DNA from: a virus
Length of the DNA: 64,000 nt
IMG/VR virus record: IMGVR_UViG_3300044710_000064
Coordinates: 5,060-69,059 of that record
Reading direction: 5' to 3' (one strand)
Part shown: piece after piece, positions 1 through 64,000 of the stretch
Numbering within the stretch: position 1 is the stretch's first letter
Layout of the letters: every line of letters starts with the position of its first letter
Notes under the pieces: model-generated
What the model was told of the DNA's origin: nothing
What the model saw: only the letters and a program-made list of their open reading frames with translations
Database searches by the model: none
Program-made: the position numbers and the translations under genes

Positions 1-75
1 TGGCTACTTGGAAACTTACCGCGAAGCCATTGCAATTCTAGATAGCTAGTTTTTGAAGAGGAAGGATACTTACTT

Positions 76-1269
76 ATGTCGAGCGAAGTTGTTCACATTC
101 CACGCGGTGGAGACATTGTACGCGCGGAAGATTTCATGCCTTTGATGACCGTCGCCCAGGCGGTCAGCAAGAAGGAACAGATCAACGCATTTATCGCCGG
201 CGTGATGACCGAAGGCGAAGACTACGGGCACATGCCCGGCGAGAACCGCAAGGAAAAGCGGAAAGTGCTCCTAAAGCCCGGCGCTGAAAAACTCTGCTCC
301 ATCTTTGGATTCGCGCCCCGCTATGAGGCCGAGCAGATCATTGAAGACTGGACTGGCCGGGAGCATGGCGGAGAGCCGCTGTTCTACTACCGCTACAAAT
401 GCTCTCTCTATCGCGGCGATCGCTGCATGGGGGAAGCGGTCGGTTCGGCGAATTCCTGGGAAGCGAAACACCGATACCGATGGGTCGGAGCGGATCAGCT
501 TCCGTCTGGAATCGACAAATCCAAGATGGTATCGAAAGGCAGCAAGCGTGTGACGTTCGAACCGCAGTTTGCCATCAAGGCTCGGGACACCACGGGGAGA
601 TATGGCAAGCCGGATTCCTATTGGGACAGTTTCGAGAAAGCCATCGCGGAGGGGGCCGCAACACAGGCCATCAAAAAGAGCCAAGCCGGAAAGGAAATGT
701 CTGGCTGGGAAATGGAAATCGACCAAACCTTATACCGCCTTCCGAATCCGGACTCCGCCGATGTGGTGAACACCTGTCAGAAGATGGCACAGAAGCGCGC
801 GCTGGTCGCCGCAGTCCTCATCGTTACGAATTGCTCCGACGCGTTCACGCAAGACCTGGAAGACGCGGTCGAAGAACCCAGTCACCAACGAAACACTCCC
901 GACCAACAGGCGGACCTAGCTGAAAAGCGCGTAGCTGAGGAGAAAGCCAAGACCGAGTCCGAAACACCAAAGGAGCTGAAAGTCTTCTTCGAAGCCATCG
1001 ACAAAGATCCATCACGGAGCGTGGAAGCCTTCGAGCATTTGCGAAATGCACTCGGAGAAAAGGGCGGAATCAACGGCGTGAAAGCCTACGACGCCCTGGA
1101 GCGTACCTTTACTTCCAAGTACCCGCGCGGCACGGCTGACAAGGGAGTTCTCAAGGGCCTGGTACGCCAACTCTGGGACGCGCTGCAAACGGTGATGATG
1201 CCTGAGCCGCCCAAGGACTCTTTCGATCAGCACATGAAGCAAGGCGAGCTTATCCCGGAGGCCAAATAA
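76..1269 (+). CDS. Phage protein, putative single-strand annealing/recombination protein
   Basis: 397 aa; RBS-like GAGGAAGG; LLKPGAEKL and KMAQKRALVAAVL motifs recalled from a common phage recombination-module family; next to a Gp157-like gene. Confidence 0.55.
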   Translation: MSSEVVHIPRGGDIVRAEDFMPLMTVAQAVSKKEQINAFIAGVMTEGEDYGHMPGENRKEKRKVLLKPGAEKLCSIFGFAPRYEAEQIIEDWTGREHGGEPLFYYRYKCSLYRGDRCMGEAVGSANSWEAKHRYRWVGADQLPSGIDKSKMVSKGSKRVTFEPQFAIKARDTTGRYGKPDSYWDSFEKAIAEGAATQAIKKSQAGKEMSGWEMEIDQTLYRLPNPDSADVVNTCQKMAQKRALVAAVLIVTNCSDAFTQDLEDAVEEPSHQRNTPDQQADLAEKRVAEEKAKTESETPKELKVFFEAIDKDPSRSVEAFEHLRNALGEKGGINGVKAYDALERTFTSKYPRGTADKGVLKGLVRQLWDALQTVMMPEPPKDSFDQHMKQGELIPEAK

Positions 1270-1515
1270 GTGCCGGAAGAAAGAAGAGTTGATATCCACG
1301 ACTGCCAGGATTGGCTACGCTCTGCTCCGCTCCAAGAGGTTCAGGAATTTGTGTGGTGGGCGCAAGGAGTTATTGACGGTAGGGTTGCAGCACAGCCAAA
1401 GCGAAAGACGCGGAGTGACGTCGGACAGAAGCGGCCACCCAATCTGGAAATTCCATTCGACCGGGAGCAGGAGCAGATGCACGAGCCGATCGACTTGCGG
1501 GAGATCGCGAAATGA
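1270..1515 (+). CDS. Hypothetical protein
   Basis: GTG start abuts upstream stop; ATGA overlap with next gene; basic KRKTRSDVG motif. Confidence 0.6.
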   Translation: MPEERRVDIHDCQDWLRSAPLQEVQEFVWWAQGVIDGRVAAQPKRKTRSDVGQKRPPNLEIPFDREQEQMHEPIDLREIAK

Positions 1516-2261
1516 CTCCCACGACTGAGCGTCACGACCTCTCCCTCTTCGGCATAAAGCCCGAACTGATCGAGCTTCTAGAATTCCGCGAAGAGCTCAT
1601 CGCTGATCCATCATTGCTCGGAGCGGAACGGGAAGAATCCCTCCAGGCAACTGAGGATCGCATCCGCGAATATGTGACGGCGGAAATCGAGAACGCCAAC
1701 ATTGCCCTGTACCTCCGGGAATTCGAAACGCGGGAGCAAGTCGCCATGGAGGAAAGCGCGCGGCAAAAGCTAAAAGCTAAAGCCTGGTCGGACAGGTACG
1801 AACGCCTGAAGATGCTTATCACGGCAGTAATGCTCCAGACTGGCCAGAAGCGTATCGAGGGAACCGGAGTAACGCTGAGTTTGCGGAAGTGCCCGGTCAG
1901 TGTGGATGTCGCCCAGCCGAATCTGGTGCCATCCGAGTTTAAGCGCGTCGAAGTGAGGATGAACTTAGCGCTGTGGGGAGAGATCCAGGCAGCGGCGGTA
2001 ATGGGACGGCCAATCGCAAAGGAAGCCGCGGCAAAGATCCTCTCGGATGCCAAAGCCTACGATCCGGAGCCGATCAAGAGCGACATCGGAGACGTGCTTA
2101 AGAGCCAAGTCCAGTGCGATAAGTGCGAAGGAATCGGATACGTGGTGGTCAGTCCGGGAGAGACGGAAGGCTGTAACGCATGTGGTGGAACTGGCAAAGT
2201 TACTGGTGCTGTGCCGGGTTGCAGATTGGTCTCTGACAAGATGACGCTGCTGGTGAAATAA
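1512..2261 (+). CDS. Siphovirus Gp157-like protein with inserted DnaJ-type zinc finger
   Basis: Helical N-terminus, then TLSLRKCPVSVDV..VPSEF and C-terminal VPGCRLV..LLVK; insert CDKCEGIG...CNACGGTG. Confidence 0.7.
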   Translation: MTPTTERHDLSLFGIKPELIELLEFREELIADPSLLGAEREESLQATEDRIREYVTAEIENANIALYLREFETREQVAMEESARQKLKAKAWSDRYERLKMLITAVMLQTGQKRIEGTGVTLSLRKCPVSVDVAQPNLVPSEFKRVEVRMNLALWGEIQAAAVMGRPIAKEAAAKILSDAKAYDPEPIKSDIGDVLKSQVQCDKCEGIGYVVVSPGETEGCNACGGTGKVTGAVPGCRLVSDKMTLLVK

Positions 2262-2265
2262 CCCA

Positions 2266-3123
2266 ATGCCGGAAACTCTTCTCATCTCCCAGATCCGCAC
2301 AGATGGAGCAACGCAACCACGAGCCGAACTCGACTACGGAGTCATTGAAGAATACTCACAGGCGATGCGAGCGGGAGTTGTCTTTCCGCCAGTGGATGTT
2401 TTCTATGACGGATCGGAGTATTGGTTGGCGGATGGGTTCCACCGACTAGCGGCCGCTGGGGGTGCGGAACTGGAACGGATTGCGACGACGATCCATCAAG
2501 GGACTCGCGAGCAGGCGCAGTGGTTTTCGTTTGGGGCAAATGGACAGCATGGCCTTCGCCGGACCAATGCGGACAAACAGCGCGCAGTAAGAGCAGCCCT
2601 CGCACATCCCTTGAGTGCTGGCTTGAGTGACCGGGAAATCGGGCGCCATGTGGGAGTGGATCACAAAACGGTTGCAGCGGCCAAGCCGGCGAGTGGGGAA
2701 ATTCCCCACCCCAAGAAATCATCCAATACAACAAAGATTGATCCCGCGGTTCCCGAAGTTTCCGGGGCGGAGCCTGTTTATGAGGCAGGGCAAGGATCCA
2801 CCGTCCCGGTCACCCGGGAAAAAGCTCCGGCACGCACTTACCATGCAGACCCATCTACGCCAGAGGACCCACTCGACCAGGAGCCAGTAGAAGAGCCTCC
2901 ATTCGAAGGAATCGCCGGTGCTGTCGAACTCATCATGGCCGCGCGGAGGATAGTCCGAGTCAGGCTGACCAATAACGAACGCCGATATCTCGCCTCGGAT
3001 CTTCCCGGGAAGCAATTCATGCGGGAAGCGCGGGACCTTCTGTCCAAAGAGCTCGACGGCCTGGAATCGAATGACTTTACGCAAACCGTGGGTAAGCCGG
3101 TAGAGAAGGAGATGGTGCAGTGA
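2266..3123 (+). CDS. ParB N-terminal (ParB/Srx-like) domain protein with HTH
   Basis: TQPR, FPPVDVF, LADGFHRLAA, RTNADKQRAV and SDREIGRHVGVDHKTV motifs. Confidence 0.8.
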   Translation: MPETLLISQIRTDGATQPRAELDYGVIEEYSQAMRAGVVFPPVDVFYDGSEYWLADGFHRLAAAGGAELERIATTIHQGTREQAQWFSFGANGQHGLRRTNADKQRAVRAALAHPLSAGLSDREIGRHVGVDHKTVAAAKPASGEIPHPKKSSNTTKIDPAVPEVSGAEPVYEAGQGSTVPVTREKAPARTYHADPSTPEDPLDQEPVEEPPFEGIAGAVELIMAARRIVRVRLTNNERRYLASDLPGKQFMREARDLLSKELDGLESNDFTQTVGKPVEKEMVQ

Positions 3124-3734
3124 TCGACGCCCGATTTGTCCCCTGCGAAAGCTGGCCCGGCCAAAAGACCCGCAACCGCAAGAAAGCTCCCTTCGGAGTA
3201 ACGTACGCGCGGATGCTGGATGATTTGGAGCGGGAATTGAAGCACCTGGGCGCGCGCGATATCGTGATCCAAGCCTACTTCCGGCGTGAGGACATCCGCA
3301 ACGATGGCTGGCCGCGCTCATCCGCTCCGAAGCCAACCGATCCAGGGGTGATCGTTGGATTCACCAAGGCTAAGGGCGAAGAAATTTCATTTCCATGCGA
3401 TACATACCTTAATTACGAGTCGAACCTTCGCGCCATCACACTGACCTTGACGGCTCTCCGGGCGATTGATCGGTACGGCGTCACGCAGCACGGCGAGCAG
3501 TACAAGGGGTGGGCCAAGCTTCCGCCGGCCCCGGATCGGATGAACAAGGGTGACGCTCTTCAATTCATTGTGCTGCACACGGGAATCTTCCCGTCAACTC
3601 GAGAGCTTCTCCAGGAAGCCTATCGAGTCGCTGCGCGAAAACTTCACCCTGATACCGCCAATGGAAGTGACGGGCAGTTCATCATGCTGGGAAAAGCAAA
3701 GGCAACCATTGAGGAGGCGAATGGATGGCTATGA
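3120..3734 (+). CDS. Phage protein with C-terminal J-domain (DnaJ-like)
   Basis: AYRVAARKLHPD...F motif near the C-terminus; N-terminal DPGV...CDTY...NLRAI..LRAIDRYG. Confidence 0.75.
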   Translation: MIDARFVPCESWPGQKTRNRKKAPFGVTYARMLDDLERELKHLGARDIVIQAYFRREDIRNDGWPRSSAPKPTDPGVIVGFTKAKGEEISFPCDTYLNYESNLRAITLTLTALRAIDRYGVTQHGEQYKGWAKLPPAPDRMNKGDALQFIVLHTGIFPSTRELLQEAYRVAARKLHPDTANGSDGQFIMLGKAKATIEEANGWL

Positions 3735-4099
3735 CCCGCACCCGTGAAGGGAGGCTATTTGTAGCCCATTGCCGAGTGAGAACCACTCTCAAGAGAACCA
3801 TAAAACCCAAGCTGGCCGAAGTATATGCAGTGATGAGTACGGTCGAATGGGACCCGAAACTGGAACTCGAATTCCACCTTCCGGATCGACGCGCTAAGAA
3901 TTCTCTTGAGATTGAGTTTACTATCGATAGCCTGTGGGAAAAAGAGGAGAGCGCCGAAAAAGCTCTGATCCTTGCGACGGAACGCGGAAGAACGATAAGA
4001 CGAAAGCTTAGAAAGTTGGGGGTTCTAAAAACGCGCCGGTGGATCAGCAAGTTGTCGGTATGGAATATCCCTTCAATTGAGGACACCCTATCCAAATGA
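3731..4099 (+). CDS. Hypothetical protein flanked by 18-bp direct repeats
   Basis: ORF with ATGA overlaps at both ends. Confidence 0.55.
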   Translation: MTRTREGRLFVAHCRVRTTLKRTIKPKLAEVYAVMSTVEWDPKLELEFHLPDRRAKNSLEIEFTIDSLWEKEESAEKALILATERGRTIRRKLRKLGVLKTRRWISKLSVWNIPSIEDTLSK

Positions 4100-4113
4100 C
4101 CCGCACCCGTGAA
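3731..4113 (+). repeat. 18-bp direct repeat ATGACCCGCACCCGTGAA (3731-3748, 4096-4113)
   Basis: Exact match; each copy starts a gene (MTRTRE). Confidence 0.9.
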
Positions 4114-4359
4114 ATGGAACACACGCCCGACCCGCGCGAACCGATCTTGGTTTGCGGACACGGACGGTGCGGCACTTCGATGTACTCATCGGAGATTGAG
4201 CGCCGGGCTATCGAGATCCTGAAAAGGCATGCGGAGTTTTCACTGAAGTGCTTGGGGGACGCTCAAGCTGAGATTGCGTATCTCCAGAAGTGGAATGTTC
4301 GGATGGTAGCAGTGGTTGCGGTTTTGTTGGGAGTGATTGCATGGATGGTGAGCCGATGA
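4096..4359 (+). CDS. Hypothetical protein with C-terminal transmembrane helix
   Basis: MVAVVAVLLGVIAWMV at the C-terminus; coupled start. Confidence 0.6.
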   Translation: MTRTREMEHTPDPREPILVCGHGRCGTSMYSSEIERRAIEILKRHAEFSLKCLGDAQAEIAYLQKWNVRMVAVVAVLLGVIAWMVSR

Positions 4360-4423
4360 AACCGAACAGTATTCGTCTCGTGCTGCCCTGGAGTGGCAGC
4401 ACGGAGGGGGGTCGGGGATTCGA

Positions 4424-4621
4424 ATGACAGAACAAATGGCCTATGATGCTGGCGTTGATTGCGCCAAGAACGGTGCAAACACGACAAATTGCCACTTCAC
4501 TATTTTTGCGACCCCAGAACTTACGGCAGCTTGGGAACGCGGCAAAACCGATGCCGAATTCATTAATAACAAGACGGCACGCGACGCTACTCCAGAGCGG
4601 CGCGAGACGGAGGAATTCTGA
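4424..4621 (+). CDS. Hypothetical protein
   Basis: AYDAG...AWERG pattern typical of small phage proteins. Confidence 0.55.
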   Translation: MTEQMAYDAGVDCAKNGANTTNCHFTIFATPELTAAWERGKTDAEFINNKTARDATPERRETEEF

Positions 4622-4624
4622 GCA

Positions 4625-4882
4625 ATGAAGACCTTCGAAGAAGCGCTCTCCAGCCAAGTTAAACAGACAACTCCAGCGGGCTTAGAAGAAACGCAGAAAG
4701 AGTTTGCCGACACCCTAGGCCGCTATCGCTGTCTTGCCGAAGAAGCTGGCGATAGTCCGACCATTGGAATGTTCGCAATCATCTGGACGCGCATGGCAGA
4801 AGCGGAATCCGTAGAGGTTGCTTGTTTCAGCGCCTTCATGACCGGATTGATTACGGGTATTGAAATGGAGAAAGCGGAGTAA
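4625..4882 (+). CDS. Hypothetical protein
   Basis: RBS GGAGGA; tight packing with neighbours. Confidence 0.6.
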   Translation: MKTFEEALSSQVKQTTPAGLEETQKEFADTLGRYRCLAEEAGDSPTIGMFAIIWTRMAEAESVEVACFSAFMTGLITGIEMEKAE

Positions 4883-5082
4883 TGAACGCGCCTCTCAAGA
4901 TCGTGACGACCGAGCGGCCGGCATATAAGCCCACGCTTCCAGCTCGGGAGCGTCGAGCCTATGCCGCCGCACACAAGATTGCGGTAACTGACTTGGTATT
5001 CCCAGAGTTTCCATGTCCAGGACGGCGGCAGACGTTGAAGGTAGATGAGATCGCAAGAATCATTCTCGAGGAGATGGCATGA
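4882..5082 (+). CDS. Hypothetical protein
   Basis: TAATG coupling. Confidence 0.55.
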   Translation: MNAPLKIVTTERPAYKPTLPARERRAYAAAHKIAVTDLVFPEFPCPGRRQTLKVDEIARIILEEMA

Positions 5083-5393
5083 GCGAGATGCAATCTGAAA
5101 TCCAGGAAATGCTAGCCGCCTTTGGATTCATCATTGTCTCAACCAATAGACCGGCAGACATCGGAGAGGAGCTCCACTTCATAACGGACCACTCACGCGG
5201 TGAAAAAGTCGCACGGTCCTTCCGGGTGATTGGATTGGCTACTCCAGAAGAAATCAGTGAGGTCGGGAGAAAATTAGGCTTTGAGTTTACCGGCGATCTC
5301 AAAGGTGCCTACAAGGCGGTTCCTAGCATGCCTCAGAGCGCGAACGCAGAAGAGCCAGGGACATTAAAGACTGATGAGGGGAGCGCCAAATAA
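5079..5393 (+). CDS. Hypothetical protein
   Basis: RBS GAGGAG; ATGA overlap. Confidence 0.6.
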   Translation: MSEMQSEIQEMLAAFGFIIVSTNRPADIGEELHFITDHSRGEKVARSFRVIGLATPEEISEVGRKLGFEFTGDLKGAYKAVPSMPQSANAEEPGTLKTDEGSAK

Positions 5394-5563
5394 TGAAAAG
5401 CTTGGTGATGCTGGCCATAGGTATGTTCGCTGGATTCGTCTTGACGCACTCAATAGAGGGGGTCTGGAATCACAATACTCAAGAAGCTTTTGCGGCTGTA
5501 CTGCTGATCCCATTGGCCTTTGGGGCCTGCATGGTTCACTTCGCAATGGAACCGATAAAATGA
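5393..5563 (+). CDS. Small two-TM membrane protein (56 aa, below ORF-track cutoff)
   Basis: Manual translation MKSLVMLAIGMFAGFVLTHS...AFAAVLLIPLAFGACMVHFAMEPIK; coupled at both ends. Confidence 0.55.
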   Translation: MKSLVMLAIGMFAGFVLTHSIEGVWNHNTQEAFAAVLLIPLAFGACMVHFAMEPIK

Positions 5564-5799
5564 TCCCACAAGAAAACGGAAACGAACCCTCCAAACAAAT
5601 CGTGATCGTGAAGCCATGCTGCCCGAGCTGCAAACAATCGGAAGGCCCGGTAGTTTCGACTGCAGGAGCAGTCGTGGGGCCGCTTGTCTGTCAAGTATTC
5701 TTCTGCGGAAACTGCGGAGCAATCTACTCTGTTCAAATCATTGCCAAGCAAGAAGAGGCGATCGTGAAGCCATCTTTGGTTATGCCGGGGAGGATGTAG
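5560..5799 (+). CDS. Zinc-ribbon protein
   Basis: CPSC...CGNC; ATGA-coupled start. Confidence 0.6.
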   Translation: MIPQENGNEPSKQIVIVKPCCPSCKQSEGPVVSTAGAVVGPLVCQVFFCGNCGAIYSVQIIAKQEEAIVKPSLVMPGRM

Positions 5800-6762
5800 G
5801 TGGGCATTACTTCAATCGAATGGACCGACCGCACGTGGAATCCGGTGCGCGGCTGCTCGCGCGTCTCCCAGGGATGCGTCAACTGTTACGCAGAGCGGCA
5901 AGCGGCGCGGTTCGCCGGCGAAGGAGAGCCGTTCCATCAGTTCGTCGCGAAGGTTAATGGACATCCCGCCTGGACCGGCAAAGTAGAACTGGTAGAGAAG
6001 CACTTGGAAGATCCGCTGCACTGGCGCAAGCCCTGCAAGGTATTCGTGAACTCGATGAGTGATCTGTTCCACGAGGCGCTCCTAGATGAGGCCATTGATC
6101 GCGTGTTCGCAGTAATGGCGCTATGCCCGCAGCATACGTTCCAGATTCTTACGAAGCGACCGGAGCGGATGCACGAGTATCTGTTGCGCCCCTACCGAAC
6201 AGGTGATATCCAGGTGCATGTCAAAGAGCTTATCGACGTGCATCATTTACCCGATGCGGTGAACCGCGTATTTTACGGGCGCGTGGAAGAAGCGAAAGCG
6301 CTGTTTGACCGCATACTGGCCGAGCCTGGCCCCTATCCTGAATTCTCAGACACCGACATATGGCCGCTGCGAAATGTTTGGCTCGGCGTCTCAGTAGAAG
6401 ATCAAGCCAACAAACATCGCATCGACATATTGCGCCAAGTTCCGGCTGCGGTGCGTTTCTTATCGATTGAGCCGTTGCTTGAGGACATCGGCAAATTGAA
6501 CCTTGAAGGCATCCACTGGGTGATAGTGGGCGGAGAATCAGGACCAGGCGCGCGCCCACTTAGAGTTGAGTGGGTCCGGAGTATTCAGGCGCAGTGCAGG
6601 ACCGCGGAGGTAGCGTGCTTCGTGAAGCAGCTCGGTGCTAACCCGTTTGAGGGAGGGATGCCATTGCTGCTGGAGGACCGCAAAGGTGGCGACTGGGACG
6701 AATGGACTGTTGAATTGCGGGTGCGTGAATTTCCAAAAATTCTTGCGGAGGTCTCTGCTTGA
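5800..6762 (+). CDS. DUF5131 / phage Gp37-Gp68 family radical-SAM-like protein
   Basis: TSIEWTDRTWNPVRGCSRVSQGCVNCYAE, FVNSMSDLFH, FQILTKRPERM, RFLSIEPLL, WVIVGGESG. Confidence 0.92.
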   Translation: MGITSIEWTDRTWNPVRGCSRVSQGCVNCYAERQAARFAGEGEPFHQFVAKVNGHPAWTGKVELVEKHLEDPLHWRKPCKVFVNSMSDLFHEALLDEAIDRVFAVMALCPQHTFQILTKRPERMHEYLLRPYRTGDIQVHVKELIDVHHLPDAVNRVFYGRVEEAKALFDRILAEPGPYPEFSDTDIWPLRNVWLGVSVEDQANKHRIDILRQVPAAVRFLSIEPLLEDIGKLNLEGIHWVIVGGESGPGARPLRVEWVRSIQAQCRTAEVACFVKQLGANPFEGGMPLLLEDRKGGDWDEWTVELRVREFPKILAEVSA

Positions 6763-6824
6763 GCGCCAGCATCACATCCAACGGGCTAGCCCTGATTCGA
6801 AGTATGCTTTCCGAAGAGGAATGC

Positions 6825-7982
6825 ATGCCCCGAAAATATCAGAACCCTAAGTTGGAAGTTCGCCGAGATGTAGCCAGGCCCTTTTACTTCGTCCGTGTCA
6901 GCGTTAAGCGCATGACCGAGGATGGTCCGAAGCCAAAACGTAAAGTTGAGTTCATCGGATGGGTGGATGAGACGCCAAAGAAAGCCGCAATGAAGCGCCA
7001 CGCGGAAATCCTGGAAGTAGTCAACGCGGGTCGAGTTCTGATCCAATCCCAACTTCAGTTTAAGGACGTATGCACGCGGTTCCTTTCCGTCCGTCTTCCC
7101 CAGCTCGGAGTCTGTGCTCAAAAGAAGTACAAGACCCAGATCGAGAGACACATACTTCCGGCCTTCGGGGAATTGAAGCTTTGCGACATTGATGGAGCGG
7201 CAGTGGAAGGCTGGTTGAACGCGAAGAAAGAAGCGGGGCTCGGATGGTGGACGAGAATTGACCTCAAGGGCGTTCTGTCAGCCATCTTCACCGCGGCGAG
7301 AGCTTGGAAGCTCTGGGACGGAGCAAACCCCACCGAGGGAGTGAGGATCGGCCGGAAGCGCCTGGTTCGAGAGAAGCGATTGCTCACGGTCGACGAACTT
7401 CGATTGCTGCTGGGTTCCTTGGCTGACCGTCCGAAGTTCATCGTCCTGATAATCTTCGGTCTCGGATTGCGGATTAGTGAGACCTTGGGACTACGCTGGT
7501 CGGATATCGACTTCCAGGCGAAAACGATCACCATCCGGCGCCGCTGGCATCGGGGGGACCTGAGCGAAGAAAACGAGACCAAGACAGAAGCCTCGAACGC
7601 CACCATGCAGCTTGGGGCTTCGATGCTTCATGAATTCCAGAGCCGCGTCCCTCTGGACCGGCGGGACGGGTTCATATTTGTTGGGGACGATGGACACGTT
7701 CCGCCGGATGACAGAGATTTGCTGAGAGAAGAATTTCGTCCGGTGGTCAAGCGGCTGAAGCTCTACTACAGGGGATTCGGCTGGCACGCCTTTCGCCGGC
7801 AGAATATCACCTGGCGGCAGCAGATTGGCGGGGCTACTCCGCTAGAGGCCCAGCGCGCCGCGCGCCACGCCTCCCTGGACATGACCTACCTCTACACGCT
7901 TTCGGATGCGGAGCGGGAGACGGCTCAGCAACAAGCTATGTTTGACAAGTTGATGGAGATGCCGGAGGGACCGAAGCAATGA
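6825..7982 (+). CDS. int: Tyrosine integrase
   Basis: GLRISE (R), HAFRR (HxxR), ARH, MTYLY (Y); RBS GAGGA before ATG 6825 (ORF track extends to TTG 6759). Confidence 0.93.
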   Translation: MPRKYQNPKLEVRRDVARPFYFVRVSVKRMTEDGPKPKRKVEFIGWVDETPKKAAMKRHAEILEVVNAGRVLIQSQLQFKDVCTRFLSVRLPQLGVCAQKKYKTQIERHILPAFGELKLCDIDGAAVEGWLNAKKEAGLGWWTRIDLKGVLSAIFTAARAWKLWDGANPTEGVRIGRKRLVREKRLLTVDELRLLLGSLADRPKFIVLIIFGLGLRISETLGLRWSDIDFQAKTITIRRRWHRGDLSEENETKTEASNATMQLGASMLHEFQSRVPLDRRDGFIFVGDDGHVPPDDRDLLREEFRPVVKRLKLYYRGFGWHAFRRQNITWRQQIGGATPLEAQRAARHASLDMTYLYTLSDAERETAQQQAMFDKLMEMPEGPKQ

Positions 7983-8938
7983 GCGTCGTTGATAGATTCC
8001 TGTCAGGCAAAGCAAAGAGCATCCCCACCACTTACCGTAAGTGGCAACTTCGGTCCCGCTTTGAGGCTGAGGTGATCCACTATTTTCAGACGCGGTTGTT
8101 GCTGCCAGATGAGCAGATATTTTACGAGCCTAGAAGTTTTAGGGTTGACGGAACAGATTATTGCCCCGACTTCTTCATCCCAGCCCTGAGTCTGTGGATT
8201 GAAGTTCGGGGATATTCCGACGAAAAGGGTGAGGCTCAAATAAGGGGATTCATAGAAGTTACTCGCAAGGAGGGCTGGGACTATCTTGTCGTTCGACCGG
8301 ACGAATTTGGCTTCTCAAAGAGAGAGGCGGCTTACGGATTTCACGGCTCGAATCTTCTCATACGGCATTGCGGCGGAGGCTGCCCATGTATATTCATAGC
8401 GATATTCCCCGACGTGGCGGAGTGCCCAGCCTGTCGGCGGCACCGAGAATTAGGGCCGGGAGTCCTTCCGAAAATAGAAGCCAGAAAAATCACCGACTGT
8501 GATTGGCCGGTGAGTCACTGTGACAAGAGATGGCCAAAAAAACAATATACCGATACCTGGAAGAAGACTTGGGACCGTGAACGGTCGGGACCTGAGATTC
8601 ACACTTTTGAAGAGCTCCTCAAGCGCAATCTGGATTGGTACTTCGAAGGGCTTAAATATCGGCCCAGGGATGCATGGGGATCAGCGTGGAATGATTTAGT
8701 TAACGAAGTCTACGACCTCCCTTTGGTTCGCGCTCTCCTTGAGCGGCATATGGGAAGCGGGCGCGTTTCATCGATCTTTGAAGCTTTCTGCGACGTGCCC
8801 ATTGAAGAGTTCGTGCAATTACTTGAGCTTCAAATACGGAAAGTAACTGGCACGGCTGTAGCACGGCGGCACGGGGATTATGATACCAGCAGAACTCCAG
8901 AGGACTCCCCCAAATCATTGGAGGAACAAAACTTATGA
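7979..8938 (+). CDS. PD-(D/E)xK-like nuclease domain protein
   Basis: RSRFEA...FYEP...YCPDFFIP...WIEVRG, followed by a Cys cluster. Confidence 0.65.
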   Translation: MSVVDRFLSGKAKSIPTTYRKWQLRSRFEAEVIHYFQTRLLLPDEQIFYEPRSFRVDGTDYCPDFFIPALSLWIEVRGYSDEKGEAQIRGFIEVTRKEGWDYLVVRPDEFGFSKREAAYGFHGSNLLIRHCGGGCPCIFIAIFPDVAECPACRRHRELGPGVLPKIEARKITDCDWPVSHCDKRWPKKQYTDTWKKTWDRERSGPEIHTFEELLKRNLDWYFEGLKYRPRDAWGSAWNDLVNEVYDLPLVRALLERHMGSGRVSSIFEAFCDVPIEEFVQLLELQIRKVTGTAVARRHGDYDTSRTPEDSPKSLEEQNL

Positions 8939-9180
8939 ATTGGTGGACCTGGTCGGGTTCGAACCGACGACCTCTTCCATGCCATGGAAGCGCAGGCGAA
9001 CAACTTGCGAACCGCTCAGACCCAAAGGCGAGACTTAGCCTCCTGGCAAATGGATCGGAACGGAACGGCCGGCCGGGAAGTGGCACGAGCCACGTACTGG
9101 CACGGACTTCCGATAGACCTCCTGTAATTCACCCAAACCAGCAACTTTTTGGCGGGTATTTGGCAGGTACGCATGCCTGA
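8935..9180 (+). CDS. Small ORF spanning attP
   Basis: RBS GGAGG; ATGA overlap with upstream stop; end overlaps next start at 9173. Confidence 0.45.
   Translation: MNWWTWSGSNRRPLPCHGSAGEQLANRSDPKARLSLLANGSERNGRPGSGTSHVLARTSDRPPVIHPNQQLFGGYLAGTHA
8941..8993 (-). other. attP core: 3' 53 nt of tRNA-Ala(GGC)
   Basis: Reverse complement GCGCTTCCATGGCATGGAAGAGGTCGTCGGTTCGAACCCGACCAGGTCCACCA has the anticodon arm (GGC), T arm and CCA but no 5' half; about 960 bp from the integrase. Confidence 0.9.
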
Positions 9181-9619
9181 ACTTTCAATCGTCCCCGTCT
9201 CCCTCGATGAGGCTAATGCCTTCGTGCGCGAGCACCACCGGCATCATGGCCCAGTACCGGGCGCGAAGTTCTGTATCGGGGTCGCGCTGGAAGATCGAAT
9301 CGTAGGGGTTGCGATTGTCGGCAGGCCGGTCGCACGGATGTCAGATAACGGCTGGACCCTCGAAGTAAACCGCACCTGCACGGACGGAACAAAGAACGCC
9401 AACTCTATGCTCTACGGCGCTTGCCGCCGCGCGGCCTTCGCACTAGGCTACCGAAAACTCATCACCTACACGCTGCCATCGGAGAGCGGCGATAGCCTTC
9501 GAGGGGCAGGCTGGAAGTGCCTTGGACAGGCAGGCGGTGGAAATTGGTCCCGCGTTTCAAGGCCGAGAGTTGATACGCATCCGACACAAACCAAATTGAG
9601 ATGGGAGGCCCATGCCTGA
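9173..9619 (+). CDS. XF1762-family protein (Mom-like GNAT fold, putative DNA modification)
   Basis: ANAFVREHHRHH, VGVAIVGRPVAR, LEVNRTCTDG, SMLYGAC, LITYT. Confidence 0.8.
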   Translation: MPELSIVPVSLDEANAFVREHHRHHGPVPGAKFCIGVALEDRIVGVAIVGRPVARMSDNGWTLEVNRTCTDGTKNANSMLYGACRRAAFALGYRKLITYTLPSESGDSLRGAGWKCLGQAGGGNWSRVSRPRVDTHPTQTKLRWEAHA

Positions 9620-9920
9620 ACAAAACCCCTCTTCCGATCCCATTGTCATTGTCGAGCGCATCATGACGATGCACTGGGACATCTTCGCCTGTGACTGCTG
9701 GATTTGTAAAACGGGGAGGTTAGCGGGCTGCCGACCACGGGAAGAATACTTGCGGTGGAGGGGTCATTTCAACTGGGTCGATGCATTCCATCCAGGTCCG
9801 GAAATACTACCTCCAGCGAGACCAAAAGACGATTTCAGCGAACGGCTCGAACGTATCGAGCAAAAACTAAACCAACTAATTCAGGAGGTATCCGAGCAGC
9901 CAAAGGAGAACAAAGCCTAG
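9612..9920 (+). CDS. Hypothetical protein (Cys motif plus coiled coil)
   Basis: CDCWIC..GC; RBS GGAGG. Confidence 0.55.
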   Translation: MPEQNPSSDPIVIVERIMTMHWDIFACDCWICKTGRLAGCRPREEYLRWRGHFNWVDAFHPGPEILPPARPKDDFSERLERIEQKLNQLIQEVSEQPKENKA

Positions 9921-9921
9921 C

Positions 9922-10335
9922 ATGGCCACCACAACCGTCAAGTCGGAATCGCAGCAATTGACCGAGCAACTCATCGATCAGATTGCGGCGATGCTCGCCG
10001 AGCAGACCGACAACATTCAAACCGCACTCAATAACGCAACCAAGGAGATTTTGAAACAGATGGCAACGAACGCGGATGCACTTCAGACCCAACTAGCCAC
10101 GGTCACTACCAACCTGACCGCCGTCTCTGGCTCACTAACCACAATAAACACCGGGATTCAGAATCTCGATACTCTTATCACGACTTTGCAGCAGCAGATC
10201 GCGGCGGGGAGTTCGACCCTGAGCGCGTCTGACCAAGCGGCACTAACAGCCGTGGTTAACGCTTCTTCGGCGCTGGCCACGCAAGCGGCAGCTATCAGCA
10301 CAACACCGCCGGCAGCGCCGCCGGCGAGTTCATAG
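9922..10335 (+). CDS. Ala/Thr/Gln-rich coiled-coil protein
   Basis: RBS AAGGAG; heptad pattern; Pro-rich tail. Confidence 0.7.
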   Translation: MATTTVKSESQQLTEQLIDQIAAMLAEQTDNIQTALNNATKEILKQMATNADALQTQLATVTTNLTAVSGSLTTINTGIQNLDTLITTLQQQIAAGSSTLSASDQAALTAVVNASSALATQAAAISTTPPAAPPASS

Positions 10336-10341
10336 CGAGTT

Positions 10342-10929
10342 TACTGGCGTACCGGGGAGCCACGGATCGCATAATTCCCCTGTTAGCGGGCAAGCTGCCG
10401 TGCCGGTGAAATAGCTGGCGGAAAAATTCGGCTCAGGCCCTCGCGAAACGGTAGTGAGAGCGATCACGGGCGACGATCCGGTACGCCAGTAGCGATCTCC
10501 ATGGAGCGCTACTATAACGGCGCGGCGATGCGGTTAAACCGGTCTTACTCGTTTTCGCCGGTATGTCGCGCTGGAAGTCGGACCGCTTCACTCTAACCGT
10601 GTGGTCCCGAGCGGTGGGGAAATCGGGCAAAGGTTCGGGCAACAGGCGTCACGGGTTTTGCCGGCTGATACCGTTGCCCGTTGAAAGCGGCTCGCTTGCC
10701 CGGGGGGAGTTGGGTAGGCGAGTCGCCTGAAAATGTCTGCTGGCGTCGGTGGTATTGATCCGCTGGAACCCGGAAAGACTCCCGGCTCACGCGGTTTAGT
10801 CACTACGGTTAGTTCCGTAGAGCGAAACCCTCCGGATGAAGAGCATAGCCACTACCGGCAGGTTGCGAAGGCACGCCAGCGAGTTTTTCAAGGAGTGGGC
10901 GCTGGTTTACTTGCCATTTTCCGGCGCCC
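10342..10929 (+). ncRNA. Putative large structured ncRNA or cis-RNA
   Basis: About 615-bp gene-free gap with many stems, e.g. perfect 14 bp 10342-10355/10478-10491, 17 bp with G-U pairs 10687-10726, 10739-46/10873-80, 10897-905/10921-29. Confidence 0.55.
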
Positions 10930-10951
10930 CAATTTTTAGAGAAGGAGTTTA

Positions 10952-11275
10952 ATGACCGACCTGTTACAGATTCTGCTCGACATGCGGAGCGGCCAAGTCG
11001 CGGCTGACTGCAATCTAAAATTCAACGAGGTTCTCAAGGCCGTGCTGGAAACAGGCGGCAAAGGGAAACTCACTATCGATCTATTGATCGCGCCTTCCAA
11101 GATGGGCATGGGCGGCGCGGTCGTAGAAGTCGAAACCACTCACGAGTGCAAGATGAAAAAGCCCGAACTAGCAATCGGCAAGAGCTTTTTCTTCGTCATG
11201 CCGGACGGCACTCTAACCCGCGAAGATCCGGCTCAGGCCGCGATGTTCCAACAGCAACAGGAGTTCAAAAGATAG
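10952..11275 (+). CDS. YfdP-like partner of DUF2303 protein
   Basis: AVLETGGKGKLTI...SFFFVMPDGTLTREDPAQ; RBS AAGGAG. Confidence 0.75.
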   Translation: MTDLLQILLDMRSGQVAADCNLKFNEVLKAVLETGGKGKLTIDLLIAPSKMGMGGAVVEVETTHECKMKKPELAIGKSFFFVMPDGTLTREDPAQAAMFQQQQEFKR

Positions 11276-11277
11276 CT

Positions 11278-12111
11278 ATGCAAGACATCAATCCTAAAAG
11301 TCTCAATGAACTTGTCCGCCTGGGAACCGATGCCGCGAAGCCCCGCGAAGTTCCGGGAGGAAATATCCCCTACGCTCTGGTGCCAGAAGGCTTCACCCTT
11401 CAGACGCTGGAAAACTTCATCCACAACGAACACAACGCGACTCCGGAGCGCGTTAAAGCTACCGTGTCTGTGTTGGACGCGGAGTCCTTCGTTGAATACT
11501 ACACGCTTTTTAACGATCCGAATAGTCGCATGTTCGCCGACGAGACCAATCTGAGTGTCACGGCGATTCTGGATTACCACGCGGCCGGAGAGGGAACGCC
11601 ACGCTGGGGCCACCATCGGCTCAAGTTGGGACTGCGGAAGTCGGTCGAATGGGAACGCTGGACTGGCTCTAACGGAAAGCAGCTAACCCAGCAGCAATTT
11701 GCCGAATTCCTGGAGCAGAACTCACTTGACATAAGCTCTCCTTCGCCTGCCAGCATCGTGGAAGTGGCGCGCGATCTGGACGCCCACACCGAGGTCGAAT
11801 TCGGGGCCGGTCAAAGAATGGAGAATGGGCAAGTCCGTTTCAGATACACGGAGCAGATCAAGGCCACCGTGGGCGGCGGTTCGATGGAGGTTCCGGAGCG
11901 ATTCACGCTCAGCATATCCGTATTCATCGGCGGAACTCCGATAGCGGTAGACGCGCTTCTGCGATTCCGGGTGAAGGACGGGAAACTCGTTCTGTGGTAC
12001 ACGCTCATTCGGCCCGAGCAGGCCACGCGAGACGCATTCCTGGCGATCCGCAACCAGATCGCGGACGTGCTGAAGCTCACCATCATCAACGGCACTCCCA
12101 ACCAAGGCTAA
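11278..12111 (+). CDS. DUF2303 (YfdQ-like) protein
   Basis: ESFVEY, AILDYH, WGHHR, QQQFAEFLE, VPERFTLSISVF, LLRFR. Confidence 0.85.
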   Translation: MQDINPKSLNELVRLGTDAAKPREVPGGNIPYALVPEGFTLQTLENFIHNEHNATPERVKATVSVLDAESFVEYYTLFNDPNSRMFADETNLSVTAILDYHAAGEGTPRWGHHRLKLGLRKSVEWERWTGSNGKQLTQQQFAEFLEQNSLDISSPSPASIVEVARDLDAHTEVEFGAGQRMENGQVRFRYTEQIKATVGGGSMEVPERFTLSISVFIGGTPIAVDALLRFRVKDGKLVLWYTLIRPEQATRDAFLAIRNQIADVLKLTIINGTPNQG

Positions 12112-12115
12112 CCCA

Positions 12116-12610
12116 GTGTTATACGGACGCACCAATGCGGAGAGCGCAAGCCCGGATGTCGGGACGATCTGGAACAAGGGCATGATGTCAAGCGTTCGGC
12201 AGGACTGGGCTACTCCGCGCACTCTTTTCGAGATGCTGTCGAAGGAGTTTCACTTCACTCTCGATGTGTGCGCGACTGCCGAGACTGCGGTTTGCGAGGA
12301 GTTCTTTTTTAGTGAGGCGCTGGAACGGCATTGGGTTCCAGTGGTCGATGGCTCGGTCTGGTGCAATCCACCATACGGTCGGAAGATTGGTGACTGGGTA
12401 GAAAAAGGCTATCGCGAATCAAGGGGCTACGGGACCGTGGTCATGCTGCTGCCCGCGCGCACGGACACTCAATGGTTTCACGACTACTGCCTGAAGGGTG
12501 AGATCCGCTTCCTGCGGGGGCGATTAAGTTTTGATGACCAGAAGAGGAAAAGCCGAGCGCCATTTCCGTCCATGCTGGTGATCTTTCGCGCAAGGGAGCA
12601 ACCCGCATGA
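12116..12610 (+). CDS. Phage DNA N6-adenine methyltransferase (Dam_phage type)
   Basis: DWATP, FTLDVCA, WCNPPY, LLPARTDTQWFH, FLRGRLSF; true start may be downstream (about 12182). Confidence 0.9.
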   Translation: MLYGRTNAESASPDVGTIWNKGMMSSVRQDWATPRTLFEMLSKEFHFTLDVCATAETAVCEEFFFSEALERHWVPVVDGSVWCNPPYGRKIGDWVEKGYRESRGYGTVVMLLPARTDTQWFHDYCLKGEIRFLRGRLSFDDQKRKSRAPFPSMLVIFRAREQPA

Positions 12611-12984
12611 GCCTTCTCTCCGTTGCCGAATTCCGCGATCTATCCAAGCCAAAGCGCTCGAAGTACGGGGTGGGACCGAAAGAATCCAGGACATACGGCG
12701 GTCGCGTGTATGATTCGGCCCTGGAGATGCGCTACGCCCAACTGCTCGATACCTGGAAACTGGCTGGCGCGGTTAAGGCGTGGTGGCCGCAAGTTTGGTT
12801 TTTGCTGCATGCTCCGGGAGGGGTTAAAGTTGGCAGCTACATTTTAGACTTCAAGGTGCTGTATGTGGATGGGCATCTGGAATACGTCGAGTGCAAAGGC
12901 CTTGATGCGCCCCTCGGGAAGTGGAAGAGAAAACACTGTGAAGCCGAGTACGGGATCAAGATCACAGTGGTGAAAAAGCTATGA
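12607..12984 (+). CDS. DUF1064-like PD-(D/E)xK nuclease
   Basis: SKYG...YDSALE..Y, YILDFKV, VECKG. Confidence 0.8.
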   Translation: MSLLSVAEFRDLSKPKRSKYGVGPKESRTYGGRVYDSALEMRYAQLLDTWKLAGAVKAWWPQVWFLLHAPGGVKVGSYILDFKVLYVDGHLEYVECKGLDAPLGKWKRKHCEAEYGIKITVVKKL

Positions 12985-13163
12985 CTAAGCCGAAGGAAGT
13001 GATTGCCGGATGGATCATCACGATCAACGAAGAAGGCCGGAACCTTTCGAAGTGGGAATTGGATTTCATGGATTCAGTGACGGAGCAGTTTGAGGAACGC
13101 GGCTCCGTCAGCGACAAGCAAGAGGAAATAATCGAGCGAATCTACGCGGATAAAACTCCATGA
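12981..13163 (+). CDS. Hypothetical protein
   Basis: LSKWELDFMDSV...SDKQ motif; coupled. Confidence 0.65.
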   Translation: MTKPKEVIAGWIITINEEGRNLSKWELDFMDSVTEQFEERGSVSDKQEEIIERIYADKTP

Positions 13164-13384
13164 AACGCCCATCCAAACGCGAGCGCCTTCGCCGGCAACG
13201 CATTAGCGCGCAAGCCCAAACAATGGCGGCCACGAGAGAAGCCGGTCGCCGCGAAATGACCCGCAGAGCTTTGTACGGGCCGGATTACGCAGCTATGACA
13301 GAAGCTGAAGCCGAAATGGAATGGAGACTGAGGCGGGAAGCGTTTAGTGAGGAGTTGAGGAGAGGTGGGGAGGCGGGAAGGTGA
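13160..13384 (+). CDS. Hypothetical basic protein
   Basis: ATGA coupled. Confidence 0.5.
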   Translation: MKRPSKRERLRRQRISAQAQTMAATREAGRREMTRRALYGPDYAAMTEAEAEMEWRLRREAFSEELRRGGEAGR

Positions 13385-13387
13385 TTT

Positions 13388-13579
13388 ATGGACGATCTCG
13401 AAGATGACGAGATGCCGTACGGTTTGCAGGATTACGAGGATGAGTTCGATGACGAGCGCGAGTTTACCGTCGAGGACGAATTCGAGGACGCCATGATGAA
13501 CTGCGGAATGATGGAAAACGGCCTCTGCATGAAGGCAGGCTCCGAGGAGTGCGACTGGGAATGTCCATTTTCAAACTGA
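13388..13579 (+). CDS. Small acidic Cys-rich protein
   Basis: Very D/E rich; CGM...CMKAGSEECDWECP. Confidence 0.6.
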   Translation: MDDLEDDEMPYGLQDYEDEFDDEREFTVEDEFEDAMMNCGMMENGLCMKAGSEECDWECPFSN

Positions 13580-13707
13580 TGGCCCCGCGCGAATGGTTCT
13601 ATCTCGGATTGCTGGCTTGTGCTGCAGCGCTGGGATTGCTGGCTTGTGTTGTGCTGAATCGGCTGTGGGGTTTGTGATTTGGTTGTTGGAGATGAAAGGG
13701 GAAAGCA

Positions 13708-13941
13708 ATGAAGGGTTACATGGATTTGGGCGACATCCAGGAAGACAGCCGAATCGACATGATCGGACACCGCGCCGTGGATCACAAAGAAGTCGTTGGT
13801 TTTGTTGTCGAGAAAGACGGCGCCAAGGGCGACCGTTACATCAAGAAGCTGAAGGAAAAGTTCCCGCAGATTTCCGTGATGGGCCGCTTCGACGGTCCGG
13901 TAGCCGACGTGGAAACAATCAAAGTCGGAGTTGTGCAATGA
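13708..13941 (+). CDS. Hypothetical protein
   Basis: RBS-like AAGGGG; ATGA overlap with next gene. Confidence 0.6.
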   Translation: MKGYMDLGDIQEDSRIDMIGHRAVDHKEVVGFVVEKDGAKGDRYIKKLKEKFPQISVMGRFDGPVADVETIKVGVVQ

Positions 13942-14546
13942 GCATAGACAAAGTCGAGGGATTCATCGAAGTTGGCGAGAACGAATCCGGCGAGATCGTT
14001 ATCAACATCCCGCCAAATCAGAAGCGGCGGGAACAGCACGCTACCAATTGCGCTTATCGCGGCGACCTCGACGAGCTTTGCAACTGCGGAGTCCAATTCT
14101 TCTCGCCAAACCAGGCACGCAATCTCGCGAACCTCCTGAACAAGCACGCCAATGAAGCCGAGCGCGAAACGCGCCGCAAGGAAGAGGAGGCCCGGCGCAA
14201 AGCGGCGGAGGCCATTCCCGTTGACTACAACGCGCGCACGCTGCTGGATGGATCTCCGGTCACGGACGATCACCGCGAGATTGAGCCTGCCACAGGCATG
14301 CAGAAAAGCTACGTGGTCCTGAGCGCCGAAGAACGCGCTAAAGGCTTCGTGCGTCCGGTTCGCAGATCCTACAAGCACTTGAAGTGTGGAGCGGTCACGA
14401 GCATGGGGCAGGCGCTCGCGGAGACGTACGCCCGATGCCCAACGTTCTACACCGGCACATATTGCGTGCAATGCTGCGACCATTTGCCCGTCGGCGAAGA
14501 TGGCGAGTTCGTTTGGGTGGATGACGGGAGCAAGGTCGGAACTTAG
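13938..14546 (+). CDS. Conserved phage protein with Cys/His (Zn-binding) motifs
   Basis: YVVLSAEERAKGFVRPVRRSYKHLKCG...TYCVQC..HLPV..EFVW. Confidence 0.7.
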   Translation: MSIDKVEGFIEVGENESGEIVINIPPNQKRREQHATNCAYRGDLDELCNCGVQFFSPNQARNLANLLNKHANEAERETRRKEEEARRKAAEAIPVDYNARTLLDGSPVTDDHREIEPATGMQKSYVVLSAEERAKGFVRPVRRSYKHLKCGAVTSMGQALAETYARCPTFYTGTYCVQCCDHLPVGEDGEFVWVDDGSKVGT

Positions 14547-14860
14547 TGCCAATGGTCCTAATCCGTCATCTTCTACGCCCAACTGGAGTAATACCACTTG
14601 GAAAACGTGCGCTGTCTTTGACGGAGAATGTCATGGCGCACGCGGCACGGATCGAGAGACGGGACCGGCTCAGGAAAAGGATCGCGCTGCACGTCCCAGA
14701 GCCGGAGCCAGAGCGAAAGCCGAGACTGCCTCCGCCGGTTCATCACGGACCAATGCGAAGCGCGGCAGAACGGAGAGAGCGGATGTTTGAGGAGATGCGA
14801 ATGCGGAATTCGAAGAGGTGGGCGAGGAGTGGGGCGTGGGCGGATCGGGAGGGGCTATGA
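14546..14860 (+). CDS. Hypothetical basic protein
   Basis: Fills the gap with coupled ends; start uncertain. Confidence 0.45.
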   Translation: MPMVLIRHLLRPTGVIPLGKRALSLTENVMAHAARIERRDRLRKRIALHVPEPEPERKPRLPPPVHHGPMRSAAERRERMFEEMRMRNSKRWARSGAWADREGL

Positions 14861-15075
14861 GCATTGAATGTCCTGAGTGTGAGCGAGATCTTCGCGGAGG
14901 TCACGATCCTGGTTGCTCTCGCGCATCAAAACGACCGAAGTGGCTAGATGGCTGGCTTGACTATCCGCACGGATCTTTATCTGAGAAGCAAGCCAGAGAA
15001 GTTTGCTGGTACGTGGTACGGCTGGAAGAATTAATTATCCAATTGCACCGCGCTACTGGATGGAAGCCAGAATGA
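14857..15075 (+). CDS. Hypothetical protein (CPEC..H...C)
   Basis: RBS GGAGG; ATGA overlap. Confidence 0.55.
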   Translation: MSIECPECERDLRGGHDPGCSRASKRPKWLDGWLDYPHGSLSEKQAREVCWYVVRLEELIIQLHRATGWKPE

Positions 15076-15104
15076 GGGAGCGTCATGCATAATCGGGAGG
15101 TGCT

Positions 15105-15404
15105 ATGACAGCATGGGAGCAATCCCGCAAAGACTGGGATCACACTTGGACGGACCTTGGCGGGAACGACGACTTGCGGAACTCAAACTGGCGGAATATT
15201 CGCTGTTCTGAATGCGGAAAGTTACGTGCTCAGACAGGAGTCGCTACCGAATATCGGGAATGGTGTTCCGTAAAGATTGAGCGTGAGATTCAAGCGGCCA
15301 TCGATGAGACGGTGGAGCAGGTGGCGAAGATGGCAGAGGAGGATCATAAGTACGCACTCGCTCACGATATTCGAGCCCTTAAGAGTAAGGAGCCTCATGC
15401 CTGA
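15105..15404 (+). CDS. Hypothetical protein
   Basis: RBS GGAGG; CSEC motif. Confidence 0.55.
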   Translation: MTAWEQSRKDWDHTWTDLGGNDDLRNSNWRNIRCSECGKLRAQTGVATEYREWCSVKIEREIQAAIDETVEQVAKMAEEDHKYALAHDIRALKSKEPHA

Positions 15405-15609
15405 CGAGAACAACAGATTGAGCCCCGAACATACCGCCGAGCGTGTCCACTTCGGATCTTCAGAGCCTGAGTGGTTTCTGTACCTGAATGGTATCCACAC
15501 GGGCTATTGGTACGAATATCACGACGGGCCACTGCCGAAGCGGTATGCGGTTTCTAGCGAGCGACGCACGTGCATCGAAGGACGAAGCGCTGGGAGTGGA
15601 CATGCCTGA
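15397..15609 (+). CDS. Hypothetical protein flanked by 15-bp direct repeats
   Basis: RBS AAGGAG; CATGCCTGACGAGAA at 15396-15410 and 15601-15615. Confidence 0.55.
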   Translation: MPDENNRLSPEHTAERVHFGSSEPEWFLYLNGIHTGYWYEYHDGPLPKRYAVSSERRTCIEGRSAGSGHA

Positions 15610-16438
15610 CGAGAAGCGATGGATGAGCCGGGAGGAGCGGGAGGCGATACGTGAGAACTTGGAAGCTTACAGATCCAAAACACAGATCAAAGTATTGCTC
15701 GACTCCCACGACGCCTGCGAGCAAGAGCTTCGAGAGGCGCAAGCGATCATCACTTTCGTGTCTGACAAGTTGGCCGAAGCTGGTGGAACTCTTGATCCTA
15801 AATTAGCTCGCCAGATCGTGATGGATTTGCAAATCGACATCCGACAAGGCGGAGCTAATATCCTAACGTACTGGAAGGATGAGATATCCAGCCTGCGAGA
15901 GCAAGTCGCCGAACTGCAGCGGGATCGGGATAGGCTACGGGACCTTGTGAGTTGTGGAGATACACAAGATCCAAATTGGTGCTATGTCTGTGACCGTCCC
16001 GCAAACGACTGTGTTTGTGGCAAAGATCCCAGTGGACCGTTACCAAACTCTGCCTGTGTGAAGCACTGCCAAGAATGCGGAGAGCCCAACGGTAAGCACA
16101 AATCGAGTTGTCCCGCTAACTATGGCCCGATCTTCAAAACGTCAGGGGTAGACGCCGCGATGAAGGCGACCGACGAGGCTATCAAAATGACTAAAAGCTC
16201 CATGACATTGAACTTGAAACTCGATCTCGTGAAGGGAGTTGAAGGAAATTCTATCTACCTGAATGATTACCGGATCGCTGGTCCAAAGCCGTGGGGTGGT
16301 GGAACGGTACTCCAATCGTGGAGAGTCAAAGCCGCAAATGTACTGAAGGTCCTGGAGGAAGATCCGCCAGCTAAGTCGGCATCAAGTACCCCACTTAGGG
16401 GGAATGTGAAGGCGACCGTCGAGGCGAAGGAGAAGTAA
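15602..16438 (+). CDS. Mosaic hypothetical protein (coiled coil, Cys clusters, fused cassette)
   Basis: CYVC..CVC and CQEC..H...C; internal copy of the junction repeat followed by ATG 16187. Confidence 0.6.
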   Translation: MPDEKRWMSREEREAIRENLEAYRSKTQIKVLLDSHDACEQELREAQAIITFVSDKLAEAGGTLDPKLARQIVMDLQIDIRQGGANILTYWKDEISSLREQVAELQRDRDRLRDLVSCGDTQDPNWCYVCDRPANDCVCGKDPSGPLPNSACVKHCQECGEPNGKHKSSCPANYGPIFKTSGVDAAMKATDEAIKMTKSSMTLNLKLDLVKGVEGNSIYLNDYRIAGPKPWGGGTVLQSWRVKAANVLKVLEEDPPAKSASSTPLRGNVKATVEAKEK

Positions 16439-16439
16439 G

Positions 16440-16628
16440 ATGGACCGTGCGAAAATCATCTACTTATACGAACTGTATCGTGAATCCCGAATATCCGAGG
16501 ACGTACCGAACGTGCCGTTTCTAAGTCTGAGCCCACGAGAACAGATTGCGTGGGGCAAGTTTTGCAGAGACGTGGATAGGGAATATAGGTTTGCTCTAGC
16601 CCGCACCGCCGAGGCGAAGGAGAAGTGA
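16440..16628 (+). CDS. Hypothetical protein
   Basis: RBS supplied by the repeat; ends TAEAKEK. Confidence 0.6.
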   Translation: MDRAKIIYLYELYRESRISEDVPNVPFLSLSPREQIAWGKFCRDVDREYRFALARTAEAKEK

Positions 16629-17164
16629 TGGAACGCGAAAAGGTTTACAAAGCCATTGATTCCGAGCGATGTTTTCAGGACCGCAAATGGGGAACGGTTG
16701 AGAAGCACCCTCACGAAGTCGGCGGCTGGATCACGCTGATGGACAAACTGCTGCACGATGCCAAGACAGCGTGGGCGACATCTGACGGTGACGTCGGCGC
16801 TCTTAGAGAAATTCGCAAGGTAATCGCCGTAGGAGTAGCGTGTTGCGAGCAACACGGCGTTGATGAACGCTGGATTCACACGGATATTAAAGGCGAAGGC
16901 AGGAGGCCCGCGTTATGGCTGACGATCCAAAGCAGAGAATTGCAGAACTATCGAGGTTCGATCGATACAGGCAATCTGGCTGCGACTGGTGCGCCAAACA
17001 TCTGGCTGGCGATGATCGGGTTACGGACGTTCTGGAGCAATCGCATCCAAGGTTGGTTCATAAGGTATATCCCCCGCATGTCGATACACCATTCAGCCAA
17101 TATTTGGAATGCACTGCTCCACTGTCAGTTTACGAGTGGAGCGAGCAGAGAATTGCAGAACTAG
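16625..17164 (+). CDS. MazG-like all-alpha NTP pyrophosphohydrolase-like protein (3' part overlaps next gene)
   Basis: AIDSER..QDRKWG...IRKVIAVGVACCEQHG pattern in the first 80 aa. Confidence 0.5.
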   Translation: MMEREKVYKAIDSERCFQDRKWGTVEKHPHEVGGWITLMDKLLHDAKTAWATSDGDVGALREIRKVIAVGVACCEQHGVDERWIHTDIKGEGRRPALWLTIQSRELQNYRGSIDTGNLAATGAPNIWLAMIGLRTFWSNRIQGWFIRYIPRMSIHHSANIWNALLHCQFTSGASRELQN

Positions 17165-17463
17165 AGGAAGCGCTGCGGAGGGCTGAGGAAAGCTTAAATT
17201 GCGCCAATATCAACTTTGACAGGGTCAGTTGGCTGTGTACGCGACTGAAGGAGCACGTGACGGTGCTAGAAAAGGCGCTGCGAATGTTATCCAACGCAGC
17301 CACTTCGTTCATACATCTAGATGAGATATGGAACACTACAAGCTCTAACATCAAGGTCTTCGCTGGCATAATATCGAAATCCCAGCAGGCTCTCGCCCAC
17401 CCCACAGCGCCACATGCCGCTACTGCCGCGATGAAGGCGACCGCCGAGGCGAAGGATTTATGA
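16915..17463 (+). CDS. Coiled-coil scaffold protein, paralogue A
   Basis: RBS AGGAGG; MADDPKQRIAEL start shared with the 17857 ORF. Confidence 0.6.
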   Translation: MADDPKQRIAELSRFDRYRQSGCDWCAKHLAGDDRVTDVLEQSHPRLVHKVYPPHVDTPFSQYLECTAPLSVYEWSEQRIAELEEALRRAEESLNCANINFDRVSWLCTRLKEHVTVLEKALRMLSNAATSFIHLDEIWNTTSSNIKVFAGIISKSQQALAHPTAPHAATAAMKATAEAKDL

Positions 17464-17678
17464 GTAAGCCTACGAATTGGCCCGAAGGTGTCCCCTATAT
17501 AGATCCCGCTGTACGACATGTCGGGATAAGCACGCTACGTCTGATGCACGCAACTGCTGTCGCTCGACTTGAAGGAATTTTAGTTATTAGAGACGGAGAC
17601 GAGCCGATAGGCGTTCTGATGCCTTATGCGATTTATTTGGAAATGCAGCGGACCGCCGAGGCGAAGGAGAAAGTATGA
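17460..17678 (+). CDS. Hypothetical protein (weak Phd/YefM-like pattern)
   Basis: VGISTLR...LVIRDGDEPIGVLMPYAIY. Confidence 0.5.
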   Translation: MSKPTNWPEGVPYIDPAVRHVGISTLRLMHATAVARLEGILVIRDGDEPIGVLMPYAIYLEMQRTAEAKEKV

Positions 17679-17851
17679 AACAACTCGCTCTATTAGCCGC
17701 TATAATGCTGTATGTGGCTACACCGCCCCACGCAGATAAAGAAGCGTTTGGAAGGTTTCGATACGTAGATGGGGTATTGATAGGTCTAGCTATTGGGCTA
17801 CCCGATCGCCGAATTGCAACCGACATGCCAGTGTATCCAGAGGCCAAGTAA
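17675..17851 (+). CDS. Small protein with hydrophobic N-terminus (58 aa)
   Basis: Manual translation MKQLALLAAIMLYVATPPHAD...PEAK; RBS from the repeat. Confidence 0.5.
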   Translation: MKQLALLAAIMLYVATPPHADKEAFGRFRYVDGVLIGLAIGLPDRRIATDMPVYPEAK

Positions 17852-17856
17852 AAGTT

Positions 17857-18444
17857 ATGGCTGACGATCCAAAGCAGAGAATTGCAGAACTAGAAGAAGC
17901 GCTGCACTGTCCGAATTGCGGCAAGGAAATCATGGAAGTCACCAAGAAGGTCCTGGACACTGTCTGCGAGGACTGCTATATGGGCGACTATCAGTCAATG
18001 CGTACCGAAATCGCCACACTCCGAGCGGCGGCGCGAGAACTAGAAGAAGCGCTACGGAGGGCCGAGGCGCGATTAGCAGAGATTGAGTCCGCGCTGATTT
18101 ACATAGACCAAGCTTTATTGCTAGATAGATTCGCGGCCCTTCGCGCAACTGCTCAGGTCTGTATCGATGGTAGCTATGCTTGCCGTCTCGGTACGCTGCG
18201 TACTGCATTCTCCAAAGCAAAACAGGCTGGAGGGGTATTCAAAGGTGCGGGAATATTGGAGGCGCGCGTGAAGGTACTCGAAGAGGCACTGAAAAAAGCG
18301 GCAATCTTAATTGAGACTGATCCAGATTGCACCGAGTGGCTATACGCCTGGCAGCGAAGACATATTTCTGAGAAAATACGCGTCCTCGCCCAGCCCATGG
18401 CACCACAGGAGGCGAGCGAGACGAAAGCGCCACGCCAGCCATAG
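17857..18444 (+). CDS. Coiled-coil scaffold protein, paralogue B (CPNC..CEDC insert)
   Basis: 39-bp identity with 16912-16950 around the start. Confidence 0.6.
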   Translation: MADDPKQRIAELEEALHCPNCGKEIMEVTKKVLDTVCEDCYMGDYQSMRTEIATLRAAARELEEALRRAEARLAEIESALIYIDQALLLDRFAALRATAQVCIDGSYACRLGTLRTAFSKAKQAGGVFKGAGILEARVKVLEEALKKAAILIETDPDCTEWLYAWQRRHISEKIRVLAQPMAPQEASETKAPRQP

Positions 18445-18459
18445 TTCCCGTCTCCCGCA

Positions 18460-19182
18460 ATGCCCGAACTCCTCGAAGGCAAGCCCTTCAATCCCTACGG
18501 ACGTTTCTATAACGCCTGGGTCCCAACACAACTTCTCCAATCAGTAGAAATCTCAGACGGTGCCAAGCTGGCCTACGGACTCCTTCGAAAGTTCGCCGGC
18601 AAAGACGGAGCCTGCTTTCCCCTTCAATCCACGCTCGCGCGAGAACTCGGCTGCAAAACCAGAACGGTCAACAAGTACATTAAGGAGCTCAAGGGTTCCA
18701 AGTTGATCGAAGTGAAGCGCCGCGGCCGTGGGCGCTCGCTCTCATACGTCTTCCTGTGGAAAAAGGAGTTGAATTCCGGTCAATTGTTTCTGCCTGGTAA
18801 GCAGGACGATGTAAGTCTGACACGCACAAACGTGCAAGACGTAAGCGGTTCAGGAAGCGGATCACTAAATTGGAACAGTAGTAGTAGGGCCTGTGGAAAT
18901 GTGGAAATCTCAGGCGATCACCCCTCGGGCGAGGCTATCGCAGAGAATCAGGAAGAGGAGGGAAGTTCAGAACGATCGGGGGAGTCACTACCAGAGGAAG
19001 TGCAGGTTAATCCGAGGCAGGGTAAAAACGGGGACGCTGCGGGGCCAAAGCTGGCGCGGGCTGGGTGGAATGTGGTAATGCTAGGGAATCAGACCCCTCA
19101 GGATACCGATGTCAAGGCTGGGCTAGAAATGCGAAATACGATAAAGGAGTTGGCTCAGATGAAAAAGATTACAAACCGATGA
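18460..19182 (+). CDS. Winged-helix (HTH_36-like) putative replication initiator
   Basis: ISDGAKLAYGLL..FAGKDGACFP.QSTLARELG...TVNKYIKEL...LI. Confidence 0.75.
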   Translation: MPELLEGKPFNPYGRFYNAWVPTQLLQSVEISDGAKLAYGLLRKFAGKDGACFPLQSTLARELGCKTRTVNKYIKELKGSKLIEVKRRGRGRSLSYVFLWKKELNSGQLFLPGKQDDVSLTRTNVQDVSGSGSGSLNWNSSSRACGNVEISGDHPSGEAIAENQEEEGSSERSGESLPEEVQVNPRQGKNGDAAGPKLARAGWNVVMLGNQTPQDTDVKAGLEMRNTIKELAQMKKITNR

Positions 19183-19400
19183 TGACCGGAGCGGACTGGG
19201 TGCTGTGGAAAGGCATTTGTGTTTTCTTGGCTGGTATTTTCAGCTTGTCCTACGGCTGGCTCCAAATGAGTTACGCGCGTGGCAATTTGCGGCGTGGTGG
19301 GTGGTTCGCTATTTGCGGAGCGATTCTGACTTTCTGCGGAACTCTGATGATTCTCTCGTGGGAGGGAAACCGCATCATGAATCTAAAAACCTTCCTCTGA
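19179..19400 (+). CDS. Small two-TM membrane protein
   Basis: Two hydrophobic segments; last gene of the early arm. Confidence 0.55.
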   Translation: MMTGADWVLWKGICVFLAGIFSLSYGWLQMSYARGNLRRGGWFAICGAILTFCGTLMILSWEGNRIMNLKTFL

Positions 19401-19416
19401 TTGGAACATATTTTCA

Positions 19417-19800
19417 TCATTCGACTCGATCTAGCTTCTCTTCGGCATGCGACGTAACCGTAGGCCCGATCGCCGTATTCGGCCAATACATCTTGTTCTG
19501 GAAGAAACTAGTTCCGCTGGCCGCGAGGATGTGAAATGACCGATAAGCCCAGATATACCATGGACTGCTCTCCTGGGTGGGCTCAGGCATGCCGGTCACG
19601 AGTGCCGAGAAAATGTACCATCCGACGAATATCCAGAACCAGACATCTTTGGTCATCCCGGTAGGGGTCAGATCAATGGCCGGTGCCGTCACTGGAATGT
19701 TGACCTTTTCCTGGGCCAGCATCACCACGGCGAGAACTGCGCTGAGCATAAGTGCTCTTACGCTGCCTAGCTTTATCAAAGCCTTTACATGATTGGCCAT
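19417..19800 (-). CDS. Membrane protein (signal-like N-terminus plus TM), holin-region candidate
   Basis: LMLSAVLAVVMLA-Q; WFWIFVGWYIFSALVTGMPEP..WYIWAYR. Confidence 0.6.
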   Translation of the reverse strand: MANHVKALIKLGSVRALMLSAVLAVVMLAQEKVNIPVTAPAIDLTPTGMTKDVWFWIFVGWYIFSALVTGMPEPTQESSPWYIWAYRSFHILAASGTSFFQNKMYWPNTAIGPTVTSHAEEKLDRVE

Positions 19801-19843
19801 TGGGTTCGCTCGTTCTCTTTTCGGGATATCGGGATTCGGACAG

Positions 19844-20221
19844 CTACCGCTTGGTTTTTGGCTTGGGGCCACGTAGGGTCGCCGCGCTGATCTGATCATC
19901 CGTGGGAGCCAGGCCCGTCGCTTCCTGGACCAACTGTTTGAGTTTCACTATTATATCGAGCGCTTCACTCAGACGCCCGTCCACGCGCTGGTAGATTTCC
20001 TTCTGTCCAGCGTCAAGCGCCTCGAGCCTCTCCGTAACCCGCGATCCAGACTCGAGCAGCGCTGTGCGAACGTCTTCAGCCTTGGTCGCGACCTGCTCAA
20101 CCTGCTTCGCCACCTCTTCGGCCGCTTGCCTCGCAAACCGCCGTGTTACGGTTGCGGTGACAATTGGCCCAATGAGCGCCACGCCTCCGGTGATGAAGGC
20201 AACTGTGATGAGATCGCTCAT
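19844..20221 (-). CDS. N-terminal TM plus coiled-coil protein (holin-region type)
   Basis: ITVAFITGGVALIGPIVTA then coiled coil; VDGRLSE motif. Confidence 0.65.
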   Translation of the reverse strand: MSDLITVAFITGGVALIGPIVTATVTRRFARQAAEEVAKQVEQVATKAEDVRTALLESGSRVTERLEALDAGQKEIYQRVDGRLSEALDIIVKLKQLVQEATGLAPTDDQISAATLRGPKPKTKR

Positions 20222-20514
20222 TAGGTTGGGGAATCCTTCGGGGTAGCTTCAGTCTTGGGAGCTTCCTGGTGAAGTGTCGCACTGACATCAAGGCTCGACT
20301 TGTCTGAGATCGGCAAGCTTGGCGGAGTGTCCTTTGGCTTCAGGCGCGTGAAGAAGGAACCGGCGAAACCAGTCACCAGGCCTGAGAGCACAGTGAAAAG
20401 AGCCGCATCGTCCTTAAACCAGATCTTCGCCGCGAACAAGGCGCCGGTGAAGAACACCATGCCTGCGAGCAGCAGCAGGAGGACGCGGTCAAGCTTTTCA
20501 GCGTGGTCATCCAT
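20221..20514 (-). CDS. Two-TM membrane protein, holin candidate
   Basis: Two TMs, GFAGSFF, charged tail. Confidence 0.55.
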   Translation of the reverse strand: MDDHAEKLDRVLLLLLAGMVFFTGALFAAKIWFKDDAALFTVLSGLVTGFAGSFFTRLKPKDTPPSLPISDKSSLDVSATLHQEAPKTEATPKDSPT

Positions 20515-20517
20515 CGT

Positions 20518-20724
20518 TTACGGTCCTCTGTGCCATAACGGGGCCGACAAACCCGGTCCCAGCAAGCCCACTAAACTGAGAAGCCAGAGGATCGCTCCCA
20601 GGGCCAGCACGACGATAATGATCGTGCGAAACGGCTCCACGACGTGAGGCAGGACATATCGGCTAAATAGCCACCAGGCCAGTGCCAACACCAGCAGCAC
20701 AACCACGATCTGAATAATGCTCAT
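20518..20724 (-). CDS. Small two-TM membrane protein
   Basis: IIQIVVVLLVLALAWWL...PFRTIIIVVLALGAILWLL. Confidence 0.65.
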   Translation of the reverse strand: MSIIQIVVVLLVLALAWWLFSRYVLPHVVEPFRTIIIVVLALGAILWLLSLVGLLGPGLSAPLWHRGP

Positions 20725-20726
20725 TT

Positions 20727-20975
20727 TTAAATCTCCTCTGTCTTTGACTTTGGCAACTTATTCATCTTCCTCAAAAAGTAATCCCGCGTCAGTTCTACTG
20801 CCGAGCGAACGTGTCGCTTTAAATATAAATTCTCGATGTGAGCTTCCACTGTATTAACTGCGATGCCGAGTATCACGGCTATCTCTTTTCGAGCCTTGCC
20901 CATCACCATCAACCCCTCTATTTCGAGCTCTCGCGGCGTCAAAACTTCAACATAACCACATCGAGGGCATTTCAT
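20727..20975 (-). CDS. LuxR-family HTH regulator
   Basis: LTPRELEI..LMVMG...KEIAVILGIAVNTVEAHIENLYLK. Confidence 0.88.
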   Translation of the reverse strand: MKCPRCGYVEVLTPRELEIEGLMVMGKARKEIAVILGIAVNTVEAHIENLYLKRHVRSAVELTRDYFLRKMNKLPKSKTEEI

Positions 20976-21036
20976 GATCTCTGAAAGTTGACAGTTTGGA
21001 CCTCCACTTTTGGTTATTCGCGGAGGTCCGGCCTGC

Positions 21037-21378
21037 TCACTGCGCCTTTACTGTTAACCCTGTCGGCGCGGTAGTGGTAGTAGGAATGACTGCCGTAACC
21101 TGATTCGAGTAGCCACTTTCCTCAGCGCCGACGAGCGCTGTCACCACGTAATAATAAGTGGTCGCCGCTGAGACCGTCGAATCTACGTACGTTGTCGAAG
21201 GTGAAAGCGGAGTCGTGGTGATGAGCGTGTAGGGACCGCCCGAAACCGCGGCTCGATACACGTTGTTGCCGGTGATCCCCGGCGTGACGGATTGCGTCCA
21301 ATTAAGCGTGGCTTCGTGCTGCGTCTGGGCGAAAGTCACAGAGCAGAAAAGTGCAAGAGCGAGAAGTACTTTGGTCAT
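21037..21378 (-). CDS. Secreted fibronectin type III domain protein
   Basis: Signal peptide VTFA-Q; LNW...GNNVYR...GGPY..YVD.TV...TYYYVVTA...ESGYSNQV. Confidence 0.85.
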   Translation of the reverse strand: MTKVLLALALFCSVTFAQTQHEATLNWTQSVTPGITGNNVYRAAVSGGPYTLITTTPLSPSTTYVDSTVSAATTYYYVVTALVGAEESGYSNQVTAVIPTTTTAPTGLTVKAQ

Positions 21379-21642
21379 TTATTTATCCTTTGCTGTCGCG
21401 GATGCGACGTTCGAACAATCGGTTTGGTCCGCCCCGGCGCAGACCTTATAGCTATAGACATCGCCGACTTTGAAGATAGTCGCGTCGTCTGTGTAGGTTT
21501 CAGCACTCAATTGAACGTTGGCTATTTTTGACCACGTTCCTTTCGGCCCCTCACGCCAGATATGGCCTATGGCAGTTTCGCTGCCAGACCATTGCCAGGC
21601 GAGCAGGAACGAGAAAAGCAAACCGGCGATTTTCTGTTTCAT
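21379..21642 (-). CDS. Secreted Fn3-like small protein
   Basis: Hydrophobic N-terminus; YTDD..YSYKVCA..CSNVASA. Confidence 0.65.
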   Translation of the reverse strand: MKQKIAGLLFSFLLAWQWSGSETAIGHIWREGPKGTWSKIANVQLSAETYTDDATIFKVGDVYSYKVCAGADQTDCSNVASATAKDK

Positions 21643-21827
21643 GTCTTCTGTTCTCCTTTCGATGTTGCGATGCTGACTTGCCAGCTATGCCCCGGCCCGA
21701 GAGCCTGACGGTAATCCTCGCCGTGGTTACCGCGCGCGTATCTAGGGAACCTAGATAGAAATCGCTCCGTCAGCAAACGCACCTGCTTTTCCAGACTGAG
21801 AATTCGCAACTCGCGCGATTCGGGCAA
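21639..21827 (-). CDS. Hypothetical protein
   Basis: TTG start; ATGA overlap with next gene. Confidence 0.4.
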   Translation of the reverse strand: MPESRELRILSLEKQVRLLTERFLSRFPRYARGNHGEDYRQALGPGHSWQVSIATSKGEQKT

Positions 21828-21844
21828 TTGATTTGTGGAGAACT

Positions 21845-23602
21845 TCAGACCGAATAGTTTCCGGTTCCTGATCCCAGGCTTTGGGTGAGACCTAATCCGA
21901 TATCAAGACCGCTGGTGTTTTTGGGTGATGCGAAGAAAAGCCAACTTCCAACGGCAGCCCCGGTATTGAGCAAGAAGGGACCTTGAAAAGAAACTATCCA
22001 GCCGTAAGGCGGATTCGGATCCAAGAACAGCGCGAACAGACTCGCCTTCAATGGCGGTCGATAACTCGAAAAGCTGTAAAGCGTCTGCGTTAAAGTTGCG
22101 AAGATCCTCGGCGGCGTCCAGTTGCCAGGCCCAAGACGTTGCGAGCGCCATATGACAGCGACCGAGGAAAGATACGGATCATTGACGCCGAACCAAAACA
22201 AATTCAACAAACCGGTGACCGGGTCCACGGCAAGGTTCATCGTGTAATCTTGCATGCCGATGGAACTTGCAATCAAGAACGAACCTACGAAGTCGTCCAT
22301 GCTCCCCACTGCAACTTGGTTCGTTGCATCGCCCACGTATTCTCTTGAGTAGGAGCCGCCTGAGATTATGTCCACAGCTGCGTAGCGGCCCGACGTTTTA
22401 ACGGGCATAGCGCAACCGGCTGACGGACTAGAAAAACACGAGGGCGGTCCGCCGAAACACGCGTTATATCTGAAAGGAGAATACTCAGGACTTCCCGAAG
22501 TGGCCGTTTGCAGTATCGGAGTTCCGATCCCGTTGTTGTATGCAAAGCCGTCATCGACAATGCCGAAGGTACCCGTGTCGGGTCCAGCCACGATACTGCA
22601 ATCCCGGTACATAAACGTCGGAGATGTACCGCTAGGTATGCCGAAATTTAAGTACGGATCGTTGGGGGATGGCCCATTCGCGCTGGGTCCGTCGCCAGCG
22701 TACGTAACAACCCCGCCAACGATCTTCTTTCCCCAGATTAAAAAATATACGAGCAGCGGGCTCGACGTGAAGCAGTACACGTTGCCGAGAGAATCTGAAG
22801 CTATACCGTCTGGAATTCCAGGTTGATAGTACATCGTGCCGTCGGTCGCCGCCTTGACGCCGAAAATTCCGTCGATGTACGTGCTTCCCATGTTCGTGGC
22901 TGTTCCCATCGACGGCCTCAAAAGCGTGGTGGCTGAACCGACGCCGGAGACGTTGTTCCAATATCCGGCCTGCTCTTCGTAATGGTCAACAGTGCTTCCG
23001 TCTATCCACAACACACCTCTGATGTTGTATCCCATCAAAGCGTGAACGGTGTTGTCATCGGTCGCCGTCATGAAGATTCTCGCAAACCCGCCGATGCATT
23101 CTCTTCCGTCGCCAGCGACCTTCGGGAAGACCGGCCAATGGACGCCGCCGCTGAGATTCAAAACGGTGTGAGTCGCGCCCGTCGCAGCCGTGTAATCCCA
23201 GCGCTTCGTGGAAAAGTTGAATCTGGACAGCGACAGGCCATATGCATAAGCAGTATCCCCGCCCCCACCGTGCGAAGGTGGCGGATAAGACATCCCGGAC
23301 AACACCGTTTTACTAGATGCCCAGAGCACGTAGGCGTAGTTTCGAGACGGTGTCAGGCAAGCCCCGTAGTTTCCGATGATGTCTGAAACGCTGTTGTCGG
23401 AACGCGGCCTGTTTGGGTTGGAGGTTAGATCCGCCACCGTCCAGTTGATTCCGTCAAGGCTCGTTCGCATCGACGGAAATCCGCCGCCGCTGACAGTTGG
23501 ACCAAACGCCCAGAACTGACCATTAATCTTCCAGACGCCTTGGACCGTTGGCATCGCATCCGGAGGTGGGCCCGAGGGCGTCGAGTAAATATAGCTCGGC
23601 AA
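21845..23602 (-). CDS. Beta-rich putative tail/receptor-binding protein
   Basis: 585 aa, G/S/T/Y rich; Asp-box-like SLDGINW; tail-distal position. Confidence 0.55.
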   Translation of the reverse strand: MPSYIYSTPSGPPPDAMPTVQGVWKINGQFWAFGPTVSGGGFPSMRTSLDGINWTVADLTSNPNRPRSDNSVSDIIGNYGACLTPSRNYAYVLWASSKTVLSGMSYPPPSHGGGGDTAYAYGLSLSRFNFSTKRWDYTAATGATHTVLNLSGGVHWPVFPKVAGDGRECIGGFARIFMTATDDNTVHALMGYNIRGVLWIDGSTVDHYEEQAGYWNNVSGVGSATTLLRPSMGTATNMGSTYIDGIFGVKAATDGTMYYQPGIPDGIASDSLGNVYCFTSSPLLVYFLIWGKKIVGGVVTYAGDGPSANGPSPNDPYLNFGIPSGTSPTFMYRDCSIVAGPDTGTFGIVDDGFAYNNGIGTPILQTATSGSPEYSPFRYNACFGGPPSCFSSPSAGCAMPVKTSGRYAAVDIISGGSYSREYVGDATNQVAVGSMDDFVGSFLIASSIGMQDYTMNLAVDPVTGLLNLFWFGVNDPYLSSVAVIWRSQRLGPGNWTPPRIFATLTQTLYSFSSYRPPLKASLFALFLDPNPPYGWIVSFQGPFLLNTGAAVGSWLFFASPKNTSGLDIGLGLTQSLGSGTGNYSV

Positions 23603-23604
23603 GG

Positions 23605-24189
23605 TTAGTCCTGCGAAATAACAACCCGCACTTGAACATCACCCGTTGAGGCAAATGTTGGAGTCCCGCGTGCAATGAGAATTCCATAAAGCGTCGTCCC
23701 GGTCGCCAGCACAAATCTGAGATCGAGAAGGCCCTGTCCCAAACCTCCTCCCGAATTCGCGCCGGTCCAGGCGTTGACGGACACGAAGCCGATGGATCGC
23801 ACACGATCCGCCGCGTTCAGAGCGAGGAGGGTCTTGTCCGTGACAGTAGTCGCCGTAGGATCGGAATCAAAGAACCACACGTCGAATTGGGTCTGGTTGT
23901 TTGAAGCATCGGTAATCAGAACCGAATTGATAATGCCGCCGGTTTTTGCCGTTACTCCATCGGGTACTGTCCGGATCGCACCCGCGAATGTCAGAAGCCC
24001 TCCGACGCAATTCCCAGAAGCATAAGCTGAGCTCGCCGTGACGGTCTGAACCTGAGACAGACAGACCTTGAGCTGGCTTGTGTTCGCGACGTCATCAACG
24101 ATGTGGTGTGGGTAGGTATTTCCACCGATGATGCTGACCCACAGCGGCACAATGGTGCCGGTGCCGTCGCGAACCTGTAAGATGGACAC
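23605..24189 (-). CDS. Putative virion fibre-associated beta-sandwich protein
   Basis: AYASGNCVGGLLTF...GGIINSV...TLYGILIARGTPT. Confidence 0.6.
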   Translation of the reverse strand: MSILQVRDGTGTIVPLWVSIIGGNTYPHHIVDDVANTSQLKVCLSQVQTVTASSAYASGNCVGGLLTFAGAIRTVPDGVTAKTGGIINSVLITDASNNQTQFDVWFFDSDPTATTVTDKTLLALNAADRVRSIGFVSVNAWTGANSGGGLGQGLLDLRFVLATGTTLYGILIARGTPTFASTGDVQVRVVISQD

Positions 24190-24204
24190 TGAAGTTTTCC
24201 TTTT

Positions 24205-26049
24205 CTAGTGCTGATACCAGGACAGAAGGGTTACTGCGGGAGCGAGACTTGACTGATTGGCATCGCATGCAAAGCCGACCTGGTTAGGTGAAGCGAGGTA
24301 GTCTGTTCGAGAAATGCTGAATACCTGATAGAAATTCTGCCCATCTGCCGAACCGTAGAACTTGAAGTTTGTTCCGTCATCTTTGACCTGCATCCAGGCG
24401 AGAGAACTTGGAGGGAAATCGTATTGAGAAGTCAAAGAATAACTGGCGCTGAAAGAAGTCGCGCTCGCGTACTTCGCGACGTTCAAGCTGTTGTAGCCGG
24501 TGTTCGACGACAAATAGAACACCACCATCTTACCCGTCCCTGAATCCCGGAAGACCAGCGAAGCCGTTGGAGTATGAGCGCTGCCAGTAGGTGAAAGTTG
24601 GGGAAGTAAAGCAACGGTAATGAAGTAAGGAGTCGAGGGAGCGGTGATTACCCGCGCGTTGATGTCTACCCCGGAGTTCGATTCGCACTGAAGGAATATC
24701 CCGCCGTTCGAAGTGCTCATTGAGGCCGCGTTCTGATTCACCCAGGACCAACTCGGAGTTGTCGGATCGACCATTGGAAAGACGGGACCCCAGGGGACCC
24801 AGACATTACTTGCGCAGCGGAAAACGTAAAAGCTGTTGGTCGGAAACTCAAGATCGCCGTTAGTGCAGGTTCCGGGATAAGAGCCTGACGCGTTTGAGTT
24901 CGTGACGTTGCCGCCGGCAAGACCTGAAGGCACTGCGCCATACTGCACGGTGATTGTGACGTTTGGAGTTCCGACGCTGCCGGTTGTCACAACTTGGTAA
25001 TCTACAAGGTCACCTTGCGCAGCCGTCGCGGTGTGGGTGACGTCGTCGCAGGTTGTGGCAGATGCACCCGACACAGTACAAGTGAGAGATGTGCTCGAAC
25101 CGGCGTCGCGAAACGTCACGGCGACTGAGTTCCCACCACCTGGTGCCGCGCTGAGTTTGACGTACATCGCGCCGATCGTTGCAGCCGTAGGACTCGGAGC
25201 ACTGACGGTAGCCTCAGTTGAGTTCGGAGCGGCATTCCCAAAGATCGGCGCATATTGAGTTCCCGAGAGAGTCGGCGCCGCGGCGTAGTAAGAAGCCACC
25301 CCACCGGAACCTGCGGCGTAAGTCAGCGCGCCAGTGCTATTGACGCCCGTGGCGAACTGACCAGGACCCGCAGTCGAAGGCTGCACGTCGCGTGCCGCGC
25401 CGTCGTCTGACGTGCAGGAAAGTCCACGAATCGTCACTCCATCCGAGGCGACTTCGAACTCCTGCGTTGTTCTGACGTTCAACGTGGGCGAAACTACACA
25501 TATGTGGGTAACGCTGCCACCTGCGACAGTGTAGCCCGTGACTGCTCTTCCTCCCGTACCGTCCTGAAGGAAGGTTAAAGAGAAGTGCTGCCCGGCTTGA
25601 GGGTGCGTGAAGGTGACGCTCGTTACGTTAGCCGTCATCGCGGCCATCTCGCAGCGGTTGCAGGTTGACAAGTCAAACGTCGGAGTAGCGCTGAAACTCA
25701 TCGGCGCGGGCGCCGGACCGGCGAAACTCTTCGACGCACTGAGTTGCCCCGTCGAGCCATTTTGGATCAGGTTAGAATTCCCGATCGCGCTCGAACCGGT
25801 CCACAGCGAGAAGGTATTGGCCGCACCGCTTCCCGTCACACCGCTGATAGAGGTAAAGGGATTCTCAACAATCCCCGCGATGCAGATTCGGTATGTCCCA
25901 TCCGTGATGAGATAGACGTTCCCGGTGCCCGAGCAAGAGCCGGGAGCGCTCGCCTGAGGGGGCCCGGCGGTATGCCAATTAGGATCTCCGCGGCCTTGCG
26001 AAAACACACTTGGAGAAATCAGGACCAGCAATAGCGCAAGTTTTTTCAT
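24205..26049 (-). CDS. Fibre-like protein with Sec signal peptide
   Basis: MKKLALLLVLISPSVFS-Q; QDGTGGR fibre motif; 12 Cys; lectin-like C-terminus (SADGQNF). Confidence 0.7.
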   Translation of the reverse strand: MKKLALLLVLISPSVFSQGRGDPNWHTAGPPQASAPGSCSGTGNVYLITDGTYRICIAGIVENPFTSISGVTGSGAANTFSLWTGSSAIGNSNLIQNGSTGQLSASKSFAGPAPAPMSFSATPTFDLSTCNRCEMAAMTANVTSVTFTHPQAGQHFSLTFLQDGTGGRAVTGYTVAGGSVTHICVVSPTLNVRTTQEFEVASDGVTIRGLSCTSDDGAARDVQPSTAGPGQFATGVNSTGALTYAAGSGGVASYYAAAPTLSGTQYAPIFGNAAPNSTEATVSAPSPTAATIGAMYVKLSAAPGGGNSVAVTFRDAGSSTSLTCTVSGASATTCDDVTHTATAAQGDLVDYQVVTTGSVGTPNVTITVQYGAVPSGLAGGNVTNSNASGSYPGTCTNGDLEFPTNSFYVFRCASNVWVPWGPVFPMVDPTTPSWSWVNQNAASMSTSNGGIFLQCESNSGVDINARVITAPSTPYFITVALLPQLSPTGSAHTPTASLVFRDSGTGKMVVFYLSSNTGYNSLNVAKYASATSFSASYSLTSQYDFPPSSLAWMQVKDDGTNFKFYGSADGQNFYQVFSISRTDYLASPNQVGFACDANQSSLAPAVTLLSWYQH

Positions 26050-26053
26050 CGGA

Positions 26054-29000
26054 TCAAATGACGGGGATGTACTGAGAATTGTCGGGAGAGTTGGAATTGA
26101 AATTCATCTGACCAAGCGGGACTCCGGCTCCTGCGGTGTTGCCCGTTCCGGGAATGGTCCCGCTTCCAGTTATGGAACTCGTCCCCGGAACCGTCAGACT
26201 CGGAACCGGCGTGACGATCGCAGTCTGGAGAATGGCCGAATATGTCCCACTTCCATCCCCACTCACCTGGTTGAATTGCAGCCTGTCGTTTCGGTTGAAG
26301 GTTATGGGATTCGACGCGAATGCGGCAGTTCCTATTTGACCTGTCGAGCCGGCCGGAATCTTGACGGGCGCCGGGAAGATAGAAGCCGTGACGTTCGTCT
26401 GCCGGTTCGTCCAGATAATGTCGATATATTCGTCAATGGCGGGAGTATCGAGTATCTCAAAGACCAGATCGATAGCGACGGAATTGTTCCGCACATTGAC
26501 AGGAAGGAATCTGGCGCTTCCAGTCGAATCCCACACGCCCCAAGTGTAGGGGCGGTCGAGTTGCAAACCTCCCGTTCCGTAGATGTAGATCATTCGGAAC
26601 GGAGCGTCGAGCTCGCCGGGCTCGACATTATTCACGTCCACCGTGAAACCACCGAGCATCATTTGCTGCCGCTGATAATTAGCGACGGGAAAGACGATCT
26701 TAGAAAGAGTTCCTAGGACGCTGTTCTTAATCGGGGTCGAATCGACCGAACTTCTCCATGCTCGTTCTTCCACTACCCAGATCGAATCGGCTCCCAGTTG
26801 AATGGGCTGGTCGAGCGTCCAACTGATGTTGTTATTTGCAACGATCTGGGCGGTTTGTCCCCTGTTCGTGCCGGCAATGACACGGATGATTTCGCCCACT
26901 TCAAAGTTCGTGATCAGGCCCGTGTGAGGTTTTGTTGGATTGGTCGCGTTCGAAAGACCTGCGTCCGTGATGAGGTTGGGATTACCGGAGTTATCGTAGC
27001 CCTGGAAACAGACCACGAAAGTATCCCCGGCCGTTGGGACTTGAGCGTTGGTGTAGAACTTCGGAACCCCTCCGCCTTGCAGCATGGAAGCATCCCGATC
27101 AAGCGTGAATGTTCCGGTGGAAGGATCAAATCCAGTGATAGTGAAATTCTGAAACGGCGTCGAGCCATTCAGCCTTCCGATGATCATGAGCGGTCGGCCT
27201 TCCCAGTTGTCCTGCCCCGCCACGTCAACGCATTCCGATGAAACGATCTGGTTTCCGCTTACCGTGTCTATCGCAGCTCCGAGCACTCCTCCGTGAATCA
27301 GGATCTTGCCTTTGATCCGAACCTTTTGAACGTTGGAATTCGGGAGTGCCCATGTGGTTCGCGCAGGTTTGTAGGTTCTTACGAAAATGGCCTGGTAGCT
27401 GATATTCACCGGAGCGTACGAGTTGCCGTTCGGAGACAGGGTGCCTGTCTGGGCTTCGGTGATTTGATCGTCCAATCCTCCATTGACGACTCCAATGAAC
27501 ATCACGTAGCTAGTGATTCCGGTCACCTGTGGCCAGTCGATATTGCCGATGGTGAACGAATAGACTCCCTGGATGATGATGAGATCCGATGGTGGGGTTA
27601 CTTGCCCAGTCGTGTCATTCTTTCCGCAGACCGCAACGCTGTAGGTTGGACCCGGCCCAAGCCCCGGCGTCCCTCCGCCGCTCTTTACGAACCCTTTCTT
27701 GATTTCGGGGGGAACACAATTCGGAATGTACTGATTGATCGGTTGGTTTCCTGTGATGACGACGTTTACTTGGATCGTTCCGTCTCCCAAGACCTGATAG
27801 GATTGCGCGGTGTCGAAGGTGTACTCCGATGGATAAACTGCGTCAGTCGAAAGAGCTTGAACGTAGTACGGTGACCATTGTCCGAGAGGTTCGGGGTAAT
27901 AAAGAATCGGAAGCGGTTGCGGTAAGACATCTTGCGGTTTCGGCCCCGCAACGAGATCGTACATCGACGGCGTAACCGTCTTCGCCTGGATGGTGATCGA
28001 CCAGTCTTTATGGAGTGTCCATTTCTGAATTCGAAAATGACTCGTGGTCGAATCCCAGACAAGCCCGGCTCCGCTAACGTCTCCGGTTGGAGTCGTGAGA
28101 CGGAAAGCATTCCACGCATCGACGTCGTAACCTCCCGGAACATCCGGGTGGGTCATCGACACAACTTGGCCGGCCTCGGTCTCTAATGCCAGAATGGTTG
28201 TCTTCCAGGTAGCTTTGCGCGCGGCCGAGAACTCGCGGAACTGATTCGTGGTGTCGAAGGCCTGTCTGATCCCCCCAACTTCTTCTCGGGTTCTGGTTGC
28301 CGCAAGTCTCAGGCCCTGTGAAAGCGTGCAGCATCCCACGATATGTTGACTAGCCGTGAGAGGAGAACCGCCGCGGTTGAAGTAGTTTGCGTGATCCTTG
28401 TCGTAATATTCCGCCGTGTTGGCTTGGTATTGATAGGCTTGATCCGCGTAATTGATGATGAGCCGTTCAAAGTTCGCTTCGATGGGGCTCAGGGTCAAAG
28501 ACCGAAAGAGAATATTTCCGAGCGTGAAGGCTGAAACAGCACTGGCATTTTCACGAATCCCGAATTTGATGGTCCCGAACTCGAAGATGAAGAACCCGAG
28601 CGCACACGCGAGGATTTCCGTGAGTTGATCCCGCAAGGGTTTCTGTTGGGACAGGATTCCCTGAAACTGAAACTGAGTTTCGAAAGTCGTTATGTCTCCG
28701 ACCAAAGGATGTACGGGCTTGTCTGCTATCTCTCCAGTAGCCGTTCCGTCTCCCGCGTAGAGTGATGGAAGATTCAGGAAAGCAACGGCAGCGGTCAGAT
28801 TACGCTGCATGCTCAATGCCCGGATGTAGGTATTCGCCGCTACCCAGAAAGGATTTGTGAGGCCGGCGTAATTGGTTCCCGTGGGATTCGCGGCGTTGTA
28901 AACGAGCCCCTGCAATCCCTGGGCGATAGGAACGGTCATGGAGTGCTGCTCCGGAATGGTCGGGTTTATTCCGCTGGGCTTTGCATACCGAAGTTCAACG

Positions 29001-30718
29001 AAAGCTGTACCCGCCGCCGTCTGCGGTCCCCATACCGAATAAGTTGGATTCGAACCCGGAGCGGTTTGCCCGAGACTGAAACTTGGCGAAGTCGGGTTGG
29101 CGAAGTCGTCCACGTAGGACAATGGTTGCGGATCGGCGCCCGGCACTTCGCGAAGTCCCAGATCGACGCTCGTCTTCACGTTCAATTGCGAATCTACGGA
29201 GAAGCCTTGCGGAGGAAAGCCGTCTCCTAAGGGAGCAACGATGTATTTGTATCCGTCCGCATTGGTGTAAACCGACCAGCCTTCGTAAAGGCCAAGGGGG
29301 CCCGCTCCGACAATTCCGATCATGTCGAAGAAGTCGCCTTCGTCTCGAACATCTGCTACGACGGCGTTGACAAAAAATGCTTTCCCTGGATTTTGCCCTT
29401 GATCACCACCGCTCGCTGGGCCCGCCGATCCGTCATTGCACCAAATATCCGCTAGCGCATTGCCCCACATGCTGTCGGAAACCAGAGAAGTCGCTGTAAC
29501 GAGATTGCGATTGAACCCCGCAAATCCCGTTGCGTTGTTCAGGATGTTGACGCCCTGCGGTTGCGCGGGATGTCCCCCAAAGAAACCGAGTTTCTCAGGA
29601 ACTCTCTGGCTCGTCAAAAGCGGCGACATGCCGTGAGCCTGACACCCATTGGCACTATCGAAATAGTAATCGCACGAGTTTCTATCAGCCGCGAACGTCA
29701 CGCCCGCCGAACTCGTGCCGGTCTGAATTGAGCCCTGGGTCGAGAAGGGACACCACACCCCATCATCGAAAGTCTTCCAGCATTGCCGGGAGATCGTCCG
29801 ATTCGGGTACAGCATGTTGACCTGGTAGAGGCCGTCTGTACACTGAACCGTGAATTGCGCCGAGCCGTCATGGACGAAATTGATGATTGAGCCCTTCCAG
29901 AGCTGAAGGATGGTTTGACTCTGGACGTGGTAAAGGCAAAGGTCAATCGAGGCGTACTTCAGATCCGTGTCATTCGCTAATTGGCCCATGACCCGGTCCG
30001 CGTTTCCAAAAGTGAACTGGACGTTATCCGCCGGTGTTCCTCGCATGGGATCGGCGATGCTCTGCGTCATGATGACGTCGGAGCCCGGTTCTCCCAGTCC
30101 GATGATTCGCGGAAGATAGAGCTGAGTCCCGACCGTGCAACGTCGGTCCGACAAATAGATGTCTGGCACAGCAGTTTCTCTGACGCGGATATGAATCAGC
30201 GGGATGATTTGCTGGACTTGGGAAAGGAGCGCCGCCTGCAAGGTGGAATTGGGAAAACGGAGGCAGGTAGCAGCGACGGGATAGACCGGAGCCGAGAGAG
30301 GGTTTGGACACTCAATGAAATTGAAGCCGGATTGACAGGCATTCGCGAGTTCGGAAACTGAGAGCGGCTGAGTTTCGAAGATGACCGTGTAAGGCGAGGT
30401 TGCGTGATCGGATTGCGGCGCGTTGTAGGTGAAGGTCTGGAAGGAGCCCTCGACGGCTTCGAAGAACTCGAACAGGTTCGAGCGGTCCGTGCGGCTGATG
30501 ACCTGTTTTCGAAAGGGAAATTTCCTGGGGCCAATCCCTACTTGGAAACGCTGATAGGAGAGCGTTGCCGCTTCACCGAATCTGTGTTCAATGATCGGCC
30601 ACGGTCTATCCATTCCATAGCCGAAGTCTGAGACCATGCGCGAAGACACGGATAGCGGCCACGTCAAACCACTGGCGACGGGAACCGGGACCGCGATTCT
30701 GCCGATGGTATCCGGCAT
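26054..30718 (-). CDS. Tail tip mega-protein (gpM/Dit-like, gpL-like and gpJ-like regions fused)
   Basis: 1554 aa; FFEAVEGSFQTF Dit-like; CWK..CPF...CDY...C Cys cluster; LTEILAC/IINYADQ..YQ hub-like region. Confidence 0.75.
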   Translation of the reverse strand: MPDTIGRIAVPVPVASGLTWPLSVSSRMVSDFGYGMDRPWPIIEHRFGEAATLSYQRFQVGIGPRKFPFRKQVISRTDRSNLFEFFEAVEGSFQTFTYNAPQSDHATSPYTVIFETQPLSVSELANACQSGFNFIECPNPLSAPVYPVAATCLRFPNSTLQAALLSQVQQIIPLIHIRVRETAVPDIYLSDRRCTVGTQLYLPRIIGLGEPGSDVIMTQSIADPMRGTPADNVQFTFGNADRVMGQLANDTDLKYASIDLCLYHVQSQTILQLWKGSIINFVHDGSAQFTVQCTDGLYQVNMLYPNRTISRQCWKTFDDGVWCPFSTQGSIQTGTSSAGVTFAADRNSCDYYFDSANGCQAHGMSPLLTSQRVPEKLGFFGGHPAQPQGVNILNNATGFAGFNRNLVTATSLVSDSMWGNALADIWCNDGSAGPASGGDQGQNPGKAFFVNAVVADVRDEGDFFDMIGIVGAGPLGLYEGWSVYTNADGYKYIVAPLGDGFPPQGFSVDSQLNVKTSVDLGLREVPGADPQPLSYVDDFANPTSPSFSLGQTAPGSNPTYSVWGPQTAAGTAFVELRYAKPSGINPTIPEQHSMTVPIAQGLQGLVYNAANPTGTNYAGLTNPFWVAANTYIRALSMQRNLTAAVAFLNLPSLYAGDGTATGEIADKPVHPLVGDITTFETQFQFQGILSQQKPLRDQLTEILACALGFFIFEFGTIKFGIRENASAVSAFTLGNILFRSLTLSPIEANFERLIINYADQAYQYQANTAEYYDKDHANYFNRGGSPLTASQHIVGCCTLSQGLRLAATRTREEVGGIRQAFDTTNQFREFSAARKATWKTTILALETEAGQVVSMTHPDVPGGYDVDAWNAFRLTTPTGDVSGAGLVWDSTTSHFRIQKWTLHKDWSITIQAKTVTPSMYDLVAGPKPQDVLPQPLPILYYPEPLGQWSPYYVQALSTDAVYPSEYTFDTAQSYQVLGDGTIQVNVVITGNQPINQYIPNCVPPEIKKGFVKSGGGTPGLGPGPTYSVAVCGKNDTTGQVTPPSDLIIIQGVYSFTIGNIDWPQVTGITSYVMFIGVVNGGLDDQITEAQTGTLSPNGNSYAPVNISYQAIFVRTYKPARTTWALPNSNVQKVRIKGKILIHGGVLGAAIDTVSGNQIVSSECVDVAGQDNWEGRPLMIIGRLNGSTPFQNFTITGFDPSTGTFTLDRDASMLQGGGVPKFYTNAQVPTAGDTFVVCFQGYDNSGNPNLITDAGLSNATNPTKPHTGLITNFEVGEIIRVIAGTNRGQTAQIVANNNISWTLDQPIQLGADSIWVVEERAWRSSVDSTPIKNSVLGTLSKIVFPVANYQRQQMMLGGFTVDVNNVEPGELDAPFRMIYIYGTGGLQLDRPYTWGVWDSTGSARFLPVNVRNNSVAIDLVFEILDTPAIDEYIDIIWTNRQTNVTASIFPAPVKIPAGSTGQIGTAAFASNPITFNRNDRLQFNQVSGDGSGTYSAILQTAIVTPVPSLTVPGTSSITGSGTIPGTGNTAGAGVPLGQMNFNSNSPDNSQYIPVI

Positions 30719-30734
30719 GGACTATGCTTGAGGA

Positions 30735-30953
30735 ATGGAACTGCTGTACATCATAGTAATTCTTCTTTGTGCCGTCCCTTGTATTTGGGGAATCAACTTG
30801 ATTGTTAATCACCGTTATGCTCGGGGAAGCATTCTGGTGCTGCTCTCGTGCGGCGTTGTTGCGAGCGTCTACAGTTCCCTTCTGTTTGGGGACCCTTTGT
30901 TCTGGCGTGCTCTGTGGTTTGCCTTTAGTGGTAGGGGTAATCCATATCGCTGA
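30735..30953 (+). CDS. Antisense moron, small membrane protein
   Basis: TATGCT-N6-ATG leaderless arrangement; hydrophobic segments. Confidence 0.6.
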   Translation: MELLYIIVILLCAVPCIWGINLIVNHRYARGSILVLLSCGVVASVYSSLLFGDPLFWRALWFAFSGRGNPYR

Positions 30954-31041
30954 CTTTACGGTGGAAGTAGCAGCCCCACCTTAAACCTCAATCAACTCCA
31001 GACCAGTAGTGCTTCTTCCAGGCATCAGCTATGCTGGCGTT

Positions 31042-31218
31042 ATGAGCAATGGATGGGTCATAGCCGTGATTTGTTTTTGCACTGTAGGCGCATTCACCGG
31101 ACTAGCCACCGCTTCGGGTGCGACTACGCAAGAATTAAAAACCGTCGGGGCTGCTGTCGAATGGCTTTCGGTCGGATTTCTCTTGGCATTCGGTCTGTGG
31201 GGAATACTTGATAGATAG
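31042..31218 (+). CDS. Antisense moron, two-TM protein
   Basis: TATGCT (31030-35)-N6-ATG; two hydrophobic helices. Confidence 0.55.
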   Translation: MSNGWVIAVICFCTVGAFTGLATASGATTQELKTVGAAVEWLSVGFLLAFGLWGILDR

Positions 31219-31223
31219 TTGGG

Positions 31224-31340
31224 CTAAGGAAGCTCGCGCCAGTGCTTGACGCCTTCAATCAGAAGAACGACGACGAGCTCTAGCGCAAGGATGAGAACCG
31301 TTCCGCCGATCACGCGCGCTACCGTCAGAACTGTTTTCAT
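31224..31340 (-). CDS. 38-aa single-TM peptide
   Basis: Manual translation MKTVLTVARVIGGTVLILALELVVVLLIEGVKHWRELP. Confidence 0.4.
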   Translation of the reverse strand: MKTVLTVARVIGGTVLILALELVVVLLIEGVKHWRELP

Positions 31341-31366
31341 GATCAGGCATCGGTTATGCTTGAGGA

Positions 31367-31564
31367 ATGGCGGAGAAACAGGAGGCGTTGAGCGTTGCGT
31401 CTCTTACTCAGGCCCTGAAAAAACTGGAAAGACTCGCGCTTAAATCAGGACGACCCTTATTTATCGATTCCAATCAGGCACTAAGTGATTTACAGGAACG
31501 CGCCCAAAGGTTCATGGTGGCAAGAGCAACCCGTCCGAAACCTCAACTAACTCCAGACCCGTAG
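31367..31564 (+). CDS. Antisense moron, hypothetical protein
   Basis: TATGCT (31355-60)-N6-ATG. Confidence 0.5.
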   Translation: MAEKQEALSVASLTQALKKLERLALKSGRPLFIDSNQALSDLQERAQRFMVARATRPKPQLTPDP

Positions 31565-31961
31565 TGCTTCTTCCAATATCCACTCGCTCTGTCCAACTTC
31601 CTCGAAAGAAAACACACACACGTCCCTGCACCGAATCTCCCGTGGGATCGTAGTTCGATCCGACTTGCGCTGTTGGTAAAGCGTCCATCGGATTGTAGAA
31701 ATAAAACGGAATCAATCCACCCATCTGCTGCTCGAAGAAGTTCCGCAAGGTGATGAGTGCCGCTGCGTTGAGCCGCTTCGATTGCTTCCAGGTTCGCGTG
31801 GATTGCGCAGGATTCACGGTATCGGTGATAAGCGAGCGCTCGGTTGTTCCGTCGTGATATTGCTGAGCGAGCATTGGGTAGACCCGAGTTTCAACGAAGG
31901 CGGTGCAGAGGGACTGGGGCAAGACTCCGGAGGGAACTGCGAGGGCAAGGTTGCCAGGCAC
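31512..31961 (-). CDS. Distal tail (gpM/Dit-like) protein
   Basis: Directly after the TMP; LRNFFEQQMGGLIPFYFYNP, LELVEV. Confidence 0.75.
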   Translation of the reverse strand: MPGNLALAVPSGVLPQSLCTAFVETRVYPMLAQQYHDGTTERSLITDTVNPAQSTRTWKQSKRLNAAALITLRNFFEQQMGGLIPFYFYNPMDALPTAQVGSNYDPTGDSVQGRVCVFFRGSWTERVDIGRSTTGLELVEVSDGLLLPP

Positions 31962-31962
31962 G

Positions 31963-34900
31963 TTAGCTGATAATCAACCCCGACTGCAAAATTGTCGCCT
32001 GGTTGGGCTGCCGTCCATCACTATACGCTTGTGCCTGACTCCACTGAGTCTGCACCATTGAAGGCGTCACGAACATCCCTGTCATGGCGTCCCCAGCATT
32101 CTTTCCATCGAAGTGCAAGGATACTTGCATCGTTCCGCCGCCGGGAGAACCCGGTGAACCTGCTGGTGATCCTCCGCCGGTCGGCGTACTGGCATTAGGA
32201 TATTGCGTGGTGGCATAGCCTCCAGCCACGGGAAGATTTGAGGCTTGGGTGAAGGCTTGACCGTACATGTAAGTCGGAGCTTGGTAGAGAGTGCCGCCTT
32301 GTTCTTGCAGGACTCCGCCGCTTGGCGTTGTAGCGCTTAGCGGAATCTTCTGGCCTGTGCCCGCCGCGTAGACTCCGAGCATCTGCCGGACTTCGGGCGA
32401 CGTGACCGCGATTGCAACGTTATGTCCGAACTGCTGGTTTGCTATATCGACAATCCGTTGTGCTTCGGCGTGGTCGATGTTGACGTGGTAGGTCCGCATC
32501 ACCAACCGCTCAGCTTCTTTCCATTGAGGTTCGACGCCGGCCACGAGTTCACCGAGGCCGATACCGAAACCGGCCGCTGCTCCTATGGCCGCGCCGAGAG
32601 GACCGCCGATCTGCTCGCCAATGAGCGCGCCGCCCGCCGTGCCTTCCAAAATTCCGACGCCGGTCCCCGCATTCCTGCCAAGCAAACCTTGCTGGGCAAG
32701 GAACATTCCCGCCGCGCCGCCCGCCGGGCTGCCAGCAATACCTTGAATCGCGCCAGTGAATCCAGAGGCTTCAGAGAAGTCACCAGATTGCGCGCCTATT
32801 TGCGATGTTGTGTTCCATTCGCCGTCACCCTTGTAGCCGATCGAGGATTGAAGGCTCGCGAGAGGATTGAAGCCGCCGAAGGAAGGACCGGTTGTGTTGC
32901 CACCGGTAATCGGTCCGTTCGGACCACGCTCAAATCCGCCCGCATCATATGTTCCGCCTGGAATTGGAATTCCGGAAGTACCAAATAACCCGCCGCCGCG
33001 CGTTCCGCCGCCGAAGATCGTCCCAAGCAAGCCCCCGCGACCGCCCTGGCCGAATAACGCGGGGAGGATGCCGGAGGCGACCGAGGGCTGGTAGGCCGGG
33101 GCCGAGACTTGTGGAATTCCGAACGCCTGACCGGGACCACTCGCTAACTCCGTGGGTATCGGGCTTGCATTATAGGCGACCGCACTGCCCTGGCTGACTG
33201 CGGCTCCGTAATCTGCCGTGGTCTGAGATTCAGCTGTAGTGAAATATGGCGTGCCGGCCAGCTGGGCAATTCCGGAAGTTGCCCCGAAGAATGAAAGTGG
33301 CGCGCTCGTATCTGGTGAAGCCGGAGAAGCTACGGAAGCCCCGAAGAAAGACAGATCGGCGCTGGTATTCGGCGCGGTTCCCAGGTCAGGAGACGGACCC
33401 GAAGGAGCCGAGGTGAAATATGAAGGCGCTGGAGATTCGAACGACGGAACCTGGTCGATTGTTGAACCTGTCCGATTGATGAGCCCGGAAGGCAGCCGCG
33501 CTACTTCGGGCGAATAGGCCGTCAGGCTCACTGGAGACGCGCTCGGCTGATAGGAAACCGGCGAGAATCGCGCTGTGATGTCGGACGTTGCAGACGGCGG
33601 ATTATAGAACCCCGATGTCAGCAGATGGGAAATTGTGCTAACCGTCGGGGACAATTCAGTCGGAAGAGGACTGGGGCTGTAAGAAACTGGACTGAAAGTT
33701 GAAGCGACAGAGAAAGGACTCGGAGTAATTCCGCGTATTGGGACATTGCTACGCCCAACCAGTAATTGTTCCGGCGTGAGGCCTTCCTGCTCTGGCGAAC
33801 CGATCGCCGCATGCATTTTGGTCAGAGTGGTTGCCAGATCGGGATTGCGCGACTCGAGAGCTGTAATGAAAGATCGGAACGTATTCTCCGTATCTGATCC
33901 ACGCGAGAGCGGCAACTCCGCTTGACCGGCGACGAGCCTAGGAATCAGTTCATCCGCCGCAGACGGTTCATCGTAACCCGCATATTTGGTCAGTTGTTGC
34001 GTGTTGTAATCAACAAAAGTCTTGGGAAGCAGTTTATTAAGCGCCCCAATATCCTGATCTTGAAGTAACGCATGGGTTCCTTCGTGCAGCATCACGCGCG
34101 CGGCGCCATATGTATAGTCTTCGGGCTCGTAGTCTTGGCGGAGTTGCTTCGAGTAGAGGTTGATGAAGTCCGGAAGACCTTCTTCTGGCGCGAAGTATTG
34201 GCCTTCAGTGCCCGGCGTCGCCCCTTTTGGTGCTCTCGGTCGCTGAAACACCGGAGTGTTTGTGTATTTCAGGTATCCCAAGAAATCTTGGGCATCAGTT
34301 CCGTGTGCCCATTGGGGTAACCCAGTCGGAGTAATCGCGTAGCCGGATTCTTGCAGGGAAGGCATCGTGTCCGAACTGGCGTGAGGCGCGTGGAATCCCG
34401 ATGCAAGTAGGCGAGTAACTGTGCTGGTCTCGGAAGGAACTGCAGCCTGACCGGAGGGCTTCTCGGCCTCTGATGCGATGCGGGACAGATTCCCAATAGG
34501 TCCGCCCACGCTCGAAGAGGATCCTCCCGAACTGGAAACGCTCGGAATCGAGACTCCTGAAGTAGAAATACCCGCCGGGGCGGCGAGGGCCGGAACGCCA
34601 AGCCCTGAGCCGATCACCTGGGAAAGGTAATAGGTCATGGCCGTATTTTGATTTTGGGCCACGACAGATGCTGTCAATCCCATTAGCAGCGGCGATTGAT
34701 CCTGGGTTGGCTTCTGGGCCCCGTACGCCCGGGCTGCATCCCGCAGGAGCTGGGTAAGCTCGGCCGGGAGAACCGCTTCACCCTGATGAACCAGAGCCAT
34801 TTGTGTCTCGGGAACCAGGCCGCCGGTTTGATAAGCAGGTGTTGACCGGGCTGGCTGCGCAATGTCCTGTACGGGCGCCGCGTGGAATCCCAGAGAAGCT

Positions 34901-37900
34901 CTTACTTCAGGAGACCTTGCCGCGATCGACACATGGTGGCCGTACTTTTCATTCGCGATATCGGCGATATGCTGGCCTTCAGCATGGCCGATGCTGATCC
35001 CGTAGAGCTTCTTTACCACCCGCTCAGCTTCGTGCCATTGCGGTTCAATGCCTTTGTGGATTGCCAGCGCGGCGAGGCCGATTTCGCCAGCAGTTCCGGC
35101 TTGGCTTTGGGCGATAGCCTGTAATGCTCCGACCGGTCCGGAGGCTTCCGAATGCTGCCCGGACCGGGAAGTATCCCATTGACCTGAGCCTTTGTAGCCA
35201 ATGAGCTTCTCGAGCTGCTGAAGCAGTCCGCCAGTGGCGCCTTGGGTTTGCAAGGCCTGGGTTAGTACTGCGGGAATGACGGCTTCGCCCTGGTGGACTA
35301 AAGCTACCTGTGTTTCTGGAATTAGTCCACCGTCCTCGTAGGCCGGCAGCCCCGCGGCTAATCCAGGGGGAATCGAAACCGACCCTGCGAGGTAGTTTCC
35401 GGTCTGAAGCTGGGAACCGATTGGGCTTTGGACCGTGGCCACGGGCCCGGGAGGAACCAACATGTGGGCCAATCCGGCCGGCGTATGCGAACCAGCCACT
35501 GCTGGAAGAGTTGCCGCCAGAGCAAGGACTGCGGCGCGCAGTTTGTCCATCGCGGTAGTGTTTAGGTCGAGCGGCCGGGAATCCTGATCCTGCTTTCCAA
35601 ATAGCCCGTGGAATGCTCCCGCGATTCCGCCCTGTCCATCCGGTCCATAGATCACGGGTCGGAGGGCTTGCCCGGTCAGTTGTCCTAAGCCTTCTGTGAT
35701 CGGCTTCAAGGTTGCCGACTTCAGCATCTCGGTAAGTTCTTTACCGAAGTGTTGGGGATGCGTGAAAAGCGTTTCAAAGAGCTTGCTGGCTGAATGTGCG
35801 ATAGAGTCGATCTGCTCTTTTTCTTGCTGGGCTATTCGCTCATTATCTGCCTGGATAGCTTTGTTGGCTTCGATGACCAACTTCATCCGGGCTTCTTCGG
35901 ATTCCGTGGCTGTCCGGATTTCCAGGTTCTTCTGATCCAGCGTCCTGTTTCGTTCGAGCGCTGCAACTTGGAGGTTGTAATCGCTTTGCCGGATGACTTT
36001 CGAATTGAGCAGGATCTGGAGTTCCGAAAGTTCTTTTTGGTAAGTGGAGTTTATGCCCGCCAGTTCGAGATTCTCGCGCTTGGTGAGAAACGTCTCTTCG
36101 ATCGTGAGCTTTTGCTGTTCGACGGTCAGCTTACCAGTAAGATCATCGGCTTTCACCAACTCCAGCATCTTCAGTTGCGAATCCTTCGAGGCTGTGGCCT
36201 GAAGAAGTTCCTGCTCGCCGGTCTTCGTGCCGGTTAATTCGAGCTGGTGACCGGCCTGAAGAATCGCTCCTGTCTGGGCATGAGTCCGCGCCGTGAGAAG
36301 CGCGTCCTGCTGTGTGGCTGAAGCGGCCGCACGAGTCACTAGGTCCGCGTGAGACTGATCGATCAGGCGTTTCCCTTCTTCGCGGAAACGAATCTCAAAT
36401 TCCTGATTGATCTGCCCGATGAGTTCTTTGGATTTCCCGTATTGCTCAATCGCAATGGCTCTTTCGGCGCGAAGTTTTTCCGATCCGGTCAGTTCGGAGA
36501 GTTGGGCTTGCCGCAGTGCGGCTGCCACGGCTTTCTGAGCCGCTTCGAGTTCTGCCGTTGCGGCCTTTTCCTTGTCAATCGCCTCAATGCGTTGCTGAGC
36601 ACTGACATACTGCTGAAGGGCCAAAGCCTCGCCGGCATAGCCGCCCTGGAATTGTGCGGCAGGAACCAGCTTGCCGTAGTCCTTGGATGTCTGGTCGCTT
36701 ACAAAAAGCTGTTTCTGGAGTTCCGAGACCTTCTCTTGCAACGTAGATTCGTTGTCGCCCTTGCCGCCAAGATAGTATTGCGTGCCAGTGGGAGCAAGTT
36801 TCTGAACGCTCTGAACGAATGCGGCTTCCGATTGTGGACCCGGACCGGCTCCGAGTTCGCCCGCCCGTTGATTCAGGGCCGCTTCCGCATCGAAAGGCTC
36901 CTCATTGAAAGCGATTCCGGCATTTCGATTTCCTGTCAGCTTGTCAATTGCTCCGGTGACAATCCCCAGGGACGTACCGGCGAGCCCCGGAACTTCCCGA
37001 AGCGTGCTCCAGACCGATCCGAATGCGCGGGCGAAATTATTCCCTACGCTCGTGCTCCAAGCTGAAATTGTATCACCCAATCCGACAAAGCTTTCTTTCA
37101 GCGAATCGAGATCTCGTTTGAATTGTGTGATGTTTTCGCGGTCCACCTTGCTGAAGGCAAGTCCCCACTCGTTCACGCGCTGGATGTTTTCCGCTAGTCG
37201 GTCATTAAGCAATGGAAGATATTTATCCGCATCACTGCCAAAAGCCTGAAAAGCCTTTTGTGCCCGCTCAACCGGGTCCTGAATTTCGCCCAACTTCTTG
37301 AATTGCTCGGCAAGTTGAGCCGCACCCCCGGCGTTCTTCGCAGCCTGGTCAAGAAAATCAGGAGCGAAACCCGCACGCGAAGTAGCGAAGCCCAGAGCCG
37401 CTACTTCGGGATAGGCTAAACCAGATTTGGCTGATTGGATGGCTTGCTTCTCGAGAAGTTGCCCGCGTTCGTAGGTGAGTTTGACGATCTTTTCGAGTGC
37501 GGCGACCGCCGCGATGCTCCCGGCGACGTCGATAGCCGCCCCAAGTCCGCCTTTGAGGCCAGCGAATGCGGTTTCAGTGGCCCTTGCCGTATTCCGGACG
37601 CCTTCCAGCCCCTTTTCGAGTACCGAGGAATCTTCCGCAGTTTGTGTGAAGACTTTCTTTCCTACTACCACGGCACCGGTCAATTCCAAGAATCCGGCAG
37701 TGGCGCGAGCTGCACCGCGAAAGATAGCTTCGAGCGCCCTGCCACCGGAATTGGCCATTCTTTCGACGTCCGATAGGATCCTCTCGAAAGCAGACCGGTG
37801 AGCGTCGGCCATCCGCTCCAGTTGTTTGGATTGCTGTTGCCAGGCATCTCCAAGTTGCTGATTGGTTCTGATCCCACGGTCCCGTGTAGTGTCCAAGCTC

Positions 37901-37977
37901 GCATTTATCTTGGCGAGGCTCTCCTGTGTGGGCTTTTCGTCTATGACGATTACGACAGGGTCGAGTTCGTTAGCCAT
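31963..37977 (-). CDS. Tape measure protein with internal duplications and HEXXH domain
   Basis: 2004 aa; helical A/Q/E-rich; GG...ALVHQGEAV.P motifs; GAAIGAAAG; HEGTH at 34072-34086. Confidence 0.88.
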   Translation of the reverse strand: MANELDPVVIVIDEKPTQESLAKINASLDTTRDRGIRTNQQLGDAWQQQSKQLERMADAHRSAFERILSDVERMANSGGRALEAIFRGAARATAGFLELTGAVVVGKKVFTQTAEDSSVLEKGLEGVRNTARATETAFAGLKGGLGAAIDVAGSIAAVAALEKIVKLTYERGQLLEKQAIQSAKSGLAYPEVAALGFATSRAGFAPDFLDQAAKNAGGAAQLAEQFKKLGEIQDPVERAQKAFQAFGSDADKYLPLLNDRLAENIQRVNEWGLAFSKVDRENITQFKRDLDSLKESFVGLGDTISAWSTSVGNNFARAFGSVWSTLREVPGLAGTSLGIVTGAIDKLTGNRNAGIAFNEEPFDAEAALNQRAGELGAGPGPQSEAAFVQSVQKLAPTGTQYYLGGKGDNESTLQEKVSELQKQLFVSDQTSKDYGKLVPAAQFQGGYAGEALALQQYVSAQQRIEAIDKEKAATAELEAAQKAVAAALRQAQLSELTGSEKLRAERAIAIEQYGKSKELIGQINQEFEIRFREEGKRLIDQSHADLVTRAAASATQQDALLTARTHAQTGAILQAGHQLELTGTKTGEQELLQATASKDSQLKMLELVKADDLTGKLTVEQQKLTIEETFLTKRENLELAGINSTYQKELSELQILLNSKVIRQSDYNLQVAALERNRTLDQKNLEIRTATESEEARMKLVIEANKAIQADNERIAQQEKEQIDSIAHSASKLFETLFTHPQHFGKELTEMLKSATLKPITEGLGQLTGQALRPVIYGPDGQGGIAGAFHGLFGKQDQDSRPLDLNTTAMDKLRAAVLALAATLPAVAGSHTPAGLAHMLVPPGPVATVQSPIGSQLQTGNYLAGSVSIPPGLAAGLPAYEDGGLIPETQVALVHQGEAVIPAVLTQALQTQGATGGLLQQLEKLIGYKGSGQWDTSRSGQHSEASGPVGALQAIAQSQAGTAGEIGLAALAIHKGIEPQWHEAERVVKKLYGISIGHAEGQHIADIANEKYGHHVSIAARSPEVRASLGFHAAPVQDIAQPARSTPAYQTGGLVPETQMALVHQGEAVLPAELTQLLRDAARAYGAQKPTQDQSPLLMGLTASVVAQNQNTAMTYYLSQVIGSGLGVPALAAPAGISTSGVSIPSVSSSGGSSSSVGGPIGNLSRIASEAEKPSGQAAVPSETSTVTRLLASGFHAPHASSDTMPSLQESGYAITPTGLPQWAHGTDAQDFLGYLKYTNTPVFQRPRAPKGATPGTEGQYFAPEEGLPDFINLYSKQLRQDYEPEDYTYGAARVMLHEGTHALLQDQDIGALNKLLPKTFVDYNTQQLTKYAGYDEPSAADELIPRLVAGQAELPLSRGSDTENTFRSFITALESRNPDLATTLTKMHAAIGSPEQEGLTPEQLLVGRSNVPIRGITPSPFSVASTFSPVSYSPSPLPTELSPTVSTISHLLTSGFYNPPSATSDITARFSPVSYQPSASPVSLTAYSPEVARLPSGLINRTGSTIDQVPSFESPAPSYFTSAPSGPSPDLGTAPNTSADLSFFGASVASPASPDTSAPLSFFGATSGIAQLAGTPYFTTAESQTTADYGAAVSQGSAVAYNASPIPTELASGPGQAFGIPQVSAPAYQPSVASGILPALFGQGGRGGLLGTIFGGGTRGGGLFGTSGIPIPGGTYDAGGFERGPNGPITGGNTTGPSFGGFNPLASLQSSIGYKGDGEWNTTSQIGAQSGDFSEASGFTGAIQGIAGSPAGGAAGMFLAQQGLLGRNAGTGVGILEGTAGGALIGEQIGGPLGAAIGAAAGFGIGLGELVAGVEPQWKEAERLVMRTYHVNIDHAEAQRIVDIANQQFGHNVAIAVTSPEVRQMLGVYAAGTGQKIPLSATTPSGGVLQEQGGTLYQAPTYMYGQAFTQASNLPVAGGYATTQYPNASTPTGGGSPAGSPGSPGGGTMQVSLHFDGKNAGDAMTGMFVTPSMVQTQWSQAQAYSDGRQPNQATILQSGLIIS

Positions 37978-37980
37978 TTG

Positions 37981-38394
37981 CTAGGATGCGATTCTCAGGA
38001 ACGAACGGACAATCGTGTTGAGCGCGGCGATAAAATTCCGCCGGTCAGATGGCGAGACTCCAAACTGCTTAGAGCGGGCGTTATTAATCGCCGCAATCCG
38101 TGCCGCCCGCGCATCGGTGAATCCTACGCTGATCTGGCCAGGCAGAGTTTGCAGTGGTTGAAGCGCCTGTAGGGTTTGCCCGGTCAATGTCCAGTCGCGA
38201 ATCGGATTCAATCCCCTTCGTGCTTTCAATCCCGCGTACCCTCCAAGCTTTCCTCTGCCGCTCAATCGCGGCGCCGGGTTATCGTTTACATCCAGACCTC
38301 GTTTGATGCGCGTTCGGATAGAAGTTGCAAGCACCCCGGCGAGGAAATGGGCATTCTCGCCTGAGACGGGAACATATTGGAAGTGTTTAGCCAT
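37981..38394 (-). CDS. Putative tail completion / virion morphogenesis protein
   Basis: IRTRI..G.DV...APRLS..Y...LTGQTL...ISVGF...A..NN....FGVS. Confidence 0.6.
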   Translation of the reverse strand: MAKHFQYVPVSGENAHFLAGVLATSIRTRIKRGLDVNDNPAPRLSGRGKLGGYAGLKARRGLNPIRDWTLTGQTLQALQPLQTLPGQISVGFTDARAARIAAINNARSKQFGVSPSDRRNFIAALNTIVRSFLRIAS

Positions 38395-38408
38395 GCTTTA
38401 ATAAACTC

Positions 38409-38732
38409 ATGGGAGCAATCAACCCGCGAGATCCCTTCCGACTGGAATTCGGAACGGAAACTTTTGAGTATTACGAGAGAATGCGCCGGGCCCTTCAGGC
38501 GATGGACGGCTGGCCATTTCGGTCTGATCAGTTAACACTGACTACCGAGCGATGCTCTTGTGGCGCGTTTCGCGCGGCCTTGACTATTGGCGAATGGACG
38601 CTTACGGCATGTCGAGCGATGCTAATGGGTGAAGCAGAAGGAGGACCGGAGGCACACGTATATGGTCCCCAGCCGCCGAAACTCCCGCATTTACCGTCCA
38701 TGACTTTAGAATTCAAATCGAAGACCCTTTAG
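38409..38732 (+). CDS. Antisense moron, hypothetical protein
   Basis: TG-C-TTTAAT-N6-ATG; fills the gap exactly. Confidence 0.5.
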   Translation: MGAINPRDPFRLEFGTETFEYYERMRRALQAMDGWPFRSDQLTLTTERCSCGAFRAALTIGEWTLTACRAMLMGEAEGGPEAHVYGPQPPKLPHLPSMTLEFKSKTL

Positions 38733-39205
38733 CCACTGGATCTCTGCCTCATTCGCTCAAGCCGCGCTTGATCTTCTTGCTGCTGACGTTGCTCGATCTC
38801 TAAATTCCGCCGTTCTTCCCGCAACACTCGCAAAGCTTTAACTTCTTCGACGGTCACTTCAGACCAAGGGATTTGAAAATCAGCCACAACGCTATCGAGT
38901 CGAAGCGCTCTGTCAAGAAGTCGACCTGCTGGCGAATTCTCCCGGTGAAAATCTAGCTCTTCGAGGGGACACATTGAACATCGTTCCGTAGTTCCCGGAT
39001 CTCCGCCACACGCGGGACACCCTCCCGCACAGTGCGGATCGGCTTGCCATACACAAGAGCATCGAATGCATTTGACGCGATTCGCACGCCAGCAGTCATC
39101 CGGGCCGACGTCTCCCCCAAGACAAAGTGACGTTGCCCGTAATAGCCGGTGAATGAGGAGCCGAAGTGGAACAGGATCGGGCCACTCCGGACCTAGAAGT
39201 TTGGG
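38729..39205 (-). CDS. Tail assembly chaperone gpT-like extension, reached by -1 frameshift at 39199-39205
   Basis: The -1 frame is open from the slippery site through the MCPLEEL ORF to stop 38729. Confidence 0.75.
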   Translation of the reverse strand, partial: PKLLGPEWPDPVPLRLLIHRLLRATSLCLGGDVGPDDCWRANRVKCIRCSCVWQADPHCAGGCPACGGDPGTTERCSMCPLEELDFHRENSPAGRLLDRALRLDSVVADFQIPWSEVTVEEVKALRVLREERRNLEIEQRQQQEDQARLERMRQRSSG

Positions 39206-39837
39206 ACTTGTTCGGCTTCGAGTTCATCCAGGGCCGACATGAGTTCGATCACGACGGCGGATTTGTGGTGCGGAGGAACGTCTTTGGGTTCTGGATCTGC
39301 GTAGCCCTTCACTTCCGCTGCAACGCTATCATACAGCTCGATAGCCGGACCGATGCGATACCGGACCTCTTGCTTCCCGCGCGGCATGTCCGTTATCGCG
39401 AGAGATGGAACTCTCCGATAAAAGGCGATGTCTTTTTCAGTCGGCATCTTGATGAAGTGAACCGTTTCACCGAAGGGCGTTTTTACTGTCACATGGTATT
39501 GCTCGCCGTCCCGCTCGCACGCCGTGACATCGCACAGCAGAAGCCTTGCGATTGCTTTCGCCGCTTCGTACTGATCGAACTCGTCTCCTCCCGCGTCAAG
39601 CCGGAGTTTGGAAAAAAGGGCGAACTCCGCCTCATAGTTGGGGACAAACGTGGATTCAGATTTACCGCGACCGAGAGGAGTCCGGAGGGATCGCTGGGAG
39701 GCGATGCGGTCGAGGACTTCTTGCGAGCTTGGCAATCGCAGGACTGCCGTTTTTGGCGGGTTGAGGTTTTTAATGAGGACGCCTCTTACTTTGGCGCCAG
39801 ATTCTAGAGTGACTTCAGGAAGTTCTCCGTAGGGCAC
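39193..39837 (-). CDS. Tail assembly chaperone (gpG-like)
   Basis: Between tail tube and TMP; ends in slippery C-CCA-AAC. Confidence 0.75.
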   Translation of the reverse strand: MPYGELPEVTLESGAKVRGVLIKNLNPPKTAVLRLPSSQEVLDRIASQRSLRTPLGRGKSESTFVPNYEAEFALFSKLRLDAGGDEFDQYEAAKAIARLLLCDVTACERDGEQYHVTVKTPFGETVHFIKMPTEKDIAFYRRVPSLAITDMPRGKQEVRYRIGPAIELYDSVAAEVKGYADPEPKDVPPHHKSAVVIELMSALDELEAEQVPNF

Positions 39838-40033
39838 TGGACTTTTCTCCTTGCTGGACTGGACTTCGAGCCTGGAAAGCTTTCCAGATCTCGTTCAACT
39901 TTCGGCTGAATGCTGCATTGATAAGGCTCTTGGCTGGACGGCTTTGCGAGTCCGGGAGAAACGCTTCAGCCATAGTGAGCATTTCTCCCTGGAGTTCGCG
40001 TACTGATTTCTCAACTTCTTCGTGACAGGACAA
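39815..40033 (-). CDS. Hypothetical protein
   Basis: 72-aa helical ORF filling the gap. Confidence 0.45.
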   Translation of the reverse strand: MSCHEEVEKSVRELQGEMLTMAEAFLPDSQSRPAKSLINAAFSRKLNEIWKAFQARSPVQQGEKSSALRRTS

Positions 40034-40037
40034 AAGG

Positions 40038-40418
40038 CTAGTTCTCGCAGATCAGATACTCAAGCTGGCAACTCGCGACTAGGGCCAGCGCGGCCGGCGC
40101 CGACACGGACGCAGCGAACCTGAACAAAGCGAACTCTCCGGGTTGTATGTCAAGCAAAGGGGTTCCGGAAACAGCGTTCAGGATGCGGATAATGTTGGTG
40201 ACATCGTTGTTTATCAAGAAAGACCATCCAACTGACCCGAGCCCGCCGAGCGAGATTGCGGTTCCTCCCGCGGTGGTGGGGATTGTTTGCGTTTCATTGA
40301 TAAAATTGCTGCCATTCAGCGTGAATGACTTCGAGGCAATCGACAGTGATCTGGCGGCGATGGTCGGTGTCGCGACCTGAAGCGTTCCATTCACCGTGAT
40401 AGCGTTGGCAGTTGACAT
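40038..40418 (-). CDS. Putative tail-associated beta-sandwich protein
   Basis: RBS AAGGAG; follows the tail tube; IQPGEFALFR. Confidence 0.6.
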   Translation of the reverse strand: MSTANAITVNGTLQVATPTIAARSLSIASKSFTLNGSNFINETQTIPTTAGGTAISLGGLGSVGWSFLINNDVTNIIRILNAVSGTPLLDIQPGEFALFRFAASVSAPAALALVASCQLEYLICEN

Positions 40419-40458
40419 ATTTGATTTCTCCTTTAGGGAAGTCGAGTTTTGGAAAAGA

Positions 40459-41457
40459 TTATTGAGCCAGGCCGGTCAATCCGCACTGTGCGGTAACCGT
40501 CAAAATTCCGTTGACGCTGTTGTACTGCGGAGCTCCGACGACATGCACCGCAACAATCCCATCCGCCTCGGTGTTTTCGACCATTTGGAAGGACATTTGC
40601 TGCCAGGTGAAGGTGACTGTATGGGTCCCGTCGTATGTCAGGGTCAGTACAGCCGTGCCGGTAGTTTGCGCAACCAACTTCGTGTACTCTGTCGAGTTGT
40701 GCAAAAGACGCGCCGTAAAATCAAGCGTCGGAACGCGCACGCCGATTTCCTGACGCCCTCGGACGGCCGCTCCGTTTTGGAGTCCCGAGCCAGGGAAGTA
40801 ACCGGCATTGAGCAGAAGGTTATTTTTCCAGCCCATGTTGCCCGAGAGAATCGTCTTTGCTGCAACGTAGTCAGTCCCGTTGATCGTGAGCGCCATGGAC
40901 TGAGAGAGCATGTAGTGCTCTGTGATGGCTCCGCCCAACGTGACGCCGGAGGGTGAAGTCAGCAACCCAGTGCCGGCAAAGTTGCAGGTCACCTTAGCCG
41001 ACTGGCGGCCTGGTCCATAATTGAAAGCGAGGTTAAAATCTTCTACCGAGCAGCCGATGAGAAGATTGTCGATCGCGCTCCCGCCACCTTCTGCGACTTG
41101 CTCCACCACACTGAAATAGGGGTTTTCGAGCGTTGTCGCGGGGTTCGTCGGGGTGATGGTGTAAGTTCCCGAGGCGAAGACGACATTGCCGAGTCCATAG
41201 GCGGCGGCCCAAGTCAGAAATTCGGCGGAGGCGAATTTGTCAATCCGGTTCGCCACGGTGTAGGCGGTCGGATAAACGGTCTGGATGAACTCGTTTCCTT
41301 TGCCGATTTCATCCTTGTCCGTCTCAGTGCCAAATTTCGGCGTGGTGAGGTCCATGTTATTCTTCTTGACCTGAATGAACGTGGAACTCGCGGTCGAGAT
41401 GTTGGTCTGCTTGTTCAGCCCGAGACCAAAGTTTAACTGCTGTACTCTTGAGGGCAT
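40459..41457 (-). CDS. Major tail (tube) protein
   Basis: 332 aa beta-rich; position; GTYTITP, IGCSVEDFNLAF. Confidence 0.75.
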   Translation of the reverse strand: MPSRVQQLNFGLGLNKQTNISTASSTFIQVKKNNMDLTTPKFGTETDKDEIGKGNEFIQTVYPTAYTVANRIDKFASAEFLTWAAAYGLGNVVFASGTYTITPTNPATTLENPYFSVVEQVAEGGGSAIDNLLIGCSVEDFNLAFNYGPGRQSAKVTCNFAGTGLLTSPSGVTLGGAITEHYMLSQSMALTINGTDYVAAKTILSGNMGWKNNLLLNAGYFPGSGLQNGAAVRGRQEIGVRVPTLDFTARLLHNSTEYTKLVAQTTGTAVLTLTYDGTHTVTFTWQQMSFQMVENTEADGIVAVHVVGAPQYNSVNGILTVTAQCGLTGLAQ

Positions 41458-41460
41458 CGG

Positions 41461-41625
41461 TTATCCTTTCACCGGAGCTGGCTTCAGGGCGGTAGGTTCC
41501 GCCGGTTTCACTTCGGGAGTTACCTGTATCCAGCCCTGAATCATCAAGGGGTGGAAGATCGCGGGATCGTCTTCGATCTCTTCCGGCTTAGCGTTGCCCG
41601 GAGGTTTCATCAGAATCTTTGCCAT
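41461..41625 (-). CDS. Small Pro-rich protein (54 aa)
   Basis: Manual translation MAKILMKPPG...LMIQGWIQV...KG; RBS GGAG. Confidence 0.55.
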   Translation of the reverse strand: MAKILMKPPGNAKPEEIEDDPAIFHPLMIQGWIQVTPEVKPAEPTALKPAPVKG

Positions 41626-41626
41626 G

Positions 41627-42112
41627 TCAGTTGTCTCCGTATTCAGGAAAAATGAAATTCGCTACGAAATAGTCGAGACCATCCTGGTCCTGGTGGTGAA
41701 CGATCGAGGGAAGCGGGTTTACGAGGTCCAACTCTCCGGGGATAAGTTGCACGCTGCGAATGTTGCCGGGCTCAAAGGCATTGCCGAGCGTTCCGTTGAT
41801 AATGAGCCACCAGAGATTCCCCGGCCCCGTTGGAGTGCTGGAGTTCGCGACGTTCCCGGATTTGATGTAGAGGTCGATTTGGTGCTTCCACCAGATGGTC
41901 CCGTTGAACGGGCCGCCCTGGCTTGCTTTCCAGACCACGAGAATCCCAGGCGTCGGAATTTCATAAATCTTTTTCGCAAGCGGAACATCGTCCCCACCTT
42001 CGAAAACAAAGGGAACGACGCGGGTTGGGTCATTGTTCAATGCCGCGACAAGGGATTCGATGGACTGAAGCGCCGTCGCAACGGTGTTTACGACCAACTC
42101 GGGATTGAGCAC
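41627..42112 (-). CDS. Putative tail terminator
   Basis: Position before the tube gene; TPGILVVW, HQIDLYI. Confidence 0.6.
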   Translation of the reverse strand: MLNPELVVNTVATALQSIESLVAALNNDPTRVVPFVFEGGDDVPLAKKIYEIPTPGILVVWKASQGGPFNGTIWWKHQIDLYIKSGNVANSSTPTGPGNLWWLIINGTLGNAFEPGNIRSVQLIPGELDLVNPLPSIVHHQDQDGLDYFVANFIFPEYGDN

Positions 42113-42113
42113 A

Positions 42114-42455
42114 TCAGTTCTTGCGGAGCTTCAAAGTCGCCGAGCCTTCAACGTCGATGTCGAGATCAAAGACGCTATACTGCACTGCGTTGATGACGAG
42201 CAAATCGCCCTTCTTGGGTTGCACGGTTAGATCGGCGAGGCGGATGAAGAATCGAACGACAGTGACGCCCGGTGGGAGACTGCCCGGAATGTAATCTTCA
42301 GCCAGGGCCGGATCTTCGAAGATTCCCGTGATGGGAATTCCGCCCCACAGCACGTTGTCCCCTGGCGTGGTCTGCGGGTAGTGCACGGCCGCGACTCCGA
42401 ACGTCGAGATACACAGCGTGTCGAGGTTGTCTACGAGAGTTTGGTACACGCTCAT
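42114..42455 (-). CDS. Head-tail joining protein (lambda FII-like)
   Basis: CISTFG..AVHY...ITGIFE...PKKGDLLVI...YSV.D...LKL. Confidence 0.75.
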   Translation of the reverse strand: MSVYQTLVDNLDTLCISTFGVAAVHYPQTTPGDNVLWGGIPITGIFEDPALAEDYIPGSLPPGVTVVRFFIRLADLTVQPKKGDLLVINAVQYSVFDLDIDVEGSATLKLRKN

Positions 42456-42463
42456 GTTATTCT
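42455..42463 (+). promoter_or_regulatory. Extended -10 promoter TG-T-TATTCT for the tRNA-like RNA
   Basis: 6 nt upstream of the first G of the outer stem. Confidence 0.55.
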
Positions 42464-42469
42464 GTGACT

Positions 42470-42561
42470 GGCGCGGAACAGACGTGGAAGAGGATGGCTT
42501 AATTCACGCATTTGCAAAAATGCGGCTCGTTGGTTCGAATCCAACCGTAGCGACCGCGCCA
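42470..42561 (+). ncRNA. tRNA-like RNA (tRNA-Cys-derived?) with 8-nt anticodon loop and interrupted acceptor stem
   Basis: T arm GTTGG-TTCGAAT-CCAAC; anticodon stem CGCAT/ATGCG with loop TTGCAAAA; D arm GAA/TTC with GG; outer stem GGCGCGG/CCGCGCC. Confidence 0.75.
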
Positions 42562-42562
42562 T

Positions 42563-42859
42563 TTAATTGCCCACGATCTTGAAATCGTTCTCGAAAATCT
42601 GCCCGCTGGTTCCGTTCGCTATCACTTTTCCCAGATACGTTTGCCCTGCCTCAATGCCCGAGACCATGATTTGCGAAGAGGTCGCGGTGTCCCCCTGATT
42701 ACTCAGGGTTGGGACCGGGGTGGTATCGAGCACGGGTTCGAGAGTCCAGATTGCCGGACCAACGATGGTGTCTGAAGTGTATTGCTGCTGGTAAGTGCGT
42801 TTTTCACCAGGATGCTGAGTCCAGTAATTCGAGGGACTCTGATTTGTGGACGGGGTCAC
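42563..42859 (-). CDS. Putative fibre adaptor (Ig-like) protein
   Basis: HPGEKRTY...QIMVSG..AGQTY...GQIFE.DFKI pattern. Confidence 0.55.
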   Translation of the reverse strand: MTPSTNQSPSNYWTQHPGEKRTYQQQYTSDTIVGPAIWTLEPVLDTTPVPTLSNQGDTATSSQIMVSGIEAGQTYLGKVIANGTSGQIFENDFKIVGN

Positions 42860-43236
42860 TGGCCGACCATCGTCCCCATGACCGTGGTTGAACTAGCGGA
42901 CCATTTAATACAGCCAGTGAATCGAATCGGCCCGCTCATGATGAGAGGATTCCCCGCAGTTCCGACCGCTGGGATGGTGGTCGCGTTCAGGAGCTTGAAT
43001 GGCGTTGCTTGGCAGTCCTGGATTGTCACGGTATGCACAGATGAATCCGTGTTTGAGATCACGATATTGTTCGTCGTGACGGAGCGATTCAGGTTCGGGA
43101 AGCTTGCGCCTTGATCTGGTGTCGGGATAGTAAGTGTCGGCGGTAATGCTGTACCCGCTACGGTCCAGCCGACGATTCCGGACAGGCTCGAAGCGATAAG
43201 GCTGCCGAGGATGAGAATCGATATAACCTTCAGCAT
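42856..43236 (-). CDS. Beta-sandwich protein with signal-like N-terminus
   Basis: MLKVISILILGSLIASSLSG; IVISNTDSS..TVTIQDC; GIRF-like IRFTGC; RBS GAGGGAG. Confidence 0.6.
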   Translation of the reverse strand: MLKVISILILGSLIASSLSGIVGWTVAGTALPPTLTIPTPDQGASFPNLNRSVTTNNIVISNTDSSVHTVTIQDCQATPFKLLNATTIPAVGTAGNPLIMSGPIRFTGCIKWSASSTTVMGTMVGQ

Positions 43237-43246
43237 CGCTCCCTCA

Positions 43247-43717
43247 TTAAGTGGTGATGACGCGGTACGCCATGATGCACTTCGCCGTTCCATTTCCTGC
43301 GGCGAAGACGGCACTCCCATTGGTGATGTCAATGCCGTCGGCGAGTGGCGGGGCGAAATTGGCGGTTGGGTCGAGATAGTAAAGGTACGTTCCCGGCGTG
43401 GCCTCGGTCACCACGCTAGCCGGCACGGTTGAGGCGAATGGGGCAATGGAAGTGTTGGTGTGGTACTGAAGATTGACCGTTCCGCCACCCGTGAAAGCCG
43501 CCGATCCCGCATACATGATGAATGCGAAGTAGACGGGGATTATCGCTTGGCCGGTGGGCGGGGCGGGGAATATCGTAATCGCCGTTGTATGCATCGATTC
43601 AAGTTGCGCGGCGGTGAGCGGGAAACTGAGGACCTTGAACGTTTCCTCGATGTGATAGTTCTGAGGCATGAACGACTTCGCGGGAACCCGCGGACTGTAA
43701 TCTTTGACGTAGCTCAT
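43247..43717 (-). CDS. Putative virion-associated beta-sandwich protein
   Basis: RBS AAGGAG; ITIFPAP..GQAIIP, FAAGNGT. Confidence 0.6.
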   Translation of the reverse strand: MSYVKDYSPRVPAKSFMPQNYHIEETFKVLSFPLTAAQLESMHTTAITIFPAPPTGQAIIPVYFAFIMYAGSAAFTGGGTVNLQYHTNTSIAPFASTVPASVVTEATPGTYLYYLDPTANFAPPLADGIDITNGSAVFAAGNGTAKCIMAYRVITT

Positions 43718-43729
43718 GTGATCTCCTTT

Positions 43730-43999
43730 TTATTTCTTCTTCCGCTTCGGATGTTCGGGTTCTGGTTCCGGCGGCGCTTCGATGACAGGCGCTATCCGGC
43801 GTTGCTCATAGAACTGCCGCATACGGATTCGATTGTTACTCAGGCTTTGAGGGAGAGGACTTCCGGGTTCGTAAGTCTGCCCCTCCCAGAACAACGCGAG
43901 TCGGGTCACGACAAATTCCGGCTTGCCCCAGCGGATGAGTTTCTCCCACGGGACAAGCGAGTAAGGAATTCGAGTCGGAGTTTGAAGCGCGGTTGCCAT
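43730..43999 (-). CDS. Small head-region protein
   Basis: Coupled to the capsid gene; GQTYEPG; basic tail. Confidence 0.6.
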   Translation of the reverse strand: MATALQTPTRIPYSLVPWEKLIRWGKPEFVVTRLALFWEGQTYEPGSPLPQSLSNNRIRMRQFYEQRRIAPVIEAPPEPEPEHPKRKKK

Positions 44000-45012
44000 T
44001 AGGCGATCACGGAGCCGATGTATCCGCCGAGGTCGGCCGAGACTTGCTTGTGGGCATAGGCCGCATCCATCTCAACGCGAGTGGATTCGATCCAGGGCAT
44101 GTAGAAGGACTTGACACGGGTTCCTTGGGTGCTGGCACCGAAATATCCGGACCAGGCGAAGGTGTATCCGCATCCGGGTGTCATGATGCCGGGAGCGCTG
44201 GGGGTATAGACCAGAAGCATGGCCTTGTTGCCGATGAAGGCGTTCGTTTCGAGATTGGTCGAAACGCCGGGAGCCTGCGGGGCCTGCTCCACCGAAGTGT
44301 TCTGGATGGCATCCATCACTAGAACTTCGTCAAGCTCGAAAAGTGACGCCATGACAGCCAGTGTTACTTTGGCCGGCTGCGGAGCGGTTTGACCGTACTT
44401 TACGCGGTCAACAAAATCTGGATGATCACAGAGAGTGTCAAATACCGGGCGCCCGAGAATCATTTTGTTTGGCCGGAAAGTCCCCGTCAATTGAACTGTT
44501 CTCTTTAAATTTCTGACGTCAATAATCGGCGTCGATGCAGGATCATTCCACTGAAGGACCTGAGTTGAAGACGGACCGCTGGAGACGCCAGTCCAGTTAT
44601 TTGTCCAGACGGCGCCGAAGAACTTACTTGCCCAATCAACTTCGCGCGAGATTCGCGCCTGCATCGAAAGAAAAGAAGTAGTTTCAAGATCTGGCTGAAG
44701 GACACTATCCGAATTGGCGCGTACCTGATCCGGAATGTCTTTGTGAAGGCTCCACACGTCGCACAGATAGGACCCGCTGTTATCGAGGTTGTATCCGGAA
44801 CCCGCAGATTCCGCGCCGGGTGCACGCTTCTTCATTTGGTTGCGATTGAAGTCGCCGCGGTTATAGGTGTAGTACACGTCCGAAATCTTTTGGACGGGCA
44901 CGATGGGAAACACGCGCTCAGCCACGAACGCTGAAGCTTCCTGCAAATACATGTTCGACAGGTTCGTGAGCGGCACATTGACATGGACATCAGAGAGTGT
45001 CGGTTGGGGCAT
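43999..45012 (-). CDS. Major capsid protein (gpE-like family)
   Basis: LTNLS..Y...FVAERVFPIVPV, QWNDPASTPIIDV, RPNKMILG, LCDHP. Confidence 0.88.
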   Translation of the reverse strand: MPQPTLSDVHVNVPLTNLSNMYLQEASAFVAERVFPIVPVQKISDVYYTYNRGDFNRNQMKKRAPGAESAGSGYNLDNSGSYLCDVWSLHKDIPDQVRANSDSVLQPDLETTSFLSMQARISREVDWASKFFGAVWTNNWTGVSSGPSSTQVLQWNDPASTPIIDVRNLKRTVQLTGTFRPNKMILGRPVFDTLCDHPDFVDRVKYGQTAPQPAKVTLAVMASLFELDEVLVMDAIQNTSVEQAPQAPGVSTNLETNAFIGNKAMLLVYTPSAPGIMTPGCGYTFAWSGYFGASTQGTRVKSFYMPWIESTRVEMDAAYAHKQVSADLGGYIGSVIA

Positions 45013-45052
45013 TGACTAAAGTTCTCCTTGAAATTGATTTGTGCGCGCTCTA

Positions 45053-45430
45053 TTAGAAGCTCGCGTTCGAACGCAGAATTTCAACAGCGATTACCACGAC
45101 GGAAGCGGGGTTGCCGTTGGCTTCGAGGGCCTTGGCGACGGCGGTCCCGGAAGCGTGAAGCTTGAACGTGCTTCCGGTATCGACTTCGAGTAGCGACCCG
45201 ATGACGACGTTATTCGAGGCTGAGATTGCCGCCTTCGAGATGCCGTCATAAGCGTAGGCACCTGCCTGATTCGCTACGGGCTTGTCCTGAAGGATGCCGT
45301 CCATGTTAGCCGCGGCAGTCGAAAGGACAAGGTTGCCGGAAGAGTTGATCGTCACCGCGTAATACTGATTGCTCGACAGATTCGAGTTGGCGGGTGCGGA
45401 GCGCAGATGTAGTTCTTGTTCAACAGCCAT
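45053..45430 (-). CDS. Capsid decoration/cement protein
   Basis: QYYAV...GILQDKP...GISKA...AVAKALEA; directly upstream of the capsid gene. Confidence 0.75.
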   Translation of the reverse strand: MAVEQELHLRSAPANSNLSSNQYYAVTINSSGNLVLSTAAANMDGILQDKPVANQAGAYAYDGISKAAISASNNVVIGSLLEVDTGSTFKLHASGTAVAKALEANGNPASVVVIAVEILRSNASF

Positions 45431-45463
45431 GTGAATTGATCTCCTTGATTAGTGTTTTCGAGC

Positions 45464-46231
45464 CTAGTATTGGGTCTTCATGTAGCTAGTGGTTAATTCT
45501 GAACCCAATCCCATTGAGCCCATGCGCTGCGAGAGAGCGGCAAGATATGCCTTTTTTTGCTTGGAAGCTGACATCATTTCCGGCCGTTCATCAAGATAGG
45601 CCTCGTATAGGCCGGGGTTCGCTTTGAGCAATTGAGCGTATGCCTCGGCCTTCGAGAGCCTGCCGCCGGAATTCAGCGCCAATGTCTGAGCCTGAAGTTC
45701 CATCTTGTCGAGAGCGGAGACTGCTCCTATCGCAACTCCGAAATTGGCACCCACGGGATTCTTCTCGGATTCAGCAGAGCGTAATTTAAGTAGCTCGGCT
45801 TGGACCCTCGTCGCGGAGAAGTCTTTACCGATAAATTCGGCTGCGAGATTTGGGAAACCAGCGAGGGTGCACAGATTGGCAATGAGTTGCGTCTCAGCCT
45901 TCACGGCCTTCTTGGCGTCTTCCTTCTTTTTCTCGTCGTCTTCGTTGTCTTCGTCATCATCCTCGTCGTCGTCCTCGGGTTCGGTCTTGGTGGCGGCCAT
46001 GGCCTTCTTTCCCTTCTTGGTCTTCTTCGACTTTTCCTTGCCGTCCTCTTCGGGTGCCGCGGCTCCGCAATTCGAGCAAAACTTATCAGCCGAGTGCATG
46101 GAATCGCCGCACGAGTCGCAGGTCATTGTGTCCCCGTCATCGGCCCTAATCCCTGTGGCAACTGCTTGTGGTTGGGTAGCGACGGTCGCTCCGGTTACGG
46201 CAGCGATCGCCAAGTCATCATTCTTAGGCAT
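45464..46231 (-). CDS. Nested scaffolding protein (Nu3-like) from an internal start
   Basis: AAGGAGG-N5-ATG in frame within the protease gene. Confidence 0.6.
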   Translation of the reverse strand: MPKNDDLAIAAVTGATVATQPQAVATGIRADDGDTMTCDSCGDSMHSADKFCSNCGAAAPEEDGKEKSKKTKKGKKAMAATKTEPEDDDEDDDEDNEDDEKKKEDAKKAVKAETQLIANLCTLAGFPNLAAEFIGKDFSATRVQAELLKLRSAESEKNPVGANFGVAIGAVSALDKMELQAQTLALNSGGRLSKAEAYAQLLKANPGLYEAYLDERPEMMSASKQKKAYLAALSQRMGSMGLGSELTTSYMKTQY

Positions 46232-47164
46232 AATGCCCTCCTTGTTTTCTGCGGCGATCGCCGCGGGAAGTTGTGAAACTGATTTAGCTGAAAACATTCC
46301 TGAGCCAGGCGCTACCTTCTGGGTGATTGCGTTGAGCGCGTCTTCGAAGGTTCCGACTTCATCACCTAAGCCGACATCCACCGCGCCTTGGGCGAAGTAC
46401 ACAGCAGCCTCGGTATCGCGGATGGCTTGCGGTTTAACGTTGCGGTTCCGCGCGACGGCTTCCACGAACATTTCGTATTCGCGGTCTACTTCCGTTTGAG
46501 CGTCGGACTTGGCGGTTTTACCCAGCGGTTCATGGGGATTACCGTCCACTTTCTTTTTCCCTGCGTGGATATAAGTGAAGGCGAGACCTGCTTTGTCATC
46601 CAAGCGCGATTGGTCGACGTGCAGAGCAAAGACCCCGATGGAACCAAGTGCCCCGGTCCGGGTTACGAACACTTTGTCAGCCGCACTCGCGATGGCATAG
46701 GCTGCCGACATGGCTCCGTCGTTTGCGATTGCGTAAATAGGTTTTTCGCCACGGAGGGAATAGATGAGATCGTTCAAGTCGAACATTCCGTGCGTTTCTC
46801 CGCCGGGCGAGTCGACGTCGAGCAATACTCCTCGTACAGTTGAATCCCCGCACGCATCGCTCACCTGCCGGGAGATTCTTTCGTAGGTGCTGTTTCCGCT
46901 CATAGCCCAAAGTCCGCTCGCTTTTTTCATCAGCGTCCCTTGGATGGGGATAACAGCAATGCCTTCGTCAGTGACTTTGTAGGATTTTCGGTCTGAAGGT
47001 TCCGACCAATCCCCCGCCATCAAGCCGAATTCTTTGACATTCTCTGCATTCCAATCGAGATTGAGCCGGGGCCCAATGCCATGCAGGATGGCTTCGAGCT
47101 TTTCCGGACGAATAGCCAGGGGCGTATCGAAGATCCGGGATTGCAGATGGGTGAGGAATTTCAT
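45464..47164 (-). CDS. S49 head maturation protease (lambda gpC-like) with C-terminal scaffold
   Basis: IAVIPIQGTL, LLDVDSPGG, AMSAAYAIASAA, GSIGV, AGKKKVDGNP. Confidence 0.92.
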   Translation of the reverse strand: MKFLTHLQSRIFDTPLAIRPEKLEAILHGIGPRLNLDWNAENVKEFGLMAGDWSEPSDRKSYKVTDEGIAVIPIQGTLMKKASGLWAMSGNSTYERISRQVSDACGDSTVRGVLLDVDSPGGETHGMFDLNDLIYSLRGEKPIYAIANDGAMSAAYAIASAADKVFVTRTGALGSIGVFALHVDQSRLDDKAGLAFTYIHAGKKKVDGNPHEPLGKTAKSDAQTEVDREYEMFVEAVARNRNVKPQAIRDTEAAVYFAQGAVDVGLGDEVGTFEDALNAITQKVAPGSGMFSAKSVSQLPAAIAAENKEGIMPKNDDLAIAAVTGATVATQPQAVATGIRADDGDTMTCDSCGDSMHSADKFCSNCGAAAPEEDGKEKSKKTKKGKKAMAATKTEPEDDDEDDDEDNEDDEKKKEDAKKAVKAETQLIANLCTLAGFPNLAAEFIGKDFSATRVQAELLKLRSAESEKNPVGANFGVAIGAVSALDKMELQAQTLALNSGGRLSKAEAYAQLLKANPGLYEAYLDERPEMMSASKQKKAYLAALSQRMGSMGLGSELTTSYMKTQY

Positions 47165-47415
47165 TGAACTCCGATTCCCCGTTGTCGTTCGTGCCAGAGC
47201 GGCCATTGATAGCGATGCGTACCCCAAATGACCGTAACTACTGGCGGGATATTCAGCTGTTGGCCTTCCGAAGTCCGCTGAATTCGGAGCCCGCAATTGA
47301 TCTTTCTACTCAAGCGCAATGTCGCCTGAATGTAGATTCGAGAGTCTATTTCCCATTCGTATCGGGCGATGGCCAGAACGAGGCTAAAGTCCCAAATGTT
47401 CAGCACTAGCTTCAT
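47161..47415 (-). CDS. Hypothetical protein inserted between portal and protease
   Basis: ATGA overlaps at both ends; CAATGAA duplicated. Confidence 0.55.
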   Translation of the reverse strand: MKLVLNIWDFSLVLAIARYEWEIDSRIYIQATLRLSRKINCGLRIQRTSEGQQLNIPPVVTVIWGTHRYQWPLWHERQRGIGVQ

Positions 47416-49055
47416 TGCGGCCTCTCGGTAATCGGTTCTCCGTGGATTGAAGGAGCAAGCGCATTGGTCGCCGCTTCTTCTTCGCTGTCCTGTGTGGGAG
47501 CGGCAGTAGTCGGAGTCTCGGGCTGAGTCTCGCGGCCGATCAGCACCTTGTTCGGATCGCTGTCATAGATGGTTCCGAGGTCAGCCGCACGTTGACGCTC
47601 TACCGCTTGCTCGTTGTCCACCGTCTCAGGATCAAGACCGGATTCTCTGACCACGCGGGCACGGGAAGTAAATCCGCACCGGACGCTTGTTTGTGCTGCC
47701 TGGACTTCTTTCAGCGGATCGACCCACTGCCAGCCAGGTGAGACCCATTCGCAGTTCTCGAAGTCATAGGGATTATCAAAGTAGGCATTTCCGAGTTTCA
47801 AGGCTCCCGAGAGCACCGCTTCTTTCATCCACCGCTGTTTTACTGGCTCGCAGAATTGATGAACGATGACGTTGTACTGAAACTGCTCGCAGGCCCGCCG
47901 GAATTCGAGAAGCCCGGCCCGGATTGAGGAGTAGTTGACGCCTCCCAGATCCATAGTGACCTGCTCGTAGGTCATGTTTATGCCGGCGGCGAATTTGTGG
48001 GCTTGCGTGCTTATGAAGCTTGAGAAGTCCCCCGCCTGGGGCAACGAGGGAAACGTGATTCCCTCGCCGGGGAATAACTGCTGCATGGTTCCCGGTTCGA
48101 GTTTGATTACATTGGTGCCGATATCTTGCTGTGGAACGAACGGCGGATTCAGCGGATCTTCCAGGCCGGGCGAAGTTGGATAGTTGGGCGCCGGAGTCAT
48201 GACCTGATCTTCGGGAGCTGGCTTAGTGATGAACCCGGCGAACATGGCAGCTACTTTCTTGCGCACTAACTCGGCGTCAGAATATTGTTCGAGCTCGTAG
48301 AGGAGAGCGAGCACGGCGGTCATGTGCGGCTCGCCCCGGAGTTGTCCGATCCGAAGAGGCTTATAGATGTGGCGGATTTCCTCCGCCGGAATCTCGACAT
48401 ACTGAAGTCCCGACAACGGATAGAACATTGTTTCGCCGGGATGCTCTTTATAGAAGTGGTAAGCGACCCTTCTTCCGTCCGAATCGAATTCGATTCCGCA
48501 CCGGACCATGTTCTTGAAATCGCCGGGGAGAATATTCAGGAAGACCGGTAACTGCTCGCCTTCCATCAACTGAAGTTGCAGAGGAATGAAGAGCCGATCT
48601 TTTGCCGGTCTCAACCGATACCGGCTGAATACTTCGCCACCTTCGAAGATTTCCCTCGCCGCTAAAGCCTGGAGTCCGTAGAAATCAGATTGTCCCGACC
48701 AATCGGCTTGCCTCGTCCATTGCGCCCAGGCCTGTTGGATCTTGACTCGCACATTCGGATCAGGATGCTGCCAGTGCGGTTGAATTCCCGACCCGATGAC
48801 ATTCGATTCAAACTTGTCAATTGCGCTTCTCGCCCACGGGTTATTCCGGACCGCATCCCGGCTTCTCGACCGAAGCTGATCGAGGTTTCCCCATAAGAGG
48901 GTTGAAGGGCCGAGGCGAGTGGTGTACCAGCCCTGGGCCCTTCTTCCTGTACCACCAGCGTCGTAAGGGTACGCCGAAGCCCGTCTCTTAAGAATGGGTG
49001 GAGGCTCGTGACCCGATTGGCGGTACAACGTCAGAAATGATTCGATTTGAGGCAC
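47412..49055 (-). CDS. Portal protein, lambda family
   Basis: LRSRSRDAVRNNPWA, GIEFD..GRRVAYH, GQLRGEP, VNYSSIRAGLLE, WVDPLKE. Confidence 0.95.
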   Translation of the reverse strand: MPQIESFLTLYRQSGHEPPPILKRRASAYPYDAGGTGRRAQGWYTTRLGPSTLLWGNLDQLRSRSRDAVRNNPWARSAIDKFESNVIGSGIQPHWQHPDPNVRVKIQQAWAQWTRQADWSGQSDFYGLQALAAREIFEGGEVFSRYRLRPAKDRLFIPLQLQLMEGEQLPVFLNILPGDFKNMVRCGIEFDSDGRRVAYHFYKEHPGETMFYPLSGLQYVEIPAEEIRHIYKPLRIGQLRGEPHMTAVLALLYELEQYSDAELVRKKVAAMFAGFITKPAPEDQVMTPAPNYPTSPGLEDPLNPPFVPQQDIGTNVIKLEPGTMQQLFPGEGITFPSLPQAGDFSSFISTQAHKFAAGINMTYEQVTMDLGGVNYSSIRAGLLEFRRACEQFQYNVIVHQFCEPVKQRWMKEAVLSGALKLGNAYFDNPYDFENCEWVSPGWQWVDPLKEVQAAQTSVRCGFTSRARVVRESGLDPETVDNEQAVERQRAADLGTIYDSDPNKVLIGRETQPETPTTAAPTQDSEEEAATNALAPSIHGEPITERPQ

Positions 49056-49058
49056 CGG

Positions 49059-49099
49059 AAAAAGACCGCCTCCGTCCGCAGATCAAGAACGGAGGCGGT
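49059..49099 (-). terminator. Intrinsic terminator-like hairpin inside the late operon, just before the portal gene
   Basis: 11-bp perfect stem ACCGCCTCCGT/ACGGAGGCGGT followed by CTTTTT on the - strand. Confidence 0.65.
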
Positions 49100-49166
49100 A
49101 GAGGAGGAAGAATCTTAACCAATGAGGAGCAGCATCGAAAACCGTCTGAACAAGATATACTGAACC

Positions 49167-49403
49167 ATGTCTGTGAAGATCACGCGATATTCAAGCCCGG
49201 CGGACATGCGCAAAGCCGCACACCGAATTGCCCTTCAGCAAGAAACGTTTCTATTGGAAATGGCACAAGCCATCAAAGAATGGCGCAAGGAAGAGCCGGA
49301 GTCTGAGGCAGCCATGGAGATCGAGGACGCGACAATATCTGCATTGAAGACTTGCCGGGAGCTGAAAAAAGTCAGCGCTTCCAAATTCACCCGGCTAAAA
49401 TAA
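49167..49403 (+). CDS. Antisense moron, hypothetical protein
   Basis: TATACT (49156-61)-N5-ATG. Confidence 0.55.
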   Translation: MSVKITRYSSPADMRKAAHRIALQQETFLLEMAQAIKEWRKEEPESEAAMEIEDATISALKTCRELKKVSASKFTRLK

Positions 49404-49407
49404 ACTG

Positions 49408-49620
49408 TCAATTTCCAAAACCTTTATCGGTGTACACTCGAAGTTGGCGGCAGGGTATCGTGCCATTTGCTGCCGCGACTTCGACAACTGCGAGTGCGCG
49501 CGCTTTCAGCAAGTCATCCATGGAGCGATAGGTGACGTCACGATTCTGGAAGCGGACTCGCGTTACGCCGGACTTGATGGCCGTGTCGAGGGCATCGATA
49601 TCAGCTTGTGACCAGGCCAT
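49408..49620 (-). CDS. gpW-like head-tail joining protein
   Basis: IDALDTAIKSGVTRVRFQNRDVTYRSMDDL. Confidence 0.88.
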   Translation of the reverse strand: MAWSQADIDALDTAIKSGVTRVRFQNRDVTYRSMDDLLKARALAVVEVAAANGTIPCRQLRVYTDKGFGN

Positions 49621-49799
49621 GGTGCGTTATTCGGCGTACCGATAGAACCGAAAGCATCCCCAGTCATGGGACTTCCAATCTGCGGCTTGATACGAATCGA
49701 CCTGGTGCCATTTGCGCCAGTCGCGCAGAATCGCGAATCCGAACCGCCCGAGCCTACAGGGTCCAACCAGGAAAAACATGCTTGCCAAACTCGTGGAAT

Positions 49800-51701
49800 T
49801 CAAATCTCAAACCTCGCCCTGATCGGTCGCTGTGGCTGAGCCTGCCGGGGTGGTGCGGGAGTATTCGCTATCCGAGCCTTCATCGCTTCCGCCCGGCCTT
49901 CCAGTTCTCGCCACTGCTCATCTTTGAATCGGTCCAACCCCACCACGTAAGCGGCCGCCCGTGCATAGATCCTACAATCGAGCGCTTCGTTACGCGGCCT
50001 GGTCTTCTGCCACTCTGGTTTCGGAAAACCCTTCTCGTACCGGGTCACCAATTGCTCGGCAGTTAGCTGCTGGAAGAACTCGGCGTCGTACGGCGGAAAA
50101 TGACAGAACCCTGGTGGATAGATCTCGCCCCTGTCCAATTCCTCGTCGGTCGGCATGCTCAACATCAGCCATCCGTAAAGCTCCGACTTCAGCAATCCTG
50201 TAGCGACGGGCCATATCTTTAGACCGTTTGCAATTCGTTTCCCGCCAATGGTGACGTCCACGGGCTTTGGATGAGCGACAGGTATATTGCCGCGAGGGCG
50301 CCCGTCAACCGCGATTGCCCTGCCGCCCTGAGCCCGGACCCAAGCGTAAACGTCATTCGTGGCATATCCGCTATCAACGGCCATCTTCGCGATAGGAAGT
50401 TGCAGGCCAGACTCATGAGGAAAGGTCTCATTGAGCAGGACCGCAAGCCTTCGCCAGACCTCCGGCTGTTGAGGATTCCCGTCCAAAACCCTGTAATCGA
50501 TCGACCATGATTCTTTCCCGCGTCCCCAGGCCACGATCTCGGCTTGGAGGTAGGTCTTTTGAACGTCCACTCCCGCAGTAAGAAACAAGCCATTCCACGG
50601 AACGTTACCCCGTTCATACCGCTCTCGTCGAGCTCTTTCGTACAAGAGTTCATCCGCCGGCGCCTCGCCTTTGCCGGTCCAGTTTTCGGCTAGCGACGTA
50701 TTGACGAAGGTTTGCAGGTCTCCCGGATTGTCCTTCTTTGAAAGGAAGTCTAGAACGATGTCCCGAAGCATTTTCCAGGGGCTGTAAAGCTCCGAAATCC
50801 AGAACCCTGCTACGCCGGCAAAGACCGCTTGGGCTCTCCACTCGCACTTCTCTACGGCTGCCCAACGTTCGGCATCGTCCCAGCCGGCATCGCAAAATTC
50901 GCAATGATAGAGAGCCGTCGCCGCTCGTTGCTCGAAGCTCAGGCTTTTGGAATTGTCCCAGCGGACCTGGCTTTCGAACTTCCGCATCAGGGATTGAAAC
51001 GCCCCGCAATGCGGACACGGCACGAAGCATTCCCGCTGATCCGATTGTTCGTAGGCCCGATCGATCTCCGACGCCAAGAATGTGGGGGAGCATGTCAGAA
51101 CTTCCTTCGCCCGGTGACGAAAGGTTGCCAGTCGTTTTCTGGCAAGGGCCAGCGGGTTGCCTTCCAAGGTCGGTTTGTACTTGTCGATCTCGTCGGCAAA
51201 CAGAAAACGGATGGCCCGCCTGGCCACGTTCCGCGGCGAGCCCGTGCCGGCGATCGCCAGCAATCCCCCGGGAAACAACTTCTCCGTAATGGTGCTGTCT
51301 GAGCTCCGGGTCTTCGATTCCGAGAAGAGGCCCCGTAAAACTGGGGTATCCCGGATCATGGGTGCGATTCGTTCCTTCGAGAAGTCTTTGGCGTCGGTAT
51401 CCCCCGGCTGCAGGAGAAGCATGGGGCCCGGATCTTGATGGGCGAAATACCCGATGGCGTTCTCGATTGTGACCGATTTCAGCATCTGGGTGGCTGATTT
51501 GATCACCACCCGGCGGACGCGAGGATCCGAAACCGCGTCCATGGGTTCCCGCTGAAAGGCTAAGGTCGTCCAAGGTCCTGGTTTGGCAGAGGCTTCCGGG
51601 CTCAGATGACGATACCGGTTCGCCCATTCCGACATGGTGAGAACCGGCGGCGGCGCCCAAAGCCGGCGCAATCGCTGTTCGAGCACTTCCCTGGAGATCA
51701 T
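49800..51701 (-). CDS. terL: Terminase large subunit (GpA family)
   Basis: SEWANRYR, KSATQMLKS, LFADEID, CSPT, VPCPHCG, TAGVDVQ, AVDSG, RNEALDC. Confidence 0.96.
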   Translation of the reverse strand: MISREVLEQRLRRLWAPPPVLTMSEWANRYRHLSPEASAKPGPWTTLAFQREPMDAVSDPRVRRVVIKSATQMLKSVTIENAIGYFAHQDPGPMLLLQPGDTDAKDFSKERIAPMIRDTPVLRGLFSESKTRSSDSTITEKLFPGGLLAIAGTGSPRNVARRAIRFLFADEIDKYKPTLEGNPLALARKRLATFRHRAKEVLTCSPTFLASEIDRAYEQSDQRECFVPCPHCGAFQSLMRKFESQVRWDNSKSLSFEQRAATALYHCEFCDAGWDDAERWAAVEKCEWRAQAVFAGVAGFWISELYSPWKMLRDIVLDFLSKKDNPGDLQTFVNTSLAENWTGKGEAPADELLYERARRERYERGNVPWNGLFLTAGVDVQKTYLQAEIVAWGRGKESWSIDYRVLDGNPQQPEVWRRLAVLLNETFPHESGLQLPIAKMAVDSGYATNDVYAWVRAQGGRAIAVDGRPRGNIPVAHPKPVDVTIGGKRIANGLKIWPVATGLLKSELYGWLMLSMPTDEELDRGEIYPPGFCHFPPYDAEFFQQLTAEQLVTRYEKGFPKPEWQKTRPRNEALDCRIYARAAAYVVGLDRFKDEQWRELEGRAEAMKARIANTPAPPRQAQPQRPIRARFEI

Positions 51702-52216
51702 GCCGCATTCGTTTCACTCAACGCGCTCAATGCTTTCCGGACTTCATTGTCGATAATGGCCTGACATTCCAGGACGGAGGTGATAACAGCAACCCGCGGC
51801 GCCACTTCGTTCGCGAGCAGGAGAAGCCGGCCGCGCGCCGAACTGATCATGTTTGCGATGAGCTTTTCGACTTCAGCGACCAGCATTACCTCACCCTTCC
51901 GTTTGGCGAGGTCAAGCTCCTTCTCGAGAACCTTGAGCCATTGGGTTCGGCGGGTAGCTTCGTAGAGAGATTCCGGATCCGCTTTCGAGGAACTCTTACC
52001 GGGACCCTTCCGGAGCTTCTCAGCCGGCTGGACCGCCGGTTTGGGTTCGACCGAAGGGCGCCGCTGCCGATGATCGACGTTCACATCCCAGACGGCTCTC
52101 ACCTTCTCCAGGTCGAAACTGCCGTCCGGTTCTCGTGGAATCCGACCCTTCCGAGCAGCCTTATTGATGGCCGTGTGGGAAACCCCGAGCTCGGCGCCAA
52201 TCTCTCGGGAGGTCAT
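51698..52216 (-). CDS. terS: Terminase small subunit (Nu1-like)
   Basis: N-terminal HTH (IGAELGVSHTAINKA); ELDLAKRKGEV; overlaps terL start. Confidence 0.85.
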   Translation of the reverse strand: MTSREIGAELGVSHTAINKAARKGRIPREPDGSFDLEKVRAVWDVNVDHRQRRPSVEPKPAVQPAEKLRKGPGKSSSKADPESLYEATRRTQWLKVLEKELDLAKRKGEVMLVAEVEKLIANMISSARGRLLLLANEVAPRVAVITSVLECQAIIDNEVRKALSALSETNAA

Positions 52217-52223
52217 GACAGGC

Positions 52224-52331
52224 GGTTTCCAAGGTTTCCAGCCAAACTGGAAACCCGGTTTCCAAGCATGTAGCTGACGGGGTTCCGCAAACATTTTACC
52301 TGCCTGCAGGGGAGGGCCAGGGGAAGGACCC
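52224..52331 (-). other. Putative cos region (cosQ-like GGGTCCT, cosN-like dyad, cosB-like repeats)
   Basis: GGGTCCT at 52331-52325; GCAGGCA-N7-TGTTTGC imperfect dyad; four TGGAAACC copies (one inverted) at 52224-52264. Confidence 0.65.
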
Positions 52332-52349
52332 GAAAACAATAGGAAGGCC

Positions 52350-54449
52350 TCATAAAGCGTTCAGTATCCTGGCCGACCCGTCAACGCTGACAAAGGATCG
52401 GGAGCCGTCCACAATCGCGAGACAGCGTATTGAGCAGTCAACCGGCACAAGCATTCGAATCGGCCCTGTGCCCGTACCGGTGAATTGCGCGTAGATCCAG
52501 TTCGCCAAGCCCTGGAGCGTATCCGCGATAGCGCTTAGTGTCCGCGAAACCATGCGATAAACTGATGCCGGCTGGCTTGGAAGTTGCCCGGGTGTGCTCC
52601 TTGACGTCGCCCTGGCTATGGTGACGCTGCCGATAAGTAGGCTTGCGGTGAAGGAGAGCACATAGGCGCCAGACCGAGCGATCGCAGCGATGCCGTTGAA
52701 ACTAATCGTCGTAGCAGACGCTGCCAGGCCAGTAAGCCTTGCGCTTGCTCCGCCGAACAACGGGTGCGATCCGCTTGTCGCATGCACCGTAGATTTTGCG
52801 GTCGAACCTGCTTGCCCCGCGGTCGCTCCCAAGGCAGTTCGGTCAGTCGCGCCGGCTCGCTGTGCGCCGAACAATCCGGCGGCCGAAGCCGAAGACCTGC
52901 TGCCCGATCGAGTGACGTTCCCACCTGCCGCTAATGTTGAACTAGAATTAGACCTATCGGTACCTCGCAGAGTGGTGGCGGCGAATGCAGCAAGCGAGGC
53001 TCCGAGGCTCAGAATGTAAAGTGATCCTCCCTTAATGGCTACAAGAGCGCCAGAAAAGGCAGACTCAACGGCCGCAATCGCATGAGACGTCAGCTTACTC
53101 ACTCCACCCATTAGTGATGCGCTCGAAGCTACGCCTGACCGAGAGGTTTGAGTTCCCCGCGATCCCATCATTTGAACCGTTGCAGACGAGATCGCGTGGC
53201 TTATGAATCGTATGAATGAGCCAAAGAATGAACCAGAAAGTGCGGCTTCGCTTCGGCCAGTCTGTTTGGAAGCTGTCACTTGGAACGATCCAGTTGATGC
53301 AGGAGTGGTCTTCGCCATTGCTTGCGAATCGATTGCGCTCATGTCTGCCATTGAAGCCGGCCGAGTTTCTAACATCACTCGGGATGTGATTCCGCTGGGT
53401 GTCGTGGTGTTCCCACTCGAAGACCTAGACTCACTGCGCAAAGTGCTCGCTGCTAGCGCCAAGACCGAAGCCGCGACCGTAAATGTATAGGTGACTGCAG
53501 TCTTAGCCACCGTTAAAACCGCATTGAAGGCGTTGGCCACTGCGGCAACACCATGGGATGTGACGCGATTTGTCGAGGTAGCAAAAGAACTAGCCGCCGC
53601 AGTCACGGTATGGGCGACCGCTGAGCCGCGCGCGCCAGCGAACAAACTGGACGCCGCAGACGCAACGAAGCCAGTCATCTTGGATAAATTTGCACCCGCC
53701 GTTAGTGTCGCGGCGGTAGCAACATTGCCCACCGATTTTACGATACCGGCGGCGAAAGCAGCGCTTGACGTGGCCATGCTAACCAAGCCAGCCGTCTTGC
53801 TGCTAATTGCGGCCATCATCGCCGTTGCTGCGGTTTGAAAAAATGAGATCAGCTTGAAACTGGTCGCGCCAAATAGCGAAGTTTTGCTCGTGTTGCTATG
53901 GCTGGTAGCGAAACCGCCGAGAACGGCACGAATAGCGATCGTCGCGGCCTGGGCAACATTCCCGGTCGACCTCAAGATGTTGGCACCGAACATTCCATTG
54001 GAGGCCGCGCTCACAACTCCTGTGGTTTTCGTGCCAATTGCGGCCATCGTCGGCGCTGCAGCCGTTTCGAATAGCGACGTCAATTTGGCCCCGACTGCGC
54101 CGAACAATGAGGTGCCGCTCGCTGCGTTGTGGCTCGTGGAAAACCCGCCAAGATGGGCAATGCCGGCGGCTGCACTTGCATTTCCCGATCGGCCTGTCAG
54201 TTTTAGCCAGGCTGCCGCGCATGTCGATTGGATTGCCGTCAAAGCGCGCGCGGTGAAGCGCGTTGAAGTTGCTGATGGGGCGAGCGCCCTAGCCGTTTTT
54301 GAGGATGAGGTATTCGCCAACCTAGCAGCATTCAGATTCTGCGCACTCGCGGAAGCCGACAGGTAATAAGCTGAGCCTGTAAGCTTTAGGCCGGATTCAA
54401 TGATCGGATTCCCACGAACTCTGCGAGCTTGGTAAATACGGCCGATCAT
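52350..54449 (-). CDS. Ala/Ser/Thr-rich repetitive fibre-like protein
   Basis: 699 aa with short periodic repeats and larger internal duplications. Confidence 0.65.
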   Translation of the reverse strand: MIGRIYQARRVRGNPIIESGLKLTGSAYYLSASASAQNLNAARLANTSSSKTARALAPSATSTRFTARALTAIQSTCAAAWLKLTGRSGNASAAAGIAHLGGFSTSHNAASGTSLFGAVGAKLTSLFETAAAPTMAAIGTKTTGVVSAASNGMFGANILRSTGNVAQAATIAIRAVLGGFATSHSNTSKTSLFGATSFKLISFFQTAATAMMAAISSKTAGLVSMATSSAAFAAGIVKSVGNVATAATLTAGANLSKMTGFVASAASSLFAGARGSAVAHTVTAAASSFATSTNRVTSHGVAAVANAFNAVLTVAKTAVTYTFTVAASVLALAASTLRSESRSSSGNTTTPSGITSRVMLETRPASMADMSAIDSQAMAKTTPASTGSFQVTASKQTGRSEAALSGSFFGSFIRFISHAISSATVQMMGSRGTQTSRSGVASSASLMGGVSKLTSHAIAAVESAFSGALVAIKGGSLYILSLGASLAAFAATTLRGTDRSNSSSTLAAGGNVTRSGSRSSASAAGLFGAQRAGATDRTALGATAGQAGSTAKSTVHATSGSHPLFGGASARLTGLAASATTISFNGIAAIARSGAYVLSFTASLLIGSVTIARATSRSTPGQLPSQPASVYRMVSRTLSAIADTLQGLANWIYAQFTGTGTGPIRMLVPVDCSIRCLAIVDGSRSFVSVDGSARILNAL

Positions 54450-54451
54450 GG

Positions 54452-56101
54452 TTAGTGAAACGCCACCACCATTACACTGTTGCTTGATGCATTCTGCTGT
54501 GCCGTCCAGCCAAAGTTGATCTGTGTGGTGTTGCCCGACCAGTAATGCGCTGCGACATCGCCATTGGTCATATCGTTTGCATCACCGCCGCAGACACCTG
54601 CTGTCGTCACCGTGCAGGCATTCGTCAGAGTAGGGCCTGGATAATCCAGGACTACGCCAGTCGGCTGCGAACTGGTCAAGTAAGGGCCGTTTCCGGCCGA
54701 CCCTATCGCGATGAACAGATCGGCGGAATTCCCAGGCGTTGCAAGGGGTAAGCCAGTACATGTGACATCGCTGCCCGAAGTTCCTTGGCAATTCCCTGCG
54801 CCCGTGCCCGTGCTTATGGCGTTAAAGACGGCGCTGGAAGTTACCTGAGTGCTTCCGCTCCCCGCGCTAAAGCCGGTATCAAGAGCCGTGACATTCGTGC
54901 AGTAGAATCTGATGAGATCCACATTCGCGCCGCCGCTTACCGTGGTTACCACAAATGTGTTCGGGTTAGAGATCGTGACCCCCAGGGAGTAGAACACTTT
55001 CGGGTTACCGCCGCCATTCGAGACGGCCGTGTACGTGTCGCTGTTGCTATCCGTAATAGAGCTGAGGCTCGCCGCGTCGTCGGTTATGATGACGCCAGTT
55101 GTGTTCGTCGGGCACCCTACATTGGTGACCAGCGTGATCGCGCCACCCGTCATGGTCGCAGAGGACACTAGAACAGCTTTGCCGGCCGATGGAGCTGAAC
55201 CACCCGAACCAGGCTTGAAAGCCGCCGCCATGATCGTGAAGGAATCATGTGTTGACTGAGAAATTGTTAATTGCGGGGTGAAGGTCGTGCCGGTCGCACT
55301 GCAGTAAAATTCGGCGTGGCCCGCGTAGGTAGACTCGTCAACCAGTGTGCAGTTGGAAGGCACCGTGATCGAATTCCAGATGTCTGAATAGTCAATGTTG
55401 CCGAAGATTGTTTCGTCGTCCACCTCAACATAAACGAGGTCGCCGATTACCACCGTGAGCGCCGTACCAGAGATATTAGGCGCAGTATTGTTGACCGGGA
55501 CCACGGCGGTCTTGCACGAACTTGTACGGAGGGCGCTCGTGGTGGCCACATTGTAAAAGTTTCCAATGTTGAAGTATGAATCACTAATCTTATCCGGGTG
55601 CGTTTCCGTAACCTGCGTTACTCCAGACGCCGGCGGCACAAAGTTAGCGGAGTAGTAAATGCCGTGATCGGCTCCGTTTGCCACTGCCAAGCCAGCGTCT
55701 TTGCAGCCAGAGCCAGCGGTGAATACCGCGTTCCACGTATTGCCGGTGCCGTTATCCGTAAAGGTTGGAGCGCACGGCGCTGTACACGAATGCGGATAGC
55801 CGTTTCCGGTCGTCGGGTTGTTTGGCCATGCACCCGACATAATGACAAGTGATCCAGATGTGACCGCGTGAGGAGAACCAGCGGGATCAAGCGCAAAGAC
55901 GTTCCCGTTCACTCCCGTGGTTGAGCCACCTCTTCCCTTGTCGGTGATGTTGTTCCCAAAAAATTGGTTTAGGGTTGGCGTGCCCGCGCTCGAAACGACC
56001 CCGAGTTTGTGCTTCTTTCTGAAAAGCACATCCTCGATCGGGTCCTGTGGAACGAGTGCTAGCCCTATCAGCATGAGGCTGAGAATGGAAAAGAAATTCA
56101 C
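54452..56101 (-). CDS. Beta-rich Cys-paired protein with signal-like N-terminus
   Basis: MNFFSILSLMLIGLALVP-Q; 12 Cys; TDNGTGNTW and TDSNSDTY motifs typical of fibre-tip domains. Confidence 0.65.
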   Translation of the reverse strand: MNFFSILSLMLIGLALVPQDPIEDVLFRKKHKLGVVSSAGTPTLNQFFGNNITDKGRGGSTTGVNGNVFALDPAGSPHAVTSGSLVIMSGAWPNNPTTGNGYPHSCTAPCAPTFTDNGTGNTWNAVFTAGSGCKDAGLAVANGADHGIYYSANFVPPASGVTQVTETHPDKISDSYFNIGNFYNVATTSALRTSSCKTAVVPVNNTAPNISGTALTVVIGDLVYVEVDDETIFGNIDYSDIWNSITVPSNCTLVDESTYAGHAEFYCSATGTTFTPQLTISQSTHDSFTIMAAAFKPGSGGSAPSAGKAVLVSSATMTGGAITLVTNVGCPTNTTGVIITDDAASLSSITDSNSDTYTAVSNGGGNPKVFYSLGVTISNPNTFVVTTVSGGANVDLIRFYCTNVTALDTGFSAGSGSTQVTSSAVFNAISTGTGAGNCQGTSGSDVTCTGLPLATPGNSADLFIAIGSAGNGPYLTSSQPTGVVLDYPGPTLTNACTVTTAGVCGGDANDMTNGDVAAHYWSGNTTQINFGWTAQQNASSNSVMVVAFH

Positions 56102-56102
56102 T

Positions 56103-57245
56103 TTACTCGGAAATGTTCTTGATTTCCAGCCAGCGGAACGTGACGTTGATCGTTCCGCCCGTAAGCGCCGCGTTGCCGAGATTCACGCAAACACCTTGAC
56201 CGGTTCCGATCAGTATCTGGGGTTTCAATCGCCCATTCCAAATGAAAAGATCATCAGGAACCGTGGAGGCAGAAACCAAAAATGCTGTATATGCTTGATG
56301 AATTGTGCCGACTGAAGCGCCGGCGGTCGGCCCCGTTCCCGTGTAGCTGACCGGCGTTGTGCTTGCGGCCGCGTAGTTGGTTACATCCCCGCGGACCGCA
56401 GTCATGTTGGCGGAAGTTCCGCCACTTTCCGCAGCGGAGTGCCGGATAAGCTGCACATTGACTAAGCCAGCAGTCGTCTGAATCCCGCTGACATCTGCCT
56501 CGTAGAGGAGTACGGTGTTGGTTGAATTGCCATAAATGCAGGCGTTGTCCGTGGTACTGGATGCCGCGAAATTGGCGCTGGCTTCGTAACTCGCCGGTCG
56601 AAGCCCTGGGATCAAGCTGGTCCAAAGCGTACCATCCGTTCCCACATTGAGCGCGGCATCCCGGCCTTGAGTTTCTGCCGAGCCATTGGACGGATCGGTT
56701 TGGATAATGCCGGGGAGTTCTCCGAGGCGATTAGTTCCCGCCGCCGCGCCGTTGTTCGAAAGTGCGCCATTCACGTTGGGAGTATTGGCCACCGTGACCG
56801 GCAGGGCAACTGCATAACAGACGCAGGTCGCGTAGGGCGTCACATTTGCGGTGCCCGTGATAGCTGTCGTCAACTTCAAAACGAGCTTGTAAGCGCCCGC
56901 CATGTAAATCAGAAATTGCTTGTTCGTCGATGCCTGCAAAGTGTAGGGCATCGAGACTTGAGCATATGTCGAACTCGTCGGATCGACGACCTGCCACGCT
57001 TGCAGGTTTACGAGGTTTCCGTCTCCTGGATCAGCTTGAAACTGAATCGCGCCGCCTGTTAGCGTCGTCGTCTGATCGAGGGTTACCAGCACGTGAGTGC
57101 CGGATGCCGCCTGGGCGAGTGTTTGCGTGGTGTTATTGGAGGTCGACGATGTCCAAACTGCTCCCGTATAGGGCGTGTTGCCGCACCCGGAAGCTTGCGC
57201 AAAGACAACCGAAGCGCCGAGCAAAATGAGAACGAGCAGCTTCAC
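56103..57245 (-). CDS. Beta-sandwich virion-like protein with Sec signal peptide
   Basis: MKLLVLILLGASVVFA-Q; C-terminal TFRWLE. Confidence 0.65.
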   Translation of the reverse strand: MKLLVLILLGASVVFAQASGCGNTPYTGAVWTSSTSNNTTQTLAQAASGTHVLVTLDQTTTLTGGAIQFQADPGDGNLVNLQAWQVVDPTSSTYAQVSMPYTLQASTNKQFLIYMAGAYKLVLKLTTAITGTANVTPYATCVCYAVALPVTVANTPNVNGALSNNGAAAGTNRLGELPGIIQTDPSNGSAETQGRDAALNVGTDGTLWTSLIPGLRPASYEASANFAASSTTDNACIYGNSTNTVLLYEADVSGIQTTAGLVNVQLIRHSAAESGGTSANMTAVRGDVTNYAAASTTPVSYTGTGPTAGASVGTIHQAYTAFLVSASTVPDDLFIWNGRLKPQILIGTGQGVCVNLGNAALTGGTINVTFRWLEIKNISE

Positions 57246-57246
57246 C

Positions 57247-57741
57247 TTATTCGATCCACTTGGCGTAGCAGATCGTGTTGACGCTCGAGCCGAAAGTCAC
57301 GCGGATGCGTCCGAACTTCCCAGCGCGCACCTTGAATTCCTCACCCTGGGTAAATGGAAAGACGTACTGATTTGTCGGAGCGATAAGTTGGATATCGCCG
57401 TTTCGCACCGTTGTGATTGAGCCTTCCGAGCTTGAGGTGTAACCCGATGCCGATGTGCCCAGCGTTAAGAGACTCGCGTCGTCGTTCGCGTCTCCGAATT
57501 TGGTGATATCGGCCGCAGCATAAGCCGTCACTGTGGCCGCAACGTCAGTTTCGATCAATTCGACAACGCCGGGTGTTGCCGCGGCCGATCCATCGAAAGA
57601 GATTCCCCATTCGGTTATCAGGATTGAGGTATTGGACGGAGGCGCAAGCTGAAGAAGCGTCTTAATCGACGTTCCGGTAGCGATCTTGGCAAAAGCAGCC
57701 GTGGTCTGCATCGGCCCGTTGAACGCTTTGAAGATTTTCAT
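57247..57741 (-). CDS. Beta-sandwich virion-like protein
   Basis: KTLLQL...ITEWGISFDG...VVEL..; C-terminal YAKWIE. Confidence 0.65.
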   Translation of the reverse strand: MKIFKAFNGPMQTTAAFAKIATGTSIKTLLQLAPPSNTSILITEWGISFDGSAAATPGVVELIETDVAATVTAYAAADITKFGDANDDASLLTLGTSASGYTSSSEGSITTVRNGDIQLIAPTNQYVFPFTQGEEFKVRAGKFGRIRVTFGSSVNTICYAKWIE

Positions 57742-57765
57742 CGAATCGAGATCAACGCTGTAAAA

Positions 57766-59931
57766 CTACTTGCATTGAATCTGGGATAGCCGTCCAACCG
57801 TGCACGTTTCGCCGAGAATGCCAGTCCAGTTGACAGTGGGCCAGACGAGGGAAGCGGCCTTCACCACCCCATTGAGAAGCGTCGAGTTGACGCCAAGATA
57901 GGACAGGATCGGCAGCATTGCCGTGATGTTGGATTGCAGCCGGGCGATCGTTGCGGCATCATTCGCCGAGTTTATCTGTGCGGCCGTGAGTTGCTGAAAA
58001 TACTGCAACCAGATAGTCGTCCACGTGGTCAGTTCCTGACTGAATTGAGAGCCGAGTTCAACGGAATTGGCATATTCGCCGGGCCAGAAGGTCAGCACAT
58101 CAGGAGTCGTGTCTACATAATTGCCGCTCTGCAGCCCCTTCGCCAACCATTCGAGCGCCAAGCCGGCCGTGCCCATCAAAATATTCGTCCCGTTCCAATT
58201 CAAATTGTTATTGAGGTAAGAAAGCGAGTAGGCCCAATCGATTGGATAGGTCCCCTTTGCCATCCCGTTGCCGTCATTGAGGATCAGTTGTAGCTGGTAC
58301 CACGCAAACGAAAGATAAACGTGCGCCGCGGCTGTTCCATTAGCAAGCCCAGGGGATGGACGGGGAACATCGGCCATGAATGGCGAACCCATAAATGGCA
58401 TGTTGCTGAACCAAGCTCGGCTAGCAGCCTTAGGTCCGAATGCAACACTTGCCGTGGACTCCAGACCGAATTCCTGGTTCAGTTCCCACTGTTTGACTTC
58501 AGACCAAAGTCGATAGGAATAAAATTCAGCTACATACGTTGAGTTTTGCCATTGCGGCGAAGTTGCAGGAAGCTGAACCTGCGCGCGAAACGCCCAGTCA
58601 TCTGCCAGCCAATAAGCAAAATCCCCGGACTTAATGGCAGCAGCATAAGCTGCGGAAGTCCCAGGCGCCAAATCCGCGCGAGTTTTGAGGTAGTTCTTGT
58701 ACAAAGAACTAGAGGTCCACAAAGCGGCGCCGAAGCCATCGAGAGGATGAACGATGGGAAGCCAACGATTCCAAGTCGGAAGTTGAAGCGCAATCGGTGT
58801 TTCTCGAGCGTTGAGGTAAGAGCCTGCCGCCAAGACGGTCGGAGGTCCTGTCAATGTCAGGTACGGCAGCATCGCCGCATCATTAGGAAGCACCGCGTTC
58901 AATCCCGCACCGGCCGCCCAATTTGTGACTGGCTTAGAATCGATTCCTGGGCCTGGTTGATAAGGAGGATTCCATGGGAGGCCTGGCGCTGGCGTTGCGA
59001 GCGATCGGATGTAGCTCGCGATTTGCAAGCCTTGTTGCGCGGTCAAACCATGAAAAACTGCGCGGGCCGCGATAGAGGTATTGGAATAATTAAAATACTT
59101 TAGGTCACGGCCATCCTGCGTGTGGCAATCCGCGCAGGAGGCGATGATGTTAGACGTGGGGCCGACCATCTGGGTATGGAGTGTGTTCTCGGCTCGCCAA
59201 GCTGCCAGGCCGGCCGCGATATCTGCGGCGTCATTTAGAGGGGGCGTCCAATTCGCCGGATTGTCCCACACGAAAGTAGATGCCGGGATCAGATTACCGC
59301 CGGAGTTGGCGACGTTGAAGGCCAATACCCTGAAGCCGGAAGTAATGCCATCGGTCCCATTAAATCTGAACGCGATTTGATTGGCGCCCACGGTCACTGC
59401 GCCAGGCAGCGGAAGGCTCAGATTGAATGTCGAGAACCCTCCTCCGATTCCACCGAACTGATTGGCGTACTGGTCTGTCAGTGTCACGGCGGGCGTACTG
59501 ATAGGCGTCCAGGCTCCCTGGTTCACCCGTACGCTCATCTCTGTCTGATATCTCAGGTTATTAACCTGCATGGTGAGCGTTAAGGAACCTGTCAGATCCA
59601 CCCCGGGTGGAATGCCAAACTTCACGGTGCTCGTGGTTCCGTTGGCTCCGACGACCTCGACCGGAAGCGTGATCGTGTCCGCCACCAGCGTAATGGCCTG
59701 ACTGAAAATTGTTTGACTGCCGTCTACAGCCGTGACGGTGACCGTCTGCTGGTAGGGATTCGTCGCGGGGGCTGTATACAAGCCGGCGCTCGATACCGTC
59801 CCTACCGCCGGAGTAACGGACCAAACCACAGTGGGCGCCCCCAGTTGGATGGTTTGACCAGACGTCAATAGAATCGGGACTTGGGCGACCGCGCCCCATA
59901 CCAGCAACGTGAACAGGAAGCAAACTCTCAT
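57766..59931 (-). CDS. Secreted protein with c-type heme-binding motif
   Basis: Signal peptide GAVA-Q; Ig-like GTVSSAGLYTAP; CADCH at 59122-59136. Confidence 0.75.
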   Translation of the reverse strand: MRVCFLFTLLVWGAVAQVPILLTSGQTIQLGAPTVVWSVTPAVGTVSSAGLYTAPATNPYQQTVTVTAVDGSQTIFSQAITLVADTITLPVEVVGANGTTSTVKFGIPPGVDLTGSLTLTMQVNNLRYQTEMSVRVNQGAWTPISTPAVTLTDQYANQFGGIGGGFSTFNLSLPLPGAVTVGANQIAFRFNGTDGITSGFRVLAFNVANSGGNLIPASTFVWDNPANWTPPLNDAADIAAGLAAWRAENTLHTQMVGPTSNIIASCADCHTQDGRDLKYFNYSNTSIAARAVFHGLTAQQGLQIASYIRSLATPAPGLPWNPPYQPGPGIDSKPVTNWAAGAGLNAVLPNDAAMLPYLTLTGPPTVLAAGSYLNARETPIALQLPTWNRWLPIVHPLDGFGAALWTSSSLYKNYLKTRADLAPGTSAAYAAAIKSGDFAYWLADDWAFRAQVQLPATSPQWQNSTYVAEFYSYRLWSEVKQWELNQEFGLESTASVAFGPKAASRAWFSNMPFMGSPFMADVPRPSPGLANGTAAAHVYLSFAWYQLQLILNDGNGMAKGTYPIDWAYSLSYLNNNLNWNGTNILMGTAGLALEWLAKGLQSGNYVDTTPDVLTFWPGEYANSVELGSQFSQELTTWTTIWLQYFQQLTAAQINSANDAATIARLQSNITAMLPILSYLGVNSTLLNGVVKAASLVWPTVNWTGILGETCTVGRLSQIQCK

Positions 59932-59947
59932 GCGCCCGGACTGGTTC

Positions 59948-60880
59948 CTATGTTCCGCCTGCGGTGCAGCTCAGCGTATAAGTTGTCTGAATTGAATCGG
60001 TGGTCTGCGTGATCGTGATTGGCGCCGCCGTGAGGCCAGACGACGAAGACGGCGTAGACGCCGGGGCATTGGCGGTGTTCATCCAGCGCCGATCCCAGAG
60101 TGTCCCCGAAGAACTCGCGCTCAGAATGCCCCACTCGATGATGGTCAAGGGCGGAGTCGTCCCAGTGAAAACGACCGTTGCAATCGACTTGTACTGATTC
60201 GAAGTCGGGTTGGATTGCGTGCCAGCGACGCGAGTAATGCTCGACACTTCCGTGGTCAGAGCCGTGTCCGCTTGACCGTTCAGGAGCTGGGCTGCGTTGG
60301 TTCCTCCACCGAAAGAGGATCCTCCACCGACTGAGCCGAGCAGCGTGTAGGTGTTGGTCGTTACTGGGCTAATTTCCCAAATTCCATTGATACCAGTGAT
60401 ACCTGTAATACCCGAGAGCTTGATGATATCGTTCAGGAAAAATGGGTGAGCCGATTGGGTAACCACGATCGGCGTAGCCGCCGTCGCCGCGGTGGGCGAA
60501 CTGGTCGAGCCGTGAACGTCACCAGTCCCGTAGGTGTGGTAATTGAAATTGATGAGCGGATTCGAGTTCGATACAAAAGTCGTGGCCAGATAGTTGATGC
60601 CTGCCGAGGTCACGATCCCGACCATTGGGAGTCCCGCAGTAATGCGCCACAGTTTCATCGCTTCCTGAGGGCAACATTCGCACCACATCACGAAAGTGGC
60701 GAACGTCATGGCGGCAAAGAACTTCACGTGCCGGCGAAGATGCTCCCAAAGGTTCCGCATCCAGGAGATAGACTTTCGAATTACCCGCGTGTGCGGCGCG
60801 AAGTCCTGGATGCTCCCGTCGCCACGGATCAGCCGATGCTGAACGGAAGCGCTAAACTCCATGTATCCGGCGAATTGCAT
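59948..60880 (-). CDS. Fibre-anchor-like structural protein with FCCH-like insert
   Basis: TSAGINYLA..GTG...ADTALTTEV..RVAG...IIEWGI...GTLWDR; insert TPIVVTQSAH...INGIWEI. Confidence 0.6.
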   Translation of the reverse strand: MQFAGYMEFSASVQHRLIRGDGSIQDFAPHTRVIRKSISWMRNLWEHLRRHVKFFAAMTFATFVMWCECCPQEAMKLWRITAGLPMVGIVTSAGINYLATTFVSNSNPLINFNYHTYGTGDVHGSTSSPTAATAATPIVVTQSAHPFFLNDIIKLSGITGITGINGIWEISPVTTNTYTLLGSVGGGSSFGGGTNAAQLLNGQADTALTTEVSSITRVAGTQSNPTSNQYKSIATVVFTGTTPPLTIIEWGILSASSSGTLWDRRWMNTANAPASTPSSSSGLTAAPITITQTTDSIQTTYTLSCTAGGT

Positions 60881-60934
60881 AGTTCGCTCCTTTGAACGCT
60901 GAACGGTGGAAATGTTTGTGGAAAAAGAGGAAAA

Positions 60935-61171
60935 CTAACTGGAGGAAGGAGTGGTGACCAGATGGAAGACGTCGAGCTTGGCCGCTAGAGTCTGAAGGCC
61001 GGAACTAAACGTGAGGAAGTCATTCCACATCTTTGCCTGGTCGGCTGCGGGAACAGTTGCAAGGACCTTCTCGAGCAGGGAGAAGCCGGCAATGATCGCG
61101 TCCTCGTACGGGCCGTGAATAGCCGATGGAATCGCAGGAAGATTGGAAAGTGGAGAACTTTGAGTGGCCAT
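60935..61171 (-). CDS. Hypothetical protein
   Basis: In operon, tight spacing. Confidence 0.55.
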   Translation of the reverse strand: MATQSSPLSNLPAIPSAIHGPYEDAIIAGFSLLEKVLATVPAADQAKMWNDFLTFSSGLQTLAAKLDVFHLVTTPSSS

Positions 61172-61177
61172 TTGGAT

Positions 61178-61762
61178 CTACGGTTGCGTGAACCAAATCG
61201 TTGTATGGCCCGTGAAACCGTTAACGGCTTCGTGGAATGTGAATTCTCCACGCCCATCCGGGTCCGCATAAGATTGACCGTTGGCGAGCGACGTTCCGTT
61301 GGGCAGCATGTTCCCAATAGCCTGCCAAAATCCGCTTCCGAGAGTAACTCCCACAAGCGAAGTAGCCGGCACGGGAACAACCGGGACCGGTGGCGGATTG
61401 TACGGCGGATAGTCTGCGGGATTCAGGCTAACTTTAATCGAACCTGATGCCGGATTGTTCGGATCGTAGGCTGCAGCTCCGGGCTGCGATACTCCGGGAG
61501 CCAGTGTGATCGGGCCCATAAGAGCGGATGGGACCCAAGTGTACCCGTAGGCAATGCGTTGGCTCATCACCAGATACGGGTCCCAACCCCAGACCATGAT
61601 CGGAACGTCAATGGTATAGCCCTGCGTGGCGAGTGTCATCGCCTGAGTGGAACGCTGGGTGAAGTCCTGGATCTGTGCCAGCGCTTGAATAGCTGGGGGC
61701 TGGTGGGCCCAGTAGACCGCATCAAAAGCCGCCTCGGTGAGTGGCGCTGAAGTCGTTCCCAT
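61178..61762 (-). CDS. Conserved hypothetical protein
   Basis: YWAHQP...GYTIDVPIMVWGWDP...GYTWVPSAL; recalled from Acidobacteriota proteins, unverified. Confidence 0.7.
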   Translation of the reverse strand: MGTTSAPLTEAAFDAVYWAHQPPAIQALAQIQDFTQRSTQAMTLATQGYTIDVPIMVWGWDPYLVMSQRIAYGYTWVPSALMGPITLAPGVSQPGAAAYDPNNPASGSIKVSLNPADYPPYNPPPVPVVPVPATSLVGVTLGSGFWQAIGNMLPNGTSLANGQSYADPDGRGEFTFHEAVNGFTGHTTIWFTQP

Positions 61763-61764
61763 GG

Positions 61765-62082
61765 CTACTGGTTAGCCCTCACCCAAGCCTGCACCGCCTC
61801 AACTTCCAGCCAAGGCGAACGCACGGAGCGCTTGGAGCCCGTCAGGCAATTTCCCTGCACCTGAATATGAGCCGAGAAGGGGGGAACGCTATTGGCATTT
61901 GAGCTGCCGTTGGCGATCAAACCGAAAGCTTCGACGGAAGCTTGAAATGGCGTCTCGCCTCCGACGTGCACCGGAGTCTGATCCGGAGTCTTGGAGTCCG
62001 AATACCGCACGAGAGCGACCTCAAATCCGATTCCGACGAGGGCCGTAGTGAGGCCCGTGATTCCCATTACTGTGATGTCCAT
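61765..62082 (-). CDS. Hypothetical protein
   Basis: RBS AAGGAG. Confidence 0.6.
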   Translation of the reverse strand: MDITVMGITGLTTALVGIGFEVALVRYSDSKTPDQTPVHVGGETPFQASVEAFGLIANGSSNANSVPPFSAHIQVQGNCLTGSKRSVRSPWLEVEAVQAWVRANQ

Positions 62083-62110
62083 GATGATTACTCCTTTTGG
62101 TTAGCTGTGA

Positions 62111-62620
62111 TTACGCCGCAAGCATTCCGCTTTCAACTTCCACGGATACACCACGGTTGAACAATTCCACGCCTACGATGAAGCGCAGCTTGTTCTTGAT
62201 TTCGACCAGCCGGCCCCGGGTCCCAGCAAACGGTCCCCGGGTAATGGTGACTTGCTGACCCACTTTCAGAAGGTTCCAAGGCTCCGCCAATCCACTGTCG
62301 ACTACAATCCGGAGGTTCTCGATTTCGATGTGGGGAACTGTGGCCGGGGTAGATCCGAAGCTCAGAATGTCGATGACGCCGGGAACATTGAGAACGGCGC
62401 CACGCTCCTCGATTACGAACCGCCCGAAGACGTAGCCGGTGAACAGGGCTCTCCGGATTTCGGTCGGCTTCCAGTGGGAATAACGCCGCATCTCAGAGTA
62501 TTGGGGATTGAAAACCTCAATATCGCGCTGGTAAATCCGCTCAGAAACTACAGATTCTATTCCAGCTTGCACCCGCAATACGTACCACGGGCTACCTGCT
62601 TCAAGAGAATGCGTTGCCAT
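62111..62620 (-). CDS. NusG-paralogue antiterminator (UpxY/RfaH-like)
   Basis: NGN domain WYVLRV..G.E, LFTGYVF; KOW domain VGQQVTITRGPFAG..G. Confidence 0.9.
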   Translation of the reverse strand: MATHSLEAGSPWYVLRVQAGIESVVSERIYQRDIEVFNPQYSEMRRYSHWKPTEIRRALFTGYVFGRFVIEERGAVLNVPGVIDILSFGSTPATVPHIEIENLRIVVDSGLAEPWNLLKVGQQVTITRGPFAGTRGRLVEIKNKLRFIVGVELFNRGVSVEVESGMLAA

Positions 62621-62681
62621 CAGATTTGGGGAAACGAGCCTAAGAGGGAGGCTAGGAAGGAATGTGTGGGCTGTCGGGATT

Positions 62682-62711
62682 ATTGTATGCGGAGAAACAT
62701 TGCGGTGTCAA
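62682..62711 (-). promoter_or_regulatory. Sigma70 promoter for the late arm
   Basis: TTGACA-N18-TACAAT on the - strand, about 60 nt upstream of the nusG-like ATG. Confidence 0.8.
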
Positions 62712-62714
62712 TAT

Positions 62715-62730
62715 GTTTCCACGTGAAACA
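62715..62730. promoter_or_regulatory. parS-like site GTTTCCACGTGAAACA
   Basis: 14/16 match to TGTTNCACGTGAAACA. Confidence 0.4.
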
Positions 62731-62738
62731 GTTTGTGA

Positions 62739-62790
62739 TCCGCACTCTTTCGGACTTATTCGCACTATTTCGCACTTGTCCGAAACACTG
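62739..62790. repeat. Five 10-bp-phased repeats (TYCG(C/G)ACT), likely operator array
   Basis: cgcactcttt cggacttatt cgcactattt cgcacttgtc cgaaacactg. Confidence 0.7.
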
Positions 62791-62804
62791 GCAGCCCTTA
62801 TACT
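62776..62804 (+). promoter_or_regulatory. Sigma70 promoter for the leaderless HTH gene
   Basis: TTGTCC-N17-TATACT-N7-ATG. Confidence 0.7.
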
Positions 62805-62811
62805 GTACCCA

Positions 62812-63123
62812 ATGACACCACCTCAAACCTCAATACTCCCGCCAGAACTAGAGCAAACCTTATTCAACAAAGACGAACGTTTCGCAGCCGCCTTCCTGGG
62901 AATAAGTTCTGAGGGATTACGTACCTGGAGAAAGCAGGGTCGCAGTCCTAACTACAGGAAGCTCGGGAAGCTCGTGCGTTATTCGATTGAAAGCCTGAGG
63001 GCTTTCGTTGAAGCGCAGCCAATCGGCGGATCAAATGAAAGAATGCCCAAGCCGACTTCAGCGGTGGAGAGTCGCGAATGGAAACGAGCCAGAGCGGATG
63101 CCAGGAAAGATATGGCCGGTTGA
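62812..63123 (+). CDS. AlpA/excisionase-like HTH protein
   Basis: AAAFLGISSEGLRTWRKQGRSPNYRKLGKLVRYS. Confidence 0.85.
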   Translation: MTPPQTSILPPELEQTLFNKDERFAAAFLGISSEGLRTWRKQGRSPNYRKLGKLVRYSIESLRAFVEAQPIGGSNERMPKPTSAVESREWKRARADARKDMAG

Positions 63124-63125
63124 AG

Positions 63126-63344
63126 TCAGCACGCCACCAGTTCAACCCGGCTCAAAACCGGCGCGCAATCGGCGCAACACGCTGAGCAGAATAGCCAGGG
63201 CACACCCGGTTCAAGCGTCTCTGCCAAGTGAGCTTCTCCATCAATCGCCTGTCCGCATCGTTGGCACAATCCGAAGACTGCCTCCGTCCGAATGCAGCGC
63301 GGTTTGTTGAGCTTGCCTCGCATGACCTGAGTTAAGAGTATCAC
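63126..63344 (-). CDS. Small Cys-rich protein
   Basis: CQRC...CSACC; start overlaps region downstream of the 63370 gene. Confidence 0.4.
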   Translation of the reverse strand: MILLTQVMRGKLNKPRCIRTEAVFGLCQRCGQAIDGEAHLAETLEPGVPWLFCSACCADCAPVLSRVELVAC

Positions 63345-63369
63345 TTTGTGACGTAGTGTGGTTTGCGGA

Positions 63370-63837
63370 TCAGTTCTTCACGGTCAACGGATCGGAGTTT
63401 ACGGCTTTCTTGCCGGTGACGCCTTCGAGGCCGGCCAGGATGCCGCGGTAGTCGCTCTTGTCGCATTGCATCGCAAAGCCGCCTTTTTGTTCGCCATTGG
63501 CCCAGGTCACTCCAATGAAGTGTTTCTTCGATTTGGAGAGGGCGAGTAACGCGCCTATGCCGAGCGATACGATCGCCAGCCCGATAGCCGCCCCGACACG
63601 TCGGTGGACATCCTGCCCGTAACTTATTTCCGTTATCCATGCGGTAGGGATTTTGGCAATGTTCTCATCCTTGGTTTCCAGCCTAAGTTCTGCCGTATCG
63701 ATATACAACTTCATCCCTTTTCCGGCCTTAACGTCCGGGAGCGAGCCGCCGTCGTATCGGATATTATGGCCGCTGTCTCCTGCGACGGTGGAAAATGGCA
63801 CGAAGAAGCAAAGAGCGATAGCGATCAGTTTTTTCAT
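63370..63837 (-). CDS. Secreted/membrane hypothetical protein (PH-like fold?)
   Basis: Signal peptide; YDGGSLP...ITEISYGQDVHRRVG, TM, KSKKHFIG. Confidence 0.75.
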   Translation of the reverse strand: MKKLIAIALCFFVPFSTVAGDSGHNIRYDGGSLPDVKAGKGMKLYIDTAELRLETKDENIAKIPTAWITEISYGQDVHRRVGAAIGLAIVSLGIGALLALSKSKKHFIGVTWANGEQKGGFAMQCDKSDYRGILAGLEGVTGKKAVNSDPLTVKN

Positions 63838-64000
63838 TTCACCACCAGCACTCTTGTCTCGCAGCCGGCGTAGAGCACGTCTGCCACATAGGCTTGGAGT
63901 TCACCGGGTTCGATCCTTGCTCCCTGGTCCAGTTCTCTTACGATGCTCGCGGCCTCCTCGTTTAGGAGTTGCATTGCCCTTAAGTATCTCGATAACCTCA
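63834..64000 (-). CDS. Partial ORF (5' end outside the window)
   Basis: Open frame ...LDQGARIEPGELQA...VLVVK* with ATGA overlap to the next gene. Confidence 0.45.
   Translation of the reverse strand, partial: RLSRYLRAMQLLNEEAASIVRELDQGARIEPGELQAYVADVLYAGCETRVLVVK

Follow-up and report, generated by a model that had tools for sequence, protein, structure and literature searches.

A probable mosaic of a cytoplasmic cassette and genes for exported proteins between the late antiterminator and terminase genes of an uncultivated phage

Exported proteins encoded in phage late regions include Lom and Bor of lambda, Cor of phi80 and Llp of T5, all of them small outer-membrane proteins or lipoproteins, and often expressed from promoters of their own. 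In lambdoid phages, the interval between the late antiterminator and terS is the place of the lysis genes. For XepA of the prophage PBSX, PMC6834076 describes a protein that is made late, exported and absent from particles, that belongs to the lytic cassette and is cytotoxic to Bacillus; the YomS-like domain alone was inactive in the same study. Porphyromonas phages carry proteins with Q-rule leaders, for which envelope modification is proposed (PMC10367356).

Here we compare such systems with nine genes, g1 to g9, in a 64,000-nucleotide stretch of phage DNA (the window; positions are counted from its first letter). The features, in the order of transcription, are:

62682..62711, minus strand: best sigma-70-like promoter match (TTGACA-18-TACAAT, 11/12), a consensus match only, 5' of the antiterminator gene
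62111..62620, minus strand: NusG/KOW late antiterminator-like protein, 169 aa; context, outside the module
61765..62082, minus strand: g1, 105 aa, hydrophobic N-terminal stretch
61178..61762, minus strand: g2, 194 aa, no family match
60935..61171, minus strand: g3, 78 aa, an uncertain gene call with an overlapping 131-aa ORF
59948..60880, minus strand: g4, 310 aa, cytoplasmic, cassette member (64 homologues, alignment, model)
57766..59931, minus strand: g5, 721 aa, predicted to be exported, leader AVA-Q
57247..57741, minus strand: g6, 164 aa, cytoplasmic, cassette member with an EWGISFDG motif (alignments of relatives)
56103..57245, minus strand: g7, 380 aa, predicted to be exported, leader VFA-Q
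54452..56101, minus strand: g8, 549 aa, probably exported, hydrophobic leader, TPTL motif, 12 Cys
52350..54449, minus strand: g9, 699 aa, repeat protein, cassette member, kin of 'MARFGR...' repeat proteins
52224..52264, no strand assigned: cluster of TGGAAACC, three copies direct and one inverted, just upstream of the probable terS start
51698..52339, minus strand: terS-like protein, longest ORF; context

ORF calling bears out the coordinates and strand of the nine co-oriented genes that the first-pass annotation had placed before the terminase. All nine ORFs of 52350-62082 lie on the minus strand with intergenic gaps of 1-54 nt, 3' of the antiterminator gene (PF02357, E 5.6e-13; phrog_6386, E 2.2e-24) and 5' of terS/terL (GpA domains). 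None of g1-g9 has a significant match in Pfam, PHROG, NCBIfam or PADLOC, the anti-phage defence models of PADLOC giving 0 families at E up to 0.01, and searches for relatives of g1 gave none. A consensus scan finds 5 promoter-like sites where 5.5 are expected, and 6 terminator-like sites against an expected 14.3; by the same scan alone, no site of either kind flanks g5, g7 or g8 on the coding strand. Base composition is even over the module and the other late genes (GC 0.54-0.58, GC3 0.57-0.68), and g5, g7 and g8 do not differ from their neighbours in either measure. The module is thus probably a single, tightly packed late transcription unit. Given this packing, and promoter- and terminator-like sites that do not rise above chance, separate expression in lysogeny, which the first-pass annotation had set against its own proposal, is not indicated. 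An integrase family match in the record suggests that the phage is probably temperate. At the far end of the module, the probable start of terS (52216) lies inside the longest ORF, and terS relatives align solely from residue 41-51 on. Four of the five copies of TGGAAACC in the window form the cluster beside this start, which is a candidate terminase-binding or cos-adjacent site.

Leaders were called with a simple heuristic script of our own, not SignalP, that looks for an n-h-c leader with small residues at -3 and -1. By this measure the leaders of g5 and g7 are canonical, while that of g8 is atypical, having no basic residue and a non-canonical cleavage site (LVP-Q). Of the sites that had been proposed to expose Gln at +1, GAVA-Q and VVFA-Q are seen in the module, as are VFS-Q (24205-26049) and TFA-Q (21037-21378) in the tail region; LVP-Q would be an atypical site. 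A leader followed by Gln is found in 13 of 16 rows of the g7 family and 12 of 23 rows of the g5 family; 14 of 16 g8 homologues have a leader, with Gln after it in at least 9 of the 16. Homologues of all three thus keep their leaders, whereas a general lack of signal peptides in homologues was what the first-pass annotation had named as refuting its own proposal, and these sequence features make g5, g7 and g8 very probably Sec-exported. The Gln itself is a different matter. It is common to cellular homologues as well, and so looks like a habit of the host lineage and not like the mark of this module or of a phage appendage.

Three proteins without signal peptides, g4, g6 and g9, recur together without g5, g7 and g8 in other uncultivated phages. 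In loci L059 and L107-L110 the order is g4 (74% identity), g6 (57%), a 392-aa protein and an 830-aa g9-like protein, and g5, g7 and g8 are all absent. This cassette usually begins with a g4-type protein that is small and 'collar-like', followed by g6, a protein X that varies, and a repeat protein, in most cases with MARFGR at its start. Seventeen g4 loci extend 1500 nt or more downstream of the gene; 15 of them have a g9-like ORF there, and 5 of them have g6. After g6, an ORF of 200 aa or more that opens with a MARFGR-type sequence comes within 3.5 kb in 46 of 57 loci with enough flank. Of 684 ORFs of such length in g6 loci, 57 have this motif, compared with 1 of 902 in control loci. The position of the cassette varies. 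In L059 and L092 it separates head genes from the head-tail adaptor; in L078 it follows the major tail protein, in L164 the tape measure and in L062, at a distance of 5 kb, a homologue of the 1554-aa tail protein of this phage; in L115, as in this window, it precedes terS and TerL. From these sequences, the cassette looks to be widespread in uncultivated tailed phages and to move as a unit among positions in the structural cluster.

There are two possible explanations for the cassette itself. The first, which the data suggest weakly, is that it makes a virion-associated accessory structure such as a fibre or decoration. The g4 model (pLDDT 73.8, pTM 0.73) has an N-terminal hairpin and helices leading into a beta-sandwich with an inserted FCCH-like barrel; 64 homologues were found, and a TLWDRRW motif is invariant. 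In BFVD the model matches 'Tail fiber' entries of Stenotrophomonas phage Ponderosa (E 1.5e-5, TM 0.35) and Xanthomonas phage phi31 (E 2.6e-4), with low TM scores (0.2-0.36), as well as baseplate entries, and no Pfam or PHROG fibre family rises above threshold (phrog_584, E 0.015, and E1_FCCH, E 0.056, fall short). The earlier description of g4 as fibre-anchor-like can therefore point to the tail fibre matches, but the fold matches behind it are weak. The description of g9 as a long A/S/T-repeat protein agrees with its composition (Ala 20%, Ser 15.5%, Thr 11%, Gly 10%) and with the tandem repeats of its relatives.

The second explanation is that the cassette is non-structural, an enzymatic or host-directed accessory system of many phages. 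Here g6 is the relevant protein. Highly conserved (Atlas viral clusters at 0.97-0.98) and with relatives in 317 IMG/VR stretches, it is 50-63% identical over the 80 loci listed, in phages that are otherwise unrelated, and many of its Asp, Glu and Arg residues are invariant, so that an enzyme or host-directed factor fits better than a capsid-specific decoration. Searches with g6 gave no match in 50,697 deposited phage genomes, which leaves the structural reading without an anchor in any characterised phage, and none in 201 genomes from the phylum to which one Bryobacteraceae genome belongs. The varying genome position and the lack of matches to PHROG structural families also speak for a non-structural role. 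On the other hand, the cassette is always found among structural genes on the same strand, g4 has the fold matches described above, and long repeat proteins would be typical of fibres. We regard a non-structural cassette as possible, if doubtful.

The histories of the three exported proteins appear to be separate from that of the cassette. The protein g5, described by the first-pass annotation as a secreted CXXCH protein, does combine its canonical leader with a CXXCH motif (C266, C269, H270) that is invariant across all 23 aligned rows. It consists of an Ig-like N-terminus, a CBM-like sandwich, the CXXCH and a large conserved C-terminal region that ends in two conserved Cys. Searches against Pfam and NCBIfam cytochrome families at E up to 0.1, and against PDB sequences, gave no match; a few homologues bear the JGI names cytochrome c553 and mono/dihaem cytochrome c. 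With 1743 matches, on contigs of up to 2.56 Mb and in Bryobacteraceae, Terriglobia, Myxococcota and Bacteroidota, g5 is by its sequence relatives mainly a cellular family, and in 24 cellular neighbourhoods of these relatives none of the other module genes occurs. Leader-bearing g5-like proteins also occur in 8 IMG/VR contigs.

The model of g7 comprises a XepA-C/YomS-like sandwich (residues 19-143), a conserved linker of low pLDDT (146-215) and a jelly roll (214-380) that ends in W-x-E. Within the g7 family W182 is present in at least 90% of rows and E184 is invariant. Of the earlier claim of two beta-sandwich proteins with similar W-x-E ends, the two beta-sandwich domains modelled for g7 and its conserved ending hold, but the ending is not conserved in the g6 family, and the match of g6 to the g7 C-domain (hhalign E 0.0016, probability 16%) makes a kinship only suggestive. 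There are 95 homologues of g7, and of 24 viral loci with a g7 relative, 24 lack relatives of g4, g6 and g9; in these phages the g7-type genes are flanked by head and tail genes and are not part of lysis cassettes.

The 12 Cys and hydrophobic leader claimed for g8 are both present. Its Cys vary pairwise among homologues (106/110 in 9 of 17 rows, 133/196 in 15 of 17, 330/401 in 12 of 17), a pattern that fits disulfides. Of the 24 loci, one (L051) has a g7 relative with a g8 relative after it. From these sequence comparisons g5, g7 and g8 look like three separately acquired secreted proteins.

Such independence bears directly on the proposal that the nine genes form a single system, a two-compartment appendage with a cytoplasmic shaft of g4, g6 and g9 and tips of g5, g7 and g8 matured in the periplasm. 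Its attractions are the close packing and common orientation of the genes, and the fact that g8 occupies the exact slot of protein X in other cassettes. Leader-bearing proteins also occur inside related cassettes: in the closest relative, L112, g4 and g6 precede a protein that has both a leader and the g7 N-domain (52% identity), with two more leader-bearing proteins besides, and in L115 such a protein is directly 3' of g4. Furthermore, counterparts of exported proteins can be leaderless, as with the g7-type jelly roll in L052-L057 and a 534-aa protein beside g4 in L116, which shares 31% identity with a 496-aa exported protein beside a g7 relative in L046. However, the cassette is complete without exported genes in L059 and L107-L110, its genes are missing from 24 of 24 g7 loci, g5 belongs mostly to cells, and g8 and protein X align with an hhalign E of just 0.015 (probability 3%). 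We also know of no route by which periplasmic subunits would join a tailed-phage particle assembled in the cytoplasm. The parts occur independently, and we consider a single appendage highly improbable. The exported genes are nevertheless placed non-randomly (in L112, in L115, and in L069, where g4 is followed by a homologue of the exported 614-aa protein of the tail region), which leaves room for a functional link between them and the cassette.

Our conclusion from this set of results, held with a probability of about 0.6, is that the stretch is a mosaic in the first part of the late operon, in which co-transcribed cargo for Sec export has been inserted into a cytoplasmic cassette, and not one machine. 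The gene layout, the leaders with their conservation, the independent distributions and the modelled g7 fold are observations, while export, co-transcription, every function and any location in the virion are inferred. On this mosaic reading, g4, g6 and g9 would be the cytoplasmic backbone, a copy of the common cassette, with g5, g7 and g8 between the backbone genes. These three would be translated off the same late transcript as the virion genes and cross the inner membrane, signal peptidase I removing each Sec-type leader and mostly leaving an N-terminal Gln. Their place of action would then be the periplasm or the cell surface instead of the particle, a course for which XepA, whose C-terminal fold g7 shares, is the precedent. 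The likeliest job would be to bind or remodel components of the envelope or exopolysaccharide near release, which could help egress or block re-adsorption. For g5, g7 and g8, the data are compatible with the second option of the first-pass annotation, namely late phage products destined for the host envelope.

Two narrower roles for this cargo deserve comment. One is that g5, g7 and g8 are lysis or egress helpers in the lambdoid lysis slot, with g7 envelope-active in the manner of XepA. The module does lie between the late antiterminator and terS, g7 has the XepA/YomS fold, XepA itself is a cytotoxic protein of a lytic cassette (PMC6834076), and scans of 26 window ORFs singly, 44 more in batch and 10 ORFs of 5 kb outside the window gave no lysozyme, amidase, transglycosylase or peptidase family. 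An unrecognised endolysin is weak evidence, though, and family-model searches recognised no holin, endolysin or spanin family in g1-g9 or beside g7. Moreover, relatives of g7 sit between head and tail genes in other phages, small membrane-protein candidates for lysis lie elsewhere (19417-21642), and the domain that g7 shares is just the YomS-like one, inactive alone in PMC6834076. We therefore think lysis helpers unlikely.

The other is that g5, g7 and g8 are lysogenic-conversion or superinfection-exclusion cargo that alters or masks surface receptors. Presence and absence vary between related cassettes, this window having g5, g7 and g8, L059 and L107-L110 none of them and L112 a different set. 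The genes of all three predicted exported proteins lie amid late structural genes, the phage is likely to be temperate, and the Porphyromonas phage proteins (PMC10367356) offer a parallel in proposed envelope modification. Against this, we found no promoter or terminator belonging to these genes and a composition like that of their neighbours; the proteins are large, multidomain and soluble-looking rather than small outer-membrane proteins or lipoproteins, and they show no likeness to known exclusion proteins and no PADLOC match. Exclusion cargo, too, seems an unlikely role.

A broader idea, which we hold to be distinctly unlikely, is that phages of diderm hosts with Gln at +1 have a late, Sec-dependent 'egress secretome'. 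Large exported proteins of the g5, g7 and g8 types, which reach 1764-2257 aa in relatives, would be encoded inside structural operons, the g7 type would act on the envelope, and g8 of this phage would stand in for protein X as an exported component. If true, the g4-g6-g8-g9 cassette would span and work across two compartments; since no endolysin family was recognised among the scanned ORFs, such proteins could belong to an unconventional release mechanism.

Comparison with known systems places these proteins near several of them. The g4 model resembles tail fibres and tail-collar fibre N-domains through its BFVD 'Tail fiber' matches, and g4 of L062 sits after a tail-tip homologue and a 1545-aa protein, but in other phages the g4 gene adjoins head genes. 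With c-type cytochromes g5 shares the CXXCH haem-attachment motif but matches no curated cytochrome c model. As under the Q-rule of Bacteroidetes (PMC5837995), cleavage of the leader is predicted to expose Gln here, and phage leaders appear to follow host-type Gln exposure, as in the Porphyromonas gingivalis phage proteins described in PMC10367356; the nearest cellular relatives here, however, are Acidobacteriota, which have 0 occurrences in the main text of PMC5837995.

The C2-like antiparallel beta-sandwich of the g7 model superposes on YomS of SPbeta and on the C-domain of XepA from Bacillus subtilis (PDB 6i56, 6i5o), yet identity in the structural alignment is just 13-19%, and a phmmer search of g7 against all PDB sequences gave 0 matches at E up to 10, so that no sequence homology to XepA or YomS is detectable. 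The shared domain is C-terminal in XepA and N-terminal in g7, whose second domain is modelled as a jelly roll, possibly of the kind seen in trimeric TNF, C1q or cement proteins, rather than a second C2-like sandwich. The host is Bacillus in one case and probably a diderm in the other, no lysis family was recognised around g7, and the pentamer and cytotoxicity are features of XepA, g7 being known from its sequence and model. With Lom, Bor, Cor and Llp, g5, g7 and g8 share predicted Sec export from genes beside or inside structural clusters, but they have 380-721 residues, several domains and no standout promoter- or terminator-like sites. Finally, they appear to lack the promoter, terminator and deviant composition of a classical moron, but resemble one in their presence or absence between otherwise syntenic relatives.

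The window covers the right-hand 64 kb of an IMG/VR virus record that is 69,059 bases long, and all of the late genes lie on the minus strand. The nine ORFs that concern us, g1-g9, are spaced 1-54 nt apart. They come after the gene for a NusG+KOW protein and are followed by genes for terS, a large terminase of lambda type, the portal, the protease, the major head protein, a 2004-aa protein that sits where a tape measure would, and tail proteins. The features to which we refer are:

62711-62682, minus: best sigma-70-like match of the region (11/12 consensus), preceding the NusG+KOW gene
62111-62620, minus: NusG+KOW protein (PF02357, E 5.6e-13; phrog_6386, E 2.2e-24)
59948-60880, minus: g4, 310 aa, leaderless
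57766-59931, minus: g5, 721 aa, leader-bearing, putatively Sec-exported
57247-57741, minus: g6, 164 aa, leaderless
56103-57245, minus: g7, 380 aa, leader-bearing, putatively Sec-exported
54452-56101, minus: g8, 549 aa, leader-bearing, putatively Sec-exported
52350-54449, minus: g9, leaderless

The GC and GC3 of g1-g9 are the same as those of the other late genes, and a consensus scan of the region found no excess of promoter-like (5 versus 5.5 expected) or terminator-like sites (6 versus 14.3 expected). None of the nine products matched a family above threshold in Pfam, PHROG, NCBIfam or PADLOC, their DNA had no megablast match among deposited phages, and an all-against-all BLAST within the window revealed no paralogy among them. 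Searches of PDB sequences with profiles of g5, g8, g4 and the C-terminal domain of g7, and also with g2, g6 and g7, returned nothing meaningful. Eight TerL-related loci (L002-L009) are without any of the nine genes. No cos site was found in the window; four of the five window copies of TGGAAACC lie within 41 nt at 52224-52264, just upstream of the probable terS start, and may be terminase-binding repeats. Alignment to terS relatives begins only at residue 41-51. The early region (window 1-19400, plus strand) encodes DUF5131, DUF2303, a Dam methylase, a Mom-like protein, an integrase, Sipho_Gp157 and several HTH proteins, as given by Pfam matches to the ORFs taken as a batch and not assigned to individual ORFs.

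Three of the leaderless genes belong to a cassette that is common elsewhere. Near-full-length homologues of g4 number 64, and we fetched 40 metagenome and 19 IMG/VR loci that carry them; among the 17 with at least 1500 nt downstream, a g9-like ORF follows in 15 and g6 in 5. L059 and L107-L110 carry, in this order, g4 (74% identity), g6 (57%), a 392-aa protein and a g9-like repeat protein of 830 aa, and none of them has an exported gene. The best-conserved member is g6, whose relatives are encoded in 317 IMG/VR stretches (80 kept, at 50-63% identity to g6); a search of 50,697 genomes of deposited phages found no match, nor did one of 201 genomes from the phylum to which one Bryobacteraceae genome belongs. 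In 46 of the 57 loci with enough flank, g6 is followed within 3.5 kb by an ORF that is at least 200 aa long and has a MARFGR-type start, and such starts are found in 57 of 684 ORFs of this size in g6 loci versus 1 of 902 in control loci. The usual layout is a small collar-like protein, g6, a variable protein (X) ending in ..AVxRAS.., and the MARFGR repeat protein. Its position varies between phages: past the head genes and ahead of the head-tail adaptor (L059, L092), past the major tail protein (L078), past the tape measure (L164), past the tail-tip genes (L062), or ahead of terS and TerL (L115 and the window). A structure model of g4 (pLDDT 73.8, pTM 0.73) gave weak matches to entries that carry a tail-fibre annotation (E 1.5e-5, TM 0.35).

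The exported genes have histories of their own. The g5 protein has a canonical leader (AVA-Q by our own heuristic) and an invariant CXXCH, and its family gave 1743 matches (40-57% identity) out of 8000 candidates scored, on contigs of up to 2.56 Mb; members occur in Bryobacteraceae, Terriglobia, Myxococcota and Bacteroidota, among other groups. None of the 24 genomic neighbourhoods fetched around g5 relatives contains another of the nine genes. The family has no curated model in Pfam or NCBIfam and no solved relative by sequence in the PDB. It comprises large, uncharacterised, secreted CXXCH proteins in which a WNPPYQPGPG block is also invariant (57766-59931; P0002-P0120), and the conserved core, itself without a curated model, often has Ig-like, CBM-like or dockerin-like additions at its N-terminus. 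Related leader-bearing proteins of 692-2257 aa occur in eight other IMG/VR contigs; relatives were detectable only via alignments, a scan of IMG/VR with a single g5 or g7 protein giving no match. The public gene call for g5 (P0001) is 671 aa, starting about 50 residues downstream and thereby losing the leader; the longer start is more likely, because homologues align from residue 1.

The g7 protein (leader VFA-Q) has 95 homologues, and its conserved unit is the last ~210 residues, which often stand alone behind their own leader or lie C-terminally in proteins of up to 1764 aa. Its model, built on a 16-row alignment, has two beta-rich domains (pLDDT 71.9), and the predicted fold is common to XepA, a lytic-cassette protein. 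According to PMC6834076, XepA is produced late after induction and exported past the membrane; it is not present in particles, it is cytotoxic to Bacillus, and YomS by itself is inactive. We found g7-type genes among structural genes in 24 viral loci, for example between the major head and major tail proteins (L038) or, in a myovirus, between the major head protein and the sheath (L036), usually accompanied by one to three more leader-bearing proteins. An iterative search found no relatives of g4, g6 or g9 in these 24 loci, and a search of five Acidobacteriota genomes did not find g7. Pfam gave no match to eight large exported proteins of the g7 type. Consecutive leader-bearing proteins of 800-2257 aa extend over ~10-13 kb in L050 (2860-16050), L046 (3829-14767), L099 (278-10302) and L104 (1949-11465), and none of the proteins scanned from these runs has a Pfam domain. 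In L183, a phage with the g6 cassette, a leaderless 172-aa protein (2521-3039) directly after the putative major head protein ends in ..MTWQEVSAF, which resembles the W-x-E with which the g7 jelly roll ends. Similarity between g6 and the C-terminal domain of g7 is suggestive, and we do not take it as homology (hmmsearch E 0.023; hhalign E 0.11 with g6 as a single sequence and E 0.0016, probability 16%, between the two families); comparison of g4 with this domain gave no match.

For g8 there are 45 representatives in 1.84 billion proteins. Leaders are present in 14 of 16 aligned homologues, with Gln following in at least 9 of the 16, though g8's own leader is atypical; the 12 Cys of g8 show pairwise conservation. 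In only one of 24 loci (L051) does a g8 relative come after a g7 relative, and the g8 profile had no match in g4 and g6 loci. We considered whether g8 is an exported relative of proteins encoded after g4 or g6 at other loci and reject this for now: an hhalign match of E 2.4e-17 was due to the true g8 homologue of L051 among the inputs, and E is 0.036 without it. Profile comparison with protein X (E 0.015) likewise gave no link, despite g8 occupying X's usual slot.

The first-pass annotation had also remarked on Gln at +1 after predicted leader cleavage. This pattern is real, and it holds for cellular g5 homologues as well, a leader followed by Gln being present in 12 of 23 aligned g5 rows, cellular homologues included. 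Counting by a crude heuristic of our own, a rough predictor applied to small numbers, we found a candidate cleavage site followed by Gln in 21 of 35 leader-like ORFs in g7 viral loci, 6 of 12 in Acidobacteriota genome loci, 7 of 20 in Bacteroidota loci and 3 of 12 in Myxococcota loci. Four more window ORFs, all on the minus strand, have leader-like N-termini (24205-26049, 21037-21378, 21379-21642 and 63370-63837), two with Gln at +1 (VFS-Q, TFA-Q). One of the four, of 614 aa and matching phrog_19068 (unknown function), lies directly after the 1554-aa tail protein, and a homologue adjoins g4 in L069. The Q-rule is described for Bacteroidetes (PMC5837995), and leader proteins that follow it are noted in Porphyromonas phages (PMC10367356); a literature search for Acidobacteria prophages whose structural modules encode proteins with signal peptides listed nothing relevant. 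The habit seems to reach Acidobacteriota-linked proteins and also the phages concerned.

Taken with exported genes in brackets, the window reads g4-[g5]-g6-[g7]-[g8]-g9, an arrangement that resembles the common cassette interrupted by exported genes. Such interspersion argues for a mosaic and against one appendage. The nine-gene observation was largely real, but the proposal built upon it, a single system whose shaft forms in the cytoplasm and whose tips mature in the periplasm, is unsupported: the cassette is complete without exported genes in L059 and L107-L110, and the 24 g7 loci do without g4, g6 and g9. A looser functional tie between cassette and exported proteins is possible, because in L112, the closest relative, a leader-bearing protein with the g7 N-terminal domain directly follows g6 and two more leader-bearing proteins are present, because in L115 a leader-bearing protein immediately follows g4, because g8 sits in the X slot, and because domains of the exported proteins are also found leaderless in other phages. 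One such domain is shared by a leaderless 534-aa protein beside a g4 relative (L116 10712-12316) and an exported 496-aa protein beside a g7 relative (L046 10471-11961), the two being 31% identical.

The nine genes occupy a slot matching that of the lambda lysis genes. This position and the g7 fold shared with a lytic-cassette protein keep alive a minority reading, in which the exported proteins have a release-related role. It is also weakly favoured by our finding no lysozyme, amidase, transglycosylase or peptidase family by Pfam in any ORF scanned (26 window ORFs singly, 44 more as a batch, and 10 in the 5 kb outside the window; L058, record bases 1-5200). Downstream of the tail genes, a 125-aa protein (19844-20221, minus) with an N-terminal membrane segment, a coiled-coil-like remainder and weak DUF1664 and DUF948 matches is possibly holin- or spanin-like. 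Were the exported proteins to serve release or receptor masking, knowledge of the ways in which phages exit soil diderm hosts, or shield them, would broaden.

Our preferred reading, a mosaic, offers no new two-compartment machine, yet three pieces of phage "dark matter" are now open to testing: a four-gene cassette (g4-type, g6, X and MARFGR-repeat protein) in hundreds of uncultivated phage contigs; the Gln-at-+1 habit; and families of large, putatively Sec-exported proteins encoded within the late structural operons of siphoviruses and myoviruses, one of them with a predicted XepA fold. The region as a whole varies two known themes, phage cargo genes for exported proteins and cassettes that move between structural regions, and is built from uncharacterised families.

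Follow-up and report, generated by a model that had tools for sequence, protein, structure and literature searches.

Tailed phages are not known to make exported heme proteins of the c type, and the question raised by this locus is what a soil phage would do with a gene that appears to encode one. The gene lies in a window of 64,000 nucleotides (nts; the whole stretch of DNA that was analyzed), cut from a virus record of 69,059 bp that is about 90% complete by CheckV. The original prediction of a 721-residue reading frame with a signal peptide, Ig-like and beta domains, and a heme-attachment motif is borne out, though on the minus strand: the ORF list and translation give an ATG-initiated minus-strand frame of 721 amino acids (aa), while a plus-strand reading of the same interval is stop-ridden. 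A database gene call at the same locus (P0002) is 671 aa long and starts 50 residues further in; the longer frame is favored because homolog alignments begin at residue 8.

A phage gene in the late run

The principal features of the co-directional block are as follows.

62682..62711, minus strand: sigma-70-like candidate promoter upstream of the NusG-like gene (TTGACA, 18 nt, TACAAT)
62111..62620, minus strand: NusG-like antiterminator at the operon head (PF02357, 5.6e-13, plus KOW; phrog_6386, 2.2e-24)
57766..59931, minus strand: 721-aa exported-type CxxCH protein, P0001 (ORF and translation; 1743 homologs; AlphaFold2 pLDDT 91.0)
57247..57741, minus strand: g164, the downstream neighbor after a 24-nt gap, ~165 aa, from a very large conserved phage family (5427 matches)
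51698..52339, minus strand: small terminase subunit (TerS), where the accessory block ends downstream (phrog_57, 2.2e-25)

The phage origin supposed at the outset is amply confirmed by terminase, portal, S49 protease, major head, tape measure, and integrase genes, all within the window, and the carrier is a temperate siphophage with an integrase. Contamination by host DNA, or misassembly, was ruled out, since phage genes lie on both flanks in a single strand run. The CxxCH gene is situated between the NusG-like antiterminator and the terminase genes TerS and TerL, all co-directional, and thus in the late-gene run, away from the integrase. Its neighbor gaps are a mere 16 and 24 nts; no convincing minus-strand terminator was found anywhere between the NusG-like gene and TerS, and neither flank of the gene bears a strong minus-strand promoter or terminator of its own. 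From this layout, the gene looks to be co-transcribed with the late genes. The only strong promoter-like site of the block is that upstream of the NusG-like gene, which matches 11 of 12 consensus positions and serves as a lead only, as the site total of the consensus scan did not rise above that of shuffled sequence. The window contains no Rfam families or tRNA genes, and no DNA tandem repeats occur within 52000–57300. Among sequencing runs, a single DNA run, which may be the source itself, contains the gene, and no RNA run is listed with it. No Pfam family covers g164; an "EWGI" string is common to g164 and g310, without significant similarity between the two proteins.

Domain architecture and the CxxCH motif

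The 721-aa protein divides into the following elements, all encoded on the minus strand.

59881..59931, minus strand: residues 1–17, signal-peptide-like N-terminus, MRVCFLFTLLVWGAVAQ (hydrophobicity profile; low-confidence model helix 3–12)
59674..59883, minus strand: residues 17–86, Ig-like (Big_2-type) domain (VIA-align Z 7.0–8.2; Foldseek Big_2-CBM56, E 1.7e-4)
59299..59673, minus strand: residues 87–211, CBM-like beta-sandwich within the conserved family core (VIA Z 6.2–7.5 to CBM35, CBM6, and BcsB)
58987..59244, minus strand: residues 230–315, cytochrome c-like domain (hhalign versus PF13442; helices 235–246, 266–269, 275–279, 284–293, 298–310)
59122..59136, minus strand: residues 266–270, predicted heme-attachment motif CADCH
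57814..58986, minus strand: residues 316–706, helical domain opening with an invariant WNPPYQPGPG loop (AlphaFold2 of 225–721: pLDDT 91.7, pTM 0.91)
57772..57804, minus strand: C-terminal hairpin with Cys710 and Cys720 (short strands 710–712 and 718–720)

AlphaFold2 models the full-length chain (pLDDT 91.0, pTM 0.88) with two beta parts and an all-helical remainder. At the extreme N-terminus, MRVCFLFTLLVWGAVAQ ends in AVAQ and reaches an 11-residue Kyte–Doolittle mean of about 2.0–2.35 over residues 1–6; by this heuristic the segment is signal-peptide-like, as had been claimed, and all four full-length viral homologs open with similar segments. The adjoining Ig-like domain superimposes on Big_2 and Ig domains with rmsds of 2.3–3.0 over 62–71 aligned residues, its VIA matches including phage T5 pb6, the phi29 prohead, and the SU10 tail. 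An Ig-like repeat had been proposed here: the fold stands, but the model and VIA comparisons reveal a single domain in the phage protein, not a repeat. The beta domain likewise anticipated materializes in the model as a sandwich that matches CBM35/CBM6/BcsB-type modules. Against the CBM-like Pfam family PF14683, the phage protein scores an E of 0.0017, below that family's cut-off, and 47 of 60 family members match it, with a best E of 5.1e-6. Most alignments to family representatives begin at residues 75–90 of the phage protein. When the full-length model was compared by fold (PDB Foldseek, VIA-wide, pdb_via, and BFVD), only Ig and CBM matches came back, confined to residues 17–212, and sequence searches yielded no significant PDB relative (0 matches in one, E values of 0.14 and 5.2 in a second). 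Neither NCBIfam nor PHROGs holds a family for the 721-aa protein.

The chief landmark of the helical portion is SCADCHTQDGRDLKYF at residues 265–280, followed by FHGL at 293–296 and QIASYIRSL at 303–311. Conservation of the CxxCH motif had been set beforehand as a check on the prediction, and the motif is kept in 256 of the 257 homologs retrieved, the sole exception being a 325-aa C-terminal fragment. It is more than a chance occurrence, because only 21 of 100,000 protein shuffles produced one. In a 60-sequence alignment, C266, C269, and H270 are invariant, and H294, C710, and C720 are conserved at 90% or above. Cysteines occur in the protein only at positions 4, 266, 269, 710, and 720, so that the predicted mature form bears the CxxCH pair and a C-terminal pair, the latter a probable disulfide.

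Profile comparison by hhalign of a 42-sequence family segment with 17 PF13442 domains, drawn from three Bryobacterales genomes, gave a match at 93.8% probability (E 1.8e-7, 52 columns) that runs from CxxCH to the C-terminal helix; the resemblance of that helix to class I cytochromes c, noticed from the sequence alone, is genuine homology by this measure. At the level of Pfam models, PF00034 appears in 6 of the 60 members with a best E of 0.026, below threshold, and no PF13442 match is listed. The Met ligand is supplied by an MPAF loop that never varies among the 17 real domains, and at this place the family shows a gap in the hhalign alignment; with its axial Met loop deleted, the family is better not filed as a canonical class I cytochrome c. 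H294 is located at the edge of the deleted loop, just before it, within an [aromatic/L/M]-H-x-[LMIV] pattern that is found in 208 of 219 strict-motif homologs and missing from the other 11, and it is a candidate axial ligand. The cytochrome-like region including DGRDLKYFNYSN contains 13 invariant positions in 86 residues, compared with 5 invariant columns in the 17 real electron-transfer domains, and CxxCH and its surroundings are equally conserved in viral and bacterial copies. The helix pattern of the modeled domain agrees with a cytochrome c fold. Cytochrome c is absent from the best 50 fold matches of the C-terminal model, lists that larger domains fill, so that its absence carries no weight for so small a domain. 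As side observations, the ESM Atlas places cytochrome c families at 0.80–0.81, a lead and not evidence, and some homologs are labeled "cytochrome c553" or "mono/diheme cytochrome c" in their source annotations.

Could the motif instead bind a metal or act as a redox-active dithiol, its cytochrome function lost? The subthreshold Pfam cytochrome models and the deleted Met loop would fit such a history. Yet C, C, and H are all invariant, the homology to real cytochrome c domains spans the entire stretch from motif to C-terminal helix, export signals are predicted, and the maturation genes are available in putative hosts: all three family-bearing Bryobacterales genomes surveyed carry PF01578 (CcmC/CcmF/CcsA-type) genes above cut-off, and the same three have 23–33 cytochrome c domain matches each. 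A heme-free CxxCH is accordingly highly improbable, and the phage protein very probably binds one heme, judging from its sequence.

The remaining helical domain has no convincing match among solved structures (best Foldseek PDB E 0.94; best pdb_via Z 7.3) and no Pfam family among the 60 members. The top VIA-wide match of the C-terminal model is a designed repeat protein (Z 8.7), amid generic helical-repeat rows only. Some (alpha/alpha) toroid polysaccharide lyases and hydrolases match it in part (Z 5.8–6.8, 124–143 residues), at scores that amount to noise among helical proteins: 7qsj_B (Z 6.8, 130 aa, rmsd 3.4), 8fnx_A (Z 6.6, 124 aa), 1j0m_A (Z 6.1), 5ohc_A (Z 6.0), and 1f1s_A (Z 5.8) all fall below the chance level for helical models. 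Invariant residues of the domain include D398, E491, R505, D565, Y568, W387, W390, W507, and W544.

A bacterial family in exopolysaccharide loci

The protein has relatives well beyond phages. Its family numbers 1373 cluster representatives at 50% identity and 539 loci in species genomes, mostly from Bryobacterales/Terriglobia, and its cultured carriers include Archangium and Vitiosangium. On sequence grounds it is a large, bacterial, and unnamed family, and the phage gene is no phage invention. The conserved unit that travels together comprises the beta-sandwich, the heme domain, and ~260 residues of the helical domain, to which individual members add dockerin (9/60), malectin, or PA14 modules and variable stalks of Ig-like, I-set, PKD, Big_7, or cadherin domains. 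In an unrooted FastTree phylogeny of 82 rows, the phage protein groups in a 7-row set with six Bryobacterales rows (support 96), nested in the Bryobacterales clade, and viral copies occupy at least three separate places.

Within the phage lineage, the gene is accessory cargo, because 10 TerL-related prophage regions from nine genomes (TerL 42–50% identical, ~16 kb upstream inspected) contain neither it nor the NusG gene nor any other gene of the block. It is also missing from all four contigs with g164 homologs. TerL relatives, an indirect pointer to the host, occur in 29 of the 201 genomes of one order, that of genome G001 and the only one searched; a profile search found the family in 3 of those 201, a prevalence that is either patchy or under-counted given that five candidates per genome were scored. 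Scans of viral contigs for related phages gave none by TerS and two weak partial matches by NusG. The 50,697 GenBank phage records contain no relative of the protein, in keeping with the initial impression that tailed phages have no characterized equivalent, and a full-text literature search, judged by titles, found nothing on a phage-encoded c-type cytochrome. Together, the tree and the distribution suggest an accessory gene derived from a host lineage of Bryobacterales-like acidobacteria.

The role in morphogenesis that was first envisaged for the gene is not indicated. A structural proposal is a virion fiber, spike, or decoration protein that assembles in the cytoplasm with its CxxCH heme-free. 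The flanking genes g164, g380, and g549 resemble ordinary, possibly structural, phage genes, and for that reason a virion link retains some plausibility. The g164 family sits in structural modules in four IMG/VR contigs, the Ig-like domain resembles those of phage tail tubes and capsids, and viral homologs lie between head and tail genes (contigs L005 and L006) or after a tail-fiber-like ORF (L002). A cytoplasmic, heme-free protein is difficult to reconcile, however, with signal-peptide-like starts on the phage protein, on its four full-length viral homologs, and on their beta-helix neighbors, or with a CxxCH region whose conservation is equal among viral and bacterial copies. The bacterial members are, moreover, chromosomal and reside in polysaccharide loci, and the gene's absence from the TerL-related prophage regions speaks in the same direction. 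We regard a virion component as very unlikely.

The genomic company of the bacterial members often connects them to exopolysaccharide. Of 18 bacterial loci, nine contain a glycosyltransferase, Poly_export, Bac_transf, or Acyl_transf_3 gene no more than three ORFs away; a further three show methyl- or sulfotransferases only, and the other six, including all three Archangiaceae loci, have no polysaccharide genes nearby. A wider tblastn count scored 29 of 78 loci as polysaccharide-positive, a lower bound obtained with 14 query proteins and with 19 of the loci shorter than 12 kb. The commonest flank clusters are Poly_export (17 loci), NusG (17), and GT4 (12), followed by GDP-mannose dehydratase (10), GT2 (8), and Acyl_transf_3 (8), and in the same 19 of the 78 loci a NusG paralog and Poly_export both adjoin the gene. 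The G001 locus exemplifies this arrangement: the gene sits among those for a NusG paralog, Wza, five GT4 enzymes, GDP-mannose dehydratase, and a Wzx-type flippase. The phage NusG falls in the same blastp cluster as these exopolysaccharide-locus paralogs and is 41–44% identical to them in the best 12 of 19 tblastn rows. No leader motif common to the phage and host NusG genes was found; the host leaders share k-mers with one another and the phage leader shares none. In viral contigs L003 and L005, the homolog directly follows a signal-peptide-bearing beta-helix/K1-lyase_C protein, the L003 copy itself bearing a CBM_4_9 module, and in L002 it is near a pectate-lyase-like beta-helix as well as the tail-fiber-like ORF. 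A connection to surface polymers, part of the original prediction, is thus backed both by the bacterial loci and by the depolymerase-like neighbors in viral contigs, and the phage protein may be a new kind of redox protein directed at sugar polymers.

Association with exopolysaccharide would also suit a noncatalytic binding protein of the matrix or cell surface, an adhesin or organizer whose heme is structural or sensing and whose phage copy alters biofilm or adsorption, for example in superinfection exclusion by lysogens. The relatives' variable stalks are typical of surface adhesins, and the phage is temperate and carries an integrase. Against this, the Asp, Glu, Arg, Tyr, and Trp positions that never vary in the helical domain are more reminiscent of an active site than of a lectin surface, dockerin fusions are typical of enzymes, and the gene is in the late-gene run instead of beside the integrase. 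A purely binding role seems to us quite unlikely.

A tentative mechanism and its relation to known systems

For the reading that we prefer, a host-derived accessory gene whose Sec-exported heme c product acts on host exopolysaccharide, probably by redox chemistry, we put the chances at about even. A temperate siphophage would have taken the gene from a Bryobacterales-like acidobacterial host lineage. Made with the late genes, downstream of the phage's NusG-type antiterminator, the protein would be exported by Sec and loaded by the host cytochrome c maturation system with one covalent heme c at C266/C269/H270, to act on the host exopolysaccharide outside the cytoplasm. The beta-sandwich presumably holds the glycan, and the putative active center, composed of the heme, the two extremely conserved loops DGRDLKYFNYSN and WNPPYQPGPG, and the helical domain with its many Trp, Asp, Glu, Arg, and Tyr residues, would cleave or modify the polymer, probably by redox chemistry. 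The slime layer of the infected or lysogenic cell might thereby be loosened or remodeled, with progeny escape, spread, or altered adsorption as the conceivable benefit. A bolder and unlikely extension is that the family constitutes a new class of heme-c-dependent enzymes for redox cleavage or modification of exopolysaccharide, a counterpart to the copper LPMOs, repeatedly captured by soil phages that, instead of mounting it on the tail, export it in soluble form to depolymerize or remodel the polymer.

The locus leads, in any event, to a very large unnamed family inside the exopolysaccharide loci of abundant soil Acidobacteriota, in which a heme domain is paired with a helical domain that no solved structure convincingly matches. 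If heme action on exopolysaccharide is true, it would represent new chemistry for polysaccharide turnover in soils and biofilms, and phages would be exporting soluble matrix-active enzymes. The Archangium and Vitiosangium carriers, being in culture, make the question testable.

Among known systems, a logical comparison is with CjX183, the c-type cytochrome domain of Cbp2D from Cellvibrio japonicus, which is reported to reduce LPMOs (PMC8981238). It resembles the heme domain of the phage protein in being a small c-type cytochrome domain that forms part of a larger secreted protein with a link to polysaccharide turnover (PMC8981238). An analogous arrangement, in which the heme domain acts solely as an electron shuttle feeding a separate polysaccharide oxidase and the rest of the protein targets the glycan, is an unlikely proposal. 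It accounts for a single predicted heme c domain in a secreted-type protein with a carbohydrate-binding-type module, and should H294 be the sixth ligand, the six-coordinate bis-His heme would be suited to passing electrons. It leaves unaccounted for why the DGRDLKYFNYSN region and the WNPPYQPGPG loop are far more conserved than the 17 real electron-transfer domains, and why the beta-sandwich, heme domain, and ~260 helical-domain residues always occur together. The phage protein also shows no sequence relative among PDB chains, and no LPMO or other oxidase family was seen among the scanned neighbors of its family, two further points against the shuttle. Unlike CjX183, its heme domain lacks the Met loop and is fused with a beta-sandwich and a helical domain of 390 aa, both conserved, and the family occurs in exopolysaccharide biosynthesis loci and phages.

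Other families offer further comparisons. Cytochrome_CBB3 (PF13442) shares the CxxCH, a DG turn, and the C-terminal helix in the 93.8% alignment (ASYIRSL versus AYLRS), together with a helix N-terminal to the motif in the phage protein model; the family under study differs in lacking the MPAF Met loop, in the conserved H294 at the loop edge, and in its subthreshold Pfam models. Like the family under study, the PSCyt/PSD proteins of Planctomycetes form large groups of exported, functionally uncharacterized proteins that combine one CxxCH with uncharacterized domains and are suspected of polysaccharide roles; their Pfam models found no match in the 60 members at E values up to 0.1. AlgL, PslG, and BcsZ are glycanases encoded inside exopolysaccharide loci, and none of this type is known to contain heme c. 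The family members resemble them in being exported, by prediction, and encoded within an exopolysaccharide biosynthesis and export locus, the fold resemblance of the phage protein to such (alpha/alpha) toroids being weak, partial, and at noise level. Finally, like the phage polysaccharide depolymerases (beta-helix tailspikes, K1-lyase type), the CxxCH protein is phage-encoded and probably aimed at host surface polysaccharide, whereas, in place of the beta-helix, which its model lacks, it bears a predicted signal peptide and a heme motif.

Reading frame and phage context of the gene

The gene is a single long ORF at 57766..59931 on the minus strand, which opens with ATG and encodes 721 residues; the plus strand of the same interval is riddled with stops. 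Every sequence feature that the original prediction had listed for its product is present in the translation: a hydrophobic N-terminus, MRVCFLFTLLVWGAVAQ (judged by translation and hydrophobicity), SCADCHTQDGRDLKYF at residues 265–280, FHGL at 293–296, QIASYIRSL at 303–311, and the terminal pair Cys710 and Cys720. The mature protein contains four cysteines only, namely the CxxCH pair and the terminal pair, and a CxxCH arose by chance in 21 of 100,000 shuffles of the protein. The public gene call at this locus, P0002, is 671 residues long and starts 50 residues inside the ORF. Since homologues align from residue 8 on, the 721-residue ORF is preferred. With the P0002 start, the signal peptide is lost together with a portion of the Ig-like domain, so that automatic annotation would miss the predicted export.

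The virus record (69,059 bp, classed as linear, CheckV completeness estimate 90%; the window being bases 5060–69059) carries early-type genes on its plus strand, and on its minus strand one long gene run that extends from a NusG-like gene to distal tail genes.

Principal features of the phage genome
76–20647, plus strand, early-type genes, including Gp157-like, DUF5131, DUF2303, Mom-like, Dam and HTH proteins
6759–7982, plus strand, tyrosine integrase, amid the early-gene run between the DUF5131 gene and a 319-aa ORF, not at the genome end
62111–62620, minus strand, NusG-like protein (PF02357, 5.6e-13; phrog_6386 "transcription antiterminator", 2.2e-24)
Between the NusG-like and target genes, minus strand, four small or medium ORFs (105, 194, 78 and 310 aa)
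57766..59931, minus strand, target gene
57247–57741, minus strand, 164-aa ORF immediately downstream of the target gene
56103–57245, minus strand, 380-aa ORF, hydrophobic N-terminus
54452–56101, minus strand, 549-aa ORF, hydrophobic N-terminus
52350–54449, minus strand, 699-aa ORF directly upstream of TerS, extremely Ser/Ala/Thr/Gly-rich, with recurring non-tandem motifs
Further along the run, minus strand, TerS, TerL, lambda-family portal, S49 protease and major head protein
Same run, minus strand, head–tail attachment protein
Same run, minus strand, 2004-aa tape-measure-like protein and large distal tail proteins

No tRNA gene that might serve as an attachment site was found in the window. 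By position, the target gene falls between antiterminator and terminase, where lambdoid phages keep lysis genes and cargo; by analogy the two locations may be comparable, and late expression of the target gene is plausible. A strong sigma-70-like site (TTGACA, 18 nt, TACAAT) directly upstream of the NusG-like gene is a lead only, the count of such sites in the window being not above that in shuffles, and no convincing minus-strand terminator was found within the gene run.

The 164-aa ORF belongs to a family of 5427 proteins of ~165 aa that lack a Pfam match and reside mostly on phage-sized contigs; the best 120 of these 5427 share 55–80% identity at lengths of 155–170 aa, and homologues in four IMG/VR contigs lie in structural modules, adjoining tailspike- or tail-fibre-like ORFs. 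The 380-aa ORF has 95 relatives, mostly on small contigs, its C-terminal part (~220 aa) being common to 95 proteins in stand-alone (225–250 aa) or fused (560–660 aa) form. The 549-aa product resembles viral hypothetical clusters (0.95), and the 699-aa ORF has no family in Pfam, PHROG or NCBIfam and no tandem repeat in its DNA. As the other genes of the block are phage-like, the cytochrome-like gene is accessory cargo amid ordinary phage genes. Within the one order searched, that of the carrier genome G001, TerL relatives (≤51% identity) occur in 29 of 201 genomes. Over the ~16 kb upstream of TerL covered in 10 TerL-related regions, eight contain TerS and none contains the cytochrome-like gene, the NusG gene or any other gene of the block.

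A large family with a near-universal CxxCH and cytochrome c homology

The target protein has no PHROGs or NCBIfam family, a sub-threshold CBM-like match only in Pfam, and no sequence relative in the PDB. Its family is nonetheless large, comprising 1743 proteins at E ≤0.001 among 8000 candidates scored, 1373 cluster representatives at 50% identity in an exhaustive search (701 with E ≤1e-30), and 539 confirmed loci in one-genome-per-species bacterial genomes. The 78 best distinct loci of the 539 were kept for study. These are mostly from Bryobacterales, Bryobacteraceae and other Terriglobia, with the remainder from Archangium and Vitiosangium (Myxococcota), one Chthonomonadaceae bin and one Rhodothermales bin. 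A profile search of one carrier's order found the family in 3 of 201 genomes; with five candidates scored per genome, it is therefore either patchy or under-counted there. Carriers can hold multiple copies (three in one genome, G014; 92 ORFs across 75 loci). Most representatives align from query residue 75–90 to ~575 or to 700–720, and the conserved unit is therefore the beta-sandwich, the CxxCH domain and the helical domain. Variable stalks of Big_2, I-set, PKD, Big_7 or cadherin domains precede this core, the part after it also varies, and extra modules among 60 members include dockerin (9/60) and CBM-like domains (47/60), as well as malectin and PA14.

Heme attachment, as originally predicted, called for a CxxCH conserved among homologues, and the motif is kept in 256 of 257, the single exception being a 325-aa C-terminal fragment. 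In a 60-sequence alignment, C266, C269 and H270 are invariant, while H294, C710 and C720 are ≥90% conserved. The strict form (C..CH followed by DG.DL.Y) occurs in 219 of the 257 homologues, 208 of which bear an aromatic/Leu/Met-His-x-Leu/Met/Ile/Val within 60 residues, and the motif with its surroundings is kept in the four full-length viral homologues. The Pfam Cytochrom_C model touches 6 of 60 members only (best E 0.026). This weak coverage led to a profile comparison by hhalign, in which the family segment (42 sequences) was set against 17 bona fide PF13442 domains taken from three Bryobacterales genomes that carry the family. The two align with 93.8% probability (E 1.8e-7) over 52 columns, from the CxxCH to the C-terminal helix. 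With the Pfam result on one side and the conservation and profile match on the other, a non-heme role for the CxxCH appears extremely unlikely.

A canonical class I cytochrome was not assigned: the invariant Met–Pro loop of the 17 real domains is a gap in the family, with the His of FHG at the gap edge. Modelled helices span residues 235–246 ahead of the motif, then 275–279, 284–293 and 298–310. We read the domain as a putative heme c domain of class I type in trimmed form, for which His294 would be the sixth ligand if there is one. Three carrier genomes each encode three PF01578 (CcmC/CcmF/CcsA-type) genes and 23–33 cytochrome c domain matches, so the presumed host lineage has the means to mature a protein of this type.

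Confidence in the model of the whole protein is high (pLDDT 91.0, pTM 0.88). Residues 17–86 match Big_2/Ig-like domains, including those of phage T5 pb6, the phi29 prohead and the SU10 tail (Z 7.0–8.2), and residues 87–211 match CBM35, CBM6 and BcsB-type sandwiches (Z 6.2–7.5). The Ig-like matches would suit a virion protein devoid of heme, a reading that, alongside the near-universal CxxCH, we consider very unlikely. For residues 225–721, modelled separately (pLDDT 91.7, pTM 0.91), Foldseek found no PDB match at E ≤0.001 (best 0.94); VIA-align against 48,161 representative chains peaked at Z 8.7 with a designed helical repeat protein (rmsd 7.5), and re-alignment of Foldseek's list at Z 7.3. 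Partial, noise-level VIA-align matches to (alpha/alpha) toroid enzymes comprised a methylmannose polysaccharide hydrolase (Z 6.8), hyaluronate lyases (Z 6.6 and 5.8), xanthan lyase (Z 6.1) and glucosylglycerate hydrolase (Z 6.0). These weak matches leave the helical domain without a convincing solved relative, which does not prove a new fold.

Viral copies, host-clade nesting and exopolysaccharide loci

Relatives are absent from all 50,697 GenBank phage records (0/50,697), and six IMG/VR contigs carry a homologue. Those of L003 and L005 (L004 being a repeat of L005) are 2044–2257 aa long with eight Big_7 domains, plus CBM_4_9 in L003, and directly follow a beta-helix protein of the tailspike-depolymerase type with K1-lyase_C and a signal-peptide-like start (L003:278–3484, L005:2521–5772), between head and tape-measure-like genes. 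In L002 a tail-fibre-like ORF precedes the homologue and a pectate-lyase-like beta-helix protein is encoded nearby; the L006 homologue is placed between head genes and a neck terminator plus tail sheath, and that of L007 is truncated by the end of the contig. Each of the four full-length viral copies has a signal-peptide-like start. Such starts also occur on the L002 tail-fibre-like ORF and a 413-aa L006 ORF. From these predictions, soil phages with a homologue seem to encode clusters of exported proteins inside structural gene regions.

An unrooted FastTree tree of 82 rows (the query, five viral and 76 bacterial; L007 and two bacterial loci were left out by motif and length filters) supplied the phylogeny against bacterial homologues that had been proposed as a check. 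It nests the target protein in a host clade, where it groups with six Bryobacterales rows in a set of seven (support 96). Viral copies fall in at least three separate places, and L002 and L006 form long branches joined to each other, which may be an artefact.

The family is associated with exopolysaccharide loci and carbohydrate modules. Among 18 bacterial loci scanned with Pfam, three ORFs per side, nine have a glycosyltransferase, Poly_export (Wza), Bac_transf or Acyl_transf_3 near the family gene, three have methyl- or sulfotransferases only, and six, including all three Archangiaceae loci, have no polysaccharide-type neighbour. A tblastn search with 14 exopolysaccharide-type queries scored 29 of 78 loci positive, a lower bound because 19 loci are <12 kb, and found a NusG paralog and Poly_export together in the same 19/78. 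Unsupervised clustering of all flanking ORFs returned Poly_export (17 loci), the NusG paralog (17), GT4 (12), GDP-mannose dehydratase (10), GT2 (8), Acyl_transf_3 (8), FkbM methyltransferase (6) and TPR proteins (6). G001 has the family gene inside a Wzx/Wzy-type exopolysaccharide locus, flanked on one side by a NusG paralog and Wza, and on the other by GDP-mannose dehydratase, a methyltransferase, a Polysacc_synt_3 flippase and five GT4 genes. Another large protein (median length 1263 aa, weak Big_7 match only) adjoins the family gene in nine of the 78 loci (L010:9801–13994, L013:9277–13233 and seven others).

The host NusG paralogs (for example L012:4132–4737, L028:3076–3624 and L076:3790–4374) lie on the opposite strand, 1–2 kb upstream of the family gene. 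In Bryobacterales they head Wza-containing exopolysaccharide operons. The phage NusG-like protein is 41–44% identical to them (12 matches listed of 19 tblastn rows) and falls in the same blastp cluster; with the family membership of the target, the phage therefore holds relatives of two linked host exopolysaccharide-locus genes. Conserved k-mers are common to the host NusG leaders (e.g., ATCCGTCAACC, in 11–13 of 19), and none of the top-ranked ones occurs in the phage NusG leader; thus no evidence of a shared control element was found.

Proposed function and nearest known systems

Invariant positions number 13 over the 86 residues of the family segment, compared with five invariant columns in the 17 real cytochrome c domains. 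Judged from these alignments, a simple electron carrier fits less well than an enzyme or a tight interface. A CjX183-type electron shuttle would share the cytochrome c homology, but conservation beyond that of real domains is unlike a simple carrier, and we hold this reading to be rather unlikely. A non-catalytic matrix protein, which the stalks and the association with exopolysaccharide loci would suit and the invariant residues of the helical domain less so, is unlikely. We give about an even chance to a heme protein directed at exopolysaccharide, cleaving or modifying the polymer. Such a protein would be exported by Sec, receive its heme from the host system and bind exopolysaccharide through the beta-sandwich. 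Its active centre would combine the heme with two unusually conserved loops, one behind the motif (DGRDLKYFNYSN) and one behind the last helix (WNPPYQPGPG), and to this centre the invariant D398, E491, R505, D565 and Y568 and several Trp of the helical domain may contribute. At a late stage of infection or in the lysogenic state, the phage would deploy it for loosening or remodelling the matrix. That the family represents a new class of heme-dependent polysaccharide enzyme is a bolder reading and rather unlikely.

A full-text literature search, judged from titles and abstract openings, found nothing on either this family or a c-type cytochrome encoded by a phage. In concept, the nearest characterised analogue is the CjX183 domain of Cbp2D, a c-type cytochrome module that belongs to a secreted protein and reduces LPMOs (PMC8981238); it shows no sequence link to the family. 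We see the present case as extending two known kinds: phage accessory genes directed against the surface polysaccharide of the host, and secreted, carbohydrate-directed proteins that contain cytochrome domains.
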